From an uncultured Candidatus Saccharibacteria bacterium (lineage in GTDB: Bacteria; Patescibacteriota; Minisyncoccia; Phycocordibacterales; UBA918), in contig CAZNWG010000004.1 in NCBI GenBank assembly GCA_964576905.1, positions 1 to 43,715 of the forward strand: a DNA stretch of 43,715 nt. The letters run 5' to 3'. The notes beneath the pieces were generated by a model. That model was not told where the DNA came from. It saw nothing but the letters and a program-made list of their open reading frames with translations, and made no database searches. Positions within the stretch are counted from its first letter, which is position 1. Every line of letters starts with the position of its first letter. This document shows, in pieces, positions 1 through 43,715 of this stretch. The position numbers and the translations under genes are program-made.

Positions 1-110
1 AAATACTGAAGACGGGGGCGAATGCTTTTCTCACGGGGGAGCCGGGGTCAGGGAAGACGTATGTGCTCAACCGATACATCGACTGCCATAGTGAACACTA
101 TTCCCATTAA
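1..110 (+). pseudogene. Truncated 5' fragment of a PIF1/RecD-like helicase paralog (Walker A region); runs off the left window edge
   Basis: Bases 1-85 align without gaps to 2193-2277 of the intact helicase, with 79/85 identical. Reading from base 3 gives ILKTGANAFLTGEPGSGKTYVLNRYID, then unrelated CHSEHYSH and TAA at 108-110. Confidence 0.6.
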
Positions 111-122
111 TGGGAATAGTGT
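95..122. repeat. Perfect 28-bp palindrome (14+14, no spacer): acactattcccatt/aatgggaatagtgt
   Basis: The reverse complement of 95-108 equals 109-122. It starts 10 bp after helicase homology ends and is followed by ctatttta. Confidence 0.9.
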
Positions 123-187
123 CTATTTTACTAAGGTCACGCCATAGGGAAGTATTCCATTTCCTTCCATAGTGTACTCACAATGTG

Positions 188-216
188 TTGACAATGTGAA
201 TACACAGGATTATGCT
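188..216 (+). promoter_or_regulatory. Sigma70-type promoter of the toxin-antitoxin operon, apparently leaderless
   Basis: TTGACA at 188-193, a 17-nt spacer, TATGCT at 211-216, then 6 nt to the ATG at 223. Confidence 0.6.
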
Positions 217-222
217 GTAGCA

Positions 223-489
223 ATGACAACTTTAAACATACGCATTGAGGAGAAGACAAAGAAGGAAGCGACGAAGACCCTCGCTGCGCTCGGGCTTGAT
301 ATGTCGAGTGCGGTCAAAATGTTTCTTCACCAGGTCGTGATAGAACAGGGAATTCCTTTCAAACCCACACGCACACCACGTGAAATTGTAGATGAATATG
401 ACAAAGAGGTGGCATGGGCATTGAAGCACGGGAAGCGATATACCAACGCATCAGACATGTTTGCTGATATCATGAAAGAGACTGATTAG
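223..489 (+). CDS. dinJ: RelB/DinJ-family antitoxin (ribbon-helix-helix)
   Basis: MTTLNIRIEEKTKKEATKTLAALGLDMSSAVKMFLHQVVIEQGIPF matches the DinJ/RelB N-terminal pattern. It ends 2 nt before the toxin gene. I moved the start to the internal ATG because the promoter lies inside the longer ORF. Confidence 0.85.
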   Translation: MTTLNIRIEEKTKKEATKTLAALGLDMSSAVKMFLHQVVIEQGIPFKPTRTPREIVDEYDKEVAWALKHGKRYTNASDMFADIMKETD

Positions 490-491
490 GT

Positions 492-776
492 ATGTATCAA
501 ATAGTCTACGCAAGGAAATTTGAGAAGTCGCTTACGAGACTGGTGAAGGGTGGACTCAAGAAGTCGACACAGAAGAAAATTATCGAAACAATTGATTTGA
601 TTGCGAGTGGTTCAAAGTTACCTCCGGCATACAGAGATCATCAACTCCATGGCTCGTTTGCAGAATATCGTGAATGCCATGTTCAGGGAGATTTGCTTTT
701 AATGTATCAAATTATCGACGCAGAACTTATACTCTTTATGGTCAATGTAGGTTCGCACAATGATTTGTTTTCATAA
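492..776 (+). CDS. yafQ: YafQ-like RelE/ParE-superfamily mRNA interferase toxin
   Basis: It carries the YafQ hallmark LPPAYRDHQLHGSFAEYRECHVQGDLLLMYQI...VGSHNDLF, and it is 94 aa and paired with the antitoxin. Confidence 0.85.
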   Translation: MYQIVYARKFEKSLTRLVKGGLKKSTQKKIIETIDLIASGSKLPPAYRDHQLHGSFAEYRECHVQGDLLLMYQIIDAELILFMVNVGSHNDLFS

Positions 777-834
777 TACTGTGCAATTTGCCCAAAATCT
801 TGCCGAGGGGAATTTATTACGACACTTATTTCTC

Positions 835-917
835 AAAAATAATGGACCTGTCCCCAATTTCAACAAAAATAACGGACGTATCCCCAATTTCAAAATAACA
901 GATGTATCCTCACTTTT
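835..917. repeat. About 2.7 tandem copies of a 30-bp unit (aaaaataa[tc]ggac[cg]t[ga]tccccaatttcaa)
   Basis: Copy 1 is 835-864, copy 2 is 865-894 and a degenerate copy 3 starts at 895. The repeat lies in the convergent intergenic gap between yafQ and the HDAC-like gene. Confidence 0.8.
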
Positions 918-1003
918 TCATTTTCGTACATCTACCTTGCGTTTGCCGTGATTATCGTATGGGGGGGTTTTGAAATGAGTTCAAATGTTTATAAAGAAAA
1001 AAA

Positions 1004-1020
1004 GCCCGCCGAAGGCGGGC
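1004..1020. terminator. Bidirectional intrinsic terminator hairpin
   Basis: The stem is gcccgcc/ggcgggc with a gaa loop, an A-run before it and tt after it. It sits between convergent genes. Confidence 0.6.
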
Positions 1021-1051
1021 TTAAATTCACTACACATGGCGAAGGGAAGCA

Positions 1052-2020
1052 TTATTGGCCGAGCGCTTGCACGTGTGCGGTCACACACTCACGAAGAGGC
1101 GGGATCGTGTATCCTCCTTCGAGAACTGAGACAATACCCGCACCGCATTCATCCGCAACTCCCGTGAGAATCTTGGTCAAGATTCTGAAATCAGACACGT
1201 CGAGCTGGACTTCCGGACGGAGCGCGTCATCCCTATGCAGGTCAAAACCTGCTGAGATGAGCATGATGCCCGGCTTGTGTTTCCGTATCGCCGGTATCAC
1301 CTTTCTGGTATACAGTGTCAACACCTCACGGTACCCACTACCAAGTGGTAAGGGTACGCGAATCAGCTTCGATTTTGTACCGGTTGGCATCGACCGTTTC
1401 GCGTACTTGCAGTCCTCCTGATACGATGAAATGAACAAGAGTCTCTCGTCGTTCGCATGTGCGATGATCTCCTCCGTCCCATTTCCATGATGACGATCGA
1501 AATCAACGATTGCGACACGAGCGCCTTGGCTTCGCGCTTCAAGTGCTCCGATCGCGACATTGTTGAGGAGGCAAAAGCCCTCACCGCGCTCTCGGCCGGC
1601 GTGATGGCCGGGTGGCCTAACCGCGCAAAAGACGCGCCGACGGTTTCCAAGAAGAACTTCTTCCACGCCGTCACGGACCGCTCCCGCCGCAACCTGAGCC
1701 GCGGTATATGAAACATTGGACGTGCCCAAATACCACTGAAGATACTTGCGGTTTCGGAGCGTATAGAGCATGCCCCGCAAACGGGATATGTCCAAAGACC
1801 CAAAGAGTACATTGAGGTACTCACTCGAATGTGCGCGTAACAAGATCGAATCTGGCGCAATAGATCCCACTCCTTCACGATAGACAGGAAGATCCAACTT
1901 GGTGGGAATCTCACGCAAAACAACCAGTCGATCCGGCGTCTCGGCGGTAAACGGATATGGTTCATGGTGTCGACAATATTTGGGGTGGACCCAAAGCACC
2001 TCTTTCGAGTTTAAGGGCAT
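1052..2020 (-). CDS. Histone deacetylase-family (HDAC/AcuC/acetylpolyamine amidohydrolase-like) Zn hydrolase
   Basis: Motifs RPPGHHAG, FCLLNNVAIGA, VAIVDFDRHHGNGTEEI, SAGFDLHRDD and LEGGY are present. AGGAGG lies 8 nt upstream of the ATG at 2020. Confidence 0.85.
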   Translation of the reverse strand: MPLNSKEVLWVHPKYCRHHEPYPFTAETPDRLVVLREIPTKLDLPVYREGVGSIAPDSILLRAHSSEYLNVLFGSLDISRLRGMLYTLRNRKYLQWYLGTSNVSYTAAQVAAGAVRDGVEEVLLGNRRRVFCAVRPPGHHAGRERGEGFCLLNNVAIGALEARSQGARVAIVDFDRHHGNGTEEIIAHANDERLLFISSYQEDCKYAKRSMPTGTKSKLIRVPLPLGSGYREVLTLYTRKVIPAIRKHKPGIMLISAGFDLHRDDALRPEVQLDVSDFRILTKILTGVADECGAGIVSVLEGGYTIPPLRECVTAHVQALGQ

Positions 2021-2155
2021 GATATGCCTCCTATCAATGAAACTACACAAAAAATTTATACATCAACTTCTGCCGCGAATATATCATCGAAATCGGACTT
2101 TGTCAAAATGTTGCCTTAAATTCACCTCTGAAACGCAACTATCGTTGCTTTGAAA

Positions 2156-2164
2156 TGCTATACT
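2156..2164 (+). promoter_or_regulatory. Extended -10 (TGcTAtAcT) 6 nt before the helicase ATG
   Basis: The sequence reads tgctatact + agtccc + ATG(2171), with no SD. Confidence 0.5.
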
Positions 2165-2170
2165 AGTCCC

Positions 2171-3853
2171 ATGACACAGGGGCAAACACTTGAAATACTG
2201 AAGACGGGGGCGAATGCCTTTCTCACGGGGGAGCCGGGGTCGGGGAAGACGTACGTGCTCAATCAGTACATCGACTGGCTCATGGCGTGCGATATCTCTG
2301 TCGCGGTCACCGCGTCGACCGGTATTGCGGCGACCCACATTGGCGGTACCACCATCCACTCGTGGGCGGGTATTGGTGCGCGCGACACACTCACGCAGTA
2401 CGACCTCGACAACATTATGACGAACGAGAAAACTGTCCGCCGTGTGAAGAAAGCGCGCGTGCTCATCATCGACGAAATCTCAATGCTTGATGGACGGGTG
2501 CTCGAAATGGTGGAGACGGTCTGTCGCACCGTGAAGCAGTCGGGAGAATCTTTTGGTGGCATGCAGGTGGTACTCGTGGGAGACTTCTTCCAGTTGCCAC
2601 CGATTGCGGGGAGGGGGGAGATGTCGCGCTTTGCCTTTGAGTCGCGTGCGTGGGAGAGTGCAAAGTTCCTCACGTGCTACCTCACTGAGCAACACCGCCA
2701 GGAGGACGAGCTCCTCTTGGGGCTCCTCAACTCCATTCGGAAGAACGATGTCGATGAGAGCCACTACACGCTCCTCGGCGAACAGACTGATATTGGGTAC
2801 ACCGACATAGAGCCGACGAAACTCTACACACACAACAGCGATGTCGATAGCATGAACACTTCGCGACTCCGGGAGCTCAACTCGCAGAGTGTGCACTTCA
2901 AAATGGACACGAAGGGCACGAAGCATGTCGTCGAATCACTTGTAAAGAACTGTCTTTCACCCGAGACGCTCGAACTGCGAAAGGAGGCGATGGTGATGTG
3001 CACGAAGAACAACTTTGAGGCGGGTTACGTGAACGGCACCTTGGGTCGCGTGACTGATTTTGATAGAGAGGACGGGTTCCCTGTGATTGAGACGAGCGAT
3101 GGGAGGAGCATAAAAATCTCTCCGCAGTCGTGGTCAGTCATTGAGGACGGGAAGGTGAAGGGGGAAATCACTCAGGTACCACTCCGGCTCGCGTGGGCTA
3201 TCACCGTGCACAAGAGTCAGGGGATGTCACTCGACGCAGCAGAGATTGATTTGCGGAATGCCTTCACCTATGGGCAGGGATATGTGGCACTCTCGCGCGT
3301 ACGCTCGCTCAGTGGTATGAAGATTATTGGCCTCAATTCACAGGCGCTTCTCGTGGACCCACGCGTGGTGCATCGGGATGAGCACTTCCGCGAGGAGTCG
3401 GACGACGCTGAGTTTGTGTTCAATGAAATGGAGAGTGAGGAAGTGACCACGATGCAGAAAAACTTTGTGAACGCATCGGGAGGTAAGTGGGCAGAGAAAG
3501 TGGAGGGCAGAGTGAAGCACGCGGGTGTACCTGTGCGTGAGAATACGTATGCGGTCACCAAGGAACTCGTAGAAAAACGCATGAGTGCGAATGAGATTGC
3601 AAAGGAAAGAGGTATGGCACTCTCTACCATTTGGTCACACATTGAAAAACTTGCTGAAGATAAGGAGATTGGGAGAGAACACGTCGAGAAGCTTATTCCA
3701 TCACAAGCGGTATGGACGGTGGCGTATCCCCACATAGAGAAGGCATTTGCAAAACACGGTACTGAAAAACTGAAACCGGTTTTTGAAGAACTCAATGAAG
3801 CGTACGACTACGACCTCATTCGACTCGGGAGACTCATGTACACCTATAAGTAG
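2171..3853 (+). CDS. PIF1/RecD-like SF1 DNA helicase with a C-terminal helix-turn-helix tail
   Basis: It has Walker A GEPGSGKTY and Walker B VLIIDEISML, plus VLVGDFFQLPP, ITVHKSQGMSLD and YVALSRVRS. The C-terminal segment is ANEIAKERGMALSTIWSHIEKL. Confidence 0.9.
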   Translation: MTQGQTLEILKTGANAFLTGEPGSGKTYVLNQYIDWLMACDISVAVTASTGIAATHIGGTTIHSWAGIGARDTLTQYDLDNIMTNEKTVRRVKKARVLIIDEISMLDGRVLEMVETVCRTVKQSGESFGGMQVVLVGDFFQLPPIAGRGEMSRFAFESRAWESAKFLTCYLTEQHRQEDELLLGLLNSIRKNDVDESHYTLLGEQTDIGYTDIEPTKLYTHNSDVDSMNTSRLRELNSQSVHFKMDTKGTKHVVESLVKNCLSPETLELRKEAMVMCTKNNFEAGYVNGTLGRVTDFDREDGFPVIETSDGRSIKISPQSWSVIEDGKVKGEITQVPLRLAWAITVHKSQGMSLDAAEIDLRNAFTYGQGYVALSRVRSLSGMKIIGLNSQALLVDPRVVHRDEHFREESDDAEFVFNEMESEEVTTMQKNFVNASGGKWAEKVEGRVKHAGVPVRENTYAVTKELVEKRMSANEIAKERGMALSTIWSHIEKLAEDKEIGREHVEKLIPSQAVWTVAYPHIEKAFAKHGTEKLKPVFEELNEAYDYDLIRLGRLMYTYK

Positions 3854-3854
3854 T

Positions 3855-4265
3855 ATGCAGGGTGTTGGATGGTTTCGGGTGAGGAGGAGAGTGAAGACCC
3901 GGCGCCTACGGCGCCGGGGCAGTGACGCGCACTACCGCGCGCACAAGGAACGCGCGCGTGCGCTCGTCCATGAGCGCCTCGCGTACTGGAGTGCGCACTA
4001 CGGGTGTTCGTATGGCAGAGTCGCCATACGCGACCAGCGCACGCGCTGGGGAAGTTGCTCGAGCAAGCAGAACCTCAATTTCAACTACCGCATTATCTTC
4101 CTTCCACCACACCTCGCGGACTACATCATTGTGCACGAACTGTGCCACCTCCTTGAGCTCAACCACTCGGAGCGCTTTTGGGCACACGTCGCGCGCGCAT
4201 GCCCCGAGTACGTAGCACACGTGCAAGAACTGCGCACAATCAACATGCACACACTCACTTCGTGA
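3855..4265 (+). CDS. YgjP-like (DUF45) M48-family metallopeptidase-fold protein
   Basis: It contains RWGSCSSKQNLNFNYRIIFLPPHLADYIIVHELCHLLELNHSERFW (HExxH). It starts 1 nt after the helicase stop. Confidence 0.85.
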   Translation: MQGVGWFRVRRRVKTRRLRRRGSDAHYRAHKERARALVHERLAYWSAHYGCSYGRVAIRDQRTRWGSCSSKQNLNFNYRIIFLPPHLADYIIVHELCHLLELNHSERFWAHVARACPEYVAHVQELRTINMHTLTS

Positions 4266-4287
4266 GTTTTTCGATATTGGTGAAGAG

Positions 4288-4296
4288 TGCTATGAT
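4288..4296 (+). promoter_or_regulatory. Extended -10 (TGcTAtgAT) 6 nt before the ATG
   Basis: The sequence reads tgctatgat + gtacca + ATG(4303). Confidence 0.45.
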
Positions 4297-4302
4297 GTAC
4301 CA

Positions 4303-5538
4303 ATGAAAAAATTTGGATTGTTTTTTGCTTCGGCACTTTTTGCATTTTCGGCGTTCATACACCCCGTATTTGCAGAGGAATCAACCGTAACCATTTACTT
4401 TTTTGGACGCAACGACTGCGCACACTGCACGGAAGAGAAAGCGTTTTTGAAAGAGTACCAGAGTACGGTCGAGGGCGTGACCTACACCTACTACAACGTC
4501 ACTGAAGATGCGAGTGCCAAGGAACTCTTTAATACCGTCATAGAAAAACACGGCCTCTCACACATTACGCCACTCACCGTCGTGGGGGATTCGGTCCTTC
4601 AGGGTTTTGATACCAAAGAGACAACGGGTGCTCAGATTATCGATGCTGTGGCGCGCGCGCGAACGTCAGACATTCGCACGCTCGACGACCACATCGCGCG
4701 CGCGCCAAAACAATCAGAAAGTTTTGTGGGTAGTGGCTGTGACTCAGAGGGGACAGAGTGTACCTCAACGGTCAATCCAAACAAGTTTCAATTCAACCTC
4801 CCCATACTTGGGATTGTTGACTTGAGAACATTTTCACTTTTTTCAATTTCGGCAATTCTTGGCACCATTGATGGTTTCAACCCGTGTGCAATGTGGGTAC
4901 TCATCACGTTCCTCGTCCTCCTCACGCAGGTCGGAGATAGAAAGAAGATGATATTTGTCGCGGGACTCTTCATCCTTGCGGAAGCCATCATGTACAACCT
5001 CATCCTCAATGTGTGGTTTACCACGTGGGACTTTGTAGGGCTCGATGCGGTCGTGACACCACTCGTTGGAGTGCTCGCACTCGGTGGAGGGGCATTTTTC
5101 CTCTACCGTTGGCACAAAAACCGTTTCAAGCCACTCATCTGTGACATTTCTGACCTCGAGACGCAGGGAAAGACGATTGCCAAAATTCAAAAAATTATCG
5201 AACAGCCCACAACCATCATCACCGTGCTCGCGGTTATTGCGATAGCGTTCTCCGTCAACATCATCGAATTTGCGTGCTCGATAGGTATTCCACAGGCGTA
5301 CACCAAAATCCTCGAGCTCAACGACCTCTCCTTCATTTCACGCCAGTTCTACATTCTCGTGTACACCCTCGGCTACATGGTCGATGACCTCATTGTCTTC
5401 GGGCTCGCTATATGGGGCTTCTCACGCCTTGAGTCACATGGCCACAAGTACTCCCAACTCTCACTCCTCATCGGTGGTTTCCTCATGCTCCTTTTAGGCG
5501 CGATACTTATCATTGACCCTGCGATTTTTGTGCTCTAG
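4303..5538 (+). CDS. Secreted thioredoxin/glutaredoxin-fold domain (CAHC) fused to a polytopic DsbD/CcdA-like membrane domain
   Basis: There is a signal peptide, then NDCAHCTEEKAFL. Multiple TM segments follow, with GFNPCAMWVL and EFACSIGIPQ cysteine motifs. Confidence 0.65.
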   Translation: MKKFGLFFASALFAFSAFIHPVFAEESTVTIYFFGRNDCAHCTEEKAFLKEYQSTVEGVTYTYYNVTEDASAKELFNTVIEKHGLSHITPLTVVGDSVLQGFDTKETTGAQIIDAVARARTSDIRTLDDHIARAPKQSESFVGSGCDSEGTECTSTVNPNKFQFNLPILGIVDLRTFSLFSISAILGTIDGFNPCAMWVLITFLVLLTQVGDRKKMIFVAGLFILAEAIMYNLILNVWFTTWDFVGLDAVVTPLVGVLALGGGAFFLYRWHKNRFKPLICDISDLETQGKTIAKIQKIIEQPTTIITVLAVIAIAFSVNIIEFACSIGIPQAYTKILELNDLSFISRQFYILVYTLGYMVDDLIVFGLAIWGFSRLESHGHKYSQLSLLIGGFLMLLLGAILIIDPAIFVL

Positions 5539-5611
5539 GGTGTCAAAAACCACACGTGCCCACTGCTCCAAGGTGGTATACTACTCTCATATTCGTTATT
5601 ACAGCCCTACC

Positions 5612-5983
5612 ATGTTTGGATTATTTCGTTCACCAGATACTGATTTACCTCAATCAAATTTTACTCATTCGAAAGATGATATTATTGCAGCGTTCGCGGA
5701 AGATGAGGCGATGCAGATGAAGCAGAAACAATTCGCAGCCGAGCTCGGAGTGTCTCTTGAAGAGGCAATAGAAGTACGTAAAAAGATTTCAAAAGAATAC
5801 AATGATGCACATATGGTGCGAGGTTTATCTGAGGCAGAGGCAATTGCGGACGTCATTGAAAAAAATCAGAGCTATACCAATGAGCAGATATCAATCATTC
5901 TTAGATCTATATGGGGAGTCGATATGCCCGGAGTTGTTGAGGATCCCCGTGGGCATGAGTCAGTGCACGGTACCCTACACTAA
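5612..5983 (+). CDS. Hypothetical protein
   Basis: This is an ORF from an internal ATG. The longer TTG-started version overlaps the previous gene. I recognise no family. Confidence 0.4.
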   Translation: MFGLFRSPDTDLPQSNFTHSKDDIIAAFAEDEAMQMKQKQFAAELGVSLEEAIEVRKKISKEYNDAHMVRGLSEAEAIADVIEKNQSYTNEQISIILRSIWGVDMPGVVEDPRGHESVHGTLH

Positions 5984-6038
5984 TCACATCTGTTCATGCG
6001 TGACAGTGCACTTTTCATAAACCGTATCGTATATAACC

Positions 6039-7046
6039 ATGCTTTTTAAAAAGAAGAAATTTTCAAGGGAGTCATTCGCAGGGGTGGGTATTATACTCAT
6101 CTTTGCATCGGTTGTGTCCGCATATGCTTATTTTCTTTCGGATGTACTCAACGACCAGTATTCTGTGAGTAACACAGAAATCGGTGGTGGAGCACAACAT
6201 GCGGAAGAAACAAAGAAAGCAGAAGAGGGCACAACAAACATTTGGGAAAATCTTTCAGTACATGGGCTCAGTGGCGAATACTACGAACTCAGTATTCAGG
6301 GCGTTGCAGATGAATTTGCATCTGAAAATTGTATCGGTGGCAGTGATGATGCAACCATTTTTATTCGTGGGAACGGTGATAGTGCAGACCGTAATCAAAT
6401 CCTTGTGGTACAAGATGAGACAAAAGGGAAGCGTACTTCTGTTTTGGCATACGGTGTGCGCGATGCGTGCACCGCACCGCTCGACGGCGACCCCGCAGAG
6501 GTGACCATACCGTACAACGAAAAGGGGTACATCGTCACCACGCGTGCGCTCGGACGACCGACGCAGAGCTTTGAGTATACCATTCAGGGAGACCTCATGT
6601 TTGCGAAAGATGAGTTTGACAATGATTTTCTCGTGCTCGGTGTGCAGAGTGACACGGGTTTTTTTACCGAAACTCAGATGCGCTCTCAGAAAAAAATGAA
6701 GGGAGCCCCGACAGACATCTCGGGACTTTTTGAGTGGAGTGGTTCGGTGTGTTACTTCAGCCCGGAATACCACTGCTCTGATGATTCTGATTCACACACG
6801 TGCGCTCCGGCACAGGTGTGCTGTTTGGATACCAATGAAGACGGTATTTCTGATTCGTGTACTGATGCAACCCCAGCGAGCGATGGTACGGCGACCTGTG
6901 TGACAGGGACACTCACCGATGTCGCATGTCGTGTGTACACAGACGAGTGGGTATTCAGTATAGATGATTTTGTTGCATCACTCTGGAATGTAGATGATGC
7001 AGGTCATTTTAAAGATGCACAGATACGGTTGTATCCAGTGCAGTGA
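6039..7046 (+). CDS. Hypothetical secreted or membrane-anchored protein with a Cys-rich C-terminus
   Basis: It has an N-terminal basic segment plus a TM (MLFKKKKFSRESFAGVGIILIFASVVSAYAYF). The coding-like composition has no competing ORF. Confidence 0.55.
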   Translation: MLFKKKKFSRESFAGVGIILIFASVVSAYAYFLSDVLNDQYSVSNTEIGGGAQHAEETKKAEEGTTNIWENLSVHGLSGEYYELSIQGVADEFASENCIGGSDDATIFIRGNGDSADRNQILVVQDETKGKRTSVLAYGVRDACTAPLDGDPAEVTIPYNEKGYIVTTRALGRPTQSFEYTIQGDLMFAKDEFDNDFLVLGVQSDTGFFTETQMRSQKKMKGAPTDISGLFEWSGSVCYFSPEYHCSDDSDSHTCAPAQVCCLDTNEDGISDSCTDATPASDGTATCVTGTLTDVACRVYTDEWVFSIDDFVASLWNVDDAGHFKDAQIRLYPVQ

Positions 7047-7076
7047 GTGTTATATACAATTAATTCAATAGCATAT

Positions 7077-7346
7077 ATGTCATCAACACATTTTGAGGGA
7101 AGCAACGAAAAGCTGACACCACGTCAAGCACAAGCGCGTGGCATGTATCCACTTACTCCAAAGCAAGCACGAGCACAGGGTATTCCATTCGAAAAACAAA
7201 GAAGTATAGAACCAAAAACAGGCGCAGACGGTGAATATGATCTCGGAGTGACAAGTGCAGTTTTTGGTGATGAACCGGGACCAAAACCACTCTATGAACT
7301 ATCCCACGATGGAGATAAAAATGATCCTCTCAAGCGTGCTCATTAG
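7077..7346 (+). CDS. Hypothetical small protein with an internal LTP[RK]QA[QR]A[RQ]G duplication
   Basis: This is an ORF only, with the start chosen at its first ATG. The track start at 7047 is a GTG. Confidence 0.35.
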   Translation: MSSTHFEGSNEKLTPRQAQARGMYPLTPKQARAQGIPFEKQRSIEPKTGADGEYDLGVTSAVFGDEPGPKPLYELSHDGDKNDPLKRAH

Positions 7347-7418
7347 TTCATTTCAGGATATATCGCTTTTTCCTCCTTGGTATATACTATATACATTTAT
7401 ACACTAATTTTATAAAGC

Positions 7419-7688
7419 ATGAGCCATCCATTCGAGCAAATTTTTGAAAAAGCTCTCGAACGAAGTCGTGGTGATGAGAACCATGTACTCGGAGAGGCAG
7501 AAAAGTTGCGTGAAAGTGGGTACGCAGGAAGTGAGATATACACAGTGCTTCGTAACATGAAGCAGTCACACATCAACCCGGCCGATGAAGAGATTCTCGA
7601 CGAGGCGCTCGAAGAGTTCGCGCAGTATGTCGAGATAGACAGTATCTCTGAGTCAGAAGAGGTCACTGATGATTGGGAGGATGAATAG
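7419..7688 (+). CDS. Hypothetical acidic protein
   Basis: An 89-aa ORF with an acidic C-terminal tail, followed by a terminator at 7755-7783. Confidence 0.45.
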   Translation: MSHPFEQIFEKALERSRGDENHVLGEAEKLRESGYAGSEIYTVLRNMKQSHINPADEEILDEALEEFAQYVEIDSISESEEVTDDWEDE

Positions 7689-7754
7689 CGCCCAAGACTC
7701 ATTTTTTATACTGTGGAGCTCACAGATGCCTTTAGTGTTTTGTATCAAAATATG

Positions 7755-7783
7755 AAAAAGCGCCGATAGATTGGCGCTTTTTT
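7755..7783. terminator. Bidirectional intrinsic terminator
   Basis: The sequence is aaaaagcgcc-gatagatt-ggcgcttttt, lying between convergent genes. Confidence 0.7.
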
Positions 7784-7802
7784 GATTTTGGAACGTTGCC
7801 GT

Positions 7803-8138
7803 TCAGCAAGTGTGCTTGTTGCAGTGACGACAACCAGTCGTCACTGAGCCTTCGATAATCGGTCCAAGTCCAAACTCACGGACGATCATCACCAAAAACT
7901 GGATCTTTCGCCTCACTTCCGTAGGCGCCTGGGGGTTGATGACAAACCAGAAGTCGCATTCGCCATCGGTGAGGTGAAAATCGAAATCTTCCCGTATGCC
8001 CGGGTTAAGTCCTTTGTCGATTGTCTTAAGGACATCCGCAAGTTTCGCAACAGTGACGCCACGTTGGGGGATGCGGACCTTCATCCTGCAGAGGCCGATG
8101 TTGTCAGCTGGATCTGGGATGCAAACAATTTTGGGCAT
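7803..8138 (-). CDS. Hypothetical protein (C-terminal CRHCNKHTC)
   Basis: A 111-aa ORF. I recognise no family. Confidence 0.45.
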   Translation of the reverse strand: MPKIVCIPDPADNIGLCRMKVRIPQRGVTVAKLADVLKTIDKGLNPGIREDFDFHLTDGECDFWFVINPQAPTEVRRKIQFLVMIVREFGLGPIIEGSVTTGCRHCNKHTC

Positions 8139-8231
8139 TCAAAAAACTCCTGTAAAAGATTGTAGGTGGGAACAACAAAAACCAATATGATAGTATACAG
8201 AAATAACTATTTGTCAATATTTAAAAGAATT

Positions 8232-8258
8232 AACCCAAAACGCGGAGCGTTTCGGGTT
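8232..8258 (-). terminator. Intrinsic terminator hairpin
   Basis: aacccaaaacgc-gga-gcgtttcgggtt forms a 12-bp stem with one mismatch (a G.U pair on the minus strand) and T-rich flanks. Confidence 0.5.
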
Positions 8259-8282
8259 ATTTTATCTTTTTAGTCAAGGTCT

Positions 8283-8612
8283 TCATTCGTCTCGTCTTTT
8301 TTCAGGAGTGAGACCGTCTGATATCCTAAGTTCGTGTTCTTGGGCATCTCTCATGAAGGACTCATCAGTAATAGGTAAAGAGAGGGCATTCTTGACCTGT
8401 ATGATTATTGAATTAAATATTTCCTTCGGAATACTTACGTTCGCTCGGGCGGTGAGTCTAACTTTTCTCTCAGTGTCTAATGCGAACATGTACTCTCTTC
8501 CTTCCCACGTGACGATACATCTGTTTTGTCCTTCATGTAGTTCGTACCGCACACCATCCACTTTCCAAATTTTAGGTAGTTTTGAGCTTTCACCTCCTTC
8601 AAATCCTGCCAT
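8283..8612 (-). CDS. Hypothetical protein
   Basis: A 109-aa ORF with its own downstream hairpin. Confidence 0.45.
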   Translation of the reverse strand: MAGFEGGESSKLPKIWKVDGVRYELHEGQNRCIVTWEGREYMFALDTERKVRLTARANVSIPKEIFNSIIIQVKNALSLPITDESFMRDAQEHELRISDGLTPEKRRDE

Positions 8613-8682
8613 ATCGTATTTGCTTATGTATAAAAATTGTCATTCATCATGTCAAAGAGAGGGGATGAGTCCATGACACACC

Positions 8683-9138
8683 CTACTTCAGTACCTCCTC
8701 CACGACAGCCTTCACATCGGCGCCGTCCGCCTTTCCCTGGAGCTCTTTCATGAGAGCGCCGATGAGCATACCCATCTTCGATTTGTCGGGGGCTCCCAGC
8801 TCTGCGATTTTCGCTTCGACAATTGGACGGATTTCTTCATGACTCATGAGCTTGGGGAGGTACGATTCGAGTACCGCAAGTTCCTCACGTTCAATCACTG
8901 CAAGGTCCTCGCGACCACCGGCTTCAAACTGCTGGATTGAGTCCTTGCGCTGTTTTGCGAGGCGTTTGATGACGGTGAGCACCCCCGCATCATCGAGGGG
9001 TGTCTGCGGGGTGCGACCCGTGGCGACGAGCTCATTCATAAATGCGGTGAGCATACTGCGCACCGTGCGGAGCTTCACTTCATCGTGTGCCTTCATTGCT
9101 GTCTTCAATTCTTCTCTAATTTGTGTTTGTAAGTCCAT
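8683..9138 (-). CDS. GatB/YqeY domain protein
   Basis: MDLQTQIREELKTAMKAHDEVKLRTVRSMLTAFMNE... is a typical YqeY N-terminus, and the 151-aa length fits. Confidence 0.85.
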   Translation of the reverse strand: MDLQTQIREELKTAMKAHDEVKLRTVRSMLTAFMNELVATGRTPQTPLDDAGVLTVIKRLAKQRKDSIQQFEAGGREDLAVIEREELAVLESYLPKLMSHEEIRPIVEAKIAELGAPDKSKMGMLIGALMKELQGKADGADVKAVVEEVLK

Positions 9139-9178
9139 AATGTGCTTAATTTAGAGTTCTATAGTACCACAAAACTCA

Positions 9179-9187
9179 TGGTAGAAT
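9179..9187 (+). promoter_or_regulatory. Extended -10 (TGgTAgAAT) 7 nt before the rmuC ATG
   Basis: The sequence reads tggtagaat + aatcaat + ATG(9195). Confidence 0.5.
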
Positions 9188-9194
9188 AATCAAT

Positions 9195-10283
9195 ATGAAT
9201 ACAATTGAAATTGGAATCTTCCTGTTACTCATCGCCATTGTGGCGATACTCGTGTACGTCTTTTTCCTCAAGAGGGAAGAGAAGGACACGCAGTCTTCTG
9301 ATGGGCTCATGATGCTTCAGCAACAGTTGCACGACCTCACGCGCACCATGGACGAGCGCATCGGTGAGACGAACCGGGTGATGCAGGAGGGGTCCCGCGC
9401 GCAGTTTCGAGAGAGTAGGGAGCTCATTCAGGAAATCAACAAAGAGGTGAACGAGCAGTTGCGCAACGTCGTGCGGGGTGTCACCGAGGTGTCGGAGTCC
9501 TCAAAGCAGGTGTTCACCATCGCGGACCAACTCCAAAACCTTGAAAAAATTCTCACGCACCAGAAGCAGAGGGGGAACCTCGGTGAGGCGTCACTCCAGC
9601 TCGCACTCGAAAACATGCTCCCCGCAACCGCGTACAAACTCCAGTACGGTTTCCCCGGGGGTGATGCGGTCGATGCGGTCATTATCACCAAAGACGGGAT
9701 GATACCGGTCGATGCGAAGTTCTCGCTCGACAACTACCGCCGTCTCGTGGATGAGACAAACCCCGAAAAGAAAGAAGAGCTTGAGAAGGAGTTCAAGAAC
9801 GATCTCAAAAAGCGCATCGACGAGACTGCGAAGTACATCAGGCCAAAGGACGGCACGCTCCCGTTTGCCTTCATGTACATTCCCGCAGAGGCAATCTACT
9901 ACGACCTCCTTGTGAATGAAGTGGGTGCGGTGAAGGTCAATACGCGCTCACTCATCGACTACGCGTACAAAGACAAGAACGTCATCATCGTGTCACCAAC
10001 CACCTTCGCCGCTTACCTTCAATCGGTACTCTACGGCTTCCGCGCGTTCAAGATAGAGGAGTCCGCAAAGCAGATAGGGAAGCATGTGGAGGGTCTCGCG
10101 CGTCACCTCAAGGCGTACGACGACTACTTCAAGAAGGTGGGTATCTCACTGGGGACCACGGTCAACCACTACAACGCCGCGCAGAAAGAGCTCGGAAAGG
10201 TAGACAAAGACGTAGCAAAAATCACCGACGGAGGTATTGACTTCGAGACAATCGCACTCGAAAAGCCGACTCAGGGGGAATAG
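9195..10283 (+). CDS. rmuC: DNA recombination protein RmuC
   Basis: There is an N-terminal TM, a coiled coil, then DAVIITKDGMIPVDAKFSLDNY and LPFAFMYIPAEAIYYDL. Confidence 0.85.
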   Translation: MNTIEIGIFLLLIAIVAILVYVFFLKREEKDTQSSDGLMMLQQQLHDLTRTMDERIGETNRVMQEGSRAQFRESRELIQEINKEVNEQLRNVVRGVTEVSESSKQVFTIADQLQNLEKILTHQKQRGNLGEASLQLALENMLPATAYKLQYGFPGGDAVDAVIITKDGMIPVDAKFSLDNYRRLVDETNPEKKEELEKEFKNDLKKRIDETAKYIRPKDGTLPFAFMYIPAEAIYYDLLVNEVGAVKVNTRSLIDYAYKDKNVIIVSPTTFAAYLQSVLYGFRAFKIEESAKQIGKHVEGLARHLKAYDDYFKKVGISLGTTVNHYNAAQKELGKVDKDVAKITDGGIDFETIALEKPTQGE

Positions 10284-10300
10284 GGGTTGTATATAGAAAA

Positions 10301-10325
10301 GAGGCGCGGACTGCGTCCGCGCCTC
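10301..10325. terminator. Hairpin terminator, with the better T-run on the minus strand
   Basis: The stem is gaggcgcgga-ctgcg-tccgcgcctc, with aaaa upstream on the plus strand. Confidence 0.6.
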
Positions 10326-10353
10326 TTGTGGTGTCTCCTTGTCAGAACACCGT

Positions 10354-10740
10354 TCAAATCGTATCTTCACCACCAGGGTCCCTCGGTGCATCTCTCTTTG
10401 TTGGAGGAATGCTTTCGACGTTGTTTATCTGATTCGTGTTTGGTCCACTCATTATGAATGTGTGGCCATCATTGCATTTGAACACAATTGTGACCCCGGA
10501 TACATTTTCGTGTTTGTATTTCCCGTTGACAGCTCTGATTTCAATGAAGTCTGCTTTTTTGAAGATGATCTTATCGAAATCACCACTACCGGTACAGATG
10601 ATTTTACCGGTCTCGATAAGTTCCTTCACCGTTGTGGCCTTTTTCACGGGAGGATTTTGCTTCGGCGGCTTGGCTTCAGCGACTCCACTCGTGATGAAAA
10701 GTGAAAAGAGAATTGCGGGTATTGCAGCGTAAGACCTCAT
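10354..10740 (-). CDS. Small secreted two-Cys protein (P1)
   Basis: It has the signal peptide MRSYAAIPAILFSLFITSGVAEA. AGGAGG lies upstream of the ATG at 10740. Confidence 0.6.
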   Translation of the reverse strand: MRSYAAIPAILFSLFITSGVAEAKPPKQNPPVKKATTVKELIETGKIICTGSGDFDKIIFKKADFIEIRAVNGKYKHENVSGVTIVFKCNDGHTFIMSGPNTNQINNVESIPPTKRDAPRDPGGEDTI

Positions 10741-10865
10741 TTTGCCTCCTTGGCACAGAAAAAGAAATTGTTGAAGAACTTCGTTATTATTATACAATAT
10801 AATCAGAAGAGTGCAAATTCAAGAGGCCAGATATCGCTGGCAACATATTTTGATAAAAAATTAAA

Positions 10866-10889
10866 GCGCGCAGTCCGAGGGATGCGCGC
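10866..10889 (-). terminator. Intrinsic terminator
   Basis: The stem is gcgcgca/tgcgcgc, with a T-run on the minus strand. Confidence 0.55.
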
Positions 10890-10925
10890 CTGTCTTGTGT
10901 TTCTCTCCTTGATTCTGGACAGTGT

Positions 10926-11213
10926 TCATATCGAGATCCTGCGCAGGTTGTAAAACTTGTTGTACTGGGCGGGCTCTCTCACCGGTACCACACGTATCTC
11001 CACTGTGTGGTCTGTGCAGAAGTAGTGAATGTTCACCACCTTGCTGTGCACTTGATAGTTTGCTTTGAAATTTTCAATGCCACCGTGTGCCTCACAGGGT
11101 GATTTCATAGGTGTCGTCACCATGTGCTCCGACTTCGTTCCCTGAAATACTGGATACGCATGAACGTACGGAATCGATGCCAGAATGACTGCGAATGCAT
11201 AAATCGTTTTCAT
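10926..11213 (-). CDS. Small secreted two-Cys protein (P2)
   Basis: It has the signal peptide MKTIYAFAVILASIPYVHA and is 95 aa. Confidence 0.55.
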   Translation of the reverse strand: MKTIYAFAVILASIPYVHAYPVFQGTKSEHMVTTPMKSPCEAHGGIENFKANYQVHSKVVNIHYFCTDHTVEIRVVPVREPAQYNKFYNLRRISI

Positions 11214-11246
11214 GAGCTTTCTCCAGTTGCTGATTGGAAAAGAATG

Positions 11247-11273
11247 AAAACGCGCGGGGTTTTAATCCGCGCG
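11247..11273 (-). terminator. Intrinsic terminator
   Basis: The stem is cgcgcgg/ccgcgcg, with a T-run on the minus strand. Confidence 0.55.
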
Positions 11274-11294
11274 CTTGAGCGAGGATCAGCCAGC

Positions 11295-11636
11295 TCACTT
11301 CTGTATCTGGTGGAAATACACCCACGTTTTATCGGCGCAGGTGATTTTGTCCATGGTATCCTGGTACCAGTATTTCCTTTCGCCTACGTCGATGCTGAGA
11401 AGGCCACCATGACCGTTGTTGCAGAACTCTTCTGCTTTGCGGATTGAGGAGATGTAGACAGGAACCCCACCCTGCTTTCTGAGTTCTTGTAGCTCCTTCT
11501 CGCTTGAGGTCCCATACGAAAGTCCGAGCAGGAATCCAGCCGACAAAACCCCTAGTCCCACAACGATTAGGAATATGATGACTAGAGCATTGGAACTCGT
11601 GTTGGCAGGTTTGTTCGACTGAGTAGTTTCCATCAT
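11295..11636 (-). CDS. Small membrane-anchored two-Cys protein (P3)
   Basis: It has the N-terminal TM ALVIIFLIVVGLGVLSAGFLLGL and an AGGAGG SD. Confidence 0.55.
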   Translation of the reverse strand: MMETTQSNKPANTSSNALVIIFLIVVGLGVLSAGFLLGLSYGTSSEKELQELRKQGGVPVYISSIRKAEEFCNNGHGGLLSIDVGERKYWYQDTMDKITCADKTWVYFHQIQK

Positions 11637-11814
11637 TGCCTCCTGGCAAAAGAAAATAAATTGTTGAAGAGCAATACGTCAGATATTATACGATACAATT
11701 GTAAAAAAGCAAGTATCTGAGTTCCTGAGGCTCAAAACCTATAAATTTGAGCTTTCTCTCAGCATATCCCCAAATGTTGCATTTTTTATGCTTTTCTTGT
11801 ACAATCGTGCCACT

Positions 11815-12162
11815 ATGAATACAGAGAAGACAACAACAGAAAAGCCAACAGAATTCGCCATTATTGAGACGGGAGGAAAGCAGTATATGGTCTCGGTGGG
11901 TGATGTGCTCGAAGTTGAGCTTCTCGGTGACCACAAAGAGGGTGATGCTATAGAATTTGATAAAGTACTCATGGTGGACAATGGTCTTGATACGACTATT
12001 GGGGAGCCATACATCAAGGGAGCTGTGGTAAAGGCAACTTTTCAACAGGAGAAGAAGGGAATTAAGCTCCACATCGTCCGCTACAAGGCAAAGAGCAACC
12101 GCGACCGACGCATCGGACACCGCCAGAAATACGCGCAGGTGAAGATTGACGCACTCAAATAA
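11815..12162 (+). CDS. rplU: 50S ribosomal protein L21
   Basis: FAIIETGGKQYMVSVGDVLEVE...RYKAKSNRDRRIGHRQKYAQVKI matches L21. Confidence 0.92.
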   Translation: MNTEKTTTEKPTEFAIIETGGKQYMVSVGDVLEVELLGDHKEGDAIEFDKVLMVDNGLDTTIGEPYIKGAVVKATFQQEKKGIKLHIVRYKAKSNRDRRIGHRQKYAQVKIDALK

Positions 12163-12181
12163 TTTGAATTTGAAATAGGAA

Positions 12182-12210
12182 ACCGCCACGACTTACGTCG
12201 TGGCGGTTTT
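12182..12210 (+). terminator. rplU terminator hairpin; copy A of a duplicated hairpin
   Basis: The sequence is accgccacgac-ttac-gtcgtggcggt followed by ttt. Confidence 0.75.
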
Positions 12211-12309
12211 GTGTATACAGGCATTCATTCATACCCAAAACAAAACCCCGTCAATGAAGACCGGGGTTTTTCTTGTTTCGCTCGTGACCTCTGATTGGGG
12301 AACTCTTTC

Positions 12310-12717
12310 TTATTGTTTCCTGATATTTTCTAAGGTACCTTTTATCGCAAGGTCAGGCATTTTTGCCAAAGAATTGAGCATTGTGTGTGTTATGGGGGCG
12401 TTGACTATGAGTGTCTTCCCACCAGTAACCCTCACTTCACTTACTCCTTCCCATTTGAGCATTCCCATGATGAACAGCGGCGTCTGTCCATCAATTGTCC
12501 TCGAGGTGTATGTCTTGGAAGGCATAGCAGGGTAGCGTGTCCCAAGGGAGATGGTCGTAGTATTTCCTCTCGTGATGAATGACGTGCCGTCCGTACACCC
12601 ACCTTCAGCATAACCGCTGTCTGAACTGAGAGCAGAACACCTTACATCGGAAGCGAGAACTGAGCCAGACAGAACAGCAAGGAGTAAGGAGAGGACAGGG
12701 ATGATGAGCTTGATCAT
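12310..12717 (-). CDS. Small secreted protein (P4)
   Basis: It has the signal peptide MIKLIIPVLSLLLAVLSGSVLA. The track ORF is trimmed to the ATG at 12717. Confidence 0.55.
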   Translation of the reverse strand: MIKLIIPVLSLLLAVLSGSVLASDVRCSALSSDSGYAEGGCTDGTSFITRGNTTTISLGTRYPAMPSKTYTSRTIDGQTPLFIMGMLKWEGVSEVRVTGGKTLIVNAPITHTMLNSLAKMPDLAIKGTLENIRKQ

Positions 12718-12844
12718 CTGATGATTACTCCAAATGAAATTTGATTGAAGTGCCACTAAAATAAATTTCGTGACGGAACGTAATACTGGGAATACTATAC
12801 AATATTCGCTAAAATAGTCAAGTAATGCTGAATTTAGGACCAAA

Positions 12845-12875
12845 ACCGCCACGACTCACGTCGTGGCGGTTTTTT
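12845..12875. terminator. Copy B of the duplicated hairpin; no plus-strand gene lies upstream
   Basis: The sequence is accgccacgac-tcac-gtcgtggcggt followed by ttttt. The stem is identical to that of 12182-12207, with one loop difference. Confidence 0.6.
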
Positions 12876-12902
12876 AGACTTTTCCATATGTGGTTACATA
12901 AC

Positions 12903-12931
12903 AAAACCCCCGACCTTTGTGGGGCGGGGGG
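12903..12931 (-). terminator. Intrinsic terminator of the 12952-13530 gene
   Basis: The stem is cccccgacc/gggcggggg with one mismatch, followed by ttttgt on the minus strand. Confidence 0.55.
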
Positions 12932-12951
12932 TTCGATGGTAATCTTGTCGA

Positions 12952-13530
12952 TTACCAATTGCGGACCTTCAGGTTGAAGCAGACGGCGTACATGAGCTCC
13001 TCCTTCTCGAACAGAGTGCCATGGTAGATGTCGAGAGTGTATGCGTCAACGACTCTTACTCCCGTGACACCTCTCACATCGAGTAATTCTCGAACTATCG
13101 CCGGGGCATCCTTCGATTTTGAACGTTCGAAATAGTTCCGGTTGGTTGGGAGGGCCGTCGTGGTGTGCAACGTTATGTATGTTGAAACTCCATCAACCAA
13201 TTTGAACCTATCGATTTTCGCAACGAATTCCTTCGATAGCTTCCCATTTTCAAGGCGGTACGCAATGCACTTTTCGCGAGCATCACGGATCCTTTCGATG
13301 TTAGGATGTGTAGAAACGTCACCGCTATTGCCGTTATGTCCGATGTAGAAGATATGGTTGCCATTGGCGATAGGAGAGGTGGCGGTAACTTCGTGAAGAA
13401 GGTGTCCCCACTTCTCTTGGGTAGTGTGATTACTCGCGTCAGTACCGCAACTCTTTGCCGGTTCTCCTGCAAAGGCGGTCAGGGATGCGAAAAGGGAAAT
13501 GAGGACTGCGAGGACGACGGACTTGAACAT
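12952..13530 (-). CDS. Secreted hypothetical protein (P5)
   Basis: It has the signal peptide MFKSVVLAVLISLFASLTAFA. AAGGAG lies 7 nt upstream of the ATG at 13530. Confidence 0.6.
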   Translation of the reverse strand: MFKSVVLAVLISLFASLTAFAGEPAKSCGTDASNHTTQEKWGHLLHEVTATSPIANGNHIFYIGHNGNSGDVSTHPNIERIRDAREKCIAYRLENGKLSKEFVAKIDRFKLVDGVSTYITLHTTTALPTNRNYFERSKSKDAPAIVRELLDVRGVTGVRVVDAYTLDIYHGTLFEKEELMYAVCFNLKVRNW

Positions 13531-13680
13531 GATGATTCTCCTTGGTTGGTTTTTCAATGCCACAAAGTGTGACGGAACTTAATACTCTTATATTATAACA
13601 TAGAATAAAGGCCAGTCAAGTGCATACATTTCTTTATACACAGAGCCATTTTTCAGCTATCCCCATGTGGCGGAAATTAC

Positions 13681-13741
13681 TGTGGATAGGGCTCATTTTC
13701 GTGTGGATAACTGTTGTAAAGTCTGTGGATTTGTGGGATAA
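13681..13741 (+). promoter_or_regulatory. Cluster of four same-orientation DnaA-box-like 9-mers
   Basis: The sites are TGTGGATAG at 13681, TGTGGATAA at 13702 (the exact complement of TTATCCACA), TGTGGATTT at 13724 and TGTGGGATA at 13732. An AT-rich stretch lies just upstream (about 13570-13660). Confidence 0.5.
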
Positions 13742-13801
13742 TGAGGTGGTCCGGAAAGTCCGAACTTGGTCTTTCATAACTCAGCACTTAGGAGGTGCAT
13801 C

Positions 13802-14122
13802 ATGGATTACTCACCTGTATCATATGGGCTTCAGCTCTTTGGTTTCATTCTCGCGATGGTACTCTCGACGGTGGTTCTCCTCACCATCACGATTTCAGAG
13901 TTCGCAAATCGCCCGGTTCACTTTGCGATTCTCAAGTGGTTCAACAAGAAATCCACGTTTTGGGGATTGGGAGATCGGGGTTGGTATCTGACCCTCAGGT
14001 TCCTCCAAGTGTTCGGAGTATTGGGGCTCGTCCTCATGCTCATTTTCGGAATTCCGTTTCCATACTCATTCTACCTGAGTTTCATCCTCGGGTGCCTAAT
14101 GGTTTTACGGAAAATGTCATGA
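13802..14122 (+). CDS. Small polytopic membrane protein
   Basis: AGGAGG lies 7 nt upstream of the ATG. Hydrophobic segments include LQLFGFILAMVLSTVVLLTI and VFGVLGLVLMLIFGIPF. Confidence 0.55.
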   Translation: MDYSPVSYGLQLFGFILAMVLSTVVLLTITISEFANRPVHFAILKWFNKKSTFWGLGDRGWYLTLRFLQVFGVLGLVLMLIFGIPFPYSFYLSFILGCLMVLRKMS

Positions 14123-14142
14123 ATAATTCCGCAATACGGTGA

Positions 14143-14172
14143 AGAGCCCGCAGTATGTACTATGCGGGCTCT
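14143..14172 (+). terminator. Intrinsic terminator
   Basis: agagcccgca / tgcgggctct forms a 10-bp stem, with ctgtttg after it. Confidence 0.6.
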
Positions 14173-14302
14173 CTGTTTGAAATATGATTTTGGTACCGGC
14201 TTGCCATTTTAAAAATCGCGTACAGGGTAGACGAAAACAACAATCGTGGTATATTTATATCAGTAGTTCCGCAGTTATATACGAATACCTTTGGGTAAAG
14301 AG

Positions 14303-14497
14303 ATGAAGATGGAAATTTTTGAAATCGTTGGTGTCATCTTCGTGATGACGTTTATCTTTTGGTCCGCGTGCCGTCTGCCTGCAGAGCCGTGGACCGAAAT
14401 GTCATTTGAAGGCAACCGTTCGAGCGCCCTCACGATAGTCACAGTGACCCTGCTCATCGGAGGAACCCTCCTTTTTCTCCTCATGTCCCCACGCTAG
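14303..14497 (+). CDS. Small two-TM membrane protein (hypothetical)
   Basis: An ORF with two hydrophobic segments. The start is uncertain: TTG at 14291, or ATG at 14303 or 14309. Confidence 0.35.
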   Translation: MKMEIFEIVGVIFVMTFIFWSACRLPAEPWTEMSFEGNRSSALTIVTVTLLIGGTLLFLLMSPR

Positions 14498-14530
14498 CAT
14501 ATGATCCAATGAGGTTCTGGGAAAAGCGAG

Positions 14531-14564
14531 AACCCGGCGTCTGCACAGACAGGCCGGGTTTTTT
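14531..14564. terminator. Bidirectional terminator
   Basis: The sequence is aacccggcgtctg-ca-cagacaggccgggtt followed by tttt, lying between convergent genes. Confidence 0.65.
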
Positions 14565-14636
14565 CGTGTCACAGAGGTCGCACTTTAAAGGGTGTGAAGG
14601 GTTTTCAGAAAACGCGAAGAATTTCTTGAATCGTCT

Positions 14637-15251
14637 TTACGCTCTGTTTTTGAGTGCATTCTTTATCGTGTCGGGGTCAGCATACTCGAGCTCTGAGCCA
14701 GTCGAGAGGCCACGACCGAGGTGTGTGATTTGTATGCTTTTGCCTTCAATGAGTGGTCGGAGGAGAGACTCCACGTACCGTGCGGTGTTCTCGCCGTCGG
14801 GATTGATTGAAAAAGCAATGATTATTTCTGAAAGACCGAGTGGAATTCGTTCCTCCACGATGTGTTTGAGCTGTCCACCACGGAGCTTTTTTATGTCCTG
14901 TGTATCGAGGAGCGGTACGGTACCACCGAGCACAAAATACAGCCCATCATACATACCACTCCGTTCTATGGCGTCGATGTCGGTGTCGCGCTCGACGATG
15001 GTCAGCTTGGTGTGGTCACGCGCCGGTGCGTTGCAGAGTGAGCACTGACTGTTGGTACTTTGCTCACTGTGATAGCGCGCGCACGAAGGACATGAGGACA
15101 CCTGCGCGCGTAGTACACGGATGAGCTCAGCGAGCTCGACTGCATCATCGGGGTGCATGGTGAGAATGTGAAACACAAACCGCCGTGCTTGACGCGAACC
15201 AATACCGGGGAAACGTTCGAAGTGCTTGATGAGCTTGTCGAAAGTGGTCAT
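14637..15251 (-). CDS. recR: Recombination protein RecR
   Basis: It contains FERFPGIGSRQARRF (HhH), a C4 zinc finger (CPSCARY...CSLC) and a Toprim region. Confidence 0.92.
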   Translation of the reverse strand: MTTFDKLIKHFERFPGIGSRQARRFVFHILTMHPDDAVELAELIRVLRAQVSSCPSCARYHSEQSTNSQCSLCNAPARDHTKLTIVERDTDIDAIERSGMYDGLYFVLGGTVPLLDTQDIKKLRGGQLKHIVEERIPLGLSEIIIAFSINPDGENTARYVESLLRPLIEGKSIQITHLGRGLSTGSELEYADPDTIKNALKNRA

Positions 15252-15254
15252 GGA

Positions 15255-16655
15255 CTAAAAATCATCACGATCAACACCAACGGTGTGGTGTGTGTCGAGA
15301 TTGATAAATCGCACGTGTTTGCTATCAAAGTAGAGCTCAGCACTTCCGACGGGGCCATTACGGTGTTTCTCAACGAGGATTTCTGCAATGTTGGTCCGGT
15401 CTGACTCCTTGTTTATTTTATCCTCACGGTGAATGAACATCACGACATCGGCATCCTGCTCGATGGAACCAGAGTCACGGAGGTCGGAGAGTCGTGGCTT
15501 ACCACCGCGTTGCTCAACGGCACGAGAGAGTTGAGAGAGCGCAACGATAGGTACGTCGAGTTCGCGCGCAAGTATTTTGAGTGAACGAGAGATCTCGGTG
15601 ACCTGCTGTACCATCGAGTCGCTCGCCTTGCTCGACGTAGGGCTCATGAGCTGAAGGTAGTCCACTATGAGGAGGTCGAGCCCATGCTCATTCTTGAGAC
15701 GGCGTGCCGATGAGCGCATTTTGAGGATGTTGTTGCCCGGTTGATCATCGATATGGATGGGTGCTTCCGCCAGACGGGCCATTGCTGATTGTACCGCTTC
15801 AAACTCACTGTCGGTGCGGAGCTTGCCGGTGCGGAGCTTCCACGAGTCGACACCCGCCTCAGCCGCGAGCATGCGGTCGACGAGTTGTTGGTCGCTCATC
15901 TCGAGAGAGAAGATACCCACAGATGCACCATGGATACATGCAGCATTACGCGCAATGTCGAGTGCAAATGTTGTTTTTCCCATGGAGGGACGTGCTGCAA
16001 GTATGACGAGGTCGGATTTTTGCAAGCCTGCAAGGATATTGTCGAGTGCCAGAAAACCTGTAGGGACACCACGATGGGTCTCTTCAGATGAATTCAGTTT
16101 TTCAAATCTATCCCATGCTTCGGAGAGGGAATTTCCAATTGGATTAAAACGCTGGGTCGTCGGCGCATTGGTGACGTGATATATCTTTTTTTCTGCACTA
16201 TCCATCGTTTCATCAATGTTTTCCGGATCAGAGTATCCCAATTCGGCAATCTCATCGGCTGCATTGATGAGTCCACGGAGTATTGATTTGTTCTGCACGA
16301 GCTCGGCGTAGTAGAGTGCGTTAGACGCAGCGGGAACAGTTTCCACGAGCTCAGTGATGTATGCTGCGCCACCGACACGCTCGAGAAGACTGCGCGACTT
16401 AAGCTTCGTGGTGATTGAGAGAATATCGATAGGGTCTCCGTGCATGAATGTATCCAAAATTGCACGATATATTTCTCTATGCTTGTCTGCATAGAAAGAT
16501 TCCGGATACACCGTCACAGAGACATCGTGCATCGTTTCTGCTTTTAGGATAATAGCTCCGAGAAGCGCTCGCTCCGCATCAATGTTTTGGGGCGGGGTAC
16601 GCAAAAGTCGGCTTCGGGTTCCTTGATTGGTGTTGCTTTGTGCAAGTTCATCCAT
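15255..16655 (-). CDS. dnaB: Replicative DNA helicase DnaB
   Basis: It contains PPQNIDAERALLGAIIL, ARPSMGKTTFAL, LLIVDYLQLM and SQLSRAVEQR. Confidence 0.95.
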   Translation of the reverse strand: MDELAQSNTNQGTRSRLLRTPPQNIDAERALLGAIILKAETMHDVSVTVYPESFYADKHREIYRAILDTFMHGDPIDILSITTKLKSRSLLERVGGAAYITELVETVPAASNALYYAELVQNKSILRGLINAADEIAELGYSDPENIDETMDSAEKKIYHVTNAPTTQRFNPIGNSLSEAWDRFEKLNSSEETHRGVPTGFLALDNILAGLQKSDLVILAARPSMGKTTFALDIARNAACIHGASVGIFSLEMSDQQLVDRMLAAEAGVDSWKLRTGKLRTDSEFEAVQSAMARLAEAPIHIDDQPGNNILKMRSSARRLKNEHGLDLLIVDYLQLMSPTSSKASDSMVQQVTEISRSLKILARELDVPIVALSQLSRAVEQRGGKPRLSDLRDSGSIEQDADVVMFIHREDKINKESDRTNIAEILVEKHRNGPVGSAELYFDSKHVRFINLDTHHTVGVDRDDF

Positions 16656-16665
16656 AGAGGTTCAC

Positions 16666-16674
16666 ATTGTAGCA
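16666..16674 (-). promoter_or_regulatory. Extended -10 (TGcTAcAAT) 10 nt before the dnaB ATG
   Basis: On the minus strand the sequence reads tgctacaat + gtgaacctct + ATG(16655), with no SD. Confidence 0.5.
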
Positions 16675-16734
16675 CGAAGAAAAAATCGTGATACAAGCGT
16701 GGAAAGTGGGGAATGAGTGGATAAGCCCAGTATC

Positions 16735-18192
16735 CTACACTTTCGAGATTTTTTGGCCCTGTGGCGTGTCTTCTATGGTGTATCCTTTCAGATTGATTGC
16801 CTCACGAATGCGGTCCGCTTCTTCCCAATTGCGCGTTGCACGTGCTATCTCACGCTTATTGATGAGCTCTTGAATGTCATCCGGTACTTCGTTCGGTGCG
16901 ACGATGCCGAGCTCGCGCACCACATCATCTTTTTCATCGGAGAGTCCAATATCAAAAATAGTGTCAAATTCACGGAGTGTCGCGACTTTGTCTTTGTTGG
17001 TGATGTCTGCATCCTTAATCAATTCCCACATGAGTGCAATCGCCTTTGGGGTATCGAGATCGTCATTGATGAATGTGTGGAAGCGCTCACGGTATGATTC
17101 ACTTACCTCGCCAGTCTCATTTTTGCAATCCTCGTATATGAAGCGCTTGAGGCGGAAGAGTGCCTGCTTTGATGCAGACAGTGCCTCAAAGGTGAAATTC
17201 ATCGGTGAGCGATAGTGTCCCGTGAGGAGCCAGTAGCGGTACGTAAGTGGTGAAAAACCATGATCCATGAGTCCGGAGAGGCGAATACCGTTTCCGAGAG
17301 ATTTCGAAATTTTAGTATCGTCAATGCGTAAGTGGGCATTGTGGAGCCAGTACGCAACGTAGGGCTTGCCCGTCACCGACTCTGCCTGTGCTATTTCGCC
17401 ATTGTGGTGGGTGTACTTGAGATCTTCACCTCCCGTGTGAATGTCTATTTGACGACCCAATGTACTAAAAATCATTGCGGTGCACTCTATGTGCCAGCCA
17501 GGGAAACCCTTTCCCCACGCGCTCTCCCAGCCGAGAAGCCCTTTTTTCCAGAGTGCAAAATCTGCAGGATGACGTTTTTCTGAGTTTACATCAACGCGCG
17601 CACCACTCTGAAGCTCGAGTATGTTGATGTTGCCGAGAATGCCGTATGCGGGAAATTTGGAGATATCGAAATAGACTCCATCGCTCGTCTCATAGGCATA
17701 TCCCTTTTCGTAGAGTGTTTGGATGAGTCGAATCTGCTCCTTTACATACTCGCTCGCTGGTGCGTATTTTGTGGGAGGAATGTTGCGAAAAGCACCATTG
17801 TCTTCTTTGAAAGAACGCATGTACGTGTCCGCTACCTCACGCATCGCGGAGAGGGAGATGGGCTTACCCTCGCGCTTGAGAGCCATCATCATCTTGTCTT
17901 CACCGGCATCTGCATCATCGGTGAGGTGACCAAAGTCGGTGAAATTGATGACGTGCTTTACCTCGTACCCATTGTACATACAGACACGCTTGATGAGGTC
18001 GGGGAGGAGGTATGCGCGGAGGTTACCGATGTGGATGTGATTGTATACGGTTGGGCCACACGAATACATCGTGACCACACCTGGTTTCAGTGGGGTAAAA
18101 AGCTCCTTTGTATTTGATGCGGAATTGAAGAAGTAGAGAGGAGGATGCTCTACGGCTTTTGTTTTTGGTGAAAGTAAATCTAAAAAACCCAT
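16735..18192 (-). CDS. cysS: Cysteine--tRNA ligase
   Basis: It contains CGPTVYNHIHIGNLR (HIGH) and KISKSLGN (KMSKS). The start is set at the ATG 8 nt after a TATAAT (18201-18206). Confidence 0.93.
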   Translation of the reverse strand: MGFLDLLSPKTKAVEHPPLYFFNSASNTKELFTPLKPGVVTMYSCGPTVYNHIHIGNLRAYLLPDLIKRVCMYNGYEVKHVINFTDFGHLTDDADAGEDKMMMALKREGKPISLSAMREVADTYMRSFKEDNGAFRNIPPTKYAPASEYVKEQIRLIQTLYEKGYAYETSDGVYFDISKFPAYGILGNINILELQSGARVDVNSEKRHPADFALWKKGLLGWESAWGKGFPGWHIECTAMIFSTLGRQIDIHTGGEDLKYTHHNGEIAQAESVTGKPYVAYWLHNAHLRIDDTKISKSLGNGIRLSGLMDHGFSPLTYRYWLLTGHYRSPMNFTFEALSASKQALFRLKRFIYEDCKNETGEVSESYRERFHTFINDDLDTPKAIALMWELIKDADITNKDKVATLREFDTIFDIGLSDEKDDVVRELGIVAPNEVPDDIQELINKREIARATRNWEEADRIREAINLKGYTIEDTPQGQKISKV

Positions 18193-18250
18193 ATAAAACA
18201 ATTATAAAATATGCGCACAGTGTACCAAAAAAGATGAGAGAGCGCACCAG

Positions 18251-19162
18251 CTACATCCATCGTTTGTGCTTGAAATATGCAAAGAAGATTACGGCAACGG
18301 TGCACATAATCCCAAGAATAATCCAGAAGTCATGTTTCTGACCGATGATAGGTGCTGAGACAACATTCATACCAAACATCGAAGAAAAAAGAGTAAGGGG
18401 GAACGTGATGAATGCGATAATTGTAAAAAGCTTAATCACCTCATTTTGTTTTGTGGTGAGCATTGCACTGTTGGTGTCACGGAGTGCAACGAGTGTTTCA
18501 AACTGTGTATTTGCTTTATGTTGGAGCGAAAAAAACTGAGTGCGAATGTTTTGGAGGTCACGATCAAACGTGTCTCCATACATATCTTCAAAGGTAAGCG
18601 TCAGTGAATAGAAAATATCCTCATGGCTTTGGATAGTGTGCCGAAACGAAATCAGCTTCTTACTGATATTTGAGATTTCGTAAACCATGTGTTTTTCATT
18701 ATCAGTAAAAATATCTGATTCTATTTCAGAAAGTTGTGATTCGATATAATCGAGTTTTGAGTGTGCACTATCGTAGAGATTGCCGAAAAGCGAGAAAAAG
18801 AGATGAGCACCAGTCACATCACGTTTAAACTTATGGAGTGTCGCAGCGACTTCAAACTGTTTCTTAAAACGGTCAAATCCCTCCATTTCCTCATATTGGA
18901 CTGTGAGGAGGCTCTTTTTGAGTATAAAAAACTTAACCTCAAATTGCCTATCTGCTTCAATGTGCCGAATCGCAGGAAAATCCAACGTGAGCTTTATGAC
19001 GTCTTCCGCCACAGTCACCGCATTCTTTGGTACGACCGAGGTAAGATCAGTCATGAGTGCAGGAGAGATATCAAGCTCATGCATGACCTTCTGTACCTCA
19101 TCTTGAGTAGGTTTTTTAAGGTTTATCCAAATGAGCTTTCCTTGCCGAAGTCGTTCTATCAT
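18251..19162 (-). CDS. corA: CorA-family magnesium transporter
   Basis: It has two C-terminal TMs and the FGMNV (GMN) motif. The start is trimmed to MIERLRQGKLIWINL. Confidence 0.85.
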   Translation of the reverse strand: MIERLRQGKLIWINLKKPTQDEVQKVMHELDISPALMTDLTSVVPKNAVTVAEDVIKLTLDFPAIRHIEADRQFEVKFFILKKSLLTVQYEEMEGFDRFKKQFEVAATLHKFKRDVTGAHLFFSLFGNLYDSAHSKLDYIESQLSEIESDIFTDNEKHMVYEISNISKKLISFRHTIQSHEDIFYSLTLTFEDMYGDTFDRDLQNIRTQFFSLQHKANTQFETLVALRDTNSAMLTTKQNEVIKLFTIIAFITFPLTLFSSMFGMNVVSAPIIGQKHDFWIILGIMCTVAVIFFAYFKHKRWM

Positions 19163-19168
19163 AGTGCA

Positions 19169-19177
19169 ATGATACCA
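19169..19177 (-). promoter_or_regulatory. Extended -10 (TGgTAtcAT) 6 nt before the corA ATG
   Basis: On the minus strand the sequence reads tggtatcat + tgcact + ATG(19162). Confidence 0.45.
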
Positions 19178-19224
19178 CAGGGAACTTACTCCCAAGGCAT
19201 GGTATTGGTATAAATGTGAAGAAG

Positions 19225-19233
19225 TGCGATAAT
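19225..19233 (+). promoter_or_regulatory. Extended -10 (TGcGAtAAT) 6 nt before the ATG at 19240
   Basis: The sequence reads tgcgataat + gcacgt + ATG. Confidence 0.45.
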
Positions 19234-19239
19234 GCACGT

Positions 19240-20559
19240 ATGATACAAGACGAAGATATACTACAGACTGTTCCTAAGTTGGACACCTCATCAAATGCCA
19301 AAGAATCCGTTTCATCACAGAAACGAAAACCTCTTTTAAGTGTTGGTTTGGCAATCCTACTCGCGACTGCGACATTTTTTTCGGGACTGCATATTGGTAT
19401 TAACAATGCACAAAATGTTGACTCATTTTCATTTTTAAAAGCAGAAACGCACGCTGATAATTCAATCGATCTCTCTGAATTTTGGGAAGTATGGAATTTA
19501 CTCGATACACGATTTGTCGTTTCTCAAAGTGCCACAACGTCACCAGATTCTGCAACCTCAACAGCACTCACAAATACAGAAAAAGTGCGTGGTGCTATCG
19601 AGGGGCTCGTGCGATCGTATGGTGACCCATACACAATGTATTTCTCTCCGAAAGATGCCACGATGTTCCAAGAAGAAATCAGTGGTAATTTCAGTGGCGT
19701 CGGTATGGAGGTCGGGATGCGAGAGGATGTGATTACGGTCATATCGCCACTCCCCGATAGTCCTTCCGAAAAGGCAGGTATCTTAGCAGGGGATGTTATT
19801 GTGCGTATTGATGATGAAAGTACAGAAACAATGGGCGTTGATGAAGCGGTACAGCGTATACGAGGAGAAAAGGGAACAGAAGTCCATTTGACTATATTTC
19901 GCGAAGGCGAGGAAGAGTTTCGTGAGATTAGAGTCATGCGTGACACGATCGTGATTCCGACAAGCAAGACCGAGGTTCGTGATGATGTGTTCATCATCTC
20001 TTTGTACAGCTTCAATGCTATTGCTGAAATGGAAATGCAAAAAGCGCTCCGCGAGTATGTGGCAAGTGATAAGAAAAAAATAATTCTTGATTTGCGTGGT
20101 AATCCAGGAGGGTACCTCCAAAGTGCCGTTGCAATTGCAAGTTATTTCGTACCCGCAGGGAAGCCAATTGTACGAGAAGGCGACGGCACTGATGAAAATG
20201 AAGAGGTGTATCGAAGTGCGGGTAAGCTCCTTGGGAAGCACGCACCAGAAAAAATGGTCGTCCTTGTGGACGGTGGTTCTGCATCTGCTTCAGAGATTCT
20301 TGCAGGAGCGCTCCAAGAGCACGGTATCGCTACGCTCATTGGAGAGCAAACATTTGGAAAGGGTTCCGTTCAAGAGCTTATTGATTTGGAAAGTGGCGCA
20401 TCACTGAAAGTAACGGTGGCGAGGTGGTTTACACCAAACGGTGTTTCGATATCTGAGGGTGGACTCACACCGGATATTGTAGTCGAACGTACTCCCGAAG
20501 ACCGCACTGCGGAAAAGGACCCACAGCTCGACTCTGCACTCGAATTTCTCGCGAAGTAA
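19240..20559 (+). CDS. S41-family C-terminal processing peptidase with a PDZ domain
   Basis: It contains LDLRGNPGGYL, GGSASASEILAGAL and TFGKGSVQ, plus an N-terminal TM. A start at the GTG at 19216 is also possible. Confidence 0.88.
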   Translation: MIQDEDILQTVPKLDTSSNAKESVSSQKRKPLLSVGLAILLATATFFSGLHIGINNAQNVDSFSFLKAETHADNSIDLSEFWEVWNLLDTRFVVSQSATTSPDSATSTALTNTEKVRGAIEGLVRSYGDPYTMYFSPKDATMFQEEISGNFSGVGMEVGMREDVITVISPLPDSPSEKAGILAGDVIVRIDDESTETMGVDEAVQRIRGEKGTEVHLTIFREGEEEFREIRVMRDTIVIPTSKTEVRDDVFIISLYSFNAIAEMEMQKALREYVASDKKKIILDLRGNPGGYLQSAVAIASYFVPAGKPIVREGDGTDENEEVYRSAGKLLGKHAPEKMVVLVDGGSASASEILAGALQEHGIATLIGEQTFGKGSVQELIDLESGASLKVTVARWFTPNGVSISEGGLTPDIVVERTPEDRTAEKDPQLDSALEFLAK

Positions 20560-20700
20560 GCCCTAGGATAAACTCGTTGTCTATTGTGAGAAGTTGGCAC
20601 AGCTGCATCATCGATAATTATGATGCTTTTACAGAATCTGCTATAATATGACGTATTATAGAGATGGTTTATTAGTAAGTAGTATTGAGTAGGGTACCGT

Positions 20701-21144
20701 ATGAAAGTAATTCTTATAAAAGATGTTGCACGATTGGGGCGCAAATCAGAGGTGAAGGATGTTCCCAGTGGTCATGCGCTCAATTTTCTCATCCCACGGA
20801 AGTTTGCGGTCATTGCCACGGATGAACAATTGAAACGTATTGGTGAGGAGGAGAAACAACACGGCGTTCAGAAAGAGCACGCACAAAAGGTATTTATGGA
20901 TGCGTGTGCAGTCTTGGCGGAGAAACACATCAGGTACCCCGCTCCTGCAAACGAGAAAGGACACCTTTTCAAAGGAATTAATGCAGATGATATTCAAAAG
21001 TATCTCGAATCCACAGAACACATTGTTCTTCAGAAACAAGTCATTCTCCTCGCACATCCAATCAAAGAACTCGGTATCCACGAAATACCACTTTCGTTTG
21101 GAGGGGACAAGGGCATGTGCACATTAGAAGTTGTTAAAAAGTAG
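20701..21144 (+). CDS. rplI: 50S ribosomal protein L9
   Basis: MKVILIKDVARLGRKSEVKDVPSGHALNFLIPRKFA matches L9. Confidence 0.9.
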   Translation: MKVILIKDVARLGRKSEVKDVPSGHALNFLIPRKFAVIATDEQLKRIGEEEKQHGVQKEHAQKVFMDACAVLAEKHIRYPAPANEKGHLFKGINADDIQKYLESTEHIVLQKQVILLAHPIKELGIHEIPLSFGGDKGMCTLEVVKK

Positions 21145-21145
21145 T

Positions 21146-21850
21146 ATGGCAAGTATCAAACAAATAGCACTGGTGCTCGGAGGGTCTATTCTCCTCGTCG
21201 CGATTATTGGCTGGTGGTTTCATACACACAATACACAACCAGAACTTGTACTCGATGTTGATCAGAATATAGAAGGTCCACTTTCGCCCGAAGAATTAAC
21301 AATCAATAAACCTGACATTACAAACACCATGAACCGCATTGCAGTATTTTCGACCAATAAAGGGACATTCGAGATTGAACTCTTTGAAGATAAGATGCCT
21401 ATTACAACGGGAAATTTTATAAAGCTCGCTGAAGAAAAATTCTATGATGGTATAAAATTCCATCGAGTGATTAGTGGATTTATGATTCAGGCAGGAGATC
21501 CAAACAGTAAGGGAGATAATACCGCATCGTATGGTTCCGGTGGTCCCGGGTATACGGTTCAGGATGAATTTGTAGAGGACCCACTCCTCTCGAATGTGCG
21601 CGGTACTATTGCAATGGCTAATACCGGCCAACCAAACTCTGGAGGAAGTCAATTCTTCATTAATACCGTCAATAATACCGGCCTTGATTTCAACAAAGAG
21701 CCGTTCACCTCAAAGCACCCCGTATTCGGGCGCGTGGTGAAGGGAATGGATGTTGTCGATGCAATCTCTGCTGTTCCTGTCGGGCAGAGAGATTTACCAA
21801 TCGAACCAGTTGTTATTGAGTCAATTACTATAAAAGCACAGGAGGGTTGA
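21146..21850 (+). CDS. Cyclophilin-type peptidyl-prolyl isomerase, membrane-anchored
   Basis: It contains FHRVISGFMIQAGDP and GTIAMANTGQPNSGGSQFFI, plus an N-terminal TM. Confidence 0.9.
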   Translation: MASIKQIALVLGGSILLVAIIGWWFHTHNTQPELVLDVDQNIEGPLSPEELTINKPDITNTMNRIAVFSTNKGTFEIELFEDKMPITTGNFIKLAEEKFYDGIKFHRVISGFMIQAGDPNSKGDNTASYGSGGPGYTVQDEFVEDPLLSNVRGTIAMANTGQPNSGGSQFFINTVNNTGLDFNKEPFTSKHPVFGRVVKGMDVVDAISAVPVGQRDLPIEPVVIESITIKAQEG

Positions 21851-21860
21851 TGAAAAATAC

Positions 21861-21891
21861 AAAAACCGGCGCCCACAGGCGCCGGTTTTTT
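21861..21891. terminator. Bidirectional terminator
   Basis: The sequence is aaaaaccggcgcc-caca-ggcgccggtttttt. Confidence 0.8.
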
Positions 21892-21903
21892 GATGTTTTT
21901 ATA

Positions 21904-22182
21904 TTACGCTTCGATGACAGATACGCGCTTTTTTGCAACTGTTTGCCCATCAAATCTTAATTTGCGCATGTTTCCAAAGGATACTTTGCCTGCTTTTCCT
22001 GCATGGAGTGAATGGTCCTTGCTCACGAAGACATTTTTTCCAGCTTCAATTTTTGTACCACGCTGTCGTACGATGATTTCACCGAGCTTCACGGTCTGTC
22101 CATCTGAGCGTTTTACACCAAGATACTGCGGATTAGAATCAGTGAGGTTTTTTGCGCTACCGCCCGCTTTTTTGTGTGCCAT
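21904..22182 (-). CDS. rpmA: 50S ribosomal protein L27
   Basis: [44 protein letters not shown] matches L27. Confidence 0.93.
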
Positions 22183-22224
22183 ATATGATTATTCCTAAAA
22201 TATACTGCGGGTATCCGCAAGTTC

Positions 22225-22653
22225 ATGTATAATAATTTTGTGAGTATACAAGACTTATCCAATAAATTCAAGGGTCTTTTATTGAACACGGAAGTATTGC
22301 TCTCTGTACTTATTGTTGCTGTGGCGTGTATTTCATTCTATCTCGGTACGCTGTCGGTCAAGGGAAATATAGGTTTTGAGCCACACATTGAGCAATATGC
22401 ACAAGCAATTGGTTCTAATCTTGAAACTGCTCCAAAAATAGAAACTGCGACAAGTACTGACACAACAACTACAGCGGAGGACTCACAGATTAAAAAGGGG
22501 GAGTATGTCGCTTCAAAAAGTGGTGCAAAATACCATCTCCCGTGGTGTCCCGGTGCTAAACAGATAAAGGAAGAAAACAAGGTATGGTTTACCTCAAAGG
22601 AAGAAGCTGAAAAGGCAGGGTATACACCCGCAGCAAACTGCAAAGGCATTTAG
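22225..22653 (+). CDS. Membrane-anchored protein with a C-terminal YH-x3-C ... GY-x-P-x3-C metal-binding-like motif
   Basis: It has an N-terminal TM. The C-terminal AKYHLPWCPGAKQIKEENKVWFTSKEEAEKAGYTPAANCKG resembles the small Ada-Zn-like modules found on ComEA-type proteins. Confidence 0.5.
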   Translation: MYNNFVSIQDLSNKFKGLLLNTEVLLSVLIVAVACISFYLGTLSVKGNIGFEPHIEQYAQAIGSNLETAPKIETATSTDTTTTAEDSQIKKGEYVASKSGAKYHLPWCPGAKQIKEENKVWFTSKEEAEKAGYTPAANCKGI

Positions 22654-22838
22654 AGCATGTCCAAAAACCTTTCATACTGCGTTGCACTGCGTTCAAAGAC
22701 GCTCATCATATATTGATTATGCCTCGCATTTTCTCACTTGTGCGCCTTGTCTGAAAGGTTTTTGACCACGCTCTCTGTTGGTTGTACAAGTTTTCGAAAT
22801 ATACTCCATTGTTCGTGTCCAAAAACCTACATGCTCTA
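22651..22838. mobile_element. Candidate 184-bp MITE-like element (22653-22836) with 8-bp terminal inverted repeats and TA flanks
   Basis: GAGCATGT at 22653-22660 and ACATGCTC at 22829-22836 are each flanked by TA. There are three copies of the motif GTCCAAAAACCT: two direct, and one inverted and imperfect (lacking one G). Confidence 0.3.
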
Positions 22839-23219
22839 ATCGAAATAACCGGCCAGGTGTTGCTTCACACGCTTCACGATATCTTCAAGACTGGTATTTG
22901 ATTTTATGATGTAGTCATTTGAGCGAAGGCCCACACCCTGGCTGATGTTTGTTGGATCGTCAGCGTTGGTGAGCAGTAGTACGTGGATGTCCTTGCCCCA
23001 AGGAGTGTTACGCATTATTTTGAGCATTTCATGGCCATTTGTTTTTGGCATCTGAATATCGAGTAAGATAAGATTGGGAAGTTCATGTTCGGCGACGAGT
23101 AATCCTTCCGAACCATCGCGTGCTTCACGTGTACTGTACCCAGCGTTCTCCAAGGCAGTCTTGAGTGCTTCGCGTAATGTACTGTCGTCATCGACAATGA
23201 GAATTTTGTGTTGTGCCAT
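22836..23219 (-). CDS. Stand-alone response-regulator receiver (CheY-like)
   Basis: It contains KILIVDDD and NLILLDIQMPKTNGHE, with a conserved K region. It is 127 aa and has no output domain. Confidence 0.88.
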   Translation of the reverse strand: MAQHKILIVDDDSTLREALKTALENAGYSTREARDGSEGLLVAEHELPNLILLDIQMPKTNGHEMLKIMRNTPWGKDIHVLLLTNADDPTNISQGVGLRSNDYIIKSNTSLEDIVKRVKQHLAGYFD

Positions 23220-23227
23220 ACGATACT

Positions 23228-23236
23228 AGTATATCA
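23228..23236 (-). promoter_or_regulatory. Extended -10 (TGaTAtAcT) 8 nt before the ATG
   Basis: On the minus strand the sequence reads tgatatact + agtatcgt + ATG(23219). Confidence 0.45.
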
Positions 23237-23284
23237 CTTCTGGACGAAATGTGAGCAAGATACTATTATGGACAGCTCTCAATT

Positions 23285-24133
23285 ATGAAAAAAATACTCA
23301 TAATGCAATTCAGGAAGAATCCTGCGGACATCCAGAAAGAGATTGAAATCTATACACGTGATTTTGCGTCATTGCCCGTCACACTCTCATTTAAAAATAT
23401 CTTTTATGATTCTATAGATTGGAGTAATCCAAAAAGTATTTGCGAAGATGCAGACGCACTTATTTTTGGTGGGTCGGGAGACCTCTTTTTTGATGGAGGT
23501 CTTTGCCACGATGATCAAGCGATAGTGTCTTCGTGCGCGTATGCAAAATTGCATGAACCACTTTTTAAATATCTTTTTGCGCACCATATCCCCACACTCG
23601 GTATTTGTTTTGGACACCAGATGTTGGCGTACACACATGGTGTTCAGGTACGGAATGATACAGAACAAGCAAAAACAGGTTCACACGAGGTAGTCCTCAC
23701 CGAAGAGGGAAGAATGGACCCACTCTTTGCGGGTATTCCATCACAATTCACCGCACAGTATGGTCATAGAGACTCAATCTCTTCACTCCCCGATGGTGCA
23801 GTATTACTCGCATACGGTGAACAGTGCAGGTACAGTGCAGTCCGTCTTGGGCCGAAGCGATACAGTCTGCAGTTTCATCCGGAACTTATTGCAGACGATA
23901 TGCGGAGACGATGTGCAGACAATCCCACATACCTTCCTCCCGGAACAGACATCAATACCGCAATTCGAGAATCAGATGACGCATCAAAAGTACTTCATAA
24001 TTTTGTTTTCAATATTATGCACGCCGGCGCCACAGAAGAATTTATCGAAGAAGAGATTGCAATGCAAGAAAATAGATTCACCACAGAACAGGTTCTTTGC
24101 TCCGTTTCATCAAATACGCGTTCGTCTTACTAA
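23285..24133 (+). CDS. Class I glutamine amidotransferase-like protein
   Basis: It contains PTLGICFGHQMLA (nucleophile elbow) and SLQFHPE. Confidence 0.8.
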   Translation: MKKILIMQFRKNPADIQKEIEIYTRDFASLPVTLSFKNIFYDSIDWSNPKSICEDADALIFGGSGDLFFDGGLCHDDQAIVSSCAYAKLHEPLFKYLFAHHIPTLGICFGHQMLAYTHGVQVRNDTEQAKTGSHEVVLTEEGRMDPLFAGIPSQFTAQYGHRDSISSLPDGAVLLAYGEQCRYSAVRLGPKRYSLQFHPELIADDMRRRCADNPTYLPPGTDINTAIRESDDASKVLHNFVFNIMHAGATEEFIEEEIAMQENRFTTEQVLCSVSSNTRSSY

Positions 24134-24743
24134 AGTGTTTGCACCCAAAGAAGCCACGGTGTGCAGAGAGTGGTGAAGGGTGCGGTGCTTCGAGGACAAG
24201 GTGTTTCTCTCTGTCTATGAGTACTTTTTTCTTTTGCGCATGTGCCCCCCAGAGGAGGAAAACGAGATGTTCTTTTTCATCTGAGACTTTTTTGATGACT
24301 GCGTCGGTGAATGTTTCCCACCCGAGTCCTTGGTGAGAGTTGGGCAGACCATCTCTCACCGTGAGCGTGGTGTTGAGGAGAAGCACACCTTGCTGTGCCC
24401 AGTCAGTGAGGTCTCCCGAAGTGCGGGGAGGGGTTCCCAAGTCGCTCTCGAGTTCTTTATAGATATTTTGGAGTGAGGGTGGTGTGCGAACCCCATCTTG
24501 CACGGAAAAGCAGAGGCCATGCGCTTGCCCCGCACCGTGGTACGGGTCTTGACCGAGAATAACCACTTTTACGGAATCAAAGTGGCACAGTGTAAAAGCA
24601 TTGAAAAGGAATTGCTGAGGGGGGAAGACCGGTTCATCACCACGGTATAGAGCACTCACCGTGGTAGTGAGCGTCAGAAAATAAGGTTTTTCAAACTCAT
24701 CACTGAGCGCCTCTCTCCACGATGCTTCTATGAACTCTTTCAT
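24078..24743 (-). CDS. ung: Uracil-DNA glycosylase (family 1)
   Basis: It contains VVILGQDPYHGAGQAHGLCFSV, LLLNTTLTV and HPSPLSAHRGFFGCKHFS. The start is at MKEFIEASW, and TATACT lies 7 nt upstream. Confidence 0.92.
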   Translation of the reverse strand: MKEFIEASWREALSDEFEKPYFLTLTTTVSALYRGDEPVFPPQQFLFNAFTLCHFDSVKVVILGQDPYHGAGQAHGLCFSVQDGVRTPPSLQNIYKELESDLGTPPRTSGDLTDWAQQGVLLLNTTLTVRDGLPNSHQGLGWETFTDAVIKKVSDEKEHLVFLLWGAHAQKKKVLIDREKHLVLEAPHPSPLSAHRGFFGCKHFSKTNAYLMKRSKEPVLW

Positions 24744-24806
24744 GCACAATAGTATACAGCGAATGAAAAAATGTGCGCACGAGCCTGATATACTGTTATC
24801 TATAGT

Positions 24807-26267
24807 ATGGATGTGTGGTTTCACAAAGTGTTTCGGTACATGCTCTTTTTGGCGTATGGCATTTTTGCTTTTGCGGTATATGGTGTGGCTCGTGTACCCG
24901 TCTACGCGGAGGAGTCATATGCGCAAGACACACAGACTGAGGTACCAACAGAGATCAACACAGTGGAGGACACGGCACCGCTGAGTGAAAATGTGAATTT
25001 TGATGCACCAATTAGCAAGACAGGAGAGGATGTGTCGCCACCAGATGTTGCGGAAATAATTCCACCTGAGCCGGTCTTGGATACCGATATTTCGCTCCCC
25101 GTTACTCCGCCGATTGAAGAACCTGTGGTATCAGATACACCTACCGAAGGTGATACACCTGAAGAGGTTCCGAGCTCCACAGGAGCCGAAACTTCTTTTG
25201 AAGAGAATGCATCGACCACTGAAAAAATAACTGAGGTACAGGTACCCGTTCCGTTTCCCGCAGATGAATCGCATATTCTTACGGCAGATACCTATGGTCC
25301 TTTTGCACTCATAGACCAACCTGTTTTTGTACTGCATGCCGAGCAGCCGTTTCTTAAAATACGTGAGGACATAGATGGTGATACCAATGAAGGTGGTGTG
25401 ATTGAAGACATGTTTACGACAGTCGACAATGTTGTCGACGCAGTAGTGGAAATGGTAGGAGAAGTAATTGAGGTGGTGGTCGATGCGACAACTGCCGCCG
25501 CCACCTTTGTGGTGGATGCAGTTATTCAAAGCGAAGAACCCACCGAAGTACTCGAGGTTCCTGAAGTGCCTGCGGAGGATGGGGAAGTGCCATCCATACG
25601 TGCTGGTGAAAGCACAGTGGTCACTACAACATCCACAGAAGAAATCGCCGTTGCCACAGACACTGAAACAGAGTCGCTAGATGCTCCTCCAATAGAAGTG
25701 GCTCTACCCGATGCACTATACACGGTGCGCGTACTCGTGGACGGCCAACTCTGCACACACACGAGTAATTTACAGAGTGACACGACGCTCGAAGTGACGG
25801 TTGCGCCTCCATGCATGACACCGGGTACGCATCAGGCACACATTGAGGTGGAGGTGTCCGACACCATATATGTGTGGGAGGGGGAGTTTGTGTGGGGTGG
25901 TGAGGTGATAGCTACACAGACACTCGATACAACTCGTACACTTGCACTCATCGTCTCACCTCTGAGTGGGGCAGGGCTCTGGCTTCGTGAGTTCGTCAAT
26001 GGTGACACGCTCTACACATTCCTCGAAGTGCGAACAGGTGCGCTAGCGCTTCCGCCTATAGGTATGGAAGGTGAAACAATCCTGTGGGTCGCCGATGCAC
26101 AAAATGCACTCATTGGTTTCGACTTGCTCTCACGCACCATCTTTTCACAATCACTCGAGACTCGTCGCGTCGATACCGAAATACCGCTCCATGAAGCGTG
26201 GTATACGGTGCACACCGATGCGCAGACGGTTGACCTTGTACCCGTGCCACCAGAAGAAATACTATGA
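24807..26267 (+). CDS. Secreted or anchored acidic P/E/T-rich protein; first gene of the surface locus
   Basis: It has an N-terminal hydrophobic segment (MLFLAYGIFAFAVYGVARVPVYA). Its stop overlaps the next start (ATGA at 26264-26267). Confidence 0.6.
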   Translation: MDVWFHKVFRYMLFLAYGIFAFAVYGVARVPVYAEESYAQDTQTEVPTEINTVEDTAPLSENVNFDAPISKTGEDVSPPDVAEIIPPEPVLDTDISLPVTPPIEEPVVSDTPTEGDTPEEVPSSTGAETSFEENASTTEKITEVQVPVPFPADESHILTADTYGPFALIDQPVFVLHAEQPFLKIREDIDGDTNEGGVIEDMFTTVDNVVDAVVEMVGEVIEVVVDATTAAATFVVDAVIQSEEPTEVLEVPEVPAEDGEVPSIRAGESTVVTTTSTEEIAVATDTETESLDAPPIEVALPDALYTVRVLVDGQLCTHTSNLQSDTTLEVTVAPPCMTPGTHQAHIEVEVSDTIYVWEGEFVWGGEVIATQTLDTTRTLALIVSPLSGAGLWLREFVNGDTLYTFLEVRTGALALPPIGMEGETILWVADAQNALIGFDLLSRTIFSQSLETRRVDTEIPLHEAWYTVHTDAQTVDLVPVPPEEIL

Positions 26268-29200
26268 TGCAGTACTCCCGCCCACATGTATACACAACAC
26301 TGCGCACAGTGTTCTTTGTGTGTGTTTCAGTGGTCAGTGTTCTCGCGTTTTTTGAGGTGGCGCACCTCCTTGATGGCGCACACTATGCTAAAAAAGTGGT
26401 AAGTGAAATGGCGCCCGAGAAGGCGCTCGCAGTGTATCAATTCTCCCCCACCTCCGGCACTGTCATAACCGGCACTGCCACCACGACCATAGGCCCCACG
26501 CACACCGACTCTTGGAAAGCCACCTTGGGTAATGAATCCGGTACCAACGGTGCCGGCAACTATTGGACCATCGCTCGTACCGCATCAGGCCTCGACGTGC
26601 AACTCCAATTTGATGGAGTGGAACTCCAGGGTGCCAACAAACTTCTCATCACCATGGAGGACACCAATCAAAACACCGCCTCTGCATACGTCCACCAGAT
26701 ATGTGACTGGATATCAAATACAAGTGTCGACAATGAAGCCGACGCACAGTGCACCGGTGGTGGGTGGCGCACGCTCCAACCCCGCAAGACCGCTTATACC
26801 ACGAACAACACCGACACCAATCGTGTGTATGAAATATACGACGGATACTTTAGTACCCGTGTCACCACCCCCGGCACTTCCATTGCAACACCACTCACCA
26901 ACTTTGTGGATACCACAAGCAAGCGTGTCCTCATCCGCGCCTCTTCCACCGTCTCGGGGACACAGGAGATACGCATCGACTACGCACGCGTGGAAGTGGC
27001 CATTGACTCTTTCTATGAACCCTCAGGATTCGCGACCACCTCTGCTGGCGCCACCACCAACTACCTCTCCGACCTCGTCGGTGCAGTCTCCACCAATCTC
27101 ACCGGCTCTGATGGAAACAAACTTACCATTCCTATGGTCGGCGCGTCGCAGGCCGCAGATTTCAACTTCACCTTCGGAAACGTGAAGACCCTCACCGGTA
27201 TGAACACCATCCACGTGGTACCTGAAATCTGTGTCTCGAACGTCGCGCTCCAATTCAACATCTACCTCTATAACTACAACACCGACACGTGGACGCGAGG
27301 CGGTGCGACAACGACGAGTACCGCCTGTGCCACCGACACCGAATACGGCTTCTCCTTCAACGACACCTTCGTCCCCGGGTTTGTCATGAGTGACCACATT
27401 GAAAACGGGGAAGTGAAGGTACGCTTTGTCACCAGTTCTACCTCCGTTGCATACAACATGCAGTTTGACCGCATCTACCTCATGGTGGGTGCGGTGAATG
27501 ACGATACATCGCAGTGCGAGATCAGCTGGGGAAGTGGCACCGCGACCAACTGTGACCGTACCCGCTCCATGGGTGAGGGTATTGCTGCTACTCCCACGAC
27601 GACCACGTGGCAATCCACTGTGGTACTCGAGTATCCTGCAGACCATCACTCGCAAGACAATGACGACGATGCGACAAACGGTGAGTACGCGCAGTCGATG
27701 AATCTCTCGTTTCCCATGCGGGTAGCCTCGAATACTGCTATTACGGGGACACACTACGCGGTGAAGTTCCGCTCGGGTACCACGACGATTACCAATGATG
27801 TCCAACTCAACAAATATGGTGGCGCTTCGGGTTTGGGTGGTGAAGCTGCAGGGTCGGGATGGATAAACACTCCCGGTACCGACACGAACGCCTCCCTCAC
27901 CTACAGCTACTTCGACACCTGGCGTCTCGCGGAACTCGAAGCATCCCCTGAAGACACCGTCGACACGGTGAACGACCGCATGAACCTGCGTCTCCGTACC
28001 TCGGCATCTACCAACATCGCCGGCGGTACCACGAACGACTGGGACTTTGCGATGGTGGGGGTGCGGTGGGTGGAAGAACCGAAGCGCGTTACCGTGACCA
28101 CACAATTCTCCCCCACCTCCGGCACTGTCATAACCGGCACTGCCACCACGACCATAGGCCCCACGCACACCGACTCTTGGAAAGCCACCTTGGGTAATGA
28201 ATCCGGTACCAACGGTGCCGGCAACTATTGGACCATCGCTCGTACCGCATCAGGCCTCGACGTGCAACTCCAATTTGATGGAGTGGAACTCCAGGGTGCC
28301 AACAAACTTCTCATCACCATGGAGGACACCAATCAAAACACCGCCTCTGCATACGTCCACCAGATATGTGACTGGATATCAAATACAAGTGTCGACAATG
28401 AAGCCGACGCACAGTGCACCGGTGGTGGGTGGCGCACGCTCCAACCCCGCAAGACCGCTTATACCACGAACAACACCGACACCAATCGTGTGTATGAAAT
28501 ATACGACGGATACTTTAGTACCCGTGTCACCACCCCCGGCACTTCCATTGCAACACCACTCACCAACTTTGTGGATACCACAAGCAAGCGTGTCCTCATC
28601 CGCGCCTCTTCCACCGTCTCGGGGACACAGGAGATACGCATCGACTACGCACGCGTGGAAGTGGCCATTGACTCTTTCTATGAACCCTCAGGATTCGCGA
28701 CCACCTCTGCTGGCGCCACCACCAACTACCTCTCCGACCTCGTCGGTGCAGTCTCCACCAATCTCACCGGCTCTGATGGAAACAAACTTACCATTCCTAT
28801 GGTCGGCGCGTCGCAGGCCGCAGATTTCAACTTCACCTTCGGAAACGTGAAGACCCTCACCGGTATGAACACCATCCACGTGGTACCTGAAATCTGTGTC
28901 TCGAACGTCGCGCTCCAATTCAACATCTACCTCTATAACTACAACACCGACACGTGGACGCGAGGCGGTGCGACAACGACGAGTACCGCCTGTGCCACCG
29001 ACACCGAATACGGCTTCTCCTTCAACGACACCTTCGTCCCCGGGTTTGTCATGAGTGACCACATTGAAAACGGGGAAGTGAAGGTACGCTTTGTCACCAG
29101 TTCTACCTCCGTTGCATACAACATGCAGTTTGACCGCATCTACCTCATGGTGGGTGCGGTGAATGACGATACATCGCAGTGCGAGATCAGCTGGGGAAGT

Positions 29201-30238
29201 GGCACCGCGACCAACTGTGACCGTACCCGCTCCATGGGTGAGGGTATTGCTGCTACTCCCACGACGACCACGTGGCAATCCACTGTGGTACTCGAGTATC
29301 CTGCAGACCATCACTCGCAAGACAATGACGACGATGCGACAAACGGTGAGTACGCGCAGTCGATGAATCTCTCGTTTCCCATGCGGGTAGCCTCGAATAC
29401 TGCTATTACGGGGACACACTACGCGGTGAAGTTCCGCTCGGGTACCACGACGATTACCAATGATGTCCAACTCAACAAATATGGTGGCGCTTCGGGTTTG
29501 GGTGGTGAAGCTGCAGGGTCGGGATGGATAAACACTCCCGGTACCGACACGAACGCCTCCCTCACCTACAGCTACTTCGACACCTGGCGTCTCGCGGAAC
29601 TCGAAGCATCCCCTGAAGACACCGTCGACACGGTGAACGACCGCATGAACCTGCGTCTCCGTACCTCGGCATCTACCAACATCGCCGGCGGTACCACGAA
29701 CGACTGGGACTTTGCGATGGTGGGGGTGCGGTGGGTGGAGAAAAATCCCTCACAGTACATTGCCTTTAGGTTATCTGATAATTCGGTGGGTCTCGGTACA
29801 CTTTCTCCCGGTGAGACACGCTACGCAACAGGGAACCTCTTCGGTACTACAACCGACAGTGAAGCCCACACTATTTCGGTGAGTACCAATGCTGTTGCGG
29901 GCTACGTGGTGACTCTTGATGGTGCAACGCTTACCTGTGCGGGATGTGGCGGAGCGACTTTGACTCCCATAGGGAACACCGCAACCACCGCACTTCCGGG
30001 GACAGAGCAGTTTGGCGTCCGCTACACGCTCCTCTCGGGTACCGGTACGACTACGGCACCCTACGACACATCACTCTACGCATTTGATACTGCGAGTTTC
30101 CCTGACGCGGTTATGAGTGGTCTCGGAGACAGTTACACCTCGGTTTTTGGCGCCCACTACCTAGGAAACGTGACCAACGAAACTGAACCGGGCACCTATA
30201 TGGGGACGGTGACGTACACCGTGACAAGTACGTACTAG
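26264..30238 (+). CDS. Giant surface protein: N-terminal TM/signal, two identical 555-aa modules, and a C-terminal WxL-like (Tyr-variant) domain
   Basis: This is a single uninterrupted 1324-aa ORF. It has an internal perfect repeat, and its C-terminal ~160 aa are homologous to the C-terminus of the next gene. Confidence 0.8.
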   Translation: MMQYSRPHVYTTLRTVFFVCVSVVSVLAFFEVAHLLDGAHYAKKVVSEMAPEKALAVYQFSPTSGTVITGTATTTIGPTHTDSWKATLGNESGTNGAGNYWTIARTASGLDVQLQFDGVELQGANKLLITMEDTNQNTASAYVHQICDWISNTSVDNEADAQCTGGGWRTLQPRKTAYTTNNTDTNRVYEIYDGYFSTRVTTPGTSIATPLTNFVDTTSKRVLIRASSTVSGTQEIRIDYARVEVAIDSFYEPSGFATTSAGATTNYLSDLVGAVSTNLTGSDGNKLTIPMVGASQAADFNFTFGNVKTLTGMNTIHVVPEICVSNVALQFNIYLYNYNTDTWTRGGATTTSTACATDTEYGFSFNDTFVPGFVMSDHIENGEVKVRFVTSSTSVAYNMQFDRIYLMVGAVNDDTSQCEISWGSGTATNCDRTRSMGEGIAATPTTTTWQSTVVLEYPADHHSQDNDDDATNGEYAQSMNLSFPMRVASNTAITGTHYAVKFRSGTTTITNDVQLNKYGGASGLGGEAAGSGWINTPGTDTNASLTYSYFDTWRLAELEASPEDTVDTVNDRMNLRLRTSASTNIAGGTTNDWDFAMVGVRWVEEPKRVTVTTQFSPTSGTVITGTATTTIGPTHTDSWKATLGNESGTNGAGNYWTIARTASGLDVQLQFDGVELQGANKLLITMEDTNQNTASAYVHQICDWISNTSVDNEADAQCTGGGWRTLQPRKTAYTTNNTDTNRVYEIYDGYFSTRVTTPGTSIATPLTNFVDTTSKRVLIRASSTVSGTQEIRIDYARVEVAIDSFYEPSGFATTSAGATTNYLSDLVGAVSTNLTGSDGNKLTIPMVGASQAADFNFTFGNVKTLTGMNTIHVVPEICVSNVALQFNIYLYNYNTDTWTRGGATTTSTACATDTEYGFSFNDTFVPGFVMSDHIENGEVKVRFVTSSTSVAYNMQFDRIYLMVGAVNDDTSQCEISWGSGTATNCDRTRSMGEGIAATPTTTTWQSTVVLEYPADHHSQDNDDDATNGEYAQSMNLSFPMRVASNTAITGTHYAVKFRSGTTTITNDVQLNKYGGASGLGGEAAGSGWINTPGTDTNASLTYSYFDTWRLAELEASPEDTVDTVNDRMNLRLRTSASTNIAGGTTNDWDFAMVGVRWVEKNPSQYIAFRLSDNSVGLGTLSPGETRYATGNLFGTTTDSEAHTISVSTNAVAGYVVTLDGATLTCAGCGGATLTPIGNTATTALPGTEQFGVRYTLLSGTGTTTAPYDTSLYAFDTASFPDAVMSGLGDSYTSVFGAHYLGNVTNETEPGTYMGTVTYTVTSTY
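26438..28102 (+). repeat. Tandem repeat unit 1 (1665 bp, 555 codons)
   Basis: 26438-28074 is identical to 28103-29739. All frames give identical peptides in the ORF track, and I spot-checked the nucleotide lines. Confidence 0.95.
28103..29739 (+). repeat. Tandem repeat unit 2 (lacks the last 28 bp of the unit)
   Basis: The offset is exactly 1665 bp. Identity ends at ...gtgggtgga, followed by agaacc in copy 1 and gaaaaa in copy 2. Confidence 0.95.
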
Positions 30239-30260
30239 ATTGTTTTTAAGTTTTACACAG

Positions 30261-30294
30261 GCGCGGTCAATTTTTATGCAAAAATTGACCGCGC
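30261..30294 (+). other. Perfect 15-bp-stem hairpin (4-nt loop) without a U-tract, between the giant and small subunit genes
   Basis: The sequence is gcgcggtcaattttt-atgc-aaaaattgaccgcgc. Confidence 0.7.
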
Positions 30295-30386
30295 GCAAGG
30301 TACAATACATCTATATTAGTGAGGGAATTTATTTCTAATAATTTATTTTTTGTATGCGTAGTATCGGAATAGAAGTGGGAGGAAAA

Positions 30387-31418
30387 ATGACCGTAGCGGT
30401 GCTCATGACTGCAGTAGTGCTACTCAGCTGTATCGGTGTGCGCGTTTCGTATGCGGCATCAATCACCTCAGCGTCAGACACCATGTCTTCACAAAAGGTG
30501 AACGCCTCGTCTTCACACGTACTTCGCTTTGTGACCCCCACCGGAGCGTCGGACAACACTGACACCATCATCATCACATTCCCCTCAGATTTTAACTTCA
30601 CCGGAAAAAATATCTCTTCACTTTCCTTCACGCACGGCCCTTCGACCGGTCTTGAAACTACCGAAACTCTCGCGGGGAGCGCCACGGCAGGTAGTTGGGG
30701 TGCCGCTTTTTCAGGTACCCAAAATCGCATTCTCACACTCACCGCACCAACAGATGGCGTGGGTGCAGGAGCGGTTGCTGCAAGTGACAAAATCATCATC
30801 ACCTACGATGCAACAAGCTCGGTAAACCCAAGTTCCCCAACTACCTATGGTATTGGCATTACGGGTGCGTTTGGCGACTCGGGTACTATAACGGTGAGTA
30901 TTGTGAGCGATGACCAAGTGGCTATCGACGCGACCGTGGCACAATCGATTACGTTTTCTATTTCAGACAATAGTGTGAGTTTTGGAACGCTCACCGCCGG
31001 TGCAGCGCGTTACGCTTCGGGTACCGCTTCCGGTGATACCTCAGAAGTGGAAGCGCACAATGTCATCGTGGGTACCAACGCGGCAAACGGCTACACCATG
31101 ACCGCATCAGGAACGACACTCACCTCCGGAGGCAACACTATCAATCCTATTGGTGCAGCAAACACGGCTTCGGCGATAGGGACTGAACAGTTTGGACTTC
31201 GCATGAACGCGTCTGGTGGTAGCGGTGCGGTTGCCGTACCATACGCTGCGGCAGGTTTTGCATTCGACTCCGCTGCATTCCCCGATGTGGTGGCAAGCTC
31301 TGGTACCGCATCAGCAAACACTACGTATTCAGCACGATACATTGCAAACATTACCTCAAATACAGAAGCGGGAAGCTACACCTCAACGATTACCTATTCG
31401 GCAACGGCCAACTATTAA
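30387..31418 (+). CDS. Small surface subunit with a C-terminal WxL-like (Tyr-variant) domain
   Basis: GGGAGG lies 5 nt upstream of the ATG at 30387. It has the signal peptide MTVAVLMTAVVLLSCIGVRVSYA, and its C-terminal half aligns to the giant protein's C-terminus. Confidence 0.75.
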   Translation: MTVAVLMTAVVLLSCIGVRVSYAASITSASDTMSSQKVNASSSHVLRFVTPTGASDNTDTIIITFPSDFNFTGKNISSLSFTHGPSTGLETTETLAGSATAGSWGAAFSGTQNRILTLTAPTDGVGAGAVAASDKIIITYDATSSVNPSSPTTYGIGITGAFGDSGTITVSIVSDDQVAIDATVAQSITFSISDNSVSFGTLTAGAARYASGTASGDTSEVEAHNVIVGTNAANGYTMTASGTTLTSGGNTINPIGAANTASAIGTEQFGLRMNASGGSGAVAVPYAAAGFAFDSAAFPDVVASSGTASANTTYSARYIANITSNTEAGSYTSTITYSATANY

Positions 31419-31473
31419 CGTTTTTGTACAGGGGTGACGAGTTTAACAGACTGGCGTACAATAAGGCCCATTC

Positions 31474-32430
31474 ATGAAAATACATCAGATATTCATACTT
31501 ATACTCTTCACGCTTTCTCTATGTGCGGTACCAAAGGCTTCCGTATTCGCGCTCACGCTTTCTCCGGTACGTATCGAAATTGCTGGTGATCCCGGCCAAA
31601 CGCTCCATGGTGAAATTGAAATCTACAACGAGCAGTCTGAGCAAAAGACGTTCTATACAACATTTGAAAATTTTGAACCGAGTGGTGAGGACGGGGCACC
31701 TAAGTTTGTGGGCGGTGGAAGCGAACTCGCTACATGGATACAGACAGAAGAAATGGTGATTCTCGCACCAAGTGAGAAGCGTACGGTTGCGTACACCATC
31801 ACCATACCTGAGGGTACTGAACCAGGAGGGTACTTCGGTGCAGTTTTTTTTGGAGGTCAAAACCCCGACACACTCGAGAACGGGGAAGTGTCGGTGGGAG
31901 GGAAGCTCGGTACTCTCGTGCTCCTTACCGTCCGCGGTGACATAAAGGAAGGTGCGGGCATTCTCGATTTTGGAGCAAATATCGGTCGTGTGGGTGTGTA
32001 TCTTCCGATATCATTCAGCTACCGCATGAGTAACGACGGTGCCGATCGTATTGTTCCGCGGGGAGATATTCGCATCACCAATACCTTTGGCATGACCGCC
32101 GTATCTATTCCGGCAAACGAACTTGAGGGGAGTATTTTGCCAGAGAGCGCACGTCGCTTCACGAGTGTATGGGCAGGCACAAATGGACCCGGAGCAGGAT
32201 TTTTTGATGCAGTACGCTATGAATGGGAGAATCTCCACATTGGCTGGTATACAGCGCATGCACGCGTCGCGTGGGGTACGCAGAATGGTGTTTCGACAGC
32301 TCGATACGATTTTCTTCTCATCCCGTGGCATTTACTCGTCGTTTGTATGTTCCTTGGTGTTGCACTTACGTATGGTCTAAATAGATACAACACATGGATC
32401 ATCAAACGTTCGAAAACAAACTCGAAATAG
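31474..32430 (+). CDS. Signal peptide + beta-rich ectodomain + single C-terminal TM anchor (DUF916/DUF3324-like or chaperone-like partner)
   Basis: It begins MKIHQIFILILFTLSLCAVPKASVFA and ends WHLLVVCMFLGVALTYGL followed by a basic tail. It also contains LSPVRIEIAGDPGQTLHGEIEIYN and TITIPEGTEPGGYFGAVFF. Confidence 0.7.
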   Translation: MKIHQIFILILFTLSLCAVPKASVFALTLSPVRIEIAGDPGQTLHGEIEIYNEQSEQKTFYTTFENFEPSGEDGAPKFVGGGSELATWIQTEEMVILAPSEKRTVAYTITIPEGTEPGGYFGAVFFGGQNPDTLENGEVSVGGKLGTLVLLTVRGDIKEGAGILDFGANIGRVGVYLPISFSYRMSNDGADRIVPRGDIRITNTFGMTAVSIPANELEGSILPESARRFTSVWAGTNGPGAGFFDAVRYEWENLHIGWYTAHARVAWGTQNGVSTARYDFLLIPWHLLVVCMFLGVALTYGLNRYNTWIIKRSKTNSK

Positions 32431-33461
32431 GAATTGTTTTCGCTATAGTAGTTGCAGGAATGTTCTTTTACTCTCCCGCAATGCTTTTTGCTGAAGACGT
32501 GGTGCTCGAAGGCCGTGTGCCGGGGTGTGGTGATGGGGTGGTGGAGAGTGGAGAATCATGCGATGGCAGTTCACTCAATGCCCAGTCGTGTACGACACTC
32601 GGCTTTAGTGGTGGGGCACTCGCCTGTGCGCCGACATGCATTTTTGATACGAGTGCCTGCACCATATCGAGCGGAGGGGGAGGTGGGGGCGGTGGTGCAA
32701 GCACAAAGTCTGCAAAGTCACTTGTTGCTTTCGAGGGGAAGGCAATGCCGTTTGGGCATATTACGCTTCTTATAGATGGAGCTATTGTTGCTTCGACCAC
32801 AGCGGATCAGCTCGGACAATTTGCCTTTTCAGCACGAAATCTTCCACGGGGTACGTATCAGTTTGATGTATATGGGACCGATTCGTCTGGGATTCAAACA
32901 GCTTCATATTCACTCCGTTCAACAATAGCGAGCAAATCAGTGCTCAAAATTGAGGGTATTTTTTTGGGACCAAGTATAACTTCCGATATGCTCGAAGTTG
33001 TGCCAAAAAAACCCATTGTATTTTCTGGTTTTGCAGTACCGAATTCGCGAATACTCATAACGCTGAGAGGTGAACAAGGACATACAACCTTCTTTTTTGC
33101 GAGTACAAGCGCAGAGGGGATGTACTCATACACAGTTCAGACAGATATACTGCAGAGAGGATACTATTCTGCGTCCGCACAGTCTTTTCTATTTAATGCA
33201 AGCAGTACACCGAGTCGAACGATATGGGTTCGTATTGGGGATGCCAACATATCTCGTACAGAGACTCAATCGACTTGCCCAGCTCGAGGTGATTTGAATA
33301 GCGATTGCAAAGTAAATCTCACTGATTTCTCGATTCTTATGTTTTGGTTCCGCCAAAGATTGAACAGTGATTTTATCCAACGGGAGAAATCATCCCTTTC
33401 TGGTGATGGTCAGGCTGACCTTGTCGACTTCAGTATACTATTCTTTAATTGGACTGGGTGA
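32394..33461 (+). CDS. Secreted protein: Cys-rich CGDG repeat, Gly8 linker, Ig-like middle region, C-terminal dockerin-like pair
   Basis: It contains CGDGVVESGESCDGSSLNAQSC...CAPTCIFDTSAC, then SSGGGGGGGGAS. The C-terminus has GDLNSDCKVNLTDFSILMFW and GDGQADLVDFSILFFNW. Confidence 0.7.
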   Translation: MDHQTFENKLEIGIVFAIVVAGMFFYSPAMLFAEDVVLEGRVPGCGDGVVESGESCDGSSLNAQSCTTLGFSGGALACAPTCIFDTSACTISSGGGGGGGGASTKSAKSLVAFEGKAMPFGHITLLIDGAIVASTTADQLGQFAFSARNLPRGTYQFDVYGTDSSGIQTASYSLRSTIASKSVLKIEGIFLGPSITSDMLEVVPKKPIVFSGFAVPNSRILITLRGEQGHTTFFFASTSAEGMYSYTVQTDILQRGYYSASAQSFLFNASSTPSRTIWVRIGDANISRTETQSTCPARGDLNSDCKVNLTDFSILMFWFRQRLNSDFIQREKSSLSGDGQADLVDFSILFFNWTG

Positions 33462-33477
33462 AGTGTGTGTATGCACA

Positions 33478-33486
33478 TGATATACT
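33478..33486 (+). promoter_or_regulatory. Extended -10 (TGaTAtAcT) 6 nt before the ATG
   Basis: The sequence reads tgatatact + catcat + ATG(33493). Confidence 0.5.
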
Positions 33487-33492
33487 CATCAT

Positions 33493-34086
33493 ATGATAGT
33501 TATAGATATTGAAGCATCGGGGACTGAATATGCGAAGCATTCGATAGTATCTATTGGCGCACTTGATTTTGAGCATCCAGAAAATCGTTTTTATGAAGAG
33601 TGTCGTATTTGGGAAAACGCACACATCATGGAGGAGGCACTTAATGTGACTGGCTTCACTGAGTCAGAAGTTACCGATGTCACCAAGGTACGCGAAGGGG
33701 AATTAGTACGGCACTTCATGGAATGGTCACAGCATATGAGTGACCGAACGCTTGCGGGACAAAATGTTTCATTTGACCGAGATTTTCTCAAGGCTGCCTG
33801 TGACCGTGAAAACCTGCCATGGGACTTAGCACATCGCACGATTGATACCCATACACTTTGCTACATGCACATGGTAAAGAGAGGACTCACACCACCCATC
33901 GACCCTCAGCACAGGCGTTCCGCACTCAACCTCGACGCCGTGATGAACTACTGTGGCATTCCTGAAGAACCCAAGCCACACAACGCGCTCACAGGCGCTC
34001 TTTCCCACGCTGAGGTTATCTCACGGCTTTTGTACGATAAGAAACTTCTCCCCGAATTTGAACAGTACTCGATTCCGTGGCTGTAA
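33493..34086 (+). CDS. DnaQ-like DEDDh 3'-5' exonuclease domain protein
   Basis: It contains IVIDIEASG, NVSFDRDFL and HNALTGALSHAEV. Confidence 0.8.
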   Translation: MIVIDIEASGTEYAKHSIVSIGALDFEHPENRFYEECRIWENAHIMEEALNVTGFTESEVTDVTKVREGELVRHFMEWSQHMSDRTLAGQNVSFDRDFLKAACDRENLPWDLAHRTIDTHTLCYMHMVKRGLTPPIDPQHRRSALNLDAVMNYCGIPEEPKPHNALTGALSHAEVISRLLYDKKLLPEFEQYSIPWL

Positions 34087-34091
34087 GTACA

Positions 34092-34100
34092 TGTTACAAT
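34092..34100 (+). promoter_or_regulatory. Extended -10 (TGtTAcAAT) 6 nt before the ATG
   Basis: The sequence reads tgttacaat + aacaaa + ATG(34107). Confidence 0.5.
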
Positions 34101-34106
34101 AACAAA

Positions 34107-34853
34107 ATGGCATTAAGAAAAAAAAGCAACACAACAGTAAATAAGTTTGATATTAAGACGGATGTACGCAATATGCACTGTCGCATCATGACAGACCTCT
34201 TTGAGACTGACAGTGCAGTGCAGTCATGGCGTATTTTTCGAATCATGTCAGAGTTTGTGAATGGATTTGATATCCTGCGAAAGTACAGCACCGCAGCAAC
34301 CTTTTTTGGAAGCGCGCGCATCAAGCCAACAGAACCAGCATACAAAGATGCTGAAGCACTCGCAGCAAAACTTGCAAAGAAAGGCTTTGCGATTATCACG
34401 GGAGGTGGCCCCGGTATCATGGAAGCTGCAAATGTCGGTGCATTCAAAGTGGGTGGGAAGTCTGTGGGACTCAACATTCAACTCCCCATGGAACAGAAAC
34501 TGAACCCCTACGTCACCGAATCAGAAAGTTTTCACTTCTTCTTCTCGCGCAAGGTGATGCTCTCTTTTGCTTCAGAAGTCTACGTCTATTTTCCCGGTGG
34601 CTTTGGCACACTCGATGAACTTACTGAAATCATCACCCTCATTCAGACGAATAAGATATCAAAGATACCGGTTGTCCTGTACGGTAAAAAGTTCTGGGAT
34701 CCATTCATGCACATTTTTGAAACTACTATGCTCAAAGAATACAAAACTATTAGTAAAGAGGACTTTGAACTTTTCCATGTTGTTGATTCAGTTGATGAAG
34801 CATACGACTACATCATTGCGCACGTTGATCCAAAAACACCACGACAGGTTTAA
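34107..34853 (+). CDS. LOG-family (TIGR00730-type) Rossmann-fold nucleotide-binding protein
   Basis: It contains ITGGGPGIMEAAN and FPGGFGTLDELTE. Confidence 0.88.
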   Translation: MALRKKSNTTVNKFDIKTDVRNMHCRIMTDLFETDSAVQSWRIFRIMSEFVNGFDILRKYSTAATFFGSARIKPTEPAYKDAEALAAKLAKKGFAIITGGGPGIMEAANVGAFKVGGKSVGLNIQLPMEQKLNPYVTESESFHFFFSRKVMLSFASEVYVYFPGGFGTLDELTEIITLIQTNKISKIPVVLYGKKFWDPFMHIFETTMLKEYKTISKEDFELFHVVDSVDEAYDYIIAHVDPKTPRQV

Positions 34854-34871
34854 GCAACTAATCACACCGAT

Positions 34872-36131
34872 ATGCAGTCCACATTTCACAATAGTACGTT
34901 TCCGAAAGATTTGGTAAAAGAGGTCACAAAGAAAGCACGCATCTACACAGGGAAAATTGAAAAAGTCCAGAAAAGTAAAGTTTTCGAGCGCTCCGAGTCG
35001 TCTCTTTTCATTGCGGGTGATACCGCGTACCAGCGTGACATAAAGAAGAAACTCTCACGGTTTAATCGTACGAAACACGTCATACTCGTTGCTATCGGTG
35101 GCTCGATGCAGGGAGCGCAAGCGGTGTACGATGCGTGCAGTCACAAAGATATACCGCGGTTCAGTATCGTAGACAGTATTGAGGAGAAGTACGTTGAGGA
35201 TATGGACCGTGTCATAAAAGCTACCGACGACGCTCGGGACATTGTGCTCGTGGTGGCAAGTAAGTCGGGTACCACCACTGAGACCATGTTCAACGCGCTT
35301 CACATCATCAATCTCTGGGAGAAGAAATTCGGGGAAGCATTCCTGAAGCAGGTGATTTTCATTGGGAATGAGGGGACGTCTTTTTTGGAAGTGGGTGAAA
35401 AAAAGGGCATTCTCTGTTTTACACTCCCGCACGCGATTGGTGGGCGCTTTTCGGTATTCACCGCAGTCGGCATTGTGCCACTCACACTGCTCGGCATCAA
35501 TATTCCGTTACTCCTCAAGGGTGCCATAAGTGCCACCACAAAAAAAGCCCTCGGAGATATTGAGACGAGCGCGGTGACGCTCGCACTCCACGCATACTCC
35601 GGAGCGCACACGGTCAATTTCTTTTCATTCAATAGGCGCTTGCGCTCTTGTGGACTTTGGTACCGCCAGCTCGTTGCAGAGAGTATTGGGAAAAATACCA
35701 CAAAGGGCGAGACCCCCTTTACCCACCAGTTACTACCTATTGTTTCAACCAGTGCCGATTTGCACTCGAGCGCAGAACTGTACCTCGGTGGTTATGCGGG
35801 TATCTACACGCACTTTGTGTACTACAGCGAACACGCCACTACGCGGATGCCTCAGAACCATTGGATGCTCGAGCACATGCCCATATTGAAGAGCAAAAAA
35901 GCGACAGTGGTGAAGGATATTATTACGGAAGGGGTGCTCCATGCGTACAACGACCAGATGCTCCCCTATCGATATACAAAAATGGAGAAATGCACGGAGT
36001 TTGAGGTTGGTTTCCTGCTCGCGTCGCTCATGGCTGAGGTGATGTACCTCGGCTACCTGTTCAACATTGATGCGTTTGATCAGCCGAGTGTTGAATTTTA
36101 TAAAAAGTACGTTCGCGCAGAATTAAACTAA
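34872..36131 (+). CDS. pgi: Glucose-6-phosphate isomerase (SIS-domain PGI)
   Basis: It contains VASKSGTTTET, GGRFSVFTAVG and AFDQPSVE. Confidence 0.85.
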   Translation: MQSTFHNSTFPKDLVKEVTKKARIYTGKIEKVQKSKVFERSESSLFIAGDTAYQRDIKKKLSRFNRTKHVILVAIGGSMQGAQAVYDACSHKDIPRFSIVDSIEEKYVEDMDRVIKATDDARDIVLVVASKSGTTTETMFNALHIINLWEKKFGEAFLKQVIFIGNEGTSFLEVGEKKGILCFTLPHAIGGRFSVFTAVGIVPLTLLGINIPLLLKGAISATTKKALGDIETSAVTLALHAYSGAHTVNFFSFNRRLRSCGLWYRQLVAESIGKNTTKGETPFTHQLLPIVSTSADLHSSAELYLGGYAGIYTHFVYYSEHATTRMPQNHWMLEHMPILKSKKATVVKDIITEGVLHAYNDQMLPYRYTKMEKCTEFEVGFLLASLMAEVMYLGYLFNIDAFDQPSVEFYKKYVRAELN

Positions 36132-36137
36132 AATTAC

Positions 36138-36986
36138 ATGTTCATTCTTTTTGATATCGGTGGAACAAAGACGCGCATTGCCACTACCCATGATCTTTCC
36201 ACTATTGCACAAGTCGAAAAATTTGATACCCCCCGTACCTACGCAGACGGGATGGCGTTGATTATTGCAACCATAGAGCGACTGCGGGGAAGTGATCGTG
36301 TGGAGGCACTCGCGGGTGGAATACGTGGACCTCTCAATCATGAAAAAACAGGCATCGTAAGTGAAAAAGTATTAGTTGATTGGGTAGGGCGCTCCATAGC
36401 AGGCGATCTGAGTGCTCGTTTCAATGCACCAACATTTCTTGAAAATGACACAGCGATTGTTGGTTTGGGTGAAGTCTGTTTTGGTGCAGGGAAGGGAGCT
36501 GATATTGTTGCGTACCACACGGTGAGTACAGGCGTCGGCGGAGCTCGATATGTACACGGGAAACTCGATGTGGTGAGTGTGGGATTTGAACCAGGTCACC
36601 AGATACTTGATGTCGACCGCACCGTGCTTGGTCATTCAATTTCTCCAACACTCGAAAATATGGTATCGGGAAGTGCCCTTGAGCGACGGAGAGGTATGAA
36701 ACCATATGAGATTGCACAAGAGGACCACATTTGGGATGAGCTTGCGGGATACCTTGCGTATGGACTCAAAAACACCATCGTATACTGGTCGCCGAATGTC
36801 ATTGTGCTCGGTGGTTCAATGATTGTAGGCAATCCGAGAATTCTTCTCACAGACATCGTACGCCACACAGAAGAGGTTCTGGATGGATTTGTCCCATGCC
36901 CACTCATTGTCGACGCAACACTAAAAGACGAGGGAGGACTCTATGGTGCAATGGCACTCATAAAGCAAAGACTAAACAATAAATAG
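36138..36986 (+). CDS. ROK-family sugar kinase (glucokinase-like)
   Basis: It contains MFILFDIGGTKTRIA, ENDTAIVGLGE and TVSTGVGG. It lies adjacent to pgi. Confidence 0.75.
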   Translation: MFILFDIGGTKTRIATTHDLSTIAQVEKFDTPRTYADGMALIIATIERLRGSDRVEALAGGIRGPLNHEKTGIVSEKVLVDWVGRSIAGDLSARFNAPTFLENDTAIVGLGEVCFGAGKGADIVAYHTVSTGVGGARYVHGKLDVVSVGFEPGHQILDVDRTVLGHSISPTLENMVSGSALERRRGMKPYEIAQEDHIWDELAGYLAYGLKNTIVYWSPNVIVLGGSMIVGNPRILLTDIVRHTEEVLDGFVPCPLIVDATLKDEGGLYGAMALIKQRLNNK

Positions 36987-37187
36987 TGGTATGTGTCAAG
37001 TAAAAATGTTAATTCCGTGGCTCAAACAGTAGATGTCGTAATTTTTGACATAAATTATATTTGATTGCATAGTTTGCTTTTGAAGCTCAGAATGGTATAA
37101 TCATTTGTGAACGGCTTCGGCTGTTTTTTGTTTGAAGAGAGGTGTCCCGCGTGCGACGCACAGGTACACATTTACTCACAAACAAAT

Positions 37188-37366
37188 TTGTATGAAGGAA
37201 TTTATACAAAGAGCGCTCGCTCGGTTATGTGAGAAATAACTAACGTTCTTTCTCCCACAACCCTCGCTCGCTCCATTGTATGAAGGAATTTATACAAAGA
37301 GCGCTCGCTCGGTTATGTGAGAAATAACTAACGTTCTTTCTCCCACAACCCTCGCTCGCTCCATTG
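37188..37366. repeat. Perfect tandem duplication of an 88-bp unit (2 copies plus a 3-bp ttg overlap)
   Basis: 37191-37278 equals 37279-37366. A ttg is present at each junction (37188, 37276, 37364). Confidence 0.95.
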
Positions 37367-37578
37367 TTGGATAAGACCCTTGGCTTATATTATCGAGTTT
37401 ACTTACAGCAATATTCGCTGTATCGAACGTAGGTGCGGTACCGGTAACGGACATCGCATATGGGCACATTGCAACAAAAGAGCAACATATCACTGAAGAA
37501 AAAGTCGTTGTTGAAAAGAAAATACAAGGAATTGATACTGAGGCTACGGTTCGTTCCTACTTCAGTGATATACCAGTT

Positions 37579-37842
37579 ATGATTCAAATCGCGCGCTGTG
37601 AATCACAATTTCGACATACGCTCGCAGACGGGACAGTCTTGCACGGTTCAGTAGATCCGGCTGACACGGGGGTTATGCAAATCAATACGCGTTTCCACAG
37701 TGAGAAAGCCAGAGAACTTGGGCTGAACTTGAAAGACTTCCACGACAATATGGCGTATGCTCGTAATCTCTATGAACGGCAAGGTACACGACCATGGACA
37801 GCTTCAGCTGCATGTTGGTCAAATACCATCGCAATGCGTTAA
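37579..37842 (+). CDS. Lytic transglycosylase (SLT/lysozyme-like) domain protein; 5' end unresolved
   Basis: It contains IARCESQFRH, DTGVMQINTRFH and NMAYARNLY. The in-frame upstream 68 codons (37375-37578) encode a TM-like segment but contain no ATG, GTG or TTG. Confidence 0.65.
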   Translation: MIQIARCESQFRHTLADGTVLHGSVDPADTGVMQINTRFHSEKARELGLNLKDFHDNMAYARNLYERQGTRPWTASAACWSNTIAMR

Positions 37843-37847
37843 TACAA

Positions 37848-37872
37848 AAAACTCCTTTCGGGGAGTTTTTTG
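37848..37872 (+). terminator. Intrinsic terminator
   Basis: The sequence is aaaactcc-tttcgg-ggagtttttt. Confidence 0.75.
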
Positions 37873-37987
37873 CTGTATACAAAAGCACATAAAGAAACGT
37901 ATAATAGATTGAGATAGGATTGTGGAGCATTAGTCGCCACACCAAGTGGAAGTACGATGAATCAAATATAAATATACTAGTAAACAC

Positions 37988-38227
37988 ATGAAAGCAATTA
38001 TAGGAAAGCAGTATCGACACTATAAGGGGAAGATATATACTGTGCTTGCAATAGCGCGGAGTGAATCCGACTCCAGCGCTGAGCTCGTTATCTATCGCGC
38101 AGAGTATGATTCTCCCGATTATGGTAATCAGTGTGTGTGGGCGAGGGAGCGAAATAATTGGGAAGGTAAAGTCATTGTTGACGACGTAGAACACGATAGG
38201 TTTACAGTGCTCAGTAGTGATACATGA
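37988..38227 (+). CDS. DUF1653-family small protein
   Basis: YRHYKGKIYTVLAIARSESDSSAELVIYRA is the typical DUF1653 core. Confidence 0.7.
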   Translation: MKAIIGKQYRHYKGKIYTVLAIARSESDSSAELVIYRAEYDSPDYGNQCVWARERNNWEGKVIVDDVEHDRFTVLSSDT

Positions 38228-38230
38228 TTC

Positions 38231-38995
38231 ATGAAAATTGGTTTTTTTGATTCAGGTCTCGGAGGGCTTACCATACTCCACGCAGTGCGAGCGCTCATGC
38301 CACACTACGATTATATTTTTTTTGGTGATACTGCCAATCTGCCCTATGGTGACAAATCTGAAGAGGAGATACATCAGCTTACCTATGAGGGTATAAAACG
38401 ACTTTTTGATGCAGGTGCAGTCCTGGTGATTGTTGCGTGTAATACTGCATCTGCTCGTTCAGTGCGCGTACACCAAGATGAAATGCTCAAGACTGAATAC
38501 CCCGATAGAAAATTACTTGGGGTTATTGTACCAACCGTTGAAACCCTCCTTGAAACAGATGCAAAAAAAGTACTCCTCATTGGAACTGAGCGAACAATCA
38601 AATCAGAAAAGTATGTCATTGAGCTTCGCAAGGGTTCGGAGGGAATGCACCTGTACACGTGCGCGACTCCCGCACTCGTGCCCATGATAGAGGCGGGTGA
38701 TATATCGCGCGCGTGCACATACGTATGCGAGCTCATTGACACGCGGTACTCAGACGTGGACACCGTCGTCCTCGGGTGCACACACTATACGCTCATCAAG
38801 GACTGTCTGAGAGCAGAACATGTAAAAAACATCATCTCACAGGATGAAATAATTCCTGCAAAACTAAAAAACTATTTATCACGACATCCCGAAATTGAAT
38901 CTCGACTATCACGCAAGGGAAGTGTAGGGGTCGAGCTCAGCGCTGATACGGACGAGTATGAAAGAATCCGAAAAATGCTTGGGGTTGATGTGTAG
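38231..38995 (+). CDS. murI: Glutamate racemase
   Basis: It contains IGFFDSGLGGLT, VIVACNTAS and VVLGCTHY. Confidence 0.92.
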   Translation: MKIGFFDSGLGGLTILHAVRALMPHYDYIFFGDTANLPYGDKSEEEIHQLTYEGIKRLFDAGAVLVIVACNTASARSVRVHQDEMLKTEYPDRKLLGVIVPTVETLLETDAKKVLLIGTERTIKSEKYVIELRKGSEGMHLYTCATPALVPMIEAGDISRACTYVCELIDTRYSDVDTVVLGCTHYTLIKDCLRAEHVKNIISQDEIIPAKLKNYLSRHPEIESRLSRKGSVGVELSADTDEYERIRKMLGVDV

Positions 38996-39363
38996 AGAAA
39001 ATCGTGCATCCCACTGAAAGGCCGAACGTAGATCATCAGACTCTGTGCAGTGTAGGAGTGTGAAAACCCTCGGTCAGATAACTGCGGTGTTAGTTGTGAG
39101 GGAATAGAGCCATATTCAAATATACTAAGTGTCGCACAATATATCTTTTACGACGTATAGTATATATACATCATGTTATACCTACACAGAGGCCTGCAAC
39201 GCGTTGTGTTGTTTTTAGTGTCTGAGTATGTATTCCATCATCTCAATAGTGATGTTCAATCTCTTACTATAAAGTGCCCTCTTCCCCTGTGTGGTAGAAA
39301 ATATGATGACACGAGATACGTGTCCTCAGTAATAATTCGTTCCAAAAATTTGTGAGAAAAAAT

Positions 39364-39843
39364 TTAAAAGGTGTTGGTCGAATACTGCGTGCCGTCCCAT
39401 ACCATGGTTGAGTCGATGTCACCATTGATGCGTAGATCATGCATACCCATGGTGACGCTTTCGAGTATCTCAATTTCCCTAACAGCAAATGCAAATGGTA
39501 CCGGCTCAAGCAGACCGTCCAGAGTGCGTACAAAGAGTGTTGTGATACATCCTCCGCCACCACAGGTGGCTGTGGACTCTACACGAGCAATGATGTCAAG
39601 GTTGTCGTCAGTATTGAGATGCGCGGGTGTGATGATAAGTACCGCGTCTTCGGGCACTATGGACCCACCAGTCAGTACGTGTTCGTTGTAATATGCTCGG
39701 ACCACATTGTGAATCGTTTCTTTACTCATCCCACTCAATGTGAGCGACGCTCCTTGCGTATACGTTTTGATACCAGAAACAACCATCTGTCCCAGTACAT
39801 AAACGATGCCAATGAGTATCAGTGTGAGGAGTAAACGCTTCAT
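39364..39843 (-). CDS. Membrane-anchored or secreted hypothetical protein
   Basis: It begins MKRLLLTLILIGIVYVLGQMVV. The track ORF is trimmed to the ATG at 39843. Confidence 0.5.
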   Translation of the reverse strand: MKRLLLTLILIGIVYVLGQMVVSGIKTYTQGASLTLSGMSKETIHNVVRAYYNEHVLTGGSIVPEDAVLIITPAHLNTDDNLDIIARVESTATCGGGGCITTLFVRTLDGLLEPVPFAFAVREIEILESVTMGMHDLRINGDIDSTMVWDGTQYSTNTF

Positions 39844-39914
39844 ATATATAATGAAAGCATAGTTACCAATAACGCACAATCGACACACGCAGAAAACTTG
39901 ACAAGTGTGTAAAA

Positions 39915-41225
39915 CTATTGTGGGAGGTATACCATAGGGTCTATGTACGCATCAGATGCCGCAATTGGTGTAGTTGCCGCTCCACAGCTCGTGACCGCTT
40001 TTACTTCGTTAAATCTTCGTACAGAAACTCCTGCCTTAGCGTACACGGTAAAGTGAAGGTGTGGGCCAGTTGAGTATCCGGTATTTCCTGAGTATCCAAT
40101 CACTTCCCCGGTGGCCACCTGCTGACCTGGTACGACACTGATGACGCTCTGGTGTGCGTACAGTGTCGAGAGTCCATTCGCATGGTCTATGAGTGTCCAC
40201 TTACCCCATGAGTAACATCCGGGCACGGCATCGGTGTTGCCGGTTGCGCGTACCGTACCAGCAAGCGGTGCCATGATTTTTGAGCCGGTAGGAACACCGA
40301 AGTCAACTCCGGGGTGATACGCACGCCCACCGTATACCGATGCATTTTGCTTTGCAAACTCAGTACCGCCAAAGAGCTGTGTGATGATCACATTTGACAC
40401 CGGCCAATTGAATACCTGTGTGCCACGAGGAGGAACTGTATTTGGATCGAGGATGAATTGGAGCTTTGATTCAAAATCACGCATCTCTTTGAGGACCGTT
40501 TCATACTCGGCTTTTTTCTGTTTGAGTAACTTCTGATACTCGGCCTCTTCATTTTTTGTTGCAGTGAGTAACTTTGATTTTTCTGCCTTGTTTTCTACGA
40601 GTACCTCATTTTGATCTGAGTATTCCTCTTGTAGGTTCAACAAATCTGAACGCTTTTGAGTATGCATATCATACTTTGTATCCAAAATTTCCTTTTCAGC
40701 ACCCAATTCGCCCAACTTATCTTGAATGACCGCGTGAAGTTCCTCAAGCTCATCAACTTGTTCCCAAAACTCGGATACATTGCTGTGTTGTAACAAAATT
40801 TCAACAAATGAGTTGTCGTCAGTGCGATGGAGTTCTTGGAGTGTTTCTCGAATAGCATTTTTATTGAGCTCAATACTCGTTTCGGTGCCCCCTATTTCTA
40901 TGTTCAGTTTACTTATCTCGAGGTCTGTTGCACCAATCTTACTTTCAGTGTAGCGAATATCAGCTTGTACTTTTTTTCGTTCGATTTCAAGTTGTGCAAC
41001 AGCACTTTGGAGTGTCTTCTTTTCCCCACCGACTTTTTTCAGTTCGGTTTGATAATTTGCTATCTCTTCTTCAATTTCCTTTAGACGAGAATTTCGTTCA
41101 CTGATTTGGCCTTGGAGTATCTCAACCTGCGTTTCAGCAAAAAGTGGTTGCACACCAAGCACACATAACAGACACAACACGAGCGCACGAAAAAATGAAT
41201 AACGGATACTAAAATTCTGTTTCAT
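39915..41225 (-). CDS. M23-family peptidoglycan endopeptidase with an N-terminal coiled coil (EnvC-like)
   Basis: There is a signal peptide and a long coiled coil. The M23 motifs are YHPGVDFG and LYAHQS...GNTGYSTGPHLHF. Confidence 0.88.
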   Translation of the reverse strand: MKQNFSIRYSFFRALVLCLLCVLGVQPLFAETQVEILQGQISERNSRLKEIEEEIANYQTELKKVGGEKKTLQSAVAQLEIERKKVQADIRYTESKIGATDLEISKLNIEIGGTETSIELNKNAIRETLQELHRTDDNSFVEILLQHSNVSEFWEQVDELEELHAVIQDKLGELGAEKEILDTKYDMHTQKRSDLLNLQEEYSDQNEVLVENKAEKSKLLTATKNEEAEYQKLLKQKKAEYETVLKEMRDFESKLQFILDPNTVPPRGTQVFNWPVSNVIITQLFGGTEFAKQNASVYGGRAYHPGVDFGVPTGSKIMAPLAGTVRATGNTDAVPGCYSWGKWTLIDHANGLSTLYAHQSVISVVPGQQVATGEVIGYSGNTGYSTGPHLHFTVYAKAGVSVRRFNEVKAVTSCGAATTPIAASDAYIDPMVYLPQ

Positions 41226-41255
41226 AGATACAACCAACTATCACAGTATAGATGA

Positions 41256-42620
41256 CTATGCTGTCCGTATAATTGTATCACATGCAGTATTGATGCGTTT
41301 GTATGCCTCTGCAGAACCGAGAATGTGAATAACGGAGAACGGGTCAGGAGAGCGCTCACGCCCCGTAAGTGCAACGCGGAGTGGCCAGAGTACTTCACCC
41401 TTCCCCACTTCTACAGCGTAGTCCCAAATGTAACTCTTTGCTTCTTCCGCAGAAAGTTCCTCAGGCATCTGAGCAATTTTCTCAGCAAGCTTTTGTAGAC
41501 GAGAGAGGGTTTCTTTCACACTTGTATCATGCTTCCACTTGATGAGTGCAGGGTCATGTATTGGCGAAGAAAACGCAAAATCATACTCTCCTGCTTCAAA
41601 ATCACGAGTGACATCAGTGCGCGTAGACACTCGTTCACGAATAAGCGGTAGTATTTTTGTAAATCGCGCTTCAGTAAATTGAGGAAGACGGGTAATACGT
41701 TCGCTGATACAGGGCTCAATGTACTTCAAGAATGCTTCATCGGTATATGTTCCAAGGTATAGTTTGTTGAACCAACCGAGTTTGTCTATGTTGAACACTG
41801 CACCACTCTTTTGAATTCCAGAAATATCGAATGCGGTGACAAGTTCTCCGAGGGAAAATTGTTCTTTGTCTGTTCCGGGATTCCATCCGAGAAGCGCAAG
41901 GTAATTGAGTATCGCTTCTTTGAGAAACCCTTGTCGCTCATATTCTTCGAGCATCACTGCACCATGTCGTTTTGAGAGTTTTGAACGGTCGGTTGCAAGA
42001 ATCAGTGGTAAGTGTACGTATATAGGGCGTTTTGCTCCAATGGCCTCTTGAATGAGTATTTGTCGTGGCGTGTTAGAAATATGATCCTCACCACGTATTA
42101 CATGAGTAATACCCATTTCATAGTCATCAACAACGACCGTAAAGTGATACAGAGCGTCATCAATAGAACGCGCGATGACAAAATCACCGAGTTCAGTCGT
42201 ATCAAATGATATTTCACCACGTACCTCATCATGGAACGTGATTGTTGTATTTGGGTTTTTGAGACGTACTACATCTACAAATTCACCGGGACGCTGTTTG
42301 CTCTCCTCGTGGCTCACGTAGGCGTTTCCACTTTTGATTGTTTTTTCGAGATACGATCTATAGATATCGGTACGATCTGATTGGCGGTAGAACGCATCGA
42401 ATTCCATCCCGAGACGTTTAATACCAGACACAATTTCATCTTCATACTCTTTTTTGCTCCGCTCTTTGTCGGTATCTTCGATACGAAAAATGAATGTACC
42501 TTTATGATGTTTTGCGTATAAATAATTAAAAAGCGCAGTGCGCACGGTACCTATATGAAGGTGCCCCGTTGGGCTCGGCGCAATACGCGTTACAACCTTC
42601 TCATTGTGAAATAGTGACAT
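41256..42620 (-). CDS. gltX: Glutamate--tRNA ligase
   Basis: It contains RIAPSPTGHLHIGTVRTALFNY (HIGH) and KLSKRHG (KMSKS). Confidence 0.93.
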   Translation of the reverse strand: MSLFHNEKVVTRIAPSPTGHLHIGTVRTALFNYLYAKHHKGTFIFRIEDTDKERSKKEYEDEIVSGIKRLGMEFDAFYRQSDRTDIYRSYLEKTIKSGNAYVSHEESKQRPGEFVDVVRLKNPNTTITFHDEVRGEISFDTTELGDFVIARSIDDALYHFTVVVDDYEMGITHVIRGEDHISNTPRQILIQEAIGAKRPIYVHLPLILATDRSKLSKRHGAVMLEEYERQGFLKEAILNYLALLGWNPGTDKEQFSLGELVTAFDISGIQKSGAVFNIDKLGWFNKLYLGTYTDEAFLKYIEPCISERITRLPQFTEARFTKILPLIRERVSTRTDVTRDFEAGEYDFAFSSPIHDPALIKWKHDTSVKETLSRLQKLAEKIAQMPEELSAEEAKSYIWDYAVEVGKGEVLWPLRVALTGRERSPDPFSVIHILGSAEAYKRINTACDTIIRTA

Positions 42621-42629
42621 ACAGGAAAA

Positions 42630-43715
42630 TCAGTGTTGTTTTGAAACTTGCGTGATGAGGTTCACTATTTCTGCTGTAGCGTTTGGTTTTGCAAAAGCAC
42701 GTGCACCTTCAGTCATTTCAGTGTAGACATCACCGTTTTGCATAATACGATTTATTTCTGCGAGGAGCAAGTGTTCAGTGAGATTTTTTTCCTCCATAAC
42801 GATTGATGCCTTATAGCGTGCGTATGCATACGCATTCGAACGTTGGTCATGACTTATGTGCTCAGAAATGGGAATGATAATTGATGGTTTGCCATGACTA
42901 CTGATTTCATAAATTGAGGTACTCCCAGCACGTGAAATAACCAATGATGCGACAAAATATGCATCATTGAGGAGTGCTCCATCGAAAAAAGCAAAAGGCT
43001 TGTAGTGCGCTCGAAGCTCGGGATTTGTGATAAGTACATCTGCAGACCGGAGGCAGTTCTCATAGTGCGCAGTTCCCGTCTGATGGATAATGGTAAAATC
43101 AGGAAGTAGTTCATCGAGAGAGCTCAGAATGAGCTCATTAATACGAAGTGCACCCTGCGAACCCCCGAGTACAAGAATAACAGGACGATTGGGGTCAATG
43201 CCAAGTTTTTGGATTGCATCAGTATGGGGACCTCCTCTCAAGACTGCGCGAAGCGGAACACCGAGGAGGTACTGCTGTGCATTCGTGTGCGGAAGTACAA
43301 TACCCTCATACGAGGTTACCACATGCTTCGCAAAACGGAGTCCAAGCTTGTTTGCTCTCCCGACAACAGAATCTGATTCGTGCACAATAATGGGTATACG
43401 GAAAAAACCAGCTGCAAGAACAACAGGCACACTTGTGTATCCACCTTTACTCACAACGACATCGGGATACAGAATATACAGCTTTATGAGTGCAGTAAAA
43501 AAACCAAAAATCACTCTGAAAAAATCAAGGAAATTAAGCACAGATGCGTACCGACGCTGTTTGCCAGAACTAATACGCATGAAATGAATTCCTTCATTTC
43601 GAAGTGCCTCTGCATCATATTCATCAGGACCAGCATAATACAGCTCAGGGCGTTCTGGGTGCGTGTTAAATTCTTCTGCAAGCGCAATGAGTGGGTAGAA
43701 ATGACCCCCGGTACC
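42630..43715 (-). CDS. murG: MurG (undecaprenyldiphospho-muramoylpentapeptide beta-N-acetylglucosaminyltransferase), 5'-partial at the window edge
   Basis: The frame stays open to the window end, and the reverse strand reads GTGGHFYPLIALAEEF... (G-loop). SGKQRRY and GGSQGA are also present. It ends 9 nt before gltX. Confidence 0.85.
   Translation of the reverse strand, partial: GTGGHFYPLIALAEEFNTHPERPELYYAGPDEYDAEALRNEGIHFMRISSGKQRRYASVLNFLDFFRVIFGFFTALIKLYILYPDVVVSKGGYTSVPVVLAAGFFRIPIIVHESDSVVGRANKLGLRFAKHVVTSYEGIVLPHTNAQQYLLGVPLRAVLRGGPHTDAIQKLGIDPNRPVILVLGGSQGALRINELILSSLDELLPDFTIIHQTGTAHYENCLRSADVLITNPELRAHYKPFAFFDGALLNDAYFVASLVISRAGSTSIYEISSHGKPSIIIPISEHISHDQRSNAYAYARYKASIVMEEKNLTEHLLLAEINRIMQNGDVYTEMTEGARAFAKPNATAEIVNLITQVSKQH

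Follow-up and report, generated by a model that had tools for sequence, protein, structure and literature searches.

An orphaned 5′ end of a Pif1-like helicase gene at a probable recombination scar in an uncultured Candidatus Saccharibacteria bacterium

Described systems of gene-end displacement and cassette exchange

Orphan, or displacement, arrays were described by Jackson et al. (2009), as cited in PMC5361080, and a model of homology-facilitated illegitimate recombination (HFIR) was published for T6SS effector-immunity and Rhs arrays (Kirchberger et al. 2017, PMC5361080). According to the citations in PMC5361080 and PMC3240628, HFIR occurs in naturally transformable bacteria (de Vries & Wackernagel 2002; Prudhomme et al. 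2002; Meier & Wackernagel 2003). In experimental systems it is rare (PMC5361080), and this rarity counts against the explanation preferred below. A further comparable system, the minimal mobile elements of Neisseria, is covered by a reference listed in PMC1538595 (Saunders & Snyder 2002, Microbiology 148:3756).

The locus considered here lies at the left end of a window of 43,715 nucleotides, the whole stretch of DNA that was analysed. It resembles the Rhs, CDI and T6SS orphan arrays formed by C-terminal displacement, in which a conserved gene serves as the anchor for incoming DNA, the newly arrived module provides the working end of the gene, and the old end is displaced and kept as an orphan with homology to the conserved gene. 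Heterogeneous arrays, the lack of an integrase and HFIR as the proposed mechanism are further common features. In the window, an orphan homologous to the end of the anchor gene was found with the intact helicase gene 2.1 kb downstream, and across strains the locus showed heterogeneous cargo and recurring scars. However, the helicase promoter and 5′ end appear to have been pushed upstream here, whereas in those arrays a toxin 3′ tip is moved downstream. Moreover, the cargo consisted of unrelated accessory genes instead of cognate toxin/immunity pairs, and the host is a CPR bacterium. As in HFIR, one homologous anchor and one illegitimate join would insert foreign DNA beside a conserved gene; here, however, the mechanism was inferred from the end products only.

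Minimal mobile elements of Neisseria are reportedly cassettes located between two conserved genes. The present locus shares with them a fixed interval (here from tRNA-Glu to the helicase gene), strain-variable cassettes, the absence of dedicated mobility genes and exchange via flanking homology. It differs from the clean swaps of the classical elements in that imperfect events left partial duplicates of both bordering genes and in that a two-slot array arose. Integrative elements can also replace the end of a gene at their attachment site, as phage 21 and e14 do in icd and as islands that target tRNA genes do. Gene-end direct repeats, a replacement copy with mostly synonymous differences and an intact target gene are found both in these elements and here. 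In contrast to them, the insert studied here contained no integrase and was composite, its break points were variable, and a 5′ end with its promoter was replaced rather than a 3′ end.

Structure of the duplicated helicase start

An earlier note on this DNA had described a match between positions 1-85 and 2193-2277 at 79 of 85 positions. This match was reproduced as an ungapped alignment (BLAST E = 2e-30 within the genome), as were the six differences (gct/gcc, tca/tcg, tat/tac and aac/aat, all synonymous, and cga/cag, which gives R/Q), the limit of homology at 85/86 and the stop of the left frame at 108-110. Position 1 of the window is the end of MAG contig C4. This genome contained neither a contig with tRNA-Glu(CTC) nor a copy of the aquaporin and 180-aa ORF region found further upstream; therefore, no leftward extension could be obtained from the MAG itself. 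The public contig L044, which is 100% identical to window positions 1-9908, reaches 1111 nt further upstream. With L044, the full repeat was found to be 127 nt long (L044 1070-1196 versus window 2152-2277; 11 mismatches and 1 gap) and to take in the helicase -10 region, the ATG and 36 codons. The left copy contained only these parts of the helicase gene before running into the stop, and the complete orphan ORF comprised 43 codons (MTQGQTLEILKTGANAFLTGEPGSGKTYVLNRYIDCHSEHYSH, followed by the stop). The left copy of 127 nt represents what is left of a core Pif1-type helicase gene, namely its promoter and its first 36 codons, now orphaned. In annotation, the 43-codon ORF is a pseudogene fragment and should not be labelled 'AAA ATPase'. 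Upstream of it, public contigs carried the 180-aa ORF and a MIP aquaporin gene. The features of the locus were as follows.

Off-window, L044 1070-1111 (42 upstream bases): promoter, ATG and codons 1-7 of the orphan
1-85, + strand: orphan (displaced) helicase 5′ fragment, codons 8-36; 79/85 identity to 2193-2277
86-110, + strand: non-homologous tail of the orphan ORF, stop at 108-110
95-122, + strand: 28-nt perfect palindrome (hairpin C), then CTATTTTACT; terminator-like; fold -25 kcal/mol, z -6.7
188-216 (L044 1299-1327), + strand: promoter-like site of the toxin-antitoxin (TA) pair, TTGACA-17-TATGCT; -35 element conserved in G016
223-489 (Pfam match 223-486), + strand: dinJ/relB-type antitoxin gene; PF04221, E = 4e-12
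492-776 (Pfam match 492-773), + strand: yafQ-type toxin gene; PF15738, E = 2.5e-25
835-917, + strand: 30-nt iteron-like tandem repeats, two good copies and one decayed
1002-1022, - strand: intrinsic terminator of the HDAC-like gene
1052-2020, - strand: HDAC-family (Hist_deacetyl) gene, 322 aa; PF00850, E = 2e-59
2078-2106 (L044 3217-3189), - strand: HDAC promoter-like site TTGACA-17-TATATT with TG
2152-2277, + strand: right copy of the 127-nt repeat; -10 TATACT at 2159-2164, ATG at 2171, codons 1-36
2171-3853, + strand: intact core Pif1-like helicase gene with C-terminal HTH_40 domain, 560 aa (Pfam PIF1 and HTH_40 over 2171-3850)

The two copies of the 127-nt repeat differed at seven synonymous codons and at the one R/Q codon, where R is the normal residue in the relatives G016 and G006. 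Because of this synonymous pattern and the natural occurrence of R, the copies are two alleles and not a slippage duplicate. The proposal that they were alleles or paralogs under protein-level constraint held for alleles; a second paralog was not supported. Inspection of the upstream sequence, where the rest of a truncated second resident helicase had been suspected, showed that the left copy did not extend into a full gene, and the helicase was single-copy in G000, as it was in nearly all of the 149 genomes of the family. The left copy was nearer to the helicase of G018 (81/85) than to that of its own genome (79/85), and this derivation of the orphan from a different allele indicates horizontal exchange and not local duplication. 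Patchy recombination tracts were present in the population; for example, an 8-SNP patch in L045 was confined to the orphan fragment, which there carries a third helicase allele. In a sliding-window comparison of G000, G018, G016, G020 and G013, no clear mosaic breakpoint was found in the helicase.

Between the copies, the TA pair and the reverse-strand HDAC-family gene recognized earlier from the letters were confirmed by Pfam (RelB/DinJ, YafQ and Hist_deacetyl), and the scores for PF04221 and PF15738 exceeded their cut-offs. As in type II DinJ-YafQ systems, the antitoxin gene lies immediately upstream of the toxin gene, 2 nt apart, with its own promoter-like site. The DinJ antitoxin showed 93% amino acid identity to the G016 copy, and the TA module (173-769) showed 81% nucleotide identity to the G016 module, which occurs there without an HDAC gene. 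The HDAC-like protein was 80% identical in amino acids to the G018 copy, an identical protein was encoded on 13 public contigs, and its promoter-like site is divergent from the helicase promoter. Hairpin C delimits the second slot on its left and could be aligned with homologues in G018, L067 and L071; two related copies were present elsewhere in the genome. The iteron-like repeats belong to the conserved left framework of the slot, being common to L067 and L071 and weakly to G018.

In G018 and L067/L071 the HDAC module (1052-2253) had no TA pair beside it, and in G016 the TA pair was found alone. The block consisting of the HDAC gene, the intergenic region and the helicase start was also contiguous in G018 and L067/L071. 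It had been suggested that an inserted cassette brought its own replacement 5′ end. The 5′ end and promoter indeed travel with the HDAC module; however, one single 2.1-kb cassette was not supported, because the TA and HDAC modules occur apart in relatives.

The tRNA-Glu(CTC)-helicase interval and its scars in relatives

In 10/10 genomes of the genus, namely those with tRNA-Glu(CTC) and the helicase gene on one contig, these two genes flanked variable cargo. Across the genus, the length of the gap between them varied between 260 bp and at least 2.7 kb, and the cargo differed in nearly every species and was unrelated between genomes. Two conserved flanks, alternative cassettes and no mobility genes characterize this interval as a hotspot of the minimal mobile element type. 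The empty or near-empty site expected in relatives was present, with a gap of 260 bp in G014 and of approximately 245 bp in L053. Many MAG contigs ended less than 2 kb upstream of the helicase gene. No parental haplotype with the 180-aa ORF followed by an intact helicase was found, since the contigs with that ORF carried the scar or stopped inside it. Parental single-slot haplotypes of this species were likewise not found, which counts against the explanation preferred below, and a scan of JGI metagenome contigs with a 25-nt conserved helicase string gave no match.

Independent helicase 5′ scars were found in two other lineages, with breaks after CDS nt ~84 and 99, compared with 107 here. G018, L067 and L071 had a common junction after nt ~84 that was different and older, and among them cargo had been exchanged between the two slots (HDAC then small ORF versus small ORF then HDAC). 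A third junction, after nt 99, was present in G123, a member of another genus. The sequences adjoining the junctions were unrelated between the three scar types. All three break points fall in a stretch of 25 nt (CDS nt 84-107) that lies immediately 3′ of four G-runs. This clustering, a point against the explanation preferred below, is tighter than expected of random illegitimate joins in a 1.68-kb gene and could reflect a site preference or a site-specific enzyme. At the opposite border, mirror-image 19-nt scars of the tRNA-Glu 5′ end were found in G016, G015 and L053, with a foreign allele in the L053 scar, and shorter matches of 13-15 nt were found in G007. The small ORFs in the inserts of G018, G016 and G123 matched no Pfam family. 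Truncated helicase ORFs (P0011 and P0014) were also observed on short contigs of other Patescibacteria.

No integrase had been seen in the window earlier. No tyrosine or serine recombinase was encoded on its contig, and the only recombinase matches of the genome were on contigs C14 and C1. The ORFs and Pfam matches within 86-2192 were RelB, YafQ and HDAC only, with no integrase among them, and no recombinase gene was found in any insert of the three scar types (0.66-2.1 kb). Together with the different crossover positions of the independent insertions (CDS nt 107, ~84 and 99), this argues against an element that carries its own integrase between the copies. An integron gene cassette was rejected because the sole tyrosine recombinase was on C14 and the hairpins at module edges were not shared, hairpin C excepted. 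Neither CATAG, a motif found at several of the junctions, nor the motifs of the hairpins and iterons proved to be dispersed elements of the genome. In the case of hairpin B, the palindrome core was dispersed and the 52-nt repeat form was not. ComEC and RecA were present in the genome, a point in favour of the explanation preferred below.

Origin of the arrangement

The locus is a tidy recombination scar and no new kind of mobile element. It is best read, with a probability of approximately 0.6, as 5′-end displacement by recombination between haplotypes through one homologous and one illegitimate join. We infer the recombination mechanism, and likewise which of two slot versions was donor and which was recipient, from the products. 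Version 1 would have ended in the aquaporin gene, the 180-aa ORF, the helicase promoter and the helicase; version 2 would have consisted of the hairpin, DinJ-YafQ, the iteron-like repeats, the HDAC gene, the helicase promoter and the helicase. In the lineage of this genome the two would have been joined head to tail. The homologous step would have been one crossover in flanking sequence common to both versions, and at the illegitimate join the version 1 helicase would have been interrupted behind CDS nt 107 and fused to version 2 at a position 9 nt in front of its hairpin. HFIR may have been the route, or else unequal crossing-over between the haplotypes; a segment that had circularised and was integrated through a single crossover would be equivalent, with an identical product. 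The working helicase gene would keep the promoter and 5′ end brought with the HDAC module, and the older helicase start would stay upstream as the 43-codon orphan ORF running into the terminator-like hairpin. On this best reading, accessory modules (the TA pair and the deacetylase gene) were stacked before the helicase at a recombination hotspot.

An unlikely origin is a site-specific, non-autonomous but mobilisable cassette (86-2277). Its attachment site would resemble the promoter and 5′ end of the helicase gene, integration would thereby give the gene a new start, and the integrase would act in trans or have been lost. Phage 21 and e14, which replace the 3′ end of icd on integration, provide a parallel. 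In its favour, the inserts of three lineages lie between direct repeats of ~100-130 nt and each brings an intact promoter and 5′ end with it, and the break points are grouped within CDS nt 84-107. Furthermore, a large serine recombinase element was found next to tRNA-Glu at this locus in a related contig, L053, with a 179-aa ORF that shares 80% identity with the ORF preceding the orphan here. However, that element lies beyond the tRNA, on its 3′ side, and not at the helicase, and serine integrases are not known to create long repeats. All three insert types lack a recombinase gene, they differ in break points and in the sequences adjoining the junctions, and the supposed element is composite. 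It is also improbable that a circular DNA was integrated in the Campbell manner, through one RecA crossover in the helicase 5′ segment of 127 nt that it carried. The circle would have been a slot that had been excised, or else a small plasmid-like molecule bearing iterons, hairpins and a TA pair. Such integration yields exactly the product seen, the iteron-like repeats and the TA pair are plasmid-like, recombination between the repeats would regenerate circles, and G018 and L067 are mutually circularly permuted around the same junction. Cargo swapping via homologous arms explains this permutation equally well, though; a replication initiator gene is absent, none of the contigs seen was circular, and closing the circle would itself need an illegitimate join.

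In-situ tandem duplication of the helicase start, followed by divergence and insertion of the cargo, is very unlikely. In G018 a single mismatch over 84 nt separates the two copies, as such a duplication would leave them, but the copies here are ~9% apart with almost all differences synonymous, whereas strains with the same arrangement differ by at most 1.5% overall. The resemblance of the left copy to alleles of other lineages and the unrelated promoters upstream of the repeat also oppose it. An assembly chimera or strain-mixing artefact might be suspected, as the repeat is located exactly at the end of the MAG contig and contig breaks are frequent in the region. This has been effectively refuted: the identical 23-mer junction recurred in 8 separate runs or assemblies, internal to contigs built by different pipelines, and its identity in 8 independent assemblies excludes an assembly artefact. 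Moreover, k-mers spanning 72-106 were found at the junction alone, and comparable internal duplications were present in G018 and G123.

Rather improbable, and more far-reaching, is the idea that the helicase promoter and G-rich, P-loop-coding start are a preferred docking or breakage site that repeatedly captures integrase-less cassettes into a multi-slot array in CPR bacteria. The cassettes may bring a replacement promoter and 5′ end, and capture might be triggered by a G-quadruplex-prone tract within the helicase gene itself. If this were true, the locus would be a homology- or structure-guided cassette-capture system, and the clustering of break points at CDS nt 84-107 would be mechanistic and not due to chance.

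CPR bacteria are thought to depend heavily on DNA uptake. Displacement between haplotypes, the preferred reading, would provide a sequence-resolved example of how these ultra-small bacteria acquire accessory genes and stack them while lacking enzymes dedicated to mobile elements. Among the accessory genes of this slot are a TA pair and genes for a deacetylase, an aquaporin and secreted proteins. In this way a conserved gene can apparently receive a replacement promoter and 5′ end, with an allelic fossil remaining. The scars at both borders of the slot, of the helicase 5′ end and of the tRNA-Glu 5′ end, are possible markers of recombination history in metagenomes.

The duplicated helicase start and its upstream sequence

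Window bases 1-85 and 2193-2277 were identical at 79 of 85 positions in a gap-free alignment, and the latter segment was the sole other match to the former in the 946-kb genome (BLAST, E = 2e-30). The diverged repeat described in the earlier note was correct and statistically solid, and its six differences were those already listed there. Homology of the left reading frame ended after base 85, and a stop codon followed at 108-110. A 28-nt terminator-like palindrome (95-122, hairpin C) began 9 nt after the junction. Because the window starts at base 1 of the MAG contig, the repeat had been seen cut by the contig end. The public contig L044 was 100% identical to window 1-9908 and reached 1111 nt further left. 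On this contig, the left copy also contained the -10 region and the ATG; it thus consisted of the promoter and 36 helicase codons, and its frame continued through 7 foreign codons to a stop, giving an orphan ORF of 43 codons. The full repeat was 127 nt long, and its copies (L044 1070-1196 and window 2152-2277) were separated by 11 mismatches and one gap. The genes to the right of the left copy were as follows.

Genes between the left copy and the end of the helicase (Pfam assignments)
223-486: RelB/DinJ antitoxin
492-773: YafQ toxin
1052-2020, minus strand: Hist_deacetyl (HDAC) gene
2171-3850: PIF1-family helicase with a C-terminal HTH_40 domain

The coding strand of the helicase P-loop region (window 2206-2245, CDS nt 36-75) carried four G-runs (G5, G5, G4 and G4), which could be a G-quadruplex-prone tract of this Pif1-type gene.

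Independent public contigs with the same genes were found by exact-protein look-ups. Upstream of the orphan fragment, a 180-aa ORF, a MIP aquaporin gene and genes for a small membrane protein and a large secreted protein were found. No second helicase was present there (L044 and other contigs), which gave no support to the proposal that a helicase paralog had been truncated by an insertion. An assembly chimera was ruled out because the exact 23-nt junction string recurred in contigs of eight different runs or assemblies.

The 36 codons shared by the two copies differed by seven synonymous changes and one R/Q codon, at which R is the residue of the helicases of two relatives (G016 and G006). 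The suggestion that the copies were alleles was thus borne out. The left copy agreed better with the helicase of G018, a sister species (81/85), than with that of its own genome (79/85). Only one full helicase was present in this genome, and the same held for nearly all 149 family genomes having the gene; therefore, it may be concluded that there was no resident paralog.

No strain with the same arrangement was more than 1.5% different from the window overall, and the differences were grouped in clusters typical of recombination tracts. In the contig L045, 8 of the 85 orphan-fragment positions differed from the window, while the 704 nt upstream and 290 nt downstream were identical; the patch represented a third helicase allele (N-V-F-L-T). 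Elsewhere, the differences between the L045 strain and that of the window, which are 99.2% identical, were restricted to a few dense patches (4422-4440, 5169-5430 and 9530-9749), with 35 SNPs in 260 nt at 5169-5430. Such patches indicate frequent short recombination tracts from diverged relatives.

Helicase and tRNA-Glu scars in related genomes

Displaced helicase starts were also found in relatives. In G018, an HDAC gene (minus strand) and a promoter preceded a helicase fragment that broke off after CDS nt ~84; then came three hairpins, iteron-like sequence, a small ORF (minus strand), another promoter and the intact helicase. In the public contigs L067 and L071, a small ORF (minus strand), a promoter and a decayed helicase fragment were followed by the same hairpins as in G018, and then by iterons, the HDAC gene (minus strand), a promoter and the intact helicase. 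Alignment revealed one colinear homologous junction common to all three, which represents an older event, after which cargo was exchanged between the two slots, that is, the variable intervals preceding the helicase. The window junction, which follows CDS nt 107 and precedes hairpin C by 9 nt, was unlike that junction and therefore represented an independent event. A third junction was found in a different genus (G123), where the fragment ended after nt 99 and its ATG lay 763 nt upstream of that of the intact gene. Truncated N-terminal helicase ORFs, with breaks near aa 43 and aa 49, adjoined an AbiEii-family gene and other genes in other Patescibacteria (L075-L078). These ORFs, which lie on short contigs, may be further displaced 5' ends.

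In the ten genus genomes having both genes on one contig, tRNA-Glu(CTC) was located upstream of the helicase; it was encoded on the other strand, and its 5' end faced the helicase. Copies of 19 nt of this tRNA 5' end occurred 100-200 nt away from the intact gene, on its slot-facing side, in G016, G015 and the public stretch L053, and shorter matches of 13-15 nt were found in G007. The L053 copy had the sequence of a different tRNA allele, from another lineage.

Positions of partial tRNA-Glu copies
L026 (contig of G016) 5793-6005
L053 240-454
tRNA-helicase gaps of G015 and G007

These tRNA scars mirror the helicase scar. Taken together, the two kinds of scar indicate that both bordering genes gather partial, allelic duplicates of their slot-facing ends.

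Modular cargo of the tRNA-Glu-helicase interval

The interval between the tRNA and the helicase is a hotspot: its length ranged from 260 bp in G014 up to 2.7 kb in G005, with cargo unrelated between species, including membrane proteins, phosphoesterase-like ORFs, DUF454-like ORFs and the toxin-antitoxin pair. Many MAG contigs ended 0.3-2.2 kb upstream of the helicase. No tRNA-Glu was found in the genome assembly studied here; two of its contigs (C44 and C50) both bore a tRNA-Cys/tRNA-Leu(TAG)/tRNA-Trp cluster, which could be a strain duplicate or MAG redundancy.

A counterpart of the toxin-antitoxin module (173-769), with 81% identity, was present in the closed genome G016, where it occupied the tRNA-Glu-helicase interval unaccompanied by the HDAC gene. 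The block from the HDAC gene to the helicase start (1052-2253) was 86% identical to G018. In L067 and L071, the HDAC protein was identical and the sequence was present from window position 800 on, the toxin-antitoxin pair being absent. The earlier reading of a cassette that brought its own replacement 5' end was right as to structure, but not as to a single cassette, since the two modules occur separately. In G016, direct repeats of ~40 nt that have a palindromic core (cataggccttgcctatg; L026 6125-6160 and 6820-6860) flanked the toxin-antitoxin module; that genome had only two full copies of them. The DinJ-YafQ pair may itself constitute a small mobile module.

The 30-nt iteron-like repeats (window 835-917, with homologues in L067, L071 and G018) and hairpins A, B and C formed a conserved left framework of the slot, common to several species with differing cargo. 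The core palindrome of hairpin B (CCTAGGACATC.GATGTCCTAGG) occurred at 2455-2485 of the G018 contig L025 and at many further sites in G018, G016 and the genome studied here, and it looks like a dispersed hairpin of the REP or terminator type.

Origin of the scar

No recombinase gene was found in any of the three insert types, and the only tyrosine and serine recombinases of the genome were on other contigs; the absence of an integrase remarked on earlier thus holds as far as is visible. At the same locus in L053 (1-5754; ENA ERZ27247837), a 566-aa large serine recombinase (Resolvase and Recombinase domains), DUF5659 and a 179-aa ORF abutted the 3' end of tRNA-Glu, away from the helicase. This region is probably an integrative element next to the hotspot. 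Its 179-aa ORF was 80% identical to the 180-aa ORF upstream of the orphan fragment, and a further homologue (L052) was found beside a reverse transcriptase gene.

The simplest account is that two slot versions recombined by homology-facilitated illegitimate recombination or unequal crossing-over. One crossover would have taken place in sequence shared by the two versions, and one illegitimate join would have formed within the 5' region of the helicase. The product would be an intact helicase whose promoter and 5' end derive from the right-hand version, the other start being left as an orphan. Break points and adjoining sequences differed from event to event, and ComEC and RecA were present in the genome. 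The same end result would arise if a circularised segment integrated through one crossover within the 127-nt stretch, an outcome indistinguishable in these data from that of the linear exchange. The three independent break points fell within 25 nt (CDS nt 84-107), directly 3' of the G-rich stretch encoding the P-loop. As n=3, the clustering may be due to chance, to survivorship of short repeats, to selection against longer truncated helicases or to a fragile site. It may also hint at a site-specific activity in trans, although the L053 serine recombinase element lies on the 3' side of the tRNA and not at the helicase.

The linear exchange of slot versions resembles a published "displacement" model, put forward for the effector-immunity arrays of T6SS and for Rhs loci (PMC5361080), of which the helicase scar would be the 5'-end counterpart, and the whole tRNA-Glu-helicase locus behaves like a Neisseria minimal mobile element. 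The repeat in the window belongs, as a variant form, to an established type of recombination scar, here in an under-studied lineage.

Follow-up and report, generated by a model that had tools for sequence, protein, structure and literature searches.

A putative compact Pam-type pilus operon in a CPR bacterium of the Paceibacteria lineage

In the 43,715-nt window (the whole stretch of DNA that was analyzed), we identified a cluster of five genes, P1 to P5, that we take, with a probability of roughly 70%, to be a compact Pam-type pilus operon encoding an usher-less donor-strand-exchange filament in a CPR bacterium of the Paceibacteria lineage. The product is most likely a thin surface filament of the Pam type on an ultra-small bacterium, in a compact version whose parts include a variable tip protein of giant size, a single helper anchored in the membrane, and a dockerin protein undescribed for Pam pili. 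The Pam pili of CPR bacteria, described in 2026 from “Candidatus Mycosynbacter amalyticus” (Saccharimonadia) and represented by the NCBIfam models NF058581 and NF058579, are donor-strand-exchange filaments; as cryo-EM shows, donation of a linker strand connects their two-domain pilins (Troman et al., bioRxiv 10.64898/2026.03.03.709456). The initial annotation of the window had offered two readings, an undescribed Tyr variant of the WxL/Csc complex and a donor-strand-type fiber. The latter is better supported because of the matches to the Pam-pilin domain, the cryo-EM filaments of the Pam system, and the CPR origin of the genome; the former is not upheld, nor is the word “undescribed,” as the Pam system has been published and modeled.

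P1 to P5 are five consecutive open reading frames (ORFs) on the + strand, and every detail given for them in the initial annotation is confirmed. Each product has a single N-terminal hydrophobic segment, to which P4 alone adds another at its C terminus. The genome, previously called CPR-like, is placed in the Paceibacteria lineage of CPR and is Kaiserbacteria-like. The 25 scanned ORFs include no sortase, usher, or type IV pilus families, as had been noted before, and no ORF of usher size; a motif search of the five proteins found no LPxTG motif. No family assignment reaches the Pfam gathering score for any of P1 to P5.

Co-conservation was evaluated over 80 related loci from many CPR lineages, of which 63 to 75 are informative, depending on the gene pair. 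These loci share a four-gene core that consists, in this order, of a variable pilin-domain protein, a ~355-aa pilin, P4, and P5. In 73 of 75 loci, P4 is immediately followed by a P5-like gene; in 67 of 69, it is immediately preceded by a pilin-domain gene; and in 54 of 63, a second, size-variable pilin-domain gene lies farther upstream. The arrangement is far beyond chance because this layout, in both order and strand, recurs in nearly all of the 80 loci. Conservation of the neighborhood thus extends to P2 to P5 but not to P1, whose relatives are found in just 2 of the 80 loci. P1 (24807..26267, + strand) is a secreted protein of 486 aa, correctly described before as acidic (pI 4.05; rich in V, T, E, A, P, and D), with no match in Pfam or NCBIfam; it is a lineage-specific accessory outside the conserved core. 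Its stop codon overlaps the start of P2 in an ATGA at positions 26264 to 26267, as can be read directly in the sequence.

P3 (30387..31418, + strand; 343 aa, or 354 aa from an alternative ATG at position 30354) is the candidate major (shaft) pilin. [quoted passage not shown] Its relatives, of ~355 aa, form >120 clusters with 63 to 100% identity. The C-terminal domain matches NF058581 (CPR_Pam_pilin_C) with an E value of 1.6e-22 and a score of 80.2 bits (cutoff, 55), and all 63 related C-terminal domains match this model as well (best E value, 1.1e-47). The earlier observation that P2 and P3 end in the same domain is borne out by their last ~167 aa, which are 44% identical (E value, 3e-45), and, as judged by this curated model, the shared domain is the Pam-pilin C-terminal domain. 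In P2, it spans residues 1187 to 1324 (29822..30235, + strand) and scores 51.1 bits (E value, 1.5e-13), slightly below the cutoff, which we count against the Pam-type reading; a local HMM of the C-terminal domain finds it with an E value of 1.8e-57. The initial annotation singled out Tyr sites in NGYTMT and ITYSAT; across the 63 family members, the G-Y pair of the former and the T-Y pair of the latter are conserved to ≥90%, and two further Tyr residues are invariant. A WxL identity for this domain is not supported: neither P2 nor P3 matches Pfam WxL at an E value of ≤1, only 2 of the 63 family members touch that model (best E value, 0.075), the W-x-L motif is absent, and a profile search of PDB sequences retrieved no WxL chain. 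Pfam Fimbrial is likewise touched by 2 of 63 members, only with an E value of 0.044. In the structural model of P3, the N-terminal domain has a pLDDT of 70 to 90, and the C-terminal domain of only ~30, which also counts against the Pam-type reading.

The linker strand of P3, QVAIDATV (30915..30938, + strand; residues 188 to 195 of the 354-aa form), is a candidate donor strand, with the pattern Q-V-x-[VI]-[ST]-A-T-V conserved in 62 P3-like proteins; in the Pam pilins, the donated linker N-terminal to the C-terminal domain is the most conserved part (supplement to bioRxiv 10.64898/2026.03.03.709456). A position-specific scoring matrix (PSSM) built from this predomain strand of the P3 family gives QVAIDATV a score of 21.0 and finds nothing above 1.1 in P2, which lacks such a strand. 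Among relatives, scores of at least 10 bits are seen in 38 of 65 P5-like proteins, at residues ~25 to 60, in 7 of 369 other ORFs, and in 6 of 64 proteins classed as P2-like, 5 of which are really ~360-aa equivalents of the shaft pilin. At the family level, the mature N terminus of P5 mimics the P3 predomain strand in most relatives, a resemblance that suggests a strand-donating terminator or anchor. The corresponding strand in P5 of the window, DVVLEGRV (32496..32519, + strand), retains only the alternating V-L-G-V pattern and scores −3.1, which we count against the Pam-type reading.

P5 (32394..33461, + strand; 355 aa), the secreted candidate for that role, overlaps P4 by 37 nt, as reported, and comprises a signal peptide, the N-terminal strand, a Cys-rich repeat, a Gly8 linker, Ig-like domains, and a type I dockerin (33288..33440, + strand; residues 299 to 349). 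Its earlier description as Cys-rich and dockerin-like is justified by 8 Cys residues and the C-terminal sequence. Profile matches indicate that the dockerin is genuine: Dockerin_1 is found in 30 of 32 P5-family members (best E value, 3.6e-11), and Big_6 is found in 27 of 32.

P4 (31474..32430, + strand; 318 aa) is a candidate membrane-anchored chaperone and tether. Its AlphaFold2 model (pLDDT, 90.7) predicts, after the signal peptide, two Ig-like β domains (residues 27 to 127 and 145 to 282) and, as noted in the initial annotation, a C-terminal transmembrane (TM) helix (residues 285 to 317; nt 32326 to 32424) and a basic tail. A low-confidence loop at residues 128 to 137 precedes a conserved EVSIGGK strand, and basic residues are conserved at positions 33 (R/K) and 144 (K/R); PapD-type chaperones carry a comparable conserved pair of basic residues. 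The top PDB match in Foldseek is 9i25_C (E value, 2e-11), the WxL-interacting protein WxLIP from a complex with a long WxL protein, and free WxLIP (9i1y) is also matched, followed by the biofilm scaffold protein RbmA (1e-10) and the chaperones CfaA, CsuC, Caf1M, and DraB of chaperone-usher systems; the TM-scores are low (0.34 to 0.50), and many generic tandem-Ig proteins match as well. Thus, the “WxL-like logic” seen in the initial annotation holds for P4, in architecture and top structural match, and fails for the C-terminal domain of P2 and P3. In profile searches, 13 of 42 P4-family members match Pfam WxLIP_PGBD below threshold (best E value, 4e-4), and no match attains the gathering score (17.8 bits versus 27.3). 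P4 remains below the Pfam thresholds for DUF916 and DUF3324, is no member of PapD_N or PapD_C, and its family is assigned to no NCBIfam model, the last of which counts against the Pam-type reading.

P2 (26264..30238, + strand), a 142-kDa pilin-domain giant of 1324 aa, is a candidate distal tip adhesin. Its signal/TM segment is followed by two identical ~550-aa modules and then by the pilin domain, and among relatives this gene slot is hypervariable (249 to 2182 aa). The initial annotation had overlooked that the modules are a perfect tandem duplication, with copy 1 (26438..28074, + strand) and copy 2 (28103..29739, + strand) identical over 1637 nt at a period of 1665 nt. In independent samples, contigs assembled from short reads break off at the edges of this repeat; one relative (L007) has a separate perfect duplication of 1622 nt, and another (L077) has the module once. 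The 148-nt spacer between P2 and P3 contains a hairpin (30261..30294, + strand) with a perfect 15-bp stem, GCGCGGTCAATTTTT / AAAAATTGACCGCGC, and the loop ATGC. It has no U-tract, was not called as a terminator by a simple terminator scan, and may be an attenuator or an RNA-processing or stability element that sets the P2:P3 ratio. Together with the strong Shine-Dalgarno sequence of P3, it fits the idea that shaft and tip subunits are dosed separately.

From these features we infer the following assembly scheme. All products would leave through Sec. P4, held in the membrane by its C-terminal helix, would act as a PapD/WxLIP-like chaperone, temporarily occupying an open groove in the presumably incomplete Ig-like C-terminal domain of newly exported P2 and P3. 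P2 combines two large modules with a pilin domain and, lacking a donor strand, could only accept one; it would therefore be placed at the distal tip, as an adhesin binding a host or surface. The P3 strand QVAIDATV, which lies between the two domains of the subunit, would enter the groove of the preceding subunit, and repetition of this step would make the filament grow from its base. P5, with a related strand at its mature N terminus and no pilin domain, would close off the last P3 and stop further elongation; its dockerin and Ig-like domains would fasten the base to the envelope or cross-link fibers. P1 would be a clade-specific accessory, translationally coupled to P2.

Alternatively, the cluster could encode a nonfilamentous complex resembling WxL/Csc, with P2 (large) and P3 (small) displayed singly, without polymerization, and each held and stabilized by membrane-anchored P4 through strand complementation, as proposed for WxL and WxLIP of Firmicutes. 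We regard this as unlikely. [quoted passage not shown] However, P4 falls short of the WxLIP_PGBD gathering score, P2 and P3 lack both WxL matches and the W-x-L motif, and their shared domain belongs, in all 63 cases, to a family whose members are filaments by cryo-EM. The P3 linker strand, missing in P2-like proteins and mimicked by P5, also fits polymerization and capping, not monomer display.

We give even less credence to a matrix or envelope lattice, in which P3-type proteins and P5 would make up a cohesin-dockerin scaffold or S-layer-like coat and P2 would be a displayed enzyme or adhesin. The type I dockerin of P5 and the likeness of P4 to RbmA favor such a structure, as do weak matches of 11 of 42 P4-family members to the NCBIfam “putative S-layer protein” model (best E value, 0.0073). 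In Foldseek, the P3 N-terminal domain has a cohesin (2xdh) as its best match, but this is marginal (E value, 1.3e-3; TMt, 0.47) and sits among many generic β-sandwich matches; none of the proteins has a Pfam cohesin match, and the Pam-pilin domain and conserved donor-like strand are left unexplained. Finally, there is hardly any chance that these are five unrelated secreted hypotheticals brought together by accident. The lack of Pfam families at gathering score and the poor conservation of P1 would agree with that, but the core order and strand are kept in 54 to 73 of 63 to 75 informative loci, P2 and P3 have a domain in common, and start/stop overlaps join P1 to P2 and P4 to P5. For the four-gene core, the neighborhood analysis already refutes it.

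The cluster was compared with three known systems. It has the same C-terminal pilin domain as the Pam system by curated HMM; as in that system, the pilins combine an N-terminal β-sandwich, a conserved linker, and the C-terminal domain, Sec signal peptides are present throughout the components, and there is neither usher nor trans-envelope machine. Both systems are confined to CPR bacteria. The tandem-Ig chaperone-like protein kept by a C-terminal TM helix resembles the PapD-like chaperones of Pam (bioRxiv 10.64898/2026.03.03.709456), and a nonpilin strand donor is proposed to end the fiber in both, PamR in Pam and P5 here. Unlike Pam, which has PamA, PamB, PamE, and PamT, this locus has two pilin-domain genes, and it has one chaperone-like gene instead of PamC and PamD; the latter, along with the absence of PamT-, PamE-, and PamR-type genes at the locus, counts against the Pam-type reading. 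The RbmA-like TM tether (PamR) is missing, and the candidate terminator P5 carries a dockerin, Ig-like domains, and a Cys-rich repeat but no TM helix; neither dockerin nor cohesin is mentioned in the Pam paper (bioRxiv 10.64898/2026.03.03.709456). Tandem modules and a mass of 142 kDa set the tip candidate apart from PamT (25.6 kDa), mature P3 has no Cys, compared to 2 to 3 Cys pairs in PamA and PamB, and no ATP synthase genes were seen near the locus. Pam pilins are most prevalent in Saccharimonadia and Microgenomatia (bioRxiv 10.64898/2026.03.03.709456), whereas this variant sits in a Kaiserbacteria-like member of the Paceibacteria lineage.

The WxL/Csc clusters of Firmicutes, in which WxLIP consists of DUF916, DUF3324, and a TM helix (PMC10599100; PDB 9i25 and 9i1y), similarly combine small and large secreted proteins that have a common C-terminal domain with an adjoining signal-2Ig-TM protein, the best structural match of P4. 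The WxL domain is predicted to receive a β-hairpin strand from WxLIP, another form of strand complementation, and the hosts of both systems lack an outer membrane. They differ in that the shared domain here is not WxL by sequence and contains none of the Trp-x-Leu motifs, P4 is below the DUF916 and DUF3324 thresholds, there is no LPxTG protein, the host is CPR, and WxL proteins are described as peptidoglycan bound, not forming filaments. Chaperone-usher pili of Gram-negative bacteria (Pap/Fim, CFA/I CfaA-CfaB, Csu, and Caf1) offer parallels in donor-strand complementation and exchange, presumed here, in the two-domain Ig-like chaperone (CfaA, CsuC, Caf1M, and DraB match P4 with TMt up to 0.50), in the proposed tip adhesin made of a receptor-binding part and a pilin domain, and in a proposed terminator able to donate a strand yet unable to take one up. 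In contrast to those pili, the system described here has no usher, no outer membrane, and no membership in Pfam PapD_N, PapD_C, or Fimbrial; its chaperone would be anchored in the membrane, and its putative donor strand is internal, between two domains, instead of an N-terminal extension.

We consider the locus at 24807-33461 to be a compact variant of the Pam-type pilus, the donor-strand-exchange pilus of “Candidatus Mycosynbacter amalyticus,” with a probability of about 70%. ORF calling recovered its five plus-strand genes exactly where the initial annotation had placed them: P1 (24807-26267, 486 aa), P2 (26264-30238, 1,324 aa), P3 (starting at 30354 or 30387 and ending at 31418, 354 or 343 aa), P4 (31474-32430, 318 aa), and P5 (32394-33461, 355 aa). 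The other observations made there on the locus are confirmed as well. These include the ATGA overlap of P1 and P2, the GGGAGG of P3 (4 nt upstream of the ATG at 30387), the 37-nt overlap of P4 and P5, the acidic character of P1, a single N-terminal hydrophobic segment in each of the five proteins with a C-terminal one only in P4, and a common terminal domain in P2 and P3 (44% identity over 167 residues, E 3e-45). A uracil-DNA glycosylase gene on the minus strand and a gene for an RNase T-like exonuclease flank the locus, and the rest of the neighborhood is housekeeping (DnaB, CysS, GltX, RecR, PGI, MurG-like, and others). Pilin-domain genes number exactly two in the window, and P4 and P5 are each present once. 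Two further plus-strand ORFs, at 4303-5538 (411 aa) and 6039-7046 (335 aa), have no assigned Pfam family and carry no Pam-pilin, P4-like, or P5-like domain. A scan of the locus for sigma-70 promoters and terminators found fewer promoter-like sites than in shuffled sequences and none that was convincing.

Scanning a genome collection with a P4 profile yielded 80 loci, whose ORFs were called and searched with the proteins of the window. By their record titles, these loci come from Paceibacterota, Parcubacteria, and Kaiser-, Nomura-, Taylor-, Staskawicz-, Harrison-, Magasanik-, Falkow-, and Gracilibacteria. A P5-like gene lies directly downstream of the P4-like gene in 73 of 75 informative loci, and a pilin-domain gene, nearly always P3-like and encoding ~355 aa, lies directly upstream of it in 67 of 69. 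A second pilin-domain gene precedes the first on the same strand in 54 of 63 informative loci, its product ranging from 249 to 2,182 aa across the relatives. These counts define a conserved unit of four genes, encoding a variable pilin-domain protein, a shaft-like pilin, P4, and P5. The suggested co-conservation of the five genes thus held for this core and failed for P1, which was rejected as a core component because a P1-like gene is present in only 2 of the 80 loci.

Several relatives depart from this layout. In five of them, the second pilin-domain gene (~330 aa) is on the minus strand, ~2.4 kb upstream of the P3-like gene. Another five have two or three P3-like pilin genes in tandem, resembling the several shaft pilins (PamA, PamB, and PamE) of the Pam system. 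Locus L020 encodes two tandem P4-like proteins (10004-10972 and 10979-11938), reminiscent of the PamC/PamD pair; the second has diverged (P4 E 1e-34) and also shows a weak P5 match. In L077, a relative 90% identical to the window, the P4 gene (5053-5983) is divided into ORFs of 208 and 121 aa, owing to a frameshift, a pseudogene, or a sequencing error.

The domain common to P2 and P3 links the locus to the Pam system. The C-terminal ~135 residues of both proteins match the NCBIfam model NF058581 (“Pam pilus system pilin subunit,” cutoff of 55 bits), which originates from a 2026 preprint (10.64898/2026.03.03.709456). P3 scores above the cutoff (80.2 bits, E 1.6e-22) and P2 slightly below it (51.1 bits, E 1.5e-13), and the model matches all 63 C-terminal domains gathered from related loci (best E 1.1e-47). 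The initial annotation had offered two readings, a WxL/Csc-like surface complex with Tyr in place of Trp and a donor-strand-type fiber in a CPR-like genome; of these, the latter is the better one. Searches against WxL models did not favor the former: P2 and P3 gave no significant match in Pfam and none to WxL (PF13731) even at E ≤1, only 2 of the 63 related domains touched WxL (best E 0.075), and likewise 2 touched Fimbrial (PF00419; E 0.044). The profile of this domain found no WxL chain among PDB sequences, and the W-x-L motif is absent from the P3 domain and the P2 C-terminal domain. The conserved aromatic residues of the common domain are Tyr and Phe. The tyrosines singled out earlier are indeed conserved, but nothing was found that ties them to the tryptophans of WxL. 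PDB sequence searches with P3, P4, and the P4-family and C-terminal domain profiles gave nothing meaningful against a PDB set that lacked Pam pilins.

In the AlphaFold2 model of P3 (32 homologs), the N-terminal domain is a β-sandwich with pLDDT of 70 to 90, whereas the C-terminal half, with pLDDT of ~30, is unusable. The low values probably stem from the shallow alignment (63 to 90% identity) and are not evidence of an incomplete fold. A fold search with this model, informative for the N-terminal domain only, returned marginal, generic β-sandwich matches. The best of them for this domain (30354-30914) was the cohesin 2xdh, at a marginal E of 1.3e-3, with 4uyp_C also found.

P4, the candidate membrane-anchored chaperone or tether, has over 150 close homologs that match it in length, none of which bears a name. 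A 42-member profile retrieved 1,355 representative clusters at E ≤1e-30 and 10,019 at E ≤1e-3, the latter set perhaps including more distant tandem-Ig relatives. The AlphaFold2 model of P4 (pLDDT 90.7) consists of a signal helix, β domains at residues 27 to 127 and 145 to 282, and a C-terminal helix at residues 285 to 317. In a Foldseek search of PDB, the first rank goes to the WxL-interacting protein (WxLIP) of Enterococcus faecium, both in complex with a long WxL protein (9i25_C, E 2e-11) and free (9i1y). Vibrio RbmA (1e-10) comes next, followed by the chaperone-usher chaperones CfaA, CsuC, Caf1M, and DraB (target TM-score of at most 0.50). Because the TM-scores are modest and generic tandem-Ig proteins match in numbers, this result gives a fold class and an architecture rather than a specific family.

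Sequence searches with P4 stay below family thresholds. The WxLIP_PGBD domain (PF06030) gives only sub-threshold matches, in 13 of 42 family members (best E 4e-4), and none at the gathering score; P4 itself scores 17.8 bits versus a gathering score of 27.3. DUF3324 (PF11797) matches neither P4 at E ≤1 nor the 42 family members at E ≤0.1, PapD families are not among the matches of these 42 proteins at E ≤0.1, and an NCBIfam scan of the family for a Pam chaperone model gave no relevant match. Of the affinities first proposed for P4, that to DUF916/DUF3324 proteins agrees with its architecture and top PDB match and that to PapD-like chaperones with fold-level matches only; no family is assigned at Pfam thresholds. 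A basic residue is retained at position 33 in 40 of 42 family members and at position 144 in all 42, the latter at the end of a conserved EVSIGGK strand located after the one loop that was modeled with low confidence. These two residues and this strand may parallel the Arg8/Lys112 pair and the G1 strand of PapD.

An almost invariant strand, Q-V-x-[VI]-[ST]-A-T-V, is found in 62 P3-like proteins, ~166 residues from the C terminus; the P3 of the window has QVAIDATV. It directly precedes the QSxTFSISDN... segment that is common to P2-like and P3-like proteins. The variable proteins of the upstream slot are devoid of this strand: a position-specific scoring matrix (PSSM) trained only on the P3-like strands gives 1.1 bits for P2 of the window versus 21.0 for P3. 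A closely similar strand, T-V-[ED]-I-[ST]-A-[TQ]-V, is seen in the alignment of P5-like proteins directly after the signal peptide. Best PSSM scores of at least 10 bits were obtained for 38 of 65 P5-like proteins (positions ~25 to 60), 7 of 369 other ORFs of 250 to 500 aa, and 6 of 64 “P2-like” proteins; for shuffled P5 sequences, the 99th percentile lies at 11.3 bits. Five of the six “P2-like” matches are really ~360-aa equivalents of the shaft pilin, with the strand at the P3 position. An important caveat is that, in the clade of the window, the P5 strand has drifted to DVVLEGRV (-3.1 bits), retaining only the alternating V-L-G-V positions.

Such a pattern, with the strand present in P3, absent from the P2 slot, and present at the N terminus of P5, is what would be expected if P3 were the donor, P2 the tip, and P5 the cap. 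The conservation of the P3 linker strand is observed; from it, we infer donation. The variable protein of the P2 slot would only accept a strand and so occupy the distal tip, and P5, contributing a strand but having no groove, would close the fiber. In the Pam system, a comparable part has been proposed for PamR, an RbmA-like membrane tether predicted to cap the fiber with its N-terminal strand (10.64898/2026.03.03.709456). Polymerization is putative, as are capping and the roles of P2 and P5, which are read from sequence patterns. The 148-nt spacer between P2 and P3 includes a hairpin (30261-30294) with a perfect 15-bp stem, a 4-nt loop, and no U-tract, located upstream of an AT-rich stretch and of the strong GGGAGG of P3. 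This hairpin may control how many tip subunits are made per shaft subunit.

A C-terminal type I dockerin is found in 30 of 32 P5-like proteins (best E 3.6e-11), the Ig-like Big_6 domain in 27 of 32, and a Cys-rich repeat in about two thirds. Judged by these profile matches, the dockerin is genuine; in P5 of the window, it is encoded at 33288-33440. A dockerin-cohesin-like contact of P5 with the N-terminal domains of the pilins is conceivable. If the Pam-type reading of the locus is right, P5 is a new component and a testable candidate for a terminator or an anchor.

P2 contains a perfect 1,637-nt tandem duplication (26438-28074 is identical to 28103-29739), which the initial annotation had missed. 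The protein accordingly consists of a signal segment, two identical ~550-aa modules, and the pilin domain. Relatives that have this module also carry two copies, with within-genome identities of 100% in L007, 81% in L010, 73% in L030, 68% in L051, 77% in L060 and L067, and 43% in L055. In L010, L030, and L051, the two copies are closer to each other than copies from different genomes, whereas those of L060 and L067 form orthologous pairs (95 to 96% between the genomes versus 77% within each). L007, a distant relative, has a perfect 1,622-nt repeat of its own (5032-6653, +1647), and its modules are 61% identical to those of the window. L077 has a single module, perhaps because its assembly collapsed the repeat. 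In at least 4 samples, short-read contigs end ~27 nt inside the start of the repeat, and another begins 29 nt before its end, as expected of a true repeat. These independent breaks at both edges, together with the L007 repeat, led us to reject an assembly artifact as the source of the duplication. The perfect ~1.6-kb duplications occur independently in the window and in L007 and point to an adhesin-like module that is repeatedly duplicated or subject to gene conversion. The exact 1,324-aa P2 is absent from a 15-billion-protein collection that does hold P1, P3, P4, and P5 of the same contig; the public record probably lacks its gene or gives it another gene model, for which the repeat may be responsible.

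A life attached to host cells is assumed for CPR bacteria, and little is known of how they make this contact. The window was placed by DnaB, whose nearest named relatives are from Paceibacterota, Minisyncoccia, and Kaiserbacteria (86 to 87% identity); record titles of related contigs were not trusted. Five of the related contigs, and others, are titled “uncultured Gammaproteobacteria,” “Bacillota,” “Crocinitomicaceae,” or “Saccharibacteria,” and such titles on contigs with a CPR-type operon are likely due to mislabeling or misbinning. The contig nearly identical to the window is titled Saccharibacteria, at odds with the DnaB placement with Paceibacterota and Kaiserbacteria. If our reading is correct, a Pam-type filament in a stripped-down four-gene form extends across Paceibacteria-type lineages (Kaiser-, Nomura-, Taylor-, Staskawicz-, and Harrisonbacteria and others), and the hypervariable slot upstream of the shaft pilin (249 to 2,182 aa) is likely a determinant of host specificity. 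The structural tie between P4 and the Enterococcus WxLIP would then connect a pilus of CPR bacteria with an adhesion system of gut Firmicutes that is still poorly understood.

Among the known systems, the most common WxL cluster combines one WxLIP with a small and a large WxL protein; WxLIP consists of a signal peptide, DUF916, DUF3324, and a TM helix, and one of its strands is predicted to insert into the WxL domain (PMC10599100). The layout of the locus and the fold and architecture of P4 agree with this scheme, although P4 scores against PF06030 are below the threshold and those against PF11797 are nil. The common domain of P2 and P3 does not: neither protein matches PF13731, and the dual Trp-x-Leu motif is lacking. 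No LPxTG-anchored partner (CscD) is seen, with LPxTG absent from P1 to P5, and the host belongs to CPR rather than Firmicutes. The WxL analogy therefore survives for the chaperone-like P4 only. The resemblance to chaperone-usher systems is at the level of the fold: PapD_N, PapD_C, and Fimbrial domains are not recognizable by sequence, and no ~800-aa usher is encoded, the only ORFs of the window above 500 aa being a PIF1-type helicase and P2. It is conceivable but improbable that WxL clusters and Pam-type pili are separate branches of a single, ancient strand-complementation system that works with no usher in bacteria lacking an outer membrane. Such a common origin would make P4 and WxLIP homologous membrane-anchored chaperones or tethers, the Pam-pilin and WxL domains homologous strand-accepting folds with Tyr for Trp, and the Paceibacteria four-gene operon a minimal form not yet described. 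Some WxL proteins would then also polymerize or be capped by strand donation.

The Pam-type pilus offers the closest comparison. The cryo-EM structure of filaments from “Ca. Mycosynbacter amalyticus,” a CPR bacterium, has been determined: PamA and PamB are two-domain pilins that donate the strand linking their domains to the open C-terminal domain of a neighbor, PamC and PamD are PapD/FimC-like chaperones with a C-terminal TM helix, and PamT is a single-domain tip pilin (10.64898/2026.03.03.709456). The window shares with this system the NF058581 domain (P3 above the cutoff and P2 just under it), a well-conserved linker N-terminal to that domain in P3-like proteins, a chaperone with a C-terminal TM helix to which P4 can be likened by predicted fold and architecture, and the restriction to CPR/Patescibacteria, given the DnaB placement and the CPR titles of related loci. 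It differs in that the best match to the PamT model NF058579 (cutoff of 240 bits) reaches 36.5 bits and is confined to the common domain, and in that the RbmA-like TM tether PamR has no counterpart in the window, where a single gene encodes a signal peptide, two Ig-like domains, and a TM helix. Neither dockerin nor cohesin is mentioned in the Pam paper (10.64898/2026.03.03.709456). The features that have not been described for the Pam-type system are a hypervariable and sometimes giant tip slot, a single chaperone/tether, and a dockerin-bearing candidate cap.

Follow-up and report, generated by a model that had tools for sequence, protein, structure and literature searches.

A two-module gene in a small pilus operon

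The window, by which we mean the entire 43,715-bp stretch of DNA analyzed here, contains a gene (positions 26264 to 30238 on the + strand, on which the parts of this gene and the neighboring operon genes described below also lie) that encodes a protein of 1,324 aa composed of a leader, a first module, a linker, a second module, and a pilin domain. An earlier note on this DNA had described the gene as giant, which overstates what is a large ORF. The leader (26264 to 26437) contains a hydrophobic segment at aa 9 to 39 that, judging by hydropathy (Kyte-Doolittle score of 2.35), is an anchor or N-terminal signal for Sec export, followed by a spacer ending in ...EKALAVY. Module 1 (26438 to 28074; ~546 aa, with three predicted beta-sandwich domains) and module 2 (28103 to 29739) are exact copies of each other. 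Direct comparison of the window sequence gave 1,637 bp with 0 mismatches as assembled, a spacing between copies of 1,665 bp (555 codons), and both copies in frame within one ORF, confirming the nucleotide-perfect in-frame repeat reported in the note. At the 1,665-bp offset, no other stretch of at least 15 nt matches exactly, and we estimate the longest repeat expected by chance in 43.7 kb at ~15 nt. A repeat search of the window recovered the same pair (first 300 nt displayed). Identity stops abruptly at the ends of the repeat, because 41 to 46 of the 60 positions outside each border differ.

The modules are separated by 28 bp (28075 to 28102; AGAACCGAAGCGCGTTACCGTGACCACA) that are present solely between the copies. 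The earlier note had taken this segment for a tail of the first copy; we regard it instead as a unique, in-frame linker between the modules, whose codons specify the 9 aa EPKRVTVTT, with one base shared with the final codon of the unit. An exact search of JGI metagenome contigs with the 28-bp linker returned 0 matches. The rest of the gene after module 2 (29740 to 30238) comprises a post-module strand (KNPSQYIAF...), the Pam-type pilin domain at the C terminus, and a stop codon.

The two-module gene belongs to a small pilus operon on a Patescibacteria/CPR chromosome. Its start overlaps the stop of an upstream gene (24807 to 26267; 486 aa) whose product has an N-terminal hydrophobic segment at aa 12 to 32 and no Pfam or NCBIfam match; this gene is syntenic in locus L002, and a longer gene (523 to 527 aa) with no family match takes its place in L003 and L062. 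Downstream lies a gene for a 354-aa Pam-type pilin (30354 to 31418) with a predicted signal peptide (hydrophobic N terminus), an N-terminal domain, and a pilin C-domain, which scores 80.2 bits against NF058581 (cutoff of 55) and has a PamT-like match of 36.5 bits. It is followed by a gene for a candidate membrane-anchored pilus chaperone (31474 to 32430; 318 aa) with a predicted signal peptide, a C-terminal transmembrane (TM) helix, and a basic tail; TM-like windows span aa 1 to 29 and 278 to 302, and this product shows a weak WxLIP_PGBD match (E = 0.0035) and no NCBIfam match. The final gene of the conserved block (32394 to 33461; 355 aa), syntenic in L001, L002, L003, and L062, encodes a secreted Cys-rich protein with Ig-like (Big_13) and dockerin-like features. 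We rejected a mobile-element or phage origin, as the window carries DnaB, CysRS, GluRS, MurG, PGI, and CorA, and also a diversity-generating or otherwise programmed mechanism, as the window is without inverted repeats or template-like partial copies.

AlphaFold2 predicted an all-beta structure for the module (pLDDT of 91.9 and pTM of 0.90), and fold searches with this model returned jelly-roll/CBM-like and phage tail-protein-like arrays, as generic matches with TM scores of 0.1 to 0.5. In our preferred reading, each module consists of roughly three beta-sandwich domains of lectin/CBM-like type in a row. In the C-terminal region, aa 1187 to 1324 matched the NCBIfam model NF058581 (CPR_Pam_pilin_C) with 51.1 bits (E = 1.5e-13; curated cutoff of 55). 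The same domain is 45% identical (E = 2e-42) to the C-domain of the neighboring pilin, which passes the cutoff. The AlphaFold2 model of the pilin C-domain (pLDDT of 89.7) gave weak Foldseek matches (E of 0.03 to 0.5, TM scores of 0.4 to 0.48) that were enriched in chaperone-usher pilins (Caf1, CsuA/B, the pilin domain of PapG, FimA, and CfaB); Pam structures were absent among the PDB matches listed for this domain. Pfam searches with the whole protein, one module, and the C-terminal domain found no significant match (DUF7372 reached 23.5 bits against a cutoff of 27, and YedD was noise), a PDB sequence search gave no match, and Rfam gave none at gathering thresholds over the whole window.

The tip adhesins FimH and PapG carry a receptor-binding head fused to a donor-strand-completed pilin domain. 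The two-module protein resembles them in joining heads to a pilin domain, and the best structural neighbors of its C-domain model include the PapG pilin domain, FimA, Caf1, and CsuA/B. However, this similarity is weak (E of 0.03 to 0.5), a tip position is putative here, the host cell is a monoderm-like member of the CPR and lacks an usher, and two large identical heads take the place of one lectin domain. A role for the protein as a surface adhesin is plausible.

Pam pili, described only in 2026, comprise the pilins PamA, PamB, PamE, and PamT of "Ca. Mycosynbacter amalyticus" according to the main sections of the preprint (10.64898/2026.03.03.709456; NF058581 and NF058579). As presented there, Pam pilins combine an N-terminal signal, an N-terminal beta-sandwich part, a strand, and a truncated-Ig-like C-domain completed by a donor strand, a plan that the two-module protein would share, with a C-terminal domain that resembles the Pam pilin C-domain model. 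The operon is likewise similar to the one presented, in having a second pilin and a protein with a predicted signal and C-terminal TM helix resembling PamC/PamD (10.64898/2026.03.03.709456). Pam operons encode a PapD-like chaperone bearing a C-terminal TM helix, a role for which the 318-aa product is the candidate. In contrast, the two-module protein has two 546-aa three-domain modules where the Pam pilins of those sections have one nine-strand sandwich, and its NF058581 score is below the cutoff. No PamR-like anchor was recognized for the two-module system. The Results and Discussion of the preprint contain no mention of duplicated modules or concerted evolution (10.64898/2026.03.03.709456).

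Two-module architecture across homologs

The two-module-plus-linker layout is found in more than 100 homologs, down to ~31% identity. Exactly two modules are present in 110 of 121 proteins and three in none, the unit ranges from 546 to 956 aa (1.6 to 2.9 kb), and other C-terminal domains occur in ~60% of family members. A linker of 8 to 10 aa lies at the same site in all 90 of the 90 aligned two-module proteins (EPKRVTVTT in P0001 and EPRRVSVTT in P0125); its position and length are conserved across the family, and it is never converted. Identity between the two modules of a protein forms a continuum from 36% to 100%, reaching at least 99% in 15 of 110 proteins, including that of the window. 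We regard the two-module layout as old and family-wide. Like Pam pili, the family is restricted to CPR genomes, in that every source-given organism name among the listed proteins is that of a CPR group (Parcubacteria, Doudnabacteria, Dojkabacteria, Falkowbacteria, Nomurabacteria, and Paceibacterota); locus titles are mostly CPR as well, with ~12 titled Gammaproteobacteria or Bdellovibrionales, which are unverified MAG labels.

These data bear on two of the origins that the earlier note had proposed for the repeat. The first, a very recent one-off tandem duplication in the window lineage, would account for zero substitutions over 1,637 bp and for the presence of a one-module allele in the same species. 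However, the 28-bp junction matches neither flank and is not a unit-to-unit joint. It encodes a linker that is conserved in relatives and of the same length family-wide. A simple recent tandem duplication would instead have a junction composed of unit or flank sequence alone, and relatives would lack the layout. The layout is common to the more than 100 homologs, some of which have only 36 to 60% identity between modules. We therefore consider a one-off duplication extremely unlikely.

The second proposal was an assembly artifact. In that event, the real genome would have one module, or two clearly diverged modules, that the assembler duplicated or homogenized. SPAdes-type bulge removal can erase isolated single-nucleotide polymorphisms (SNPs) between repeat copies, and short-read assemblers can collapse a few SNPs in near-identical repeats and pass through a repeat loop as few times as possible. 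In keeping with such an artifact, the 43,715-bp window is a contig from a metagenome assembly, another contig, 99.2% identical to it, carries one module, and many related contigs terminate inside the two-module gene. An assembler cannot, however, invent an in-frame linker matching the family consensus, modules at 70 to 90% identity would not merge, and independent assemblies of relatives agree in structure, some of them keeping 1 to 46 mismatches. The conserved linker peptide and the same structure in these other assemblies make it very unlikely that the existence of two copies is artifactual. In the window genome, a few SNPs between the copies may have been collapsed, or the true copy number may exceed two. 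The locus also serves as a warning that two-module genes are systematically misassembled in short-read MAGs, with contigs breaking inside the gene and copies that may collapse.

Homogenization of modules within lineages

Exact or near-exact module pairs occur in at least 11 species-level lineages beyond that of the window, while modules of different lineages differ by 11 to 70%. The modules of L001 are identical to each other over 1,619 bp, with mismatches confined to the edges, and are 80% identical to those of the window (dS of 1.2, dN/dS of ~0.06). In L062, which is 88.7% identical to the window, the two modules differ at 3 of 1,638 bp, again at the edges. Among 57 species-representative genomes, pairs with 0 mismatches over up to 2,872 bp were found in L006, L027, L028, L049, and L054, and near-exact pairs in L024, L025, and L050 (1 mismatch each) and in L005 (7 mismatches, 6 of them edge located). 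All 46 of the mismatches in L017 fall within the first 112 or last 40 nt of the module. Exact runs are also present in diverged pairs, namely, 641 nt in L011, 412 nt in L012, and 184 nt in L040, against a background identity of 65 to 85% at which ~30 nt is expected. The window pair is uninformative about conversion tracts because its copies are fully identical; such tracts were seen in the homologs. The two modules of a protein are mutual (reciprocal) best matches in 36 of 103 proteins, there is no deep split between first and second modules, and positional orthology holds only among relatives with at least ~50 to 60% identity.

The recurring identical pairs, the edge-located mismatches, and the exact patches within diverged pairs together argue for recurrent intragenic gene conversion, that is, concerted evolution of the modules. 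Ongoing gene conversion was the remaining proposal of the earlier note, and it is upheld by homogenization that has occurred independently in many lineages. Strong purifying selection acts on the modules (dN/dS of ~0.06), which would favor an alternative in which selection on the nucleotide or protein sequence keeps the copies identical without recombination. Synonymous sites are, however, near saturation between lineages (dS of 1.2), whereas the copies within each lineage show 0 synonymous differences, and we give this alternative a negligible likelihood. A similar contrast is known from tufA/tufB and the rRNA operons, which are near identical within a genome, diverge between species as orthologs, and carry patchy conversion tracts. 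Those are separate, distant genes, whereas the modules are two halves of one ORF lying 28 bp apart. The spider silk gene AcSp1 reportedly has long coding repeats whose nucleotide sequences are kept near identical, but it is eukaryotic, with many copies, and encodes a fiber protein.

One-module alleles and the proposed mechanism

The earlier note had further predicted length variation in steps of 555 aa. Loss of a step is supported by one-module alleles, which recur beside other homogenized two-module genes; gain of a step is not, as the 120 proteins and 60 loci included no allele with three modules. The MEGAHIT contig L061 carries a single module, with leader, module, and pilin domain unbroken, and is 99.1 to 99.2% identical to the window at the nucleotide level. 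One- and two-module proteins share a 90% cluster in two cases (P0004 with P0125 and P0044 with P0133), and the one-module protein P0043 is 96% identical to the two-module P0008. Since such alleles exist, one of them 99.2% identical to the window, recombinational contraction from two modules to one is probably real, though assembly collapse might in principle also produce one-module contigs. The window and L061 show 18 differences in two patches, of which outgroup polarization assigned only 2 clearly to the window lineage and left 10 ambiguous, a pattern that does not conclusively date the last conversion.

The occurrence of one-module alleles next to homogenized two-module genes is also what would be expected if homogenization came mainly from cycles of unequal crossing-over between sister chromosomes (2 to 3 to 2, or 2 to 1), with identity a by-product of copy number turnover. 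Such cycles would also explain why identity spans whole modules up to the homology borders, and they too predict an edge effect. However, three-module intermediates are missing from the 120 proteins and 60 loci, the internal exact patches in L012 and L040, which have diverged sequence on either side, require patch conversion or a double exchange, and simple reduplication of a one-module gene cannot restore the conserved linker. We regard this account as possible but, on these grounds, unlikely as the main process.

Our preferred reading, to which we assign a probability of roughly 80%, is that the gene encodes a secreted, pilus-associated CPR protein with two heads and a pilin domain, whose modules are homogenized by intragenic gene conversion and of which one is sometimes deleted. 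Through its Pam-type pilin domain, the protein would insert into a pilus built by donor-strand exchange. Homologous recombination between the direct repeats, presumably of RecA type, would copy one module over the other, in the window lineage and in many others, possibly aided by unequal sister-strand exchange. Because one module would repeatedly overwrite the other, the two would evolve in concert and be identical up to the homology borders. The same recombination would delete one module together with the linker, yielding a one-module allele such as that of the 99.2%-identical strain.

Intragenic, in-frame, DNA-identical repeats are also found in the Gram-positive surface proteins alpha C/Rib, Esp, and SasG/Aap, in which homologous recombination alters repeat number and generates length variants. 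Their units, of ~80 to 130 aa, are numerous and vary greatly in copy number, whereas the units described here are of 546 to 956 aa, fixed at two copies (sometimes one), and joined by a conserved, unrepeated linker. The mechanism is of a known kind, found in a newly described pilus family, and is not categorically new. The two-module gene offers a clear, easily testable example, from minimal genomes, of kilobase-scale concerted evolution inside one bacterial gene.

An attached life on host cells is presumed for CPR/Patescibacteria, whose recognition of their hosts is little understood. The family would add a large two-headed protein to the Pam pilus system, with receptor-like modules that recombination has homogenized repeatedly, and in some cases halved, throughout a very deep radiation. 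The protein may act in adhesion or host binding, and selection may favor two heads. The gene is flagged as a likely host-binding determinant, and the natural one-head/two-head polymorphism could be linked to host range. A more speculative and doubtful extension is that the identity of the heads is itself functional: the protein would be a two-headed adhesin by which CPR Pam-like pili recognize hosts, with selection for matched heads that bind bivalently and with recombinational switching between one and two heads. If so, gene conversion would spread any change in specificity to both heads at once, and switching would let a population of the epibiotic bacterium change avidity, length, or host range.

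Conversion that is GC biased would also leave a compositional footprint in the modules. The within-gene excess of GC3 in the modules over the rest of the gene is 0.106 at homogenized loci versus 0.037 at diverged loci (Mann-Whitney P = 0.013; Spearman rho = 0.54, P = 0.003), as calculated from few, phylogenetically nonindependent loci. Comparison of the modules with flanking ORFs gave a trend only (P = 0.076). The within-gene excess fits GC-biased conversion.

The module pair and its pilus operon

Direct comparison of the two copies as assembled bore out the exact repeat described in an earlier note: module 1 (26438-28074) and module 2 (28103-29739) show 0 mismatches over 1,637 bp, at a spacing of 1,665 bp, or 555 codons. 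This repeat is far above chance expectation, and it is the only exact run of at least 15 nt at the 1,665-bp offset in the window. The 28 bp at 28075-28102 are unique to the space between the modules, and the identity ends sharply, since 41 to 46 of 60 positions mismatch at the same offset beyond both module borders. A single forward-strand ORF (26264-30238; 1,324 aa) contains both modules. This two-module gene stands out in composition: over 26001-30000, GC content is 0.54 to 0.56, with negative GC skew, versus 0.43 to 0.51 in the adjoining kilobases, and GC3 falls from 0.67 in the modules to 0.55 in the pilin domain and 0.49 in the flanking ORFs.

The encoded protein consists of an N-terminal hydrophobic segment (aa 9-39), two modules of 546 aa each joined by a 9-aa linker (EPKRVTVTT), and a C-terminal region of ~165 aa. 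Searches of Pfam and of PDB sequences returned no useful match. In NCBIfam, the C terminus scored 51.1 bits (E value of 1.5e-13), just short of the cut-off of 55, against NF058581 ("Pam pilus system pilin subunit"), whereas the product of the next gene (30354-31418) reached 80.2 bits with that model; the C-domains of these two proteins are 45% identical (E value of 2e-42). Assignment of the two-module protein to the Pam system is provisional, based on a subthreshold HMM match, a strong paralogue, and gene context. The Pam pilus is described in a 2026 preprint as a donor-strand-exchange pilus specific to CPR, with PamC and PamD as chaperones carrying a C-terminal transmembrane helix (10.64898/2026.03.03.709456). 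In the window, the product of ORF 31474-32430 combines a signal peptide with a C-terminal transmembrane helix (aa 278-302); the next gene on the 3' side encodes a secreted Ig-like/dockerin-like protein, and the predicted operon appears to fit the published description.

AlphaFold2, run on aa 57-1175 (both modules) with a 90-sequence alignment, gave a highly confident all-beta model (pLDDT of 91.9, pTM of 0.90) whose strand pattern suggests ~3 beta-sandwich domains per module. Foldseek matches to the modules had low TM-scores and were only generic jelly-roll/CBM-like domain arrays; among them, the PDB contributed reelin repeats, tandem CBM22, GH101 accessory domains, SGBP-B, and MAM domains, and BFVD contributed phage tail and host-specificity proteins. 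The C-domain model (pLDDT of 89.7) gave weak structural matches enriched in chaperone-usher pilins. What the earlier note called a giant surface gene thus encodes a large surface or pilus protein, not a giant one at 1,324 aa, and an adhesin role is suggested by the predicted fold and the context. The rest of the window, with genes including DnaB, CysRS, GluRS, MurG, PGI, and CorA, is ordinary chromosome. All listed homologous proteins with a source-named organism are from Patescibacteria, as are most homologous loci by title; ~12 loci bear unverified Gammaproteobacteria or Bdellovibrionales labels.

Age of the two-module layout

Among 121 proteins (the window protein and its best 120 homologues), 110 have two modules and 11 have one. 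The linker lies at the same site, with a length of 8 to 10 aa, in 90/90 aligned two-module proteins and shares the recurring features E-[ED]-x-x-[RH]-x-[TS]; in close relatives it reads EPKRVTVTT (P0001) or EPRRVSVTT (P0125). The linker is unlike either flank, and the junction is therefore not of the kind expected from a fresh tandem duplication. A very recent duplication, the first explanation offered in the earlier note, is contradicted by this conserved linker and by the breadth of the layout. Within the 110 two-module genes, module-to-module protein identity is continuous from 36 to 100% (≥99% in 15, 95 to 99% in 2, 80 to 95% in 7, 60 to 80% in 23, and <60% in 63). These sequence comparisons indicate an old duplication and a young module identity.

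C-terminal to the two-module block, the family (P0006-P0012, P0019, P0029, P0031, P0046, P0057, and others) carries no fewer than four unrelated kinds of fused end, namely the Pam-type pilin domain (~47/121), domains with the motifs "DIVDxxG..." and "PVTGAVTC...", and long extensions, so the head modules behave as a portable cassette. One subfamily (P0093, P0095, P0099, and P0100) has 956-aa modules, each with a ~440- to 480-aa insertion that includes repeated motifs and looks putatively beta-propeller-like. At loci L013 (7879-10277), L015 (10382-12211), L023 (5116-6660), and L005 (9539-11144), direct repeats with 1.1- to 1.25-kb spacing and 70 to 86% identity lie at or just past the 3' end of the match to the two-module gene; these may represent either C-terminal domains present more than once or downstream genes duplicated in tandem.

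Homogenization within lineages

The locus encoding P0001 (L001) has its own exact 1,619-bp module pair, and its modules are 80% identical to those of the window (dS of 1.2, dN of 0.07, dN/dS of ~0.06). The locus encoding P0125 (L062), 88.7% identical to the window, has 3 mismatches over 1,638 bp between its modules. A scan of 57 loci, one genome per species, yielded further exact pairs in L006, L027, L028, L049, and L054, the last two with 2.87-kb modules, and near-exact pairs in L024, L025, and L050 (1 mismatch each) and L005 (7 mismatches); the corresponding proteins are 31 to 58% identical to the window protein. Synonymous sites are near saturation between lineages and unchanged between copies within a lineage, indicating that the copies were homogenized separately and recently in each lineage. 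The same contrast rules out selection alone as the cause of module identity.

The distribution of mismatches carries further signatures of recombination. In L017, 46/46 module mismatches are confined to 112 nt at the start and 40 nt at the end of the module, leaving an exact core of 1,400 nt; mismatches are also located at the edges in L062 and L001 (all) and L005 (6/7). Some diverged module pairs contain exact patches of 641 nt (L011), 412 nt (L012), and 184 nt (L040) against a background identity of 65 to 85%, at which runs of ~30 nt are expected, and the internal patches (L012 and L040) require nonreciprocal transfer. Positional orthology of module 1 to module 1 is confined to relatives with at least ~50 to 60% identity and is lost deeper, and in 36/103 proteins module 1 and module 2 are each other's best hit; together these indicate repeated resets rather than one ancient split. 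In 13 homogenized loci, GC3 is 0.106 higher in the modules than in the rest of the same gene, and among 15 diverged loci the excess is 0.037 (Mann-Whitney P = 0.013; Spearman rho = 0.54, P = 0.003), which fits GC-biased conversion and is supportive only, because the loci are few and related. Ongoing gene conversion, also raised in the earlier note, is thus supported and extends family-wide, and we infer that recombination machinery acts on the modules.

An assembly artefact, the remaining explanation in the earlier note, is unlikely to account for the existence of two copies, though it may still affect the perfect identity and the copy number. The related assemblies are mostly short-read MAGs, and many contigs stop within the two-module gene. 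About one-fourth of the species-representative contigs stop inside or at it (L010, L020, L021, L030, L033, L038, L043, L044, L048, L051, L053, L055, L056, L058, and L059). Such ends are typical of breaks at near-identical repeats, and the frequency of homogenized alleles is therefore probably underestimated. In the subfamily with insertion-bearing modules, the 2.87-kb copies, insertion included, differ by 0 to 1 mismatch in L049 (6127-11893), L050 (2569-8343), and L054 (6119-11884), from three species whose proteins are ~67 to 70% identical to one another.

Nucleotide-identical intragenic repeats kept by recombination are already known from alpha C/Rib-type proteins, and recombination-maintained identical copies are known for tufA/tufB. 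Spidroins are a further reported case of nucleotide-identical intragenic repeats maintained by recombination (PMC3563967). The mechanism type is therefore known, and the two-module pilus family is a new instance of it. Unlike these systems, it has a multidomain unit of 1.6 to 2.9 kb, a copy number fixed at two, and a conserved linker that is never converted, and its pattern recurs over a deep radiation; the pilus system itself was first described in 2026. The Results and Discussion of the Pam preprint (10.64898/2026.03.03.709456) do not mention module duplication or homogenization.

One-module alleles and neighboring sequence

Clusters at 90% identity contain one-module and two-module proteins together. 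P0123 (769 aa) equals the window protein (P0122; 1,323 aa as annotated) minus one module and the linker, with 1 substitution; two-module P0125 shares a cluster with one-module P0004, whose gene lies at the syntenic locus L002, as does P0133 with P0044. Except for P0120, whose nearest match is at 53%, the one-module proteins have as their nearest relative a two-module protein with modules 79 to 100% alike. Recombination between the two direct repeats would delete one module and the linker, giving exactly the one-module form observed. Some one-module contigs may instead be collapsed assemblies. The contig encoding P0123 (L061; 3,301-bp MEGAHIT k141 contig, ENA ERZ27258489; 99.1 to 99.2% identity to the window) runs unbroken through leader, module, and pilin domain. 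A MEGAHIT unitig that is unbroken across both module borders suggests that the linker junction was missing or scarce in that sample. Of the length changes by 555-codon steps proposed earlier, contraction by one step is thus supported by the one-module alleles; expansion is not, as no three-module protein was seen among the window protein and its best 120 homologues, although a third module identical to the others would stay hidden in short-read assemblies.

The pilus operon (24747-32911) is 82 to 95% identical in nucleotide sequence to that of L002 (dS of 0.14 to 0.44), much closer than the adjacent RNase T, LOG, PGI, and ROK genes (32912-38946; only 72 to 75% identity, dS of >1.8 or saturated), which suggests that the whole operon may have been exchanged recently between lineages, horizontally or by recombination. 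The chaperone-like gene of L002 (5053-5983) is called not as a single ORF of ~318 aa but as a 208-aa and a 121-aa ORF that overlap, reflecting either a frameshift/pseudogene or a sequencing error. Elsewhere in the window, an 85-nt direct repeat (93% identity) links the contig start (1-85) to the start of a PIF1-like helicase gene (2193-2277; gene at 2150-3853), and the repeat probably stems from a partial, paralogous helicase gene truncated where the contig begins. A perfect 88-bp head-to-tail tandem duplication (two copies, 37188-37363) occupies intergenic sequence that follows the ROK-family gene, and the alignment to L002 deteriorates around it, with 58% identity and 69 gapped positions in a 500-nt interval.
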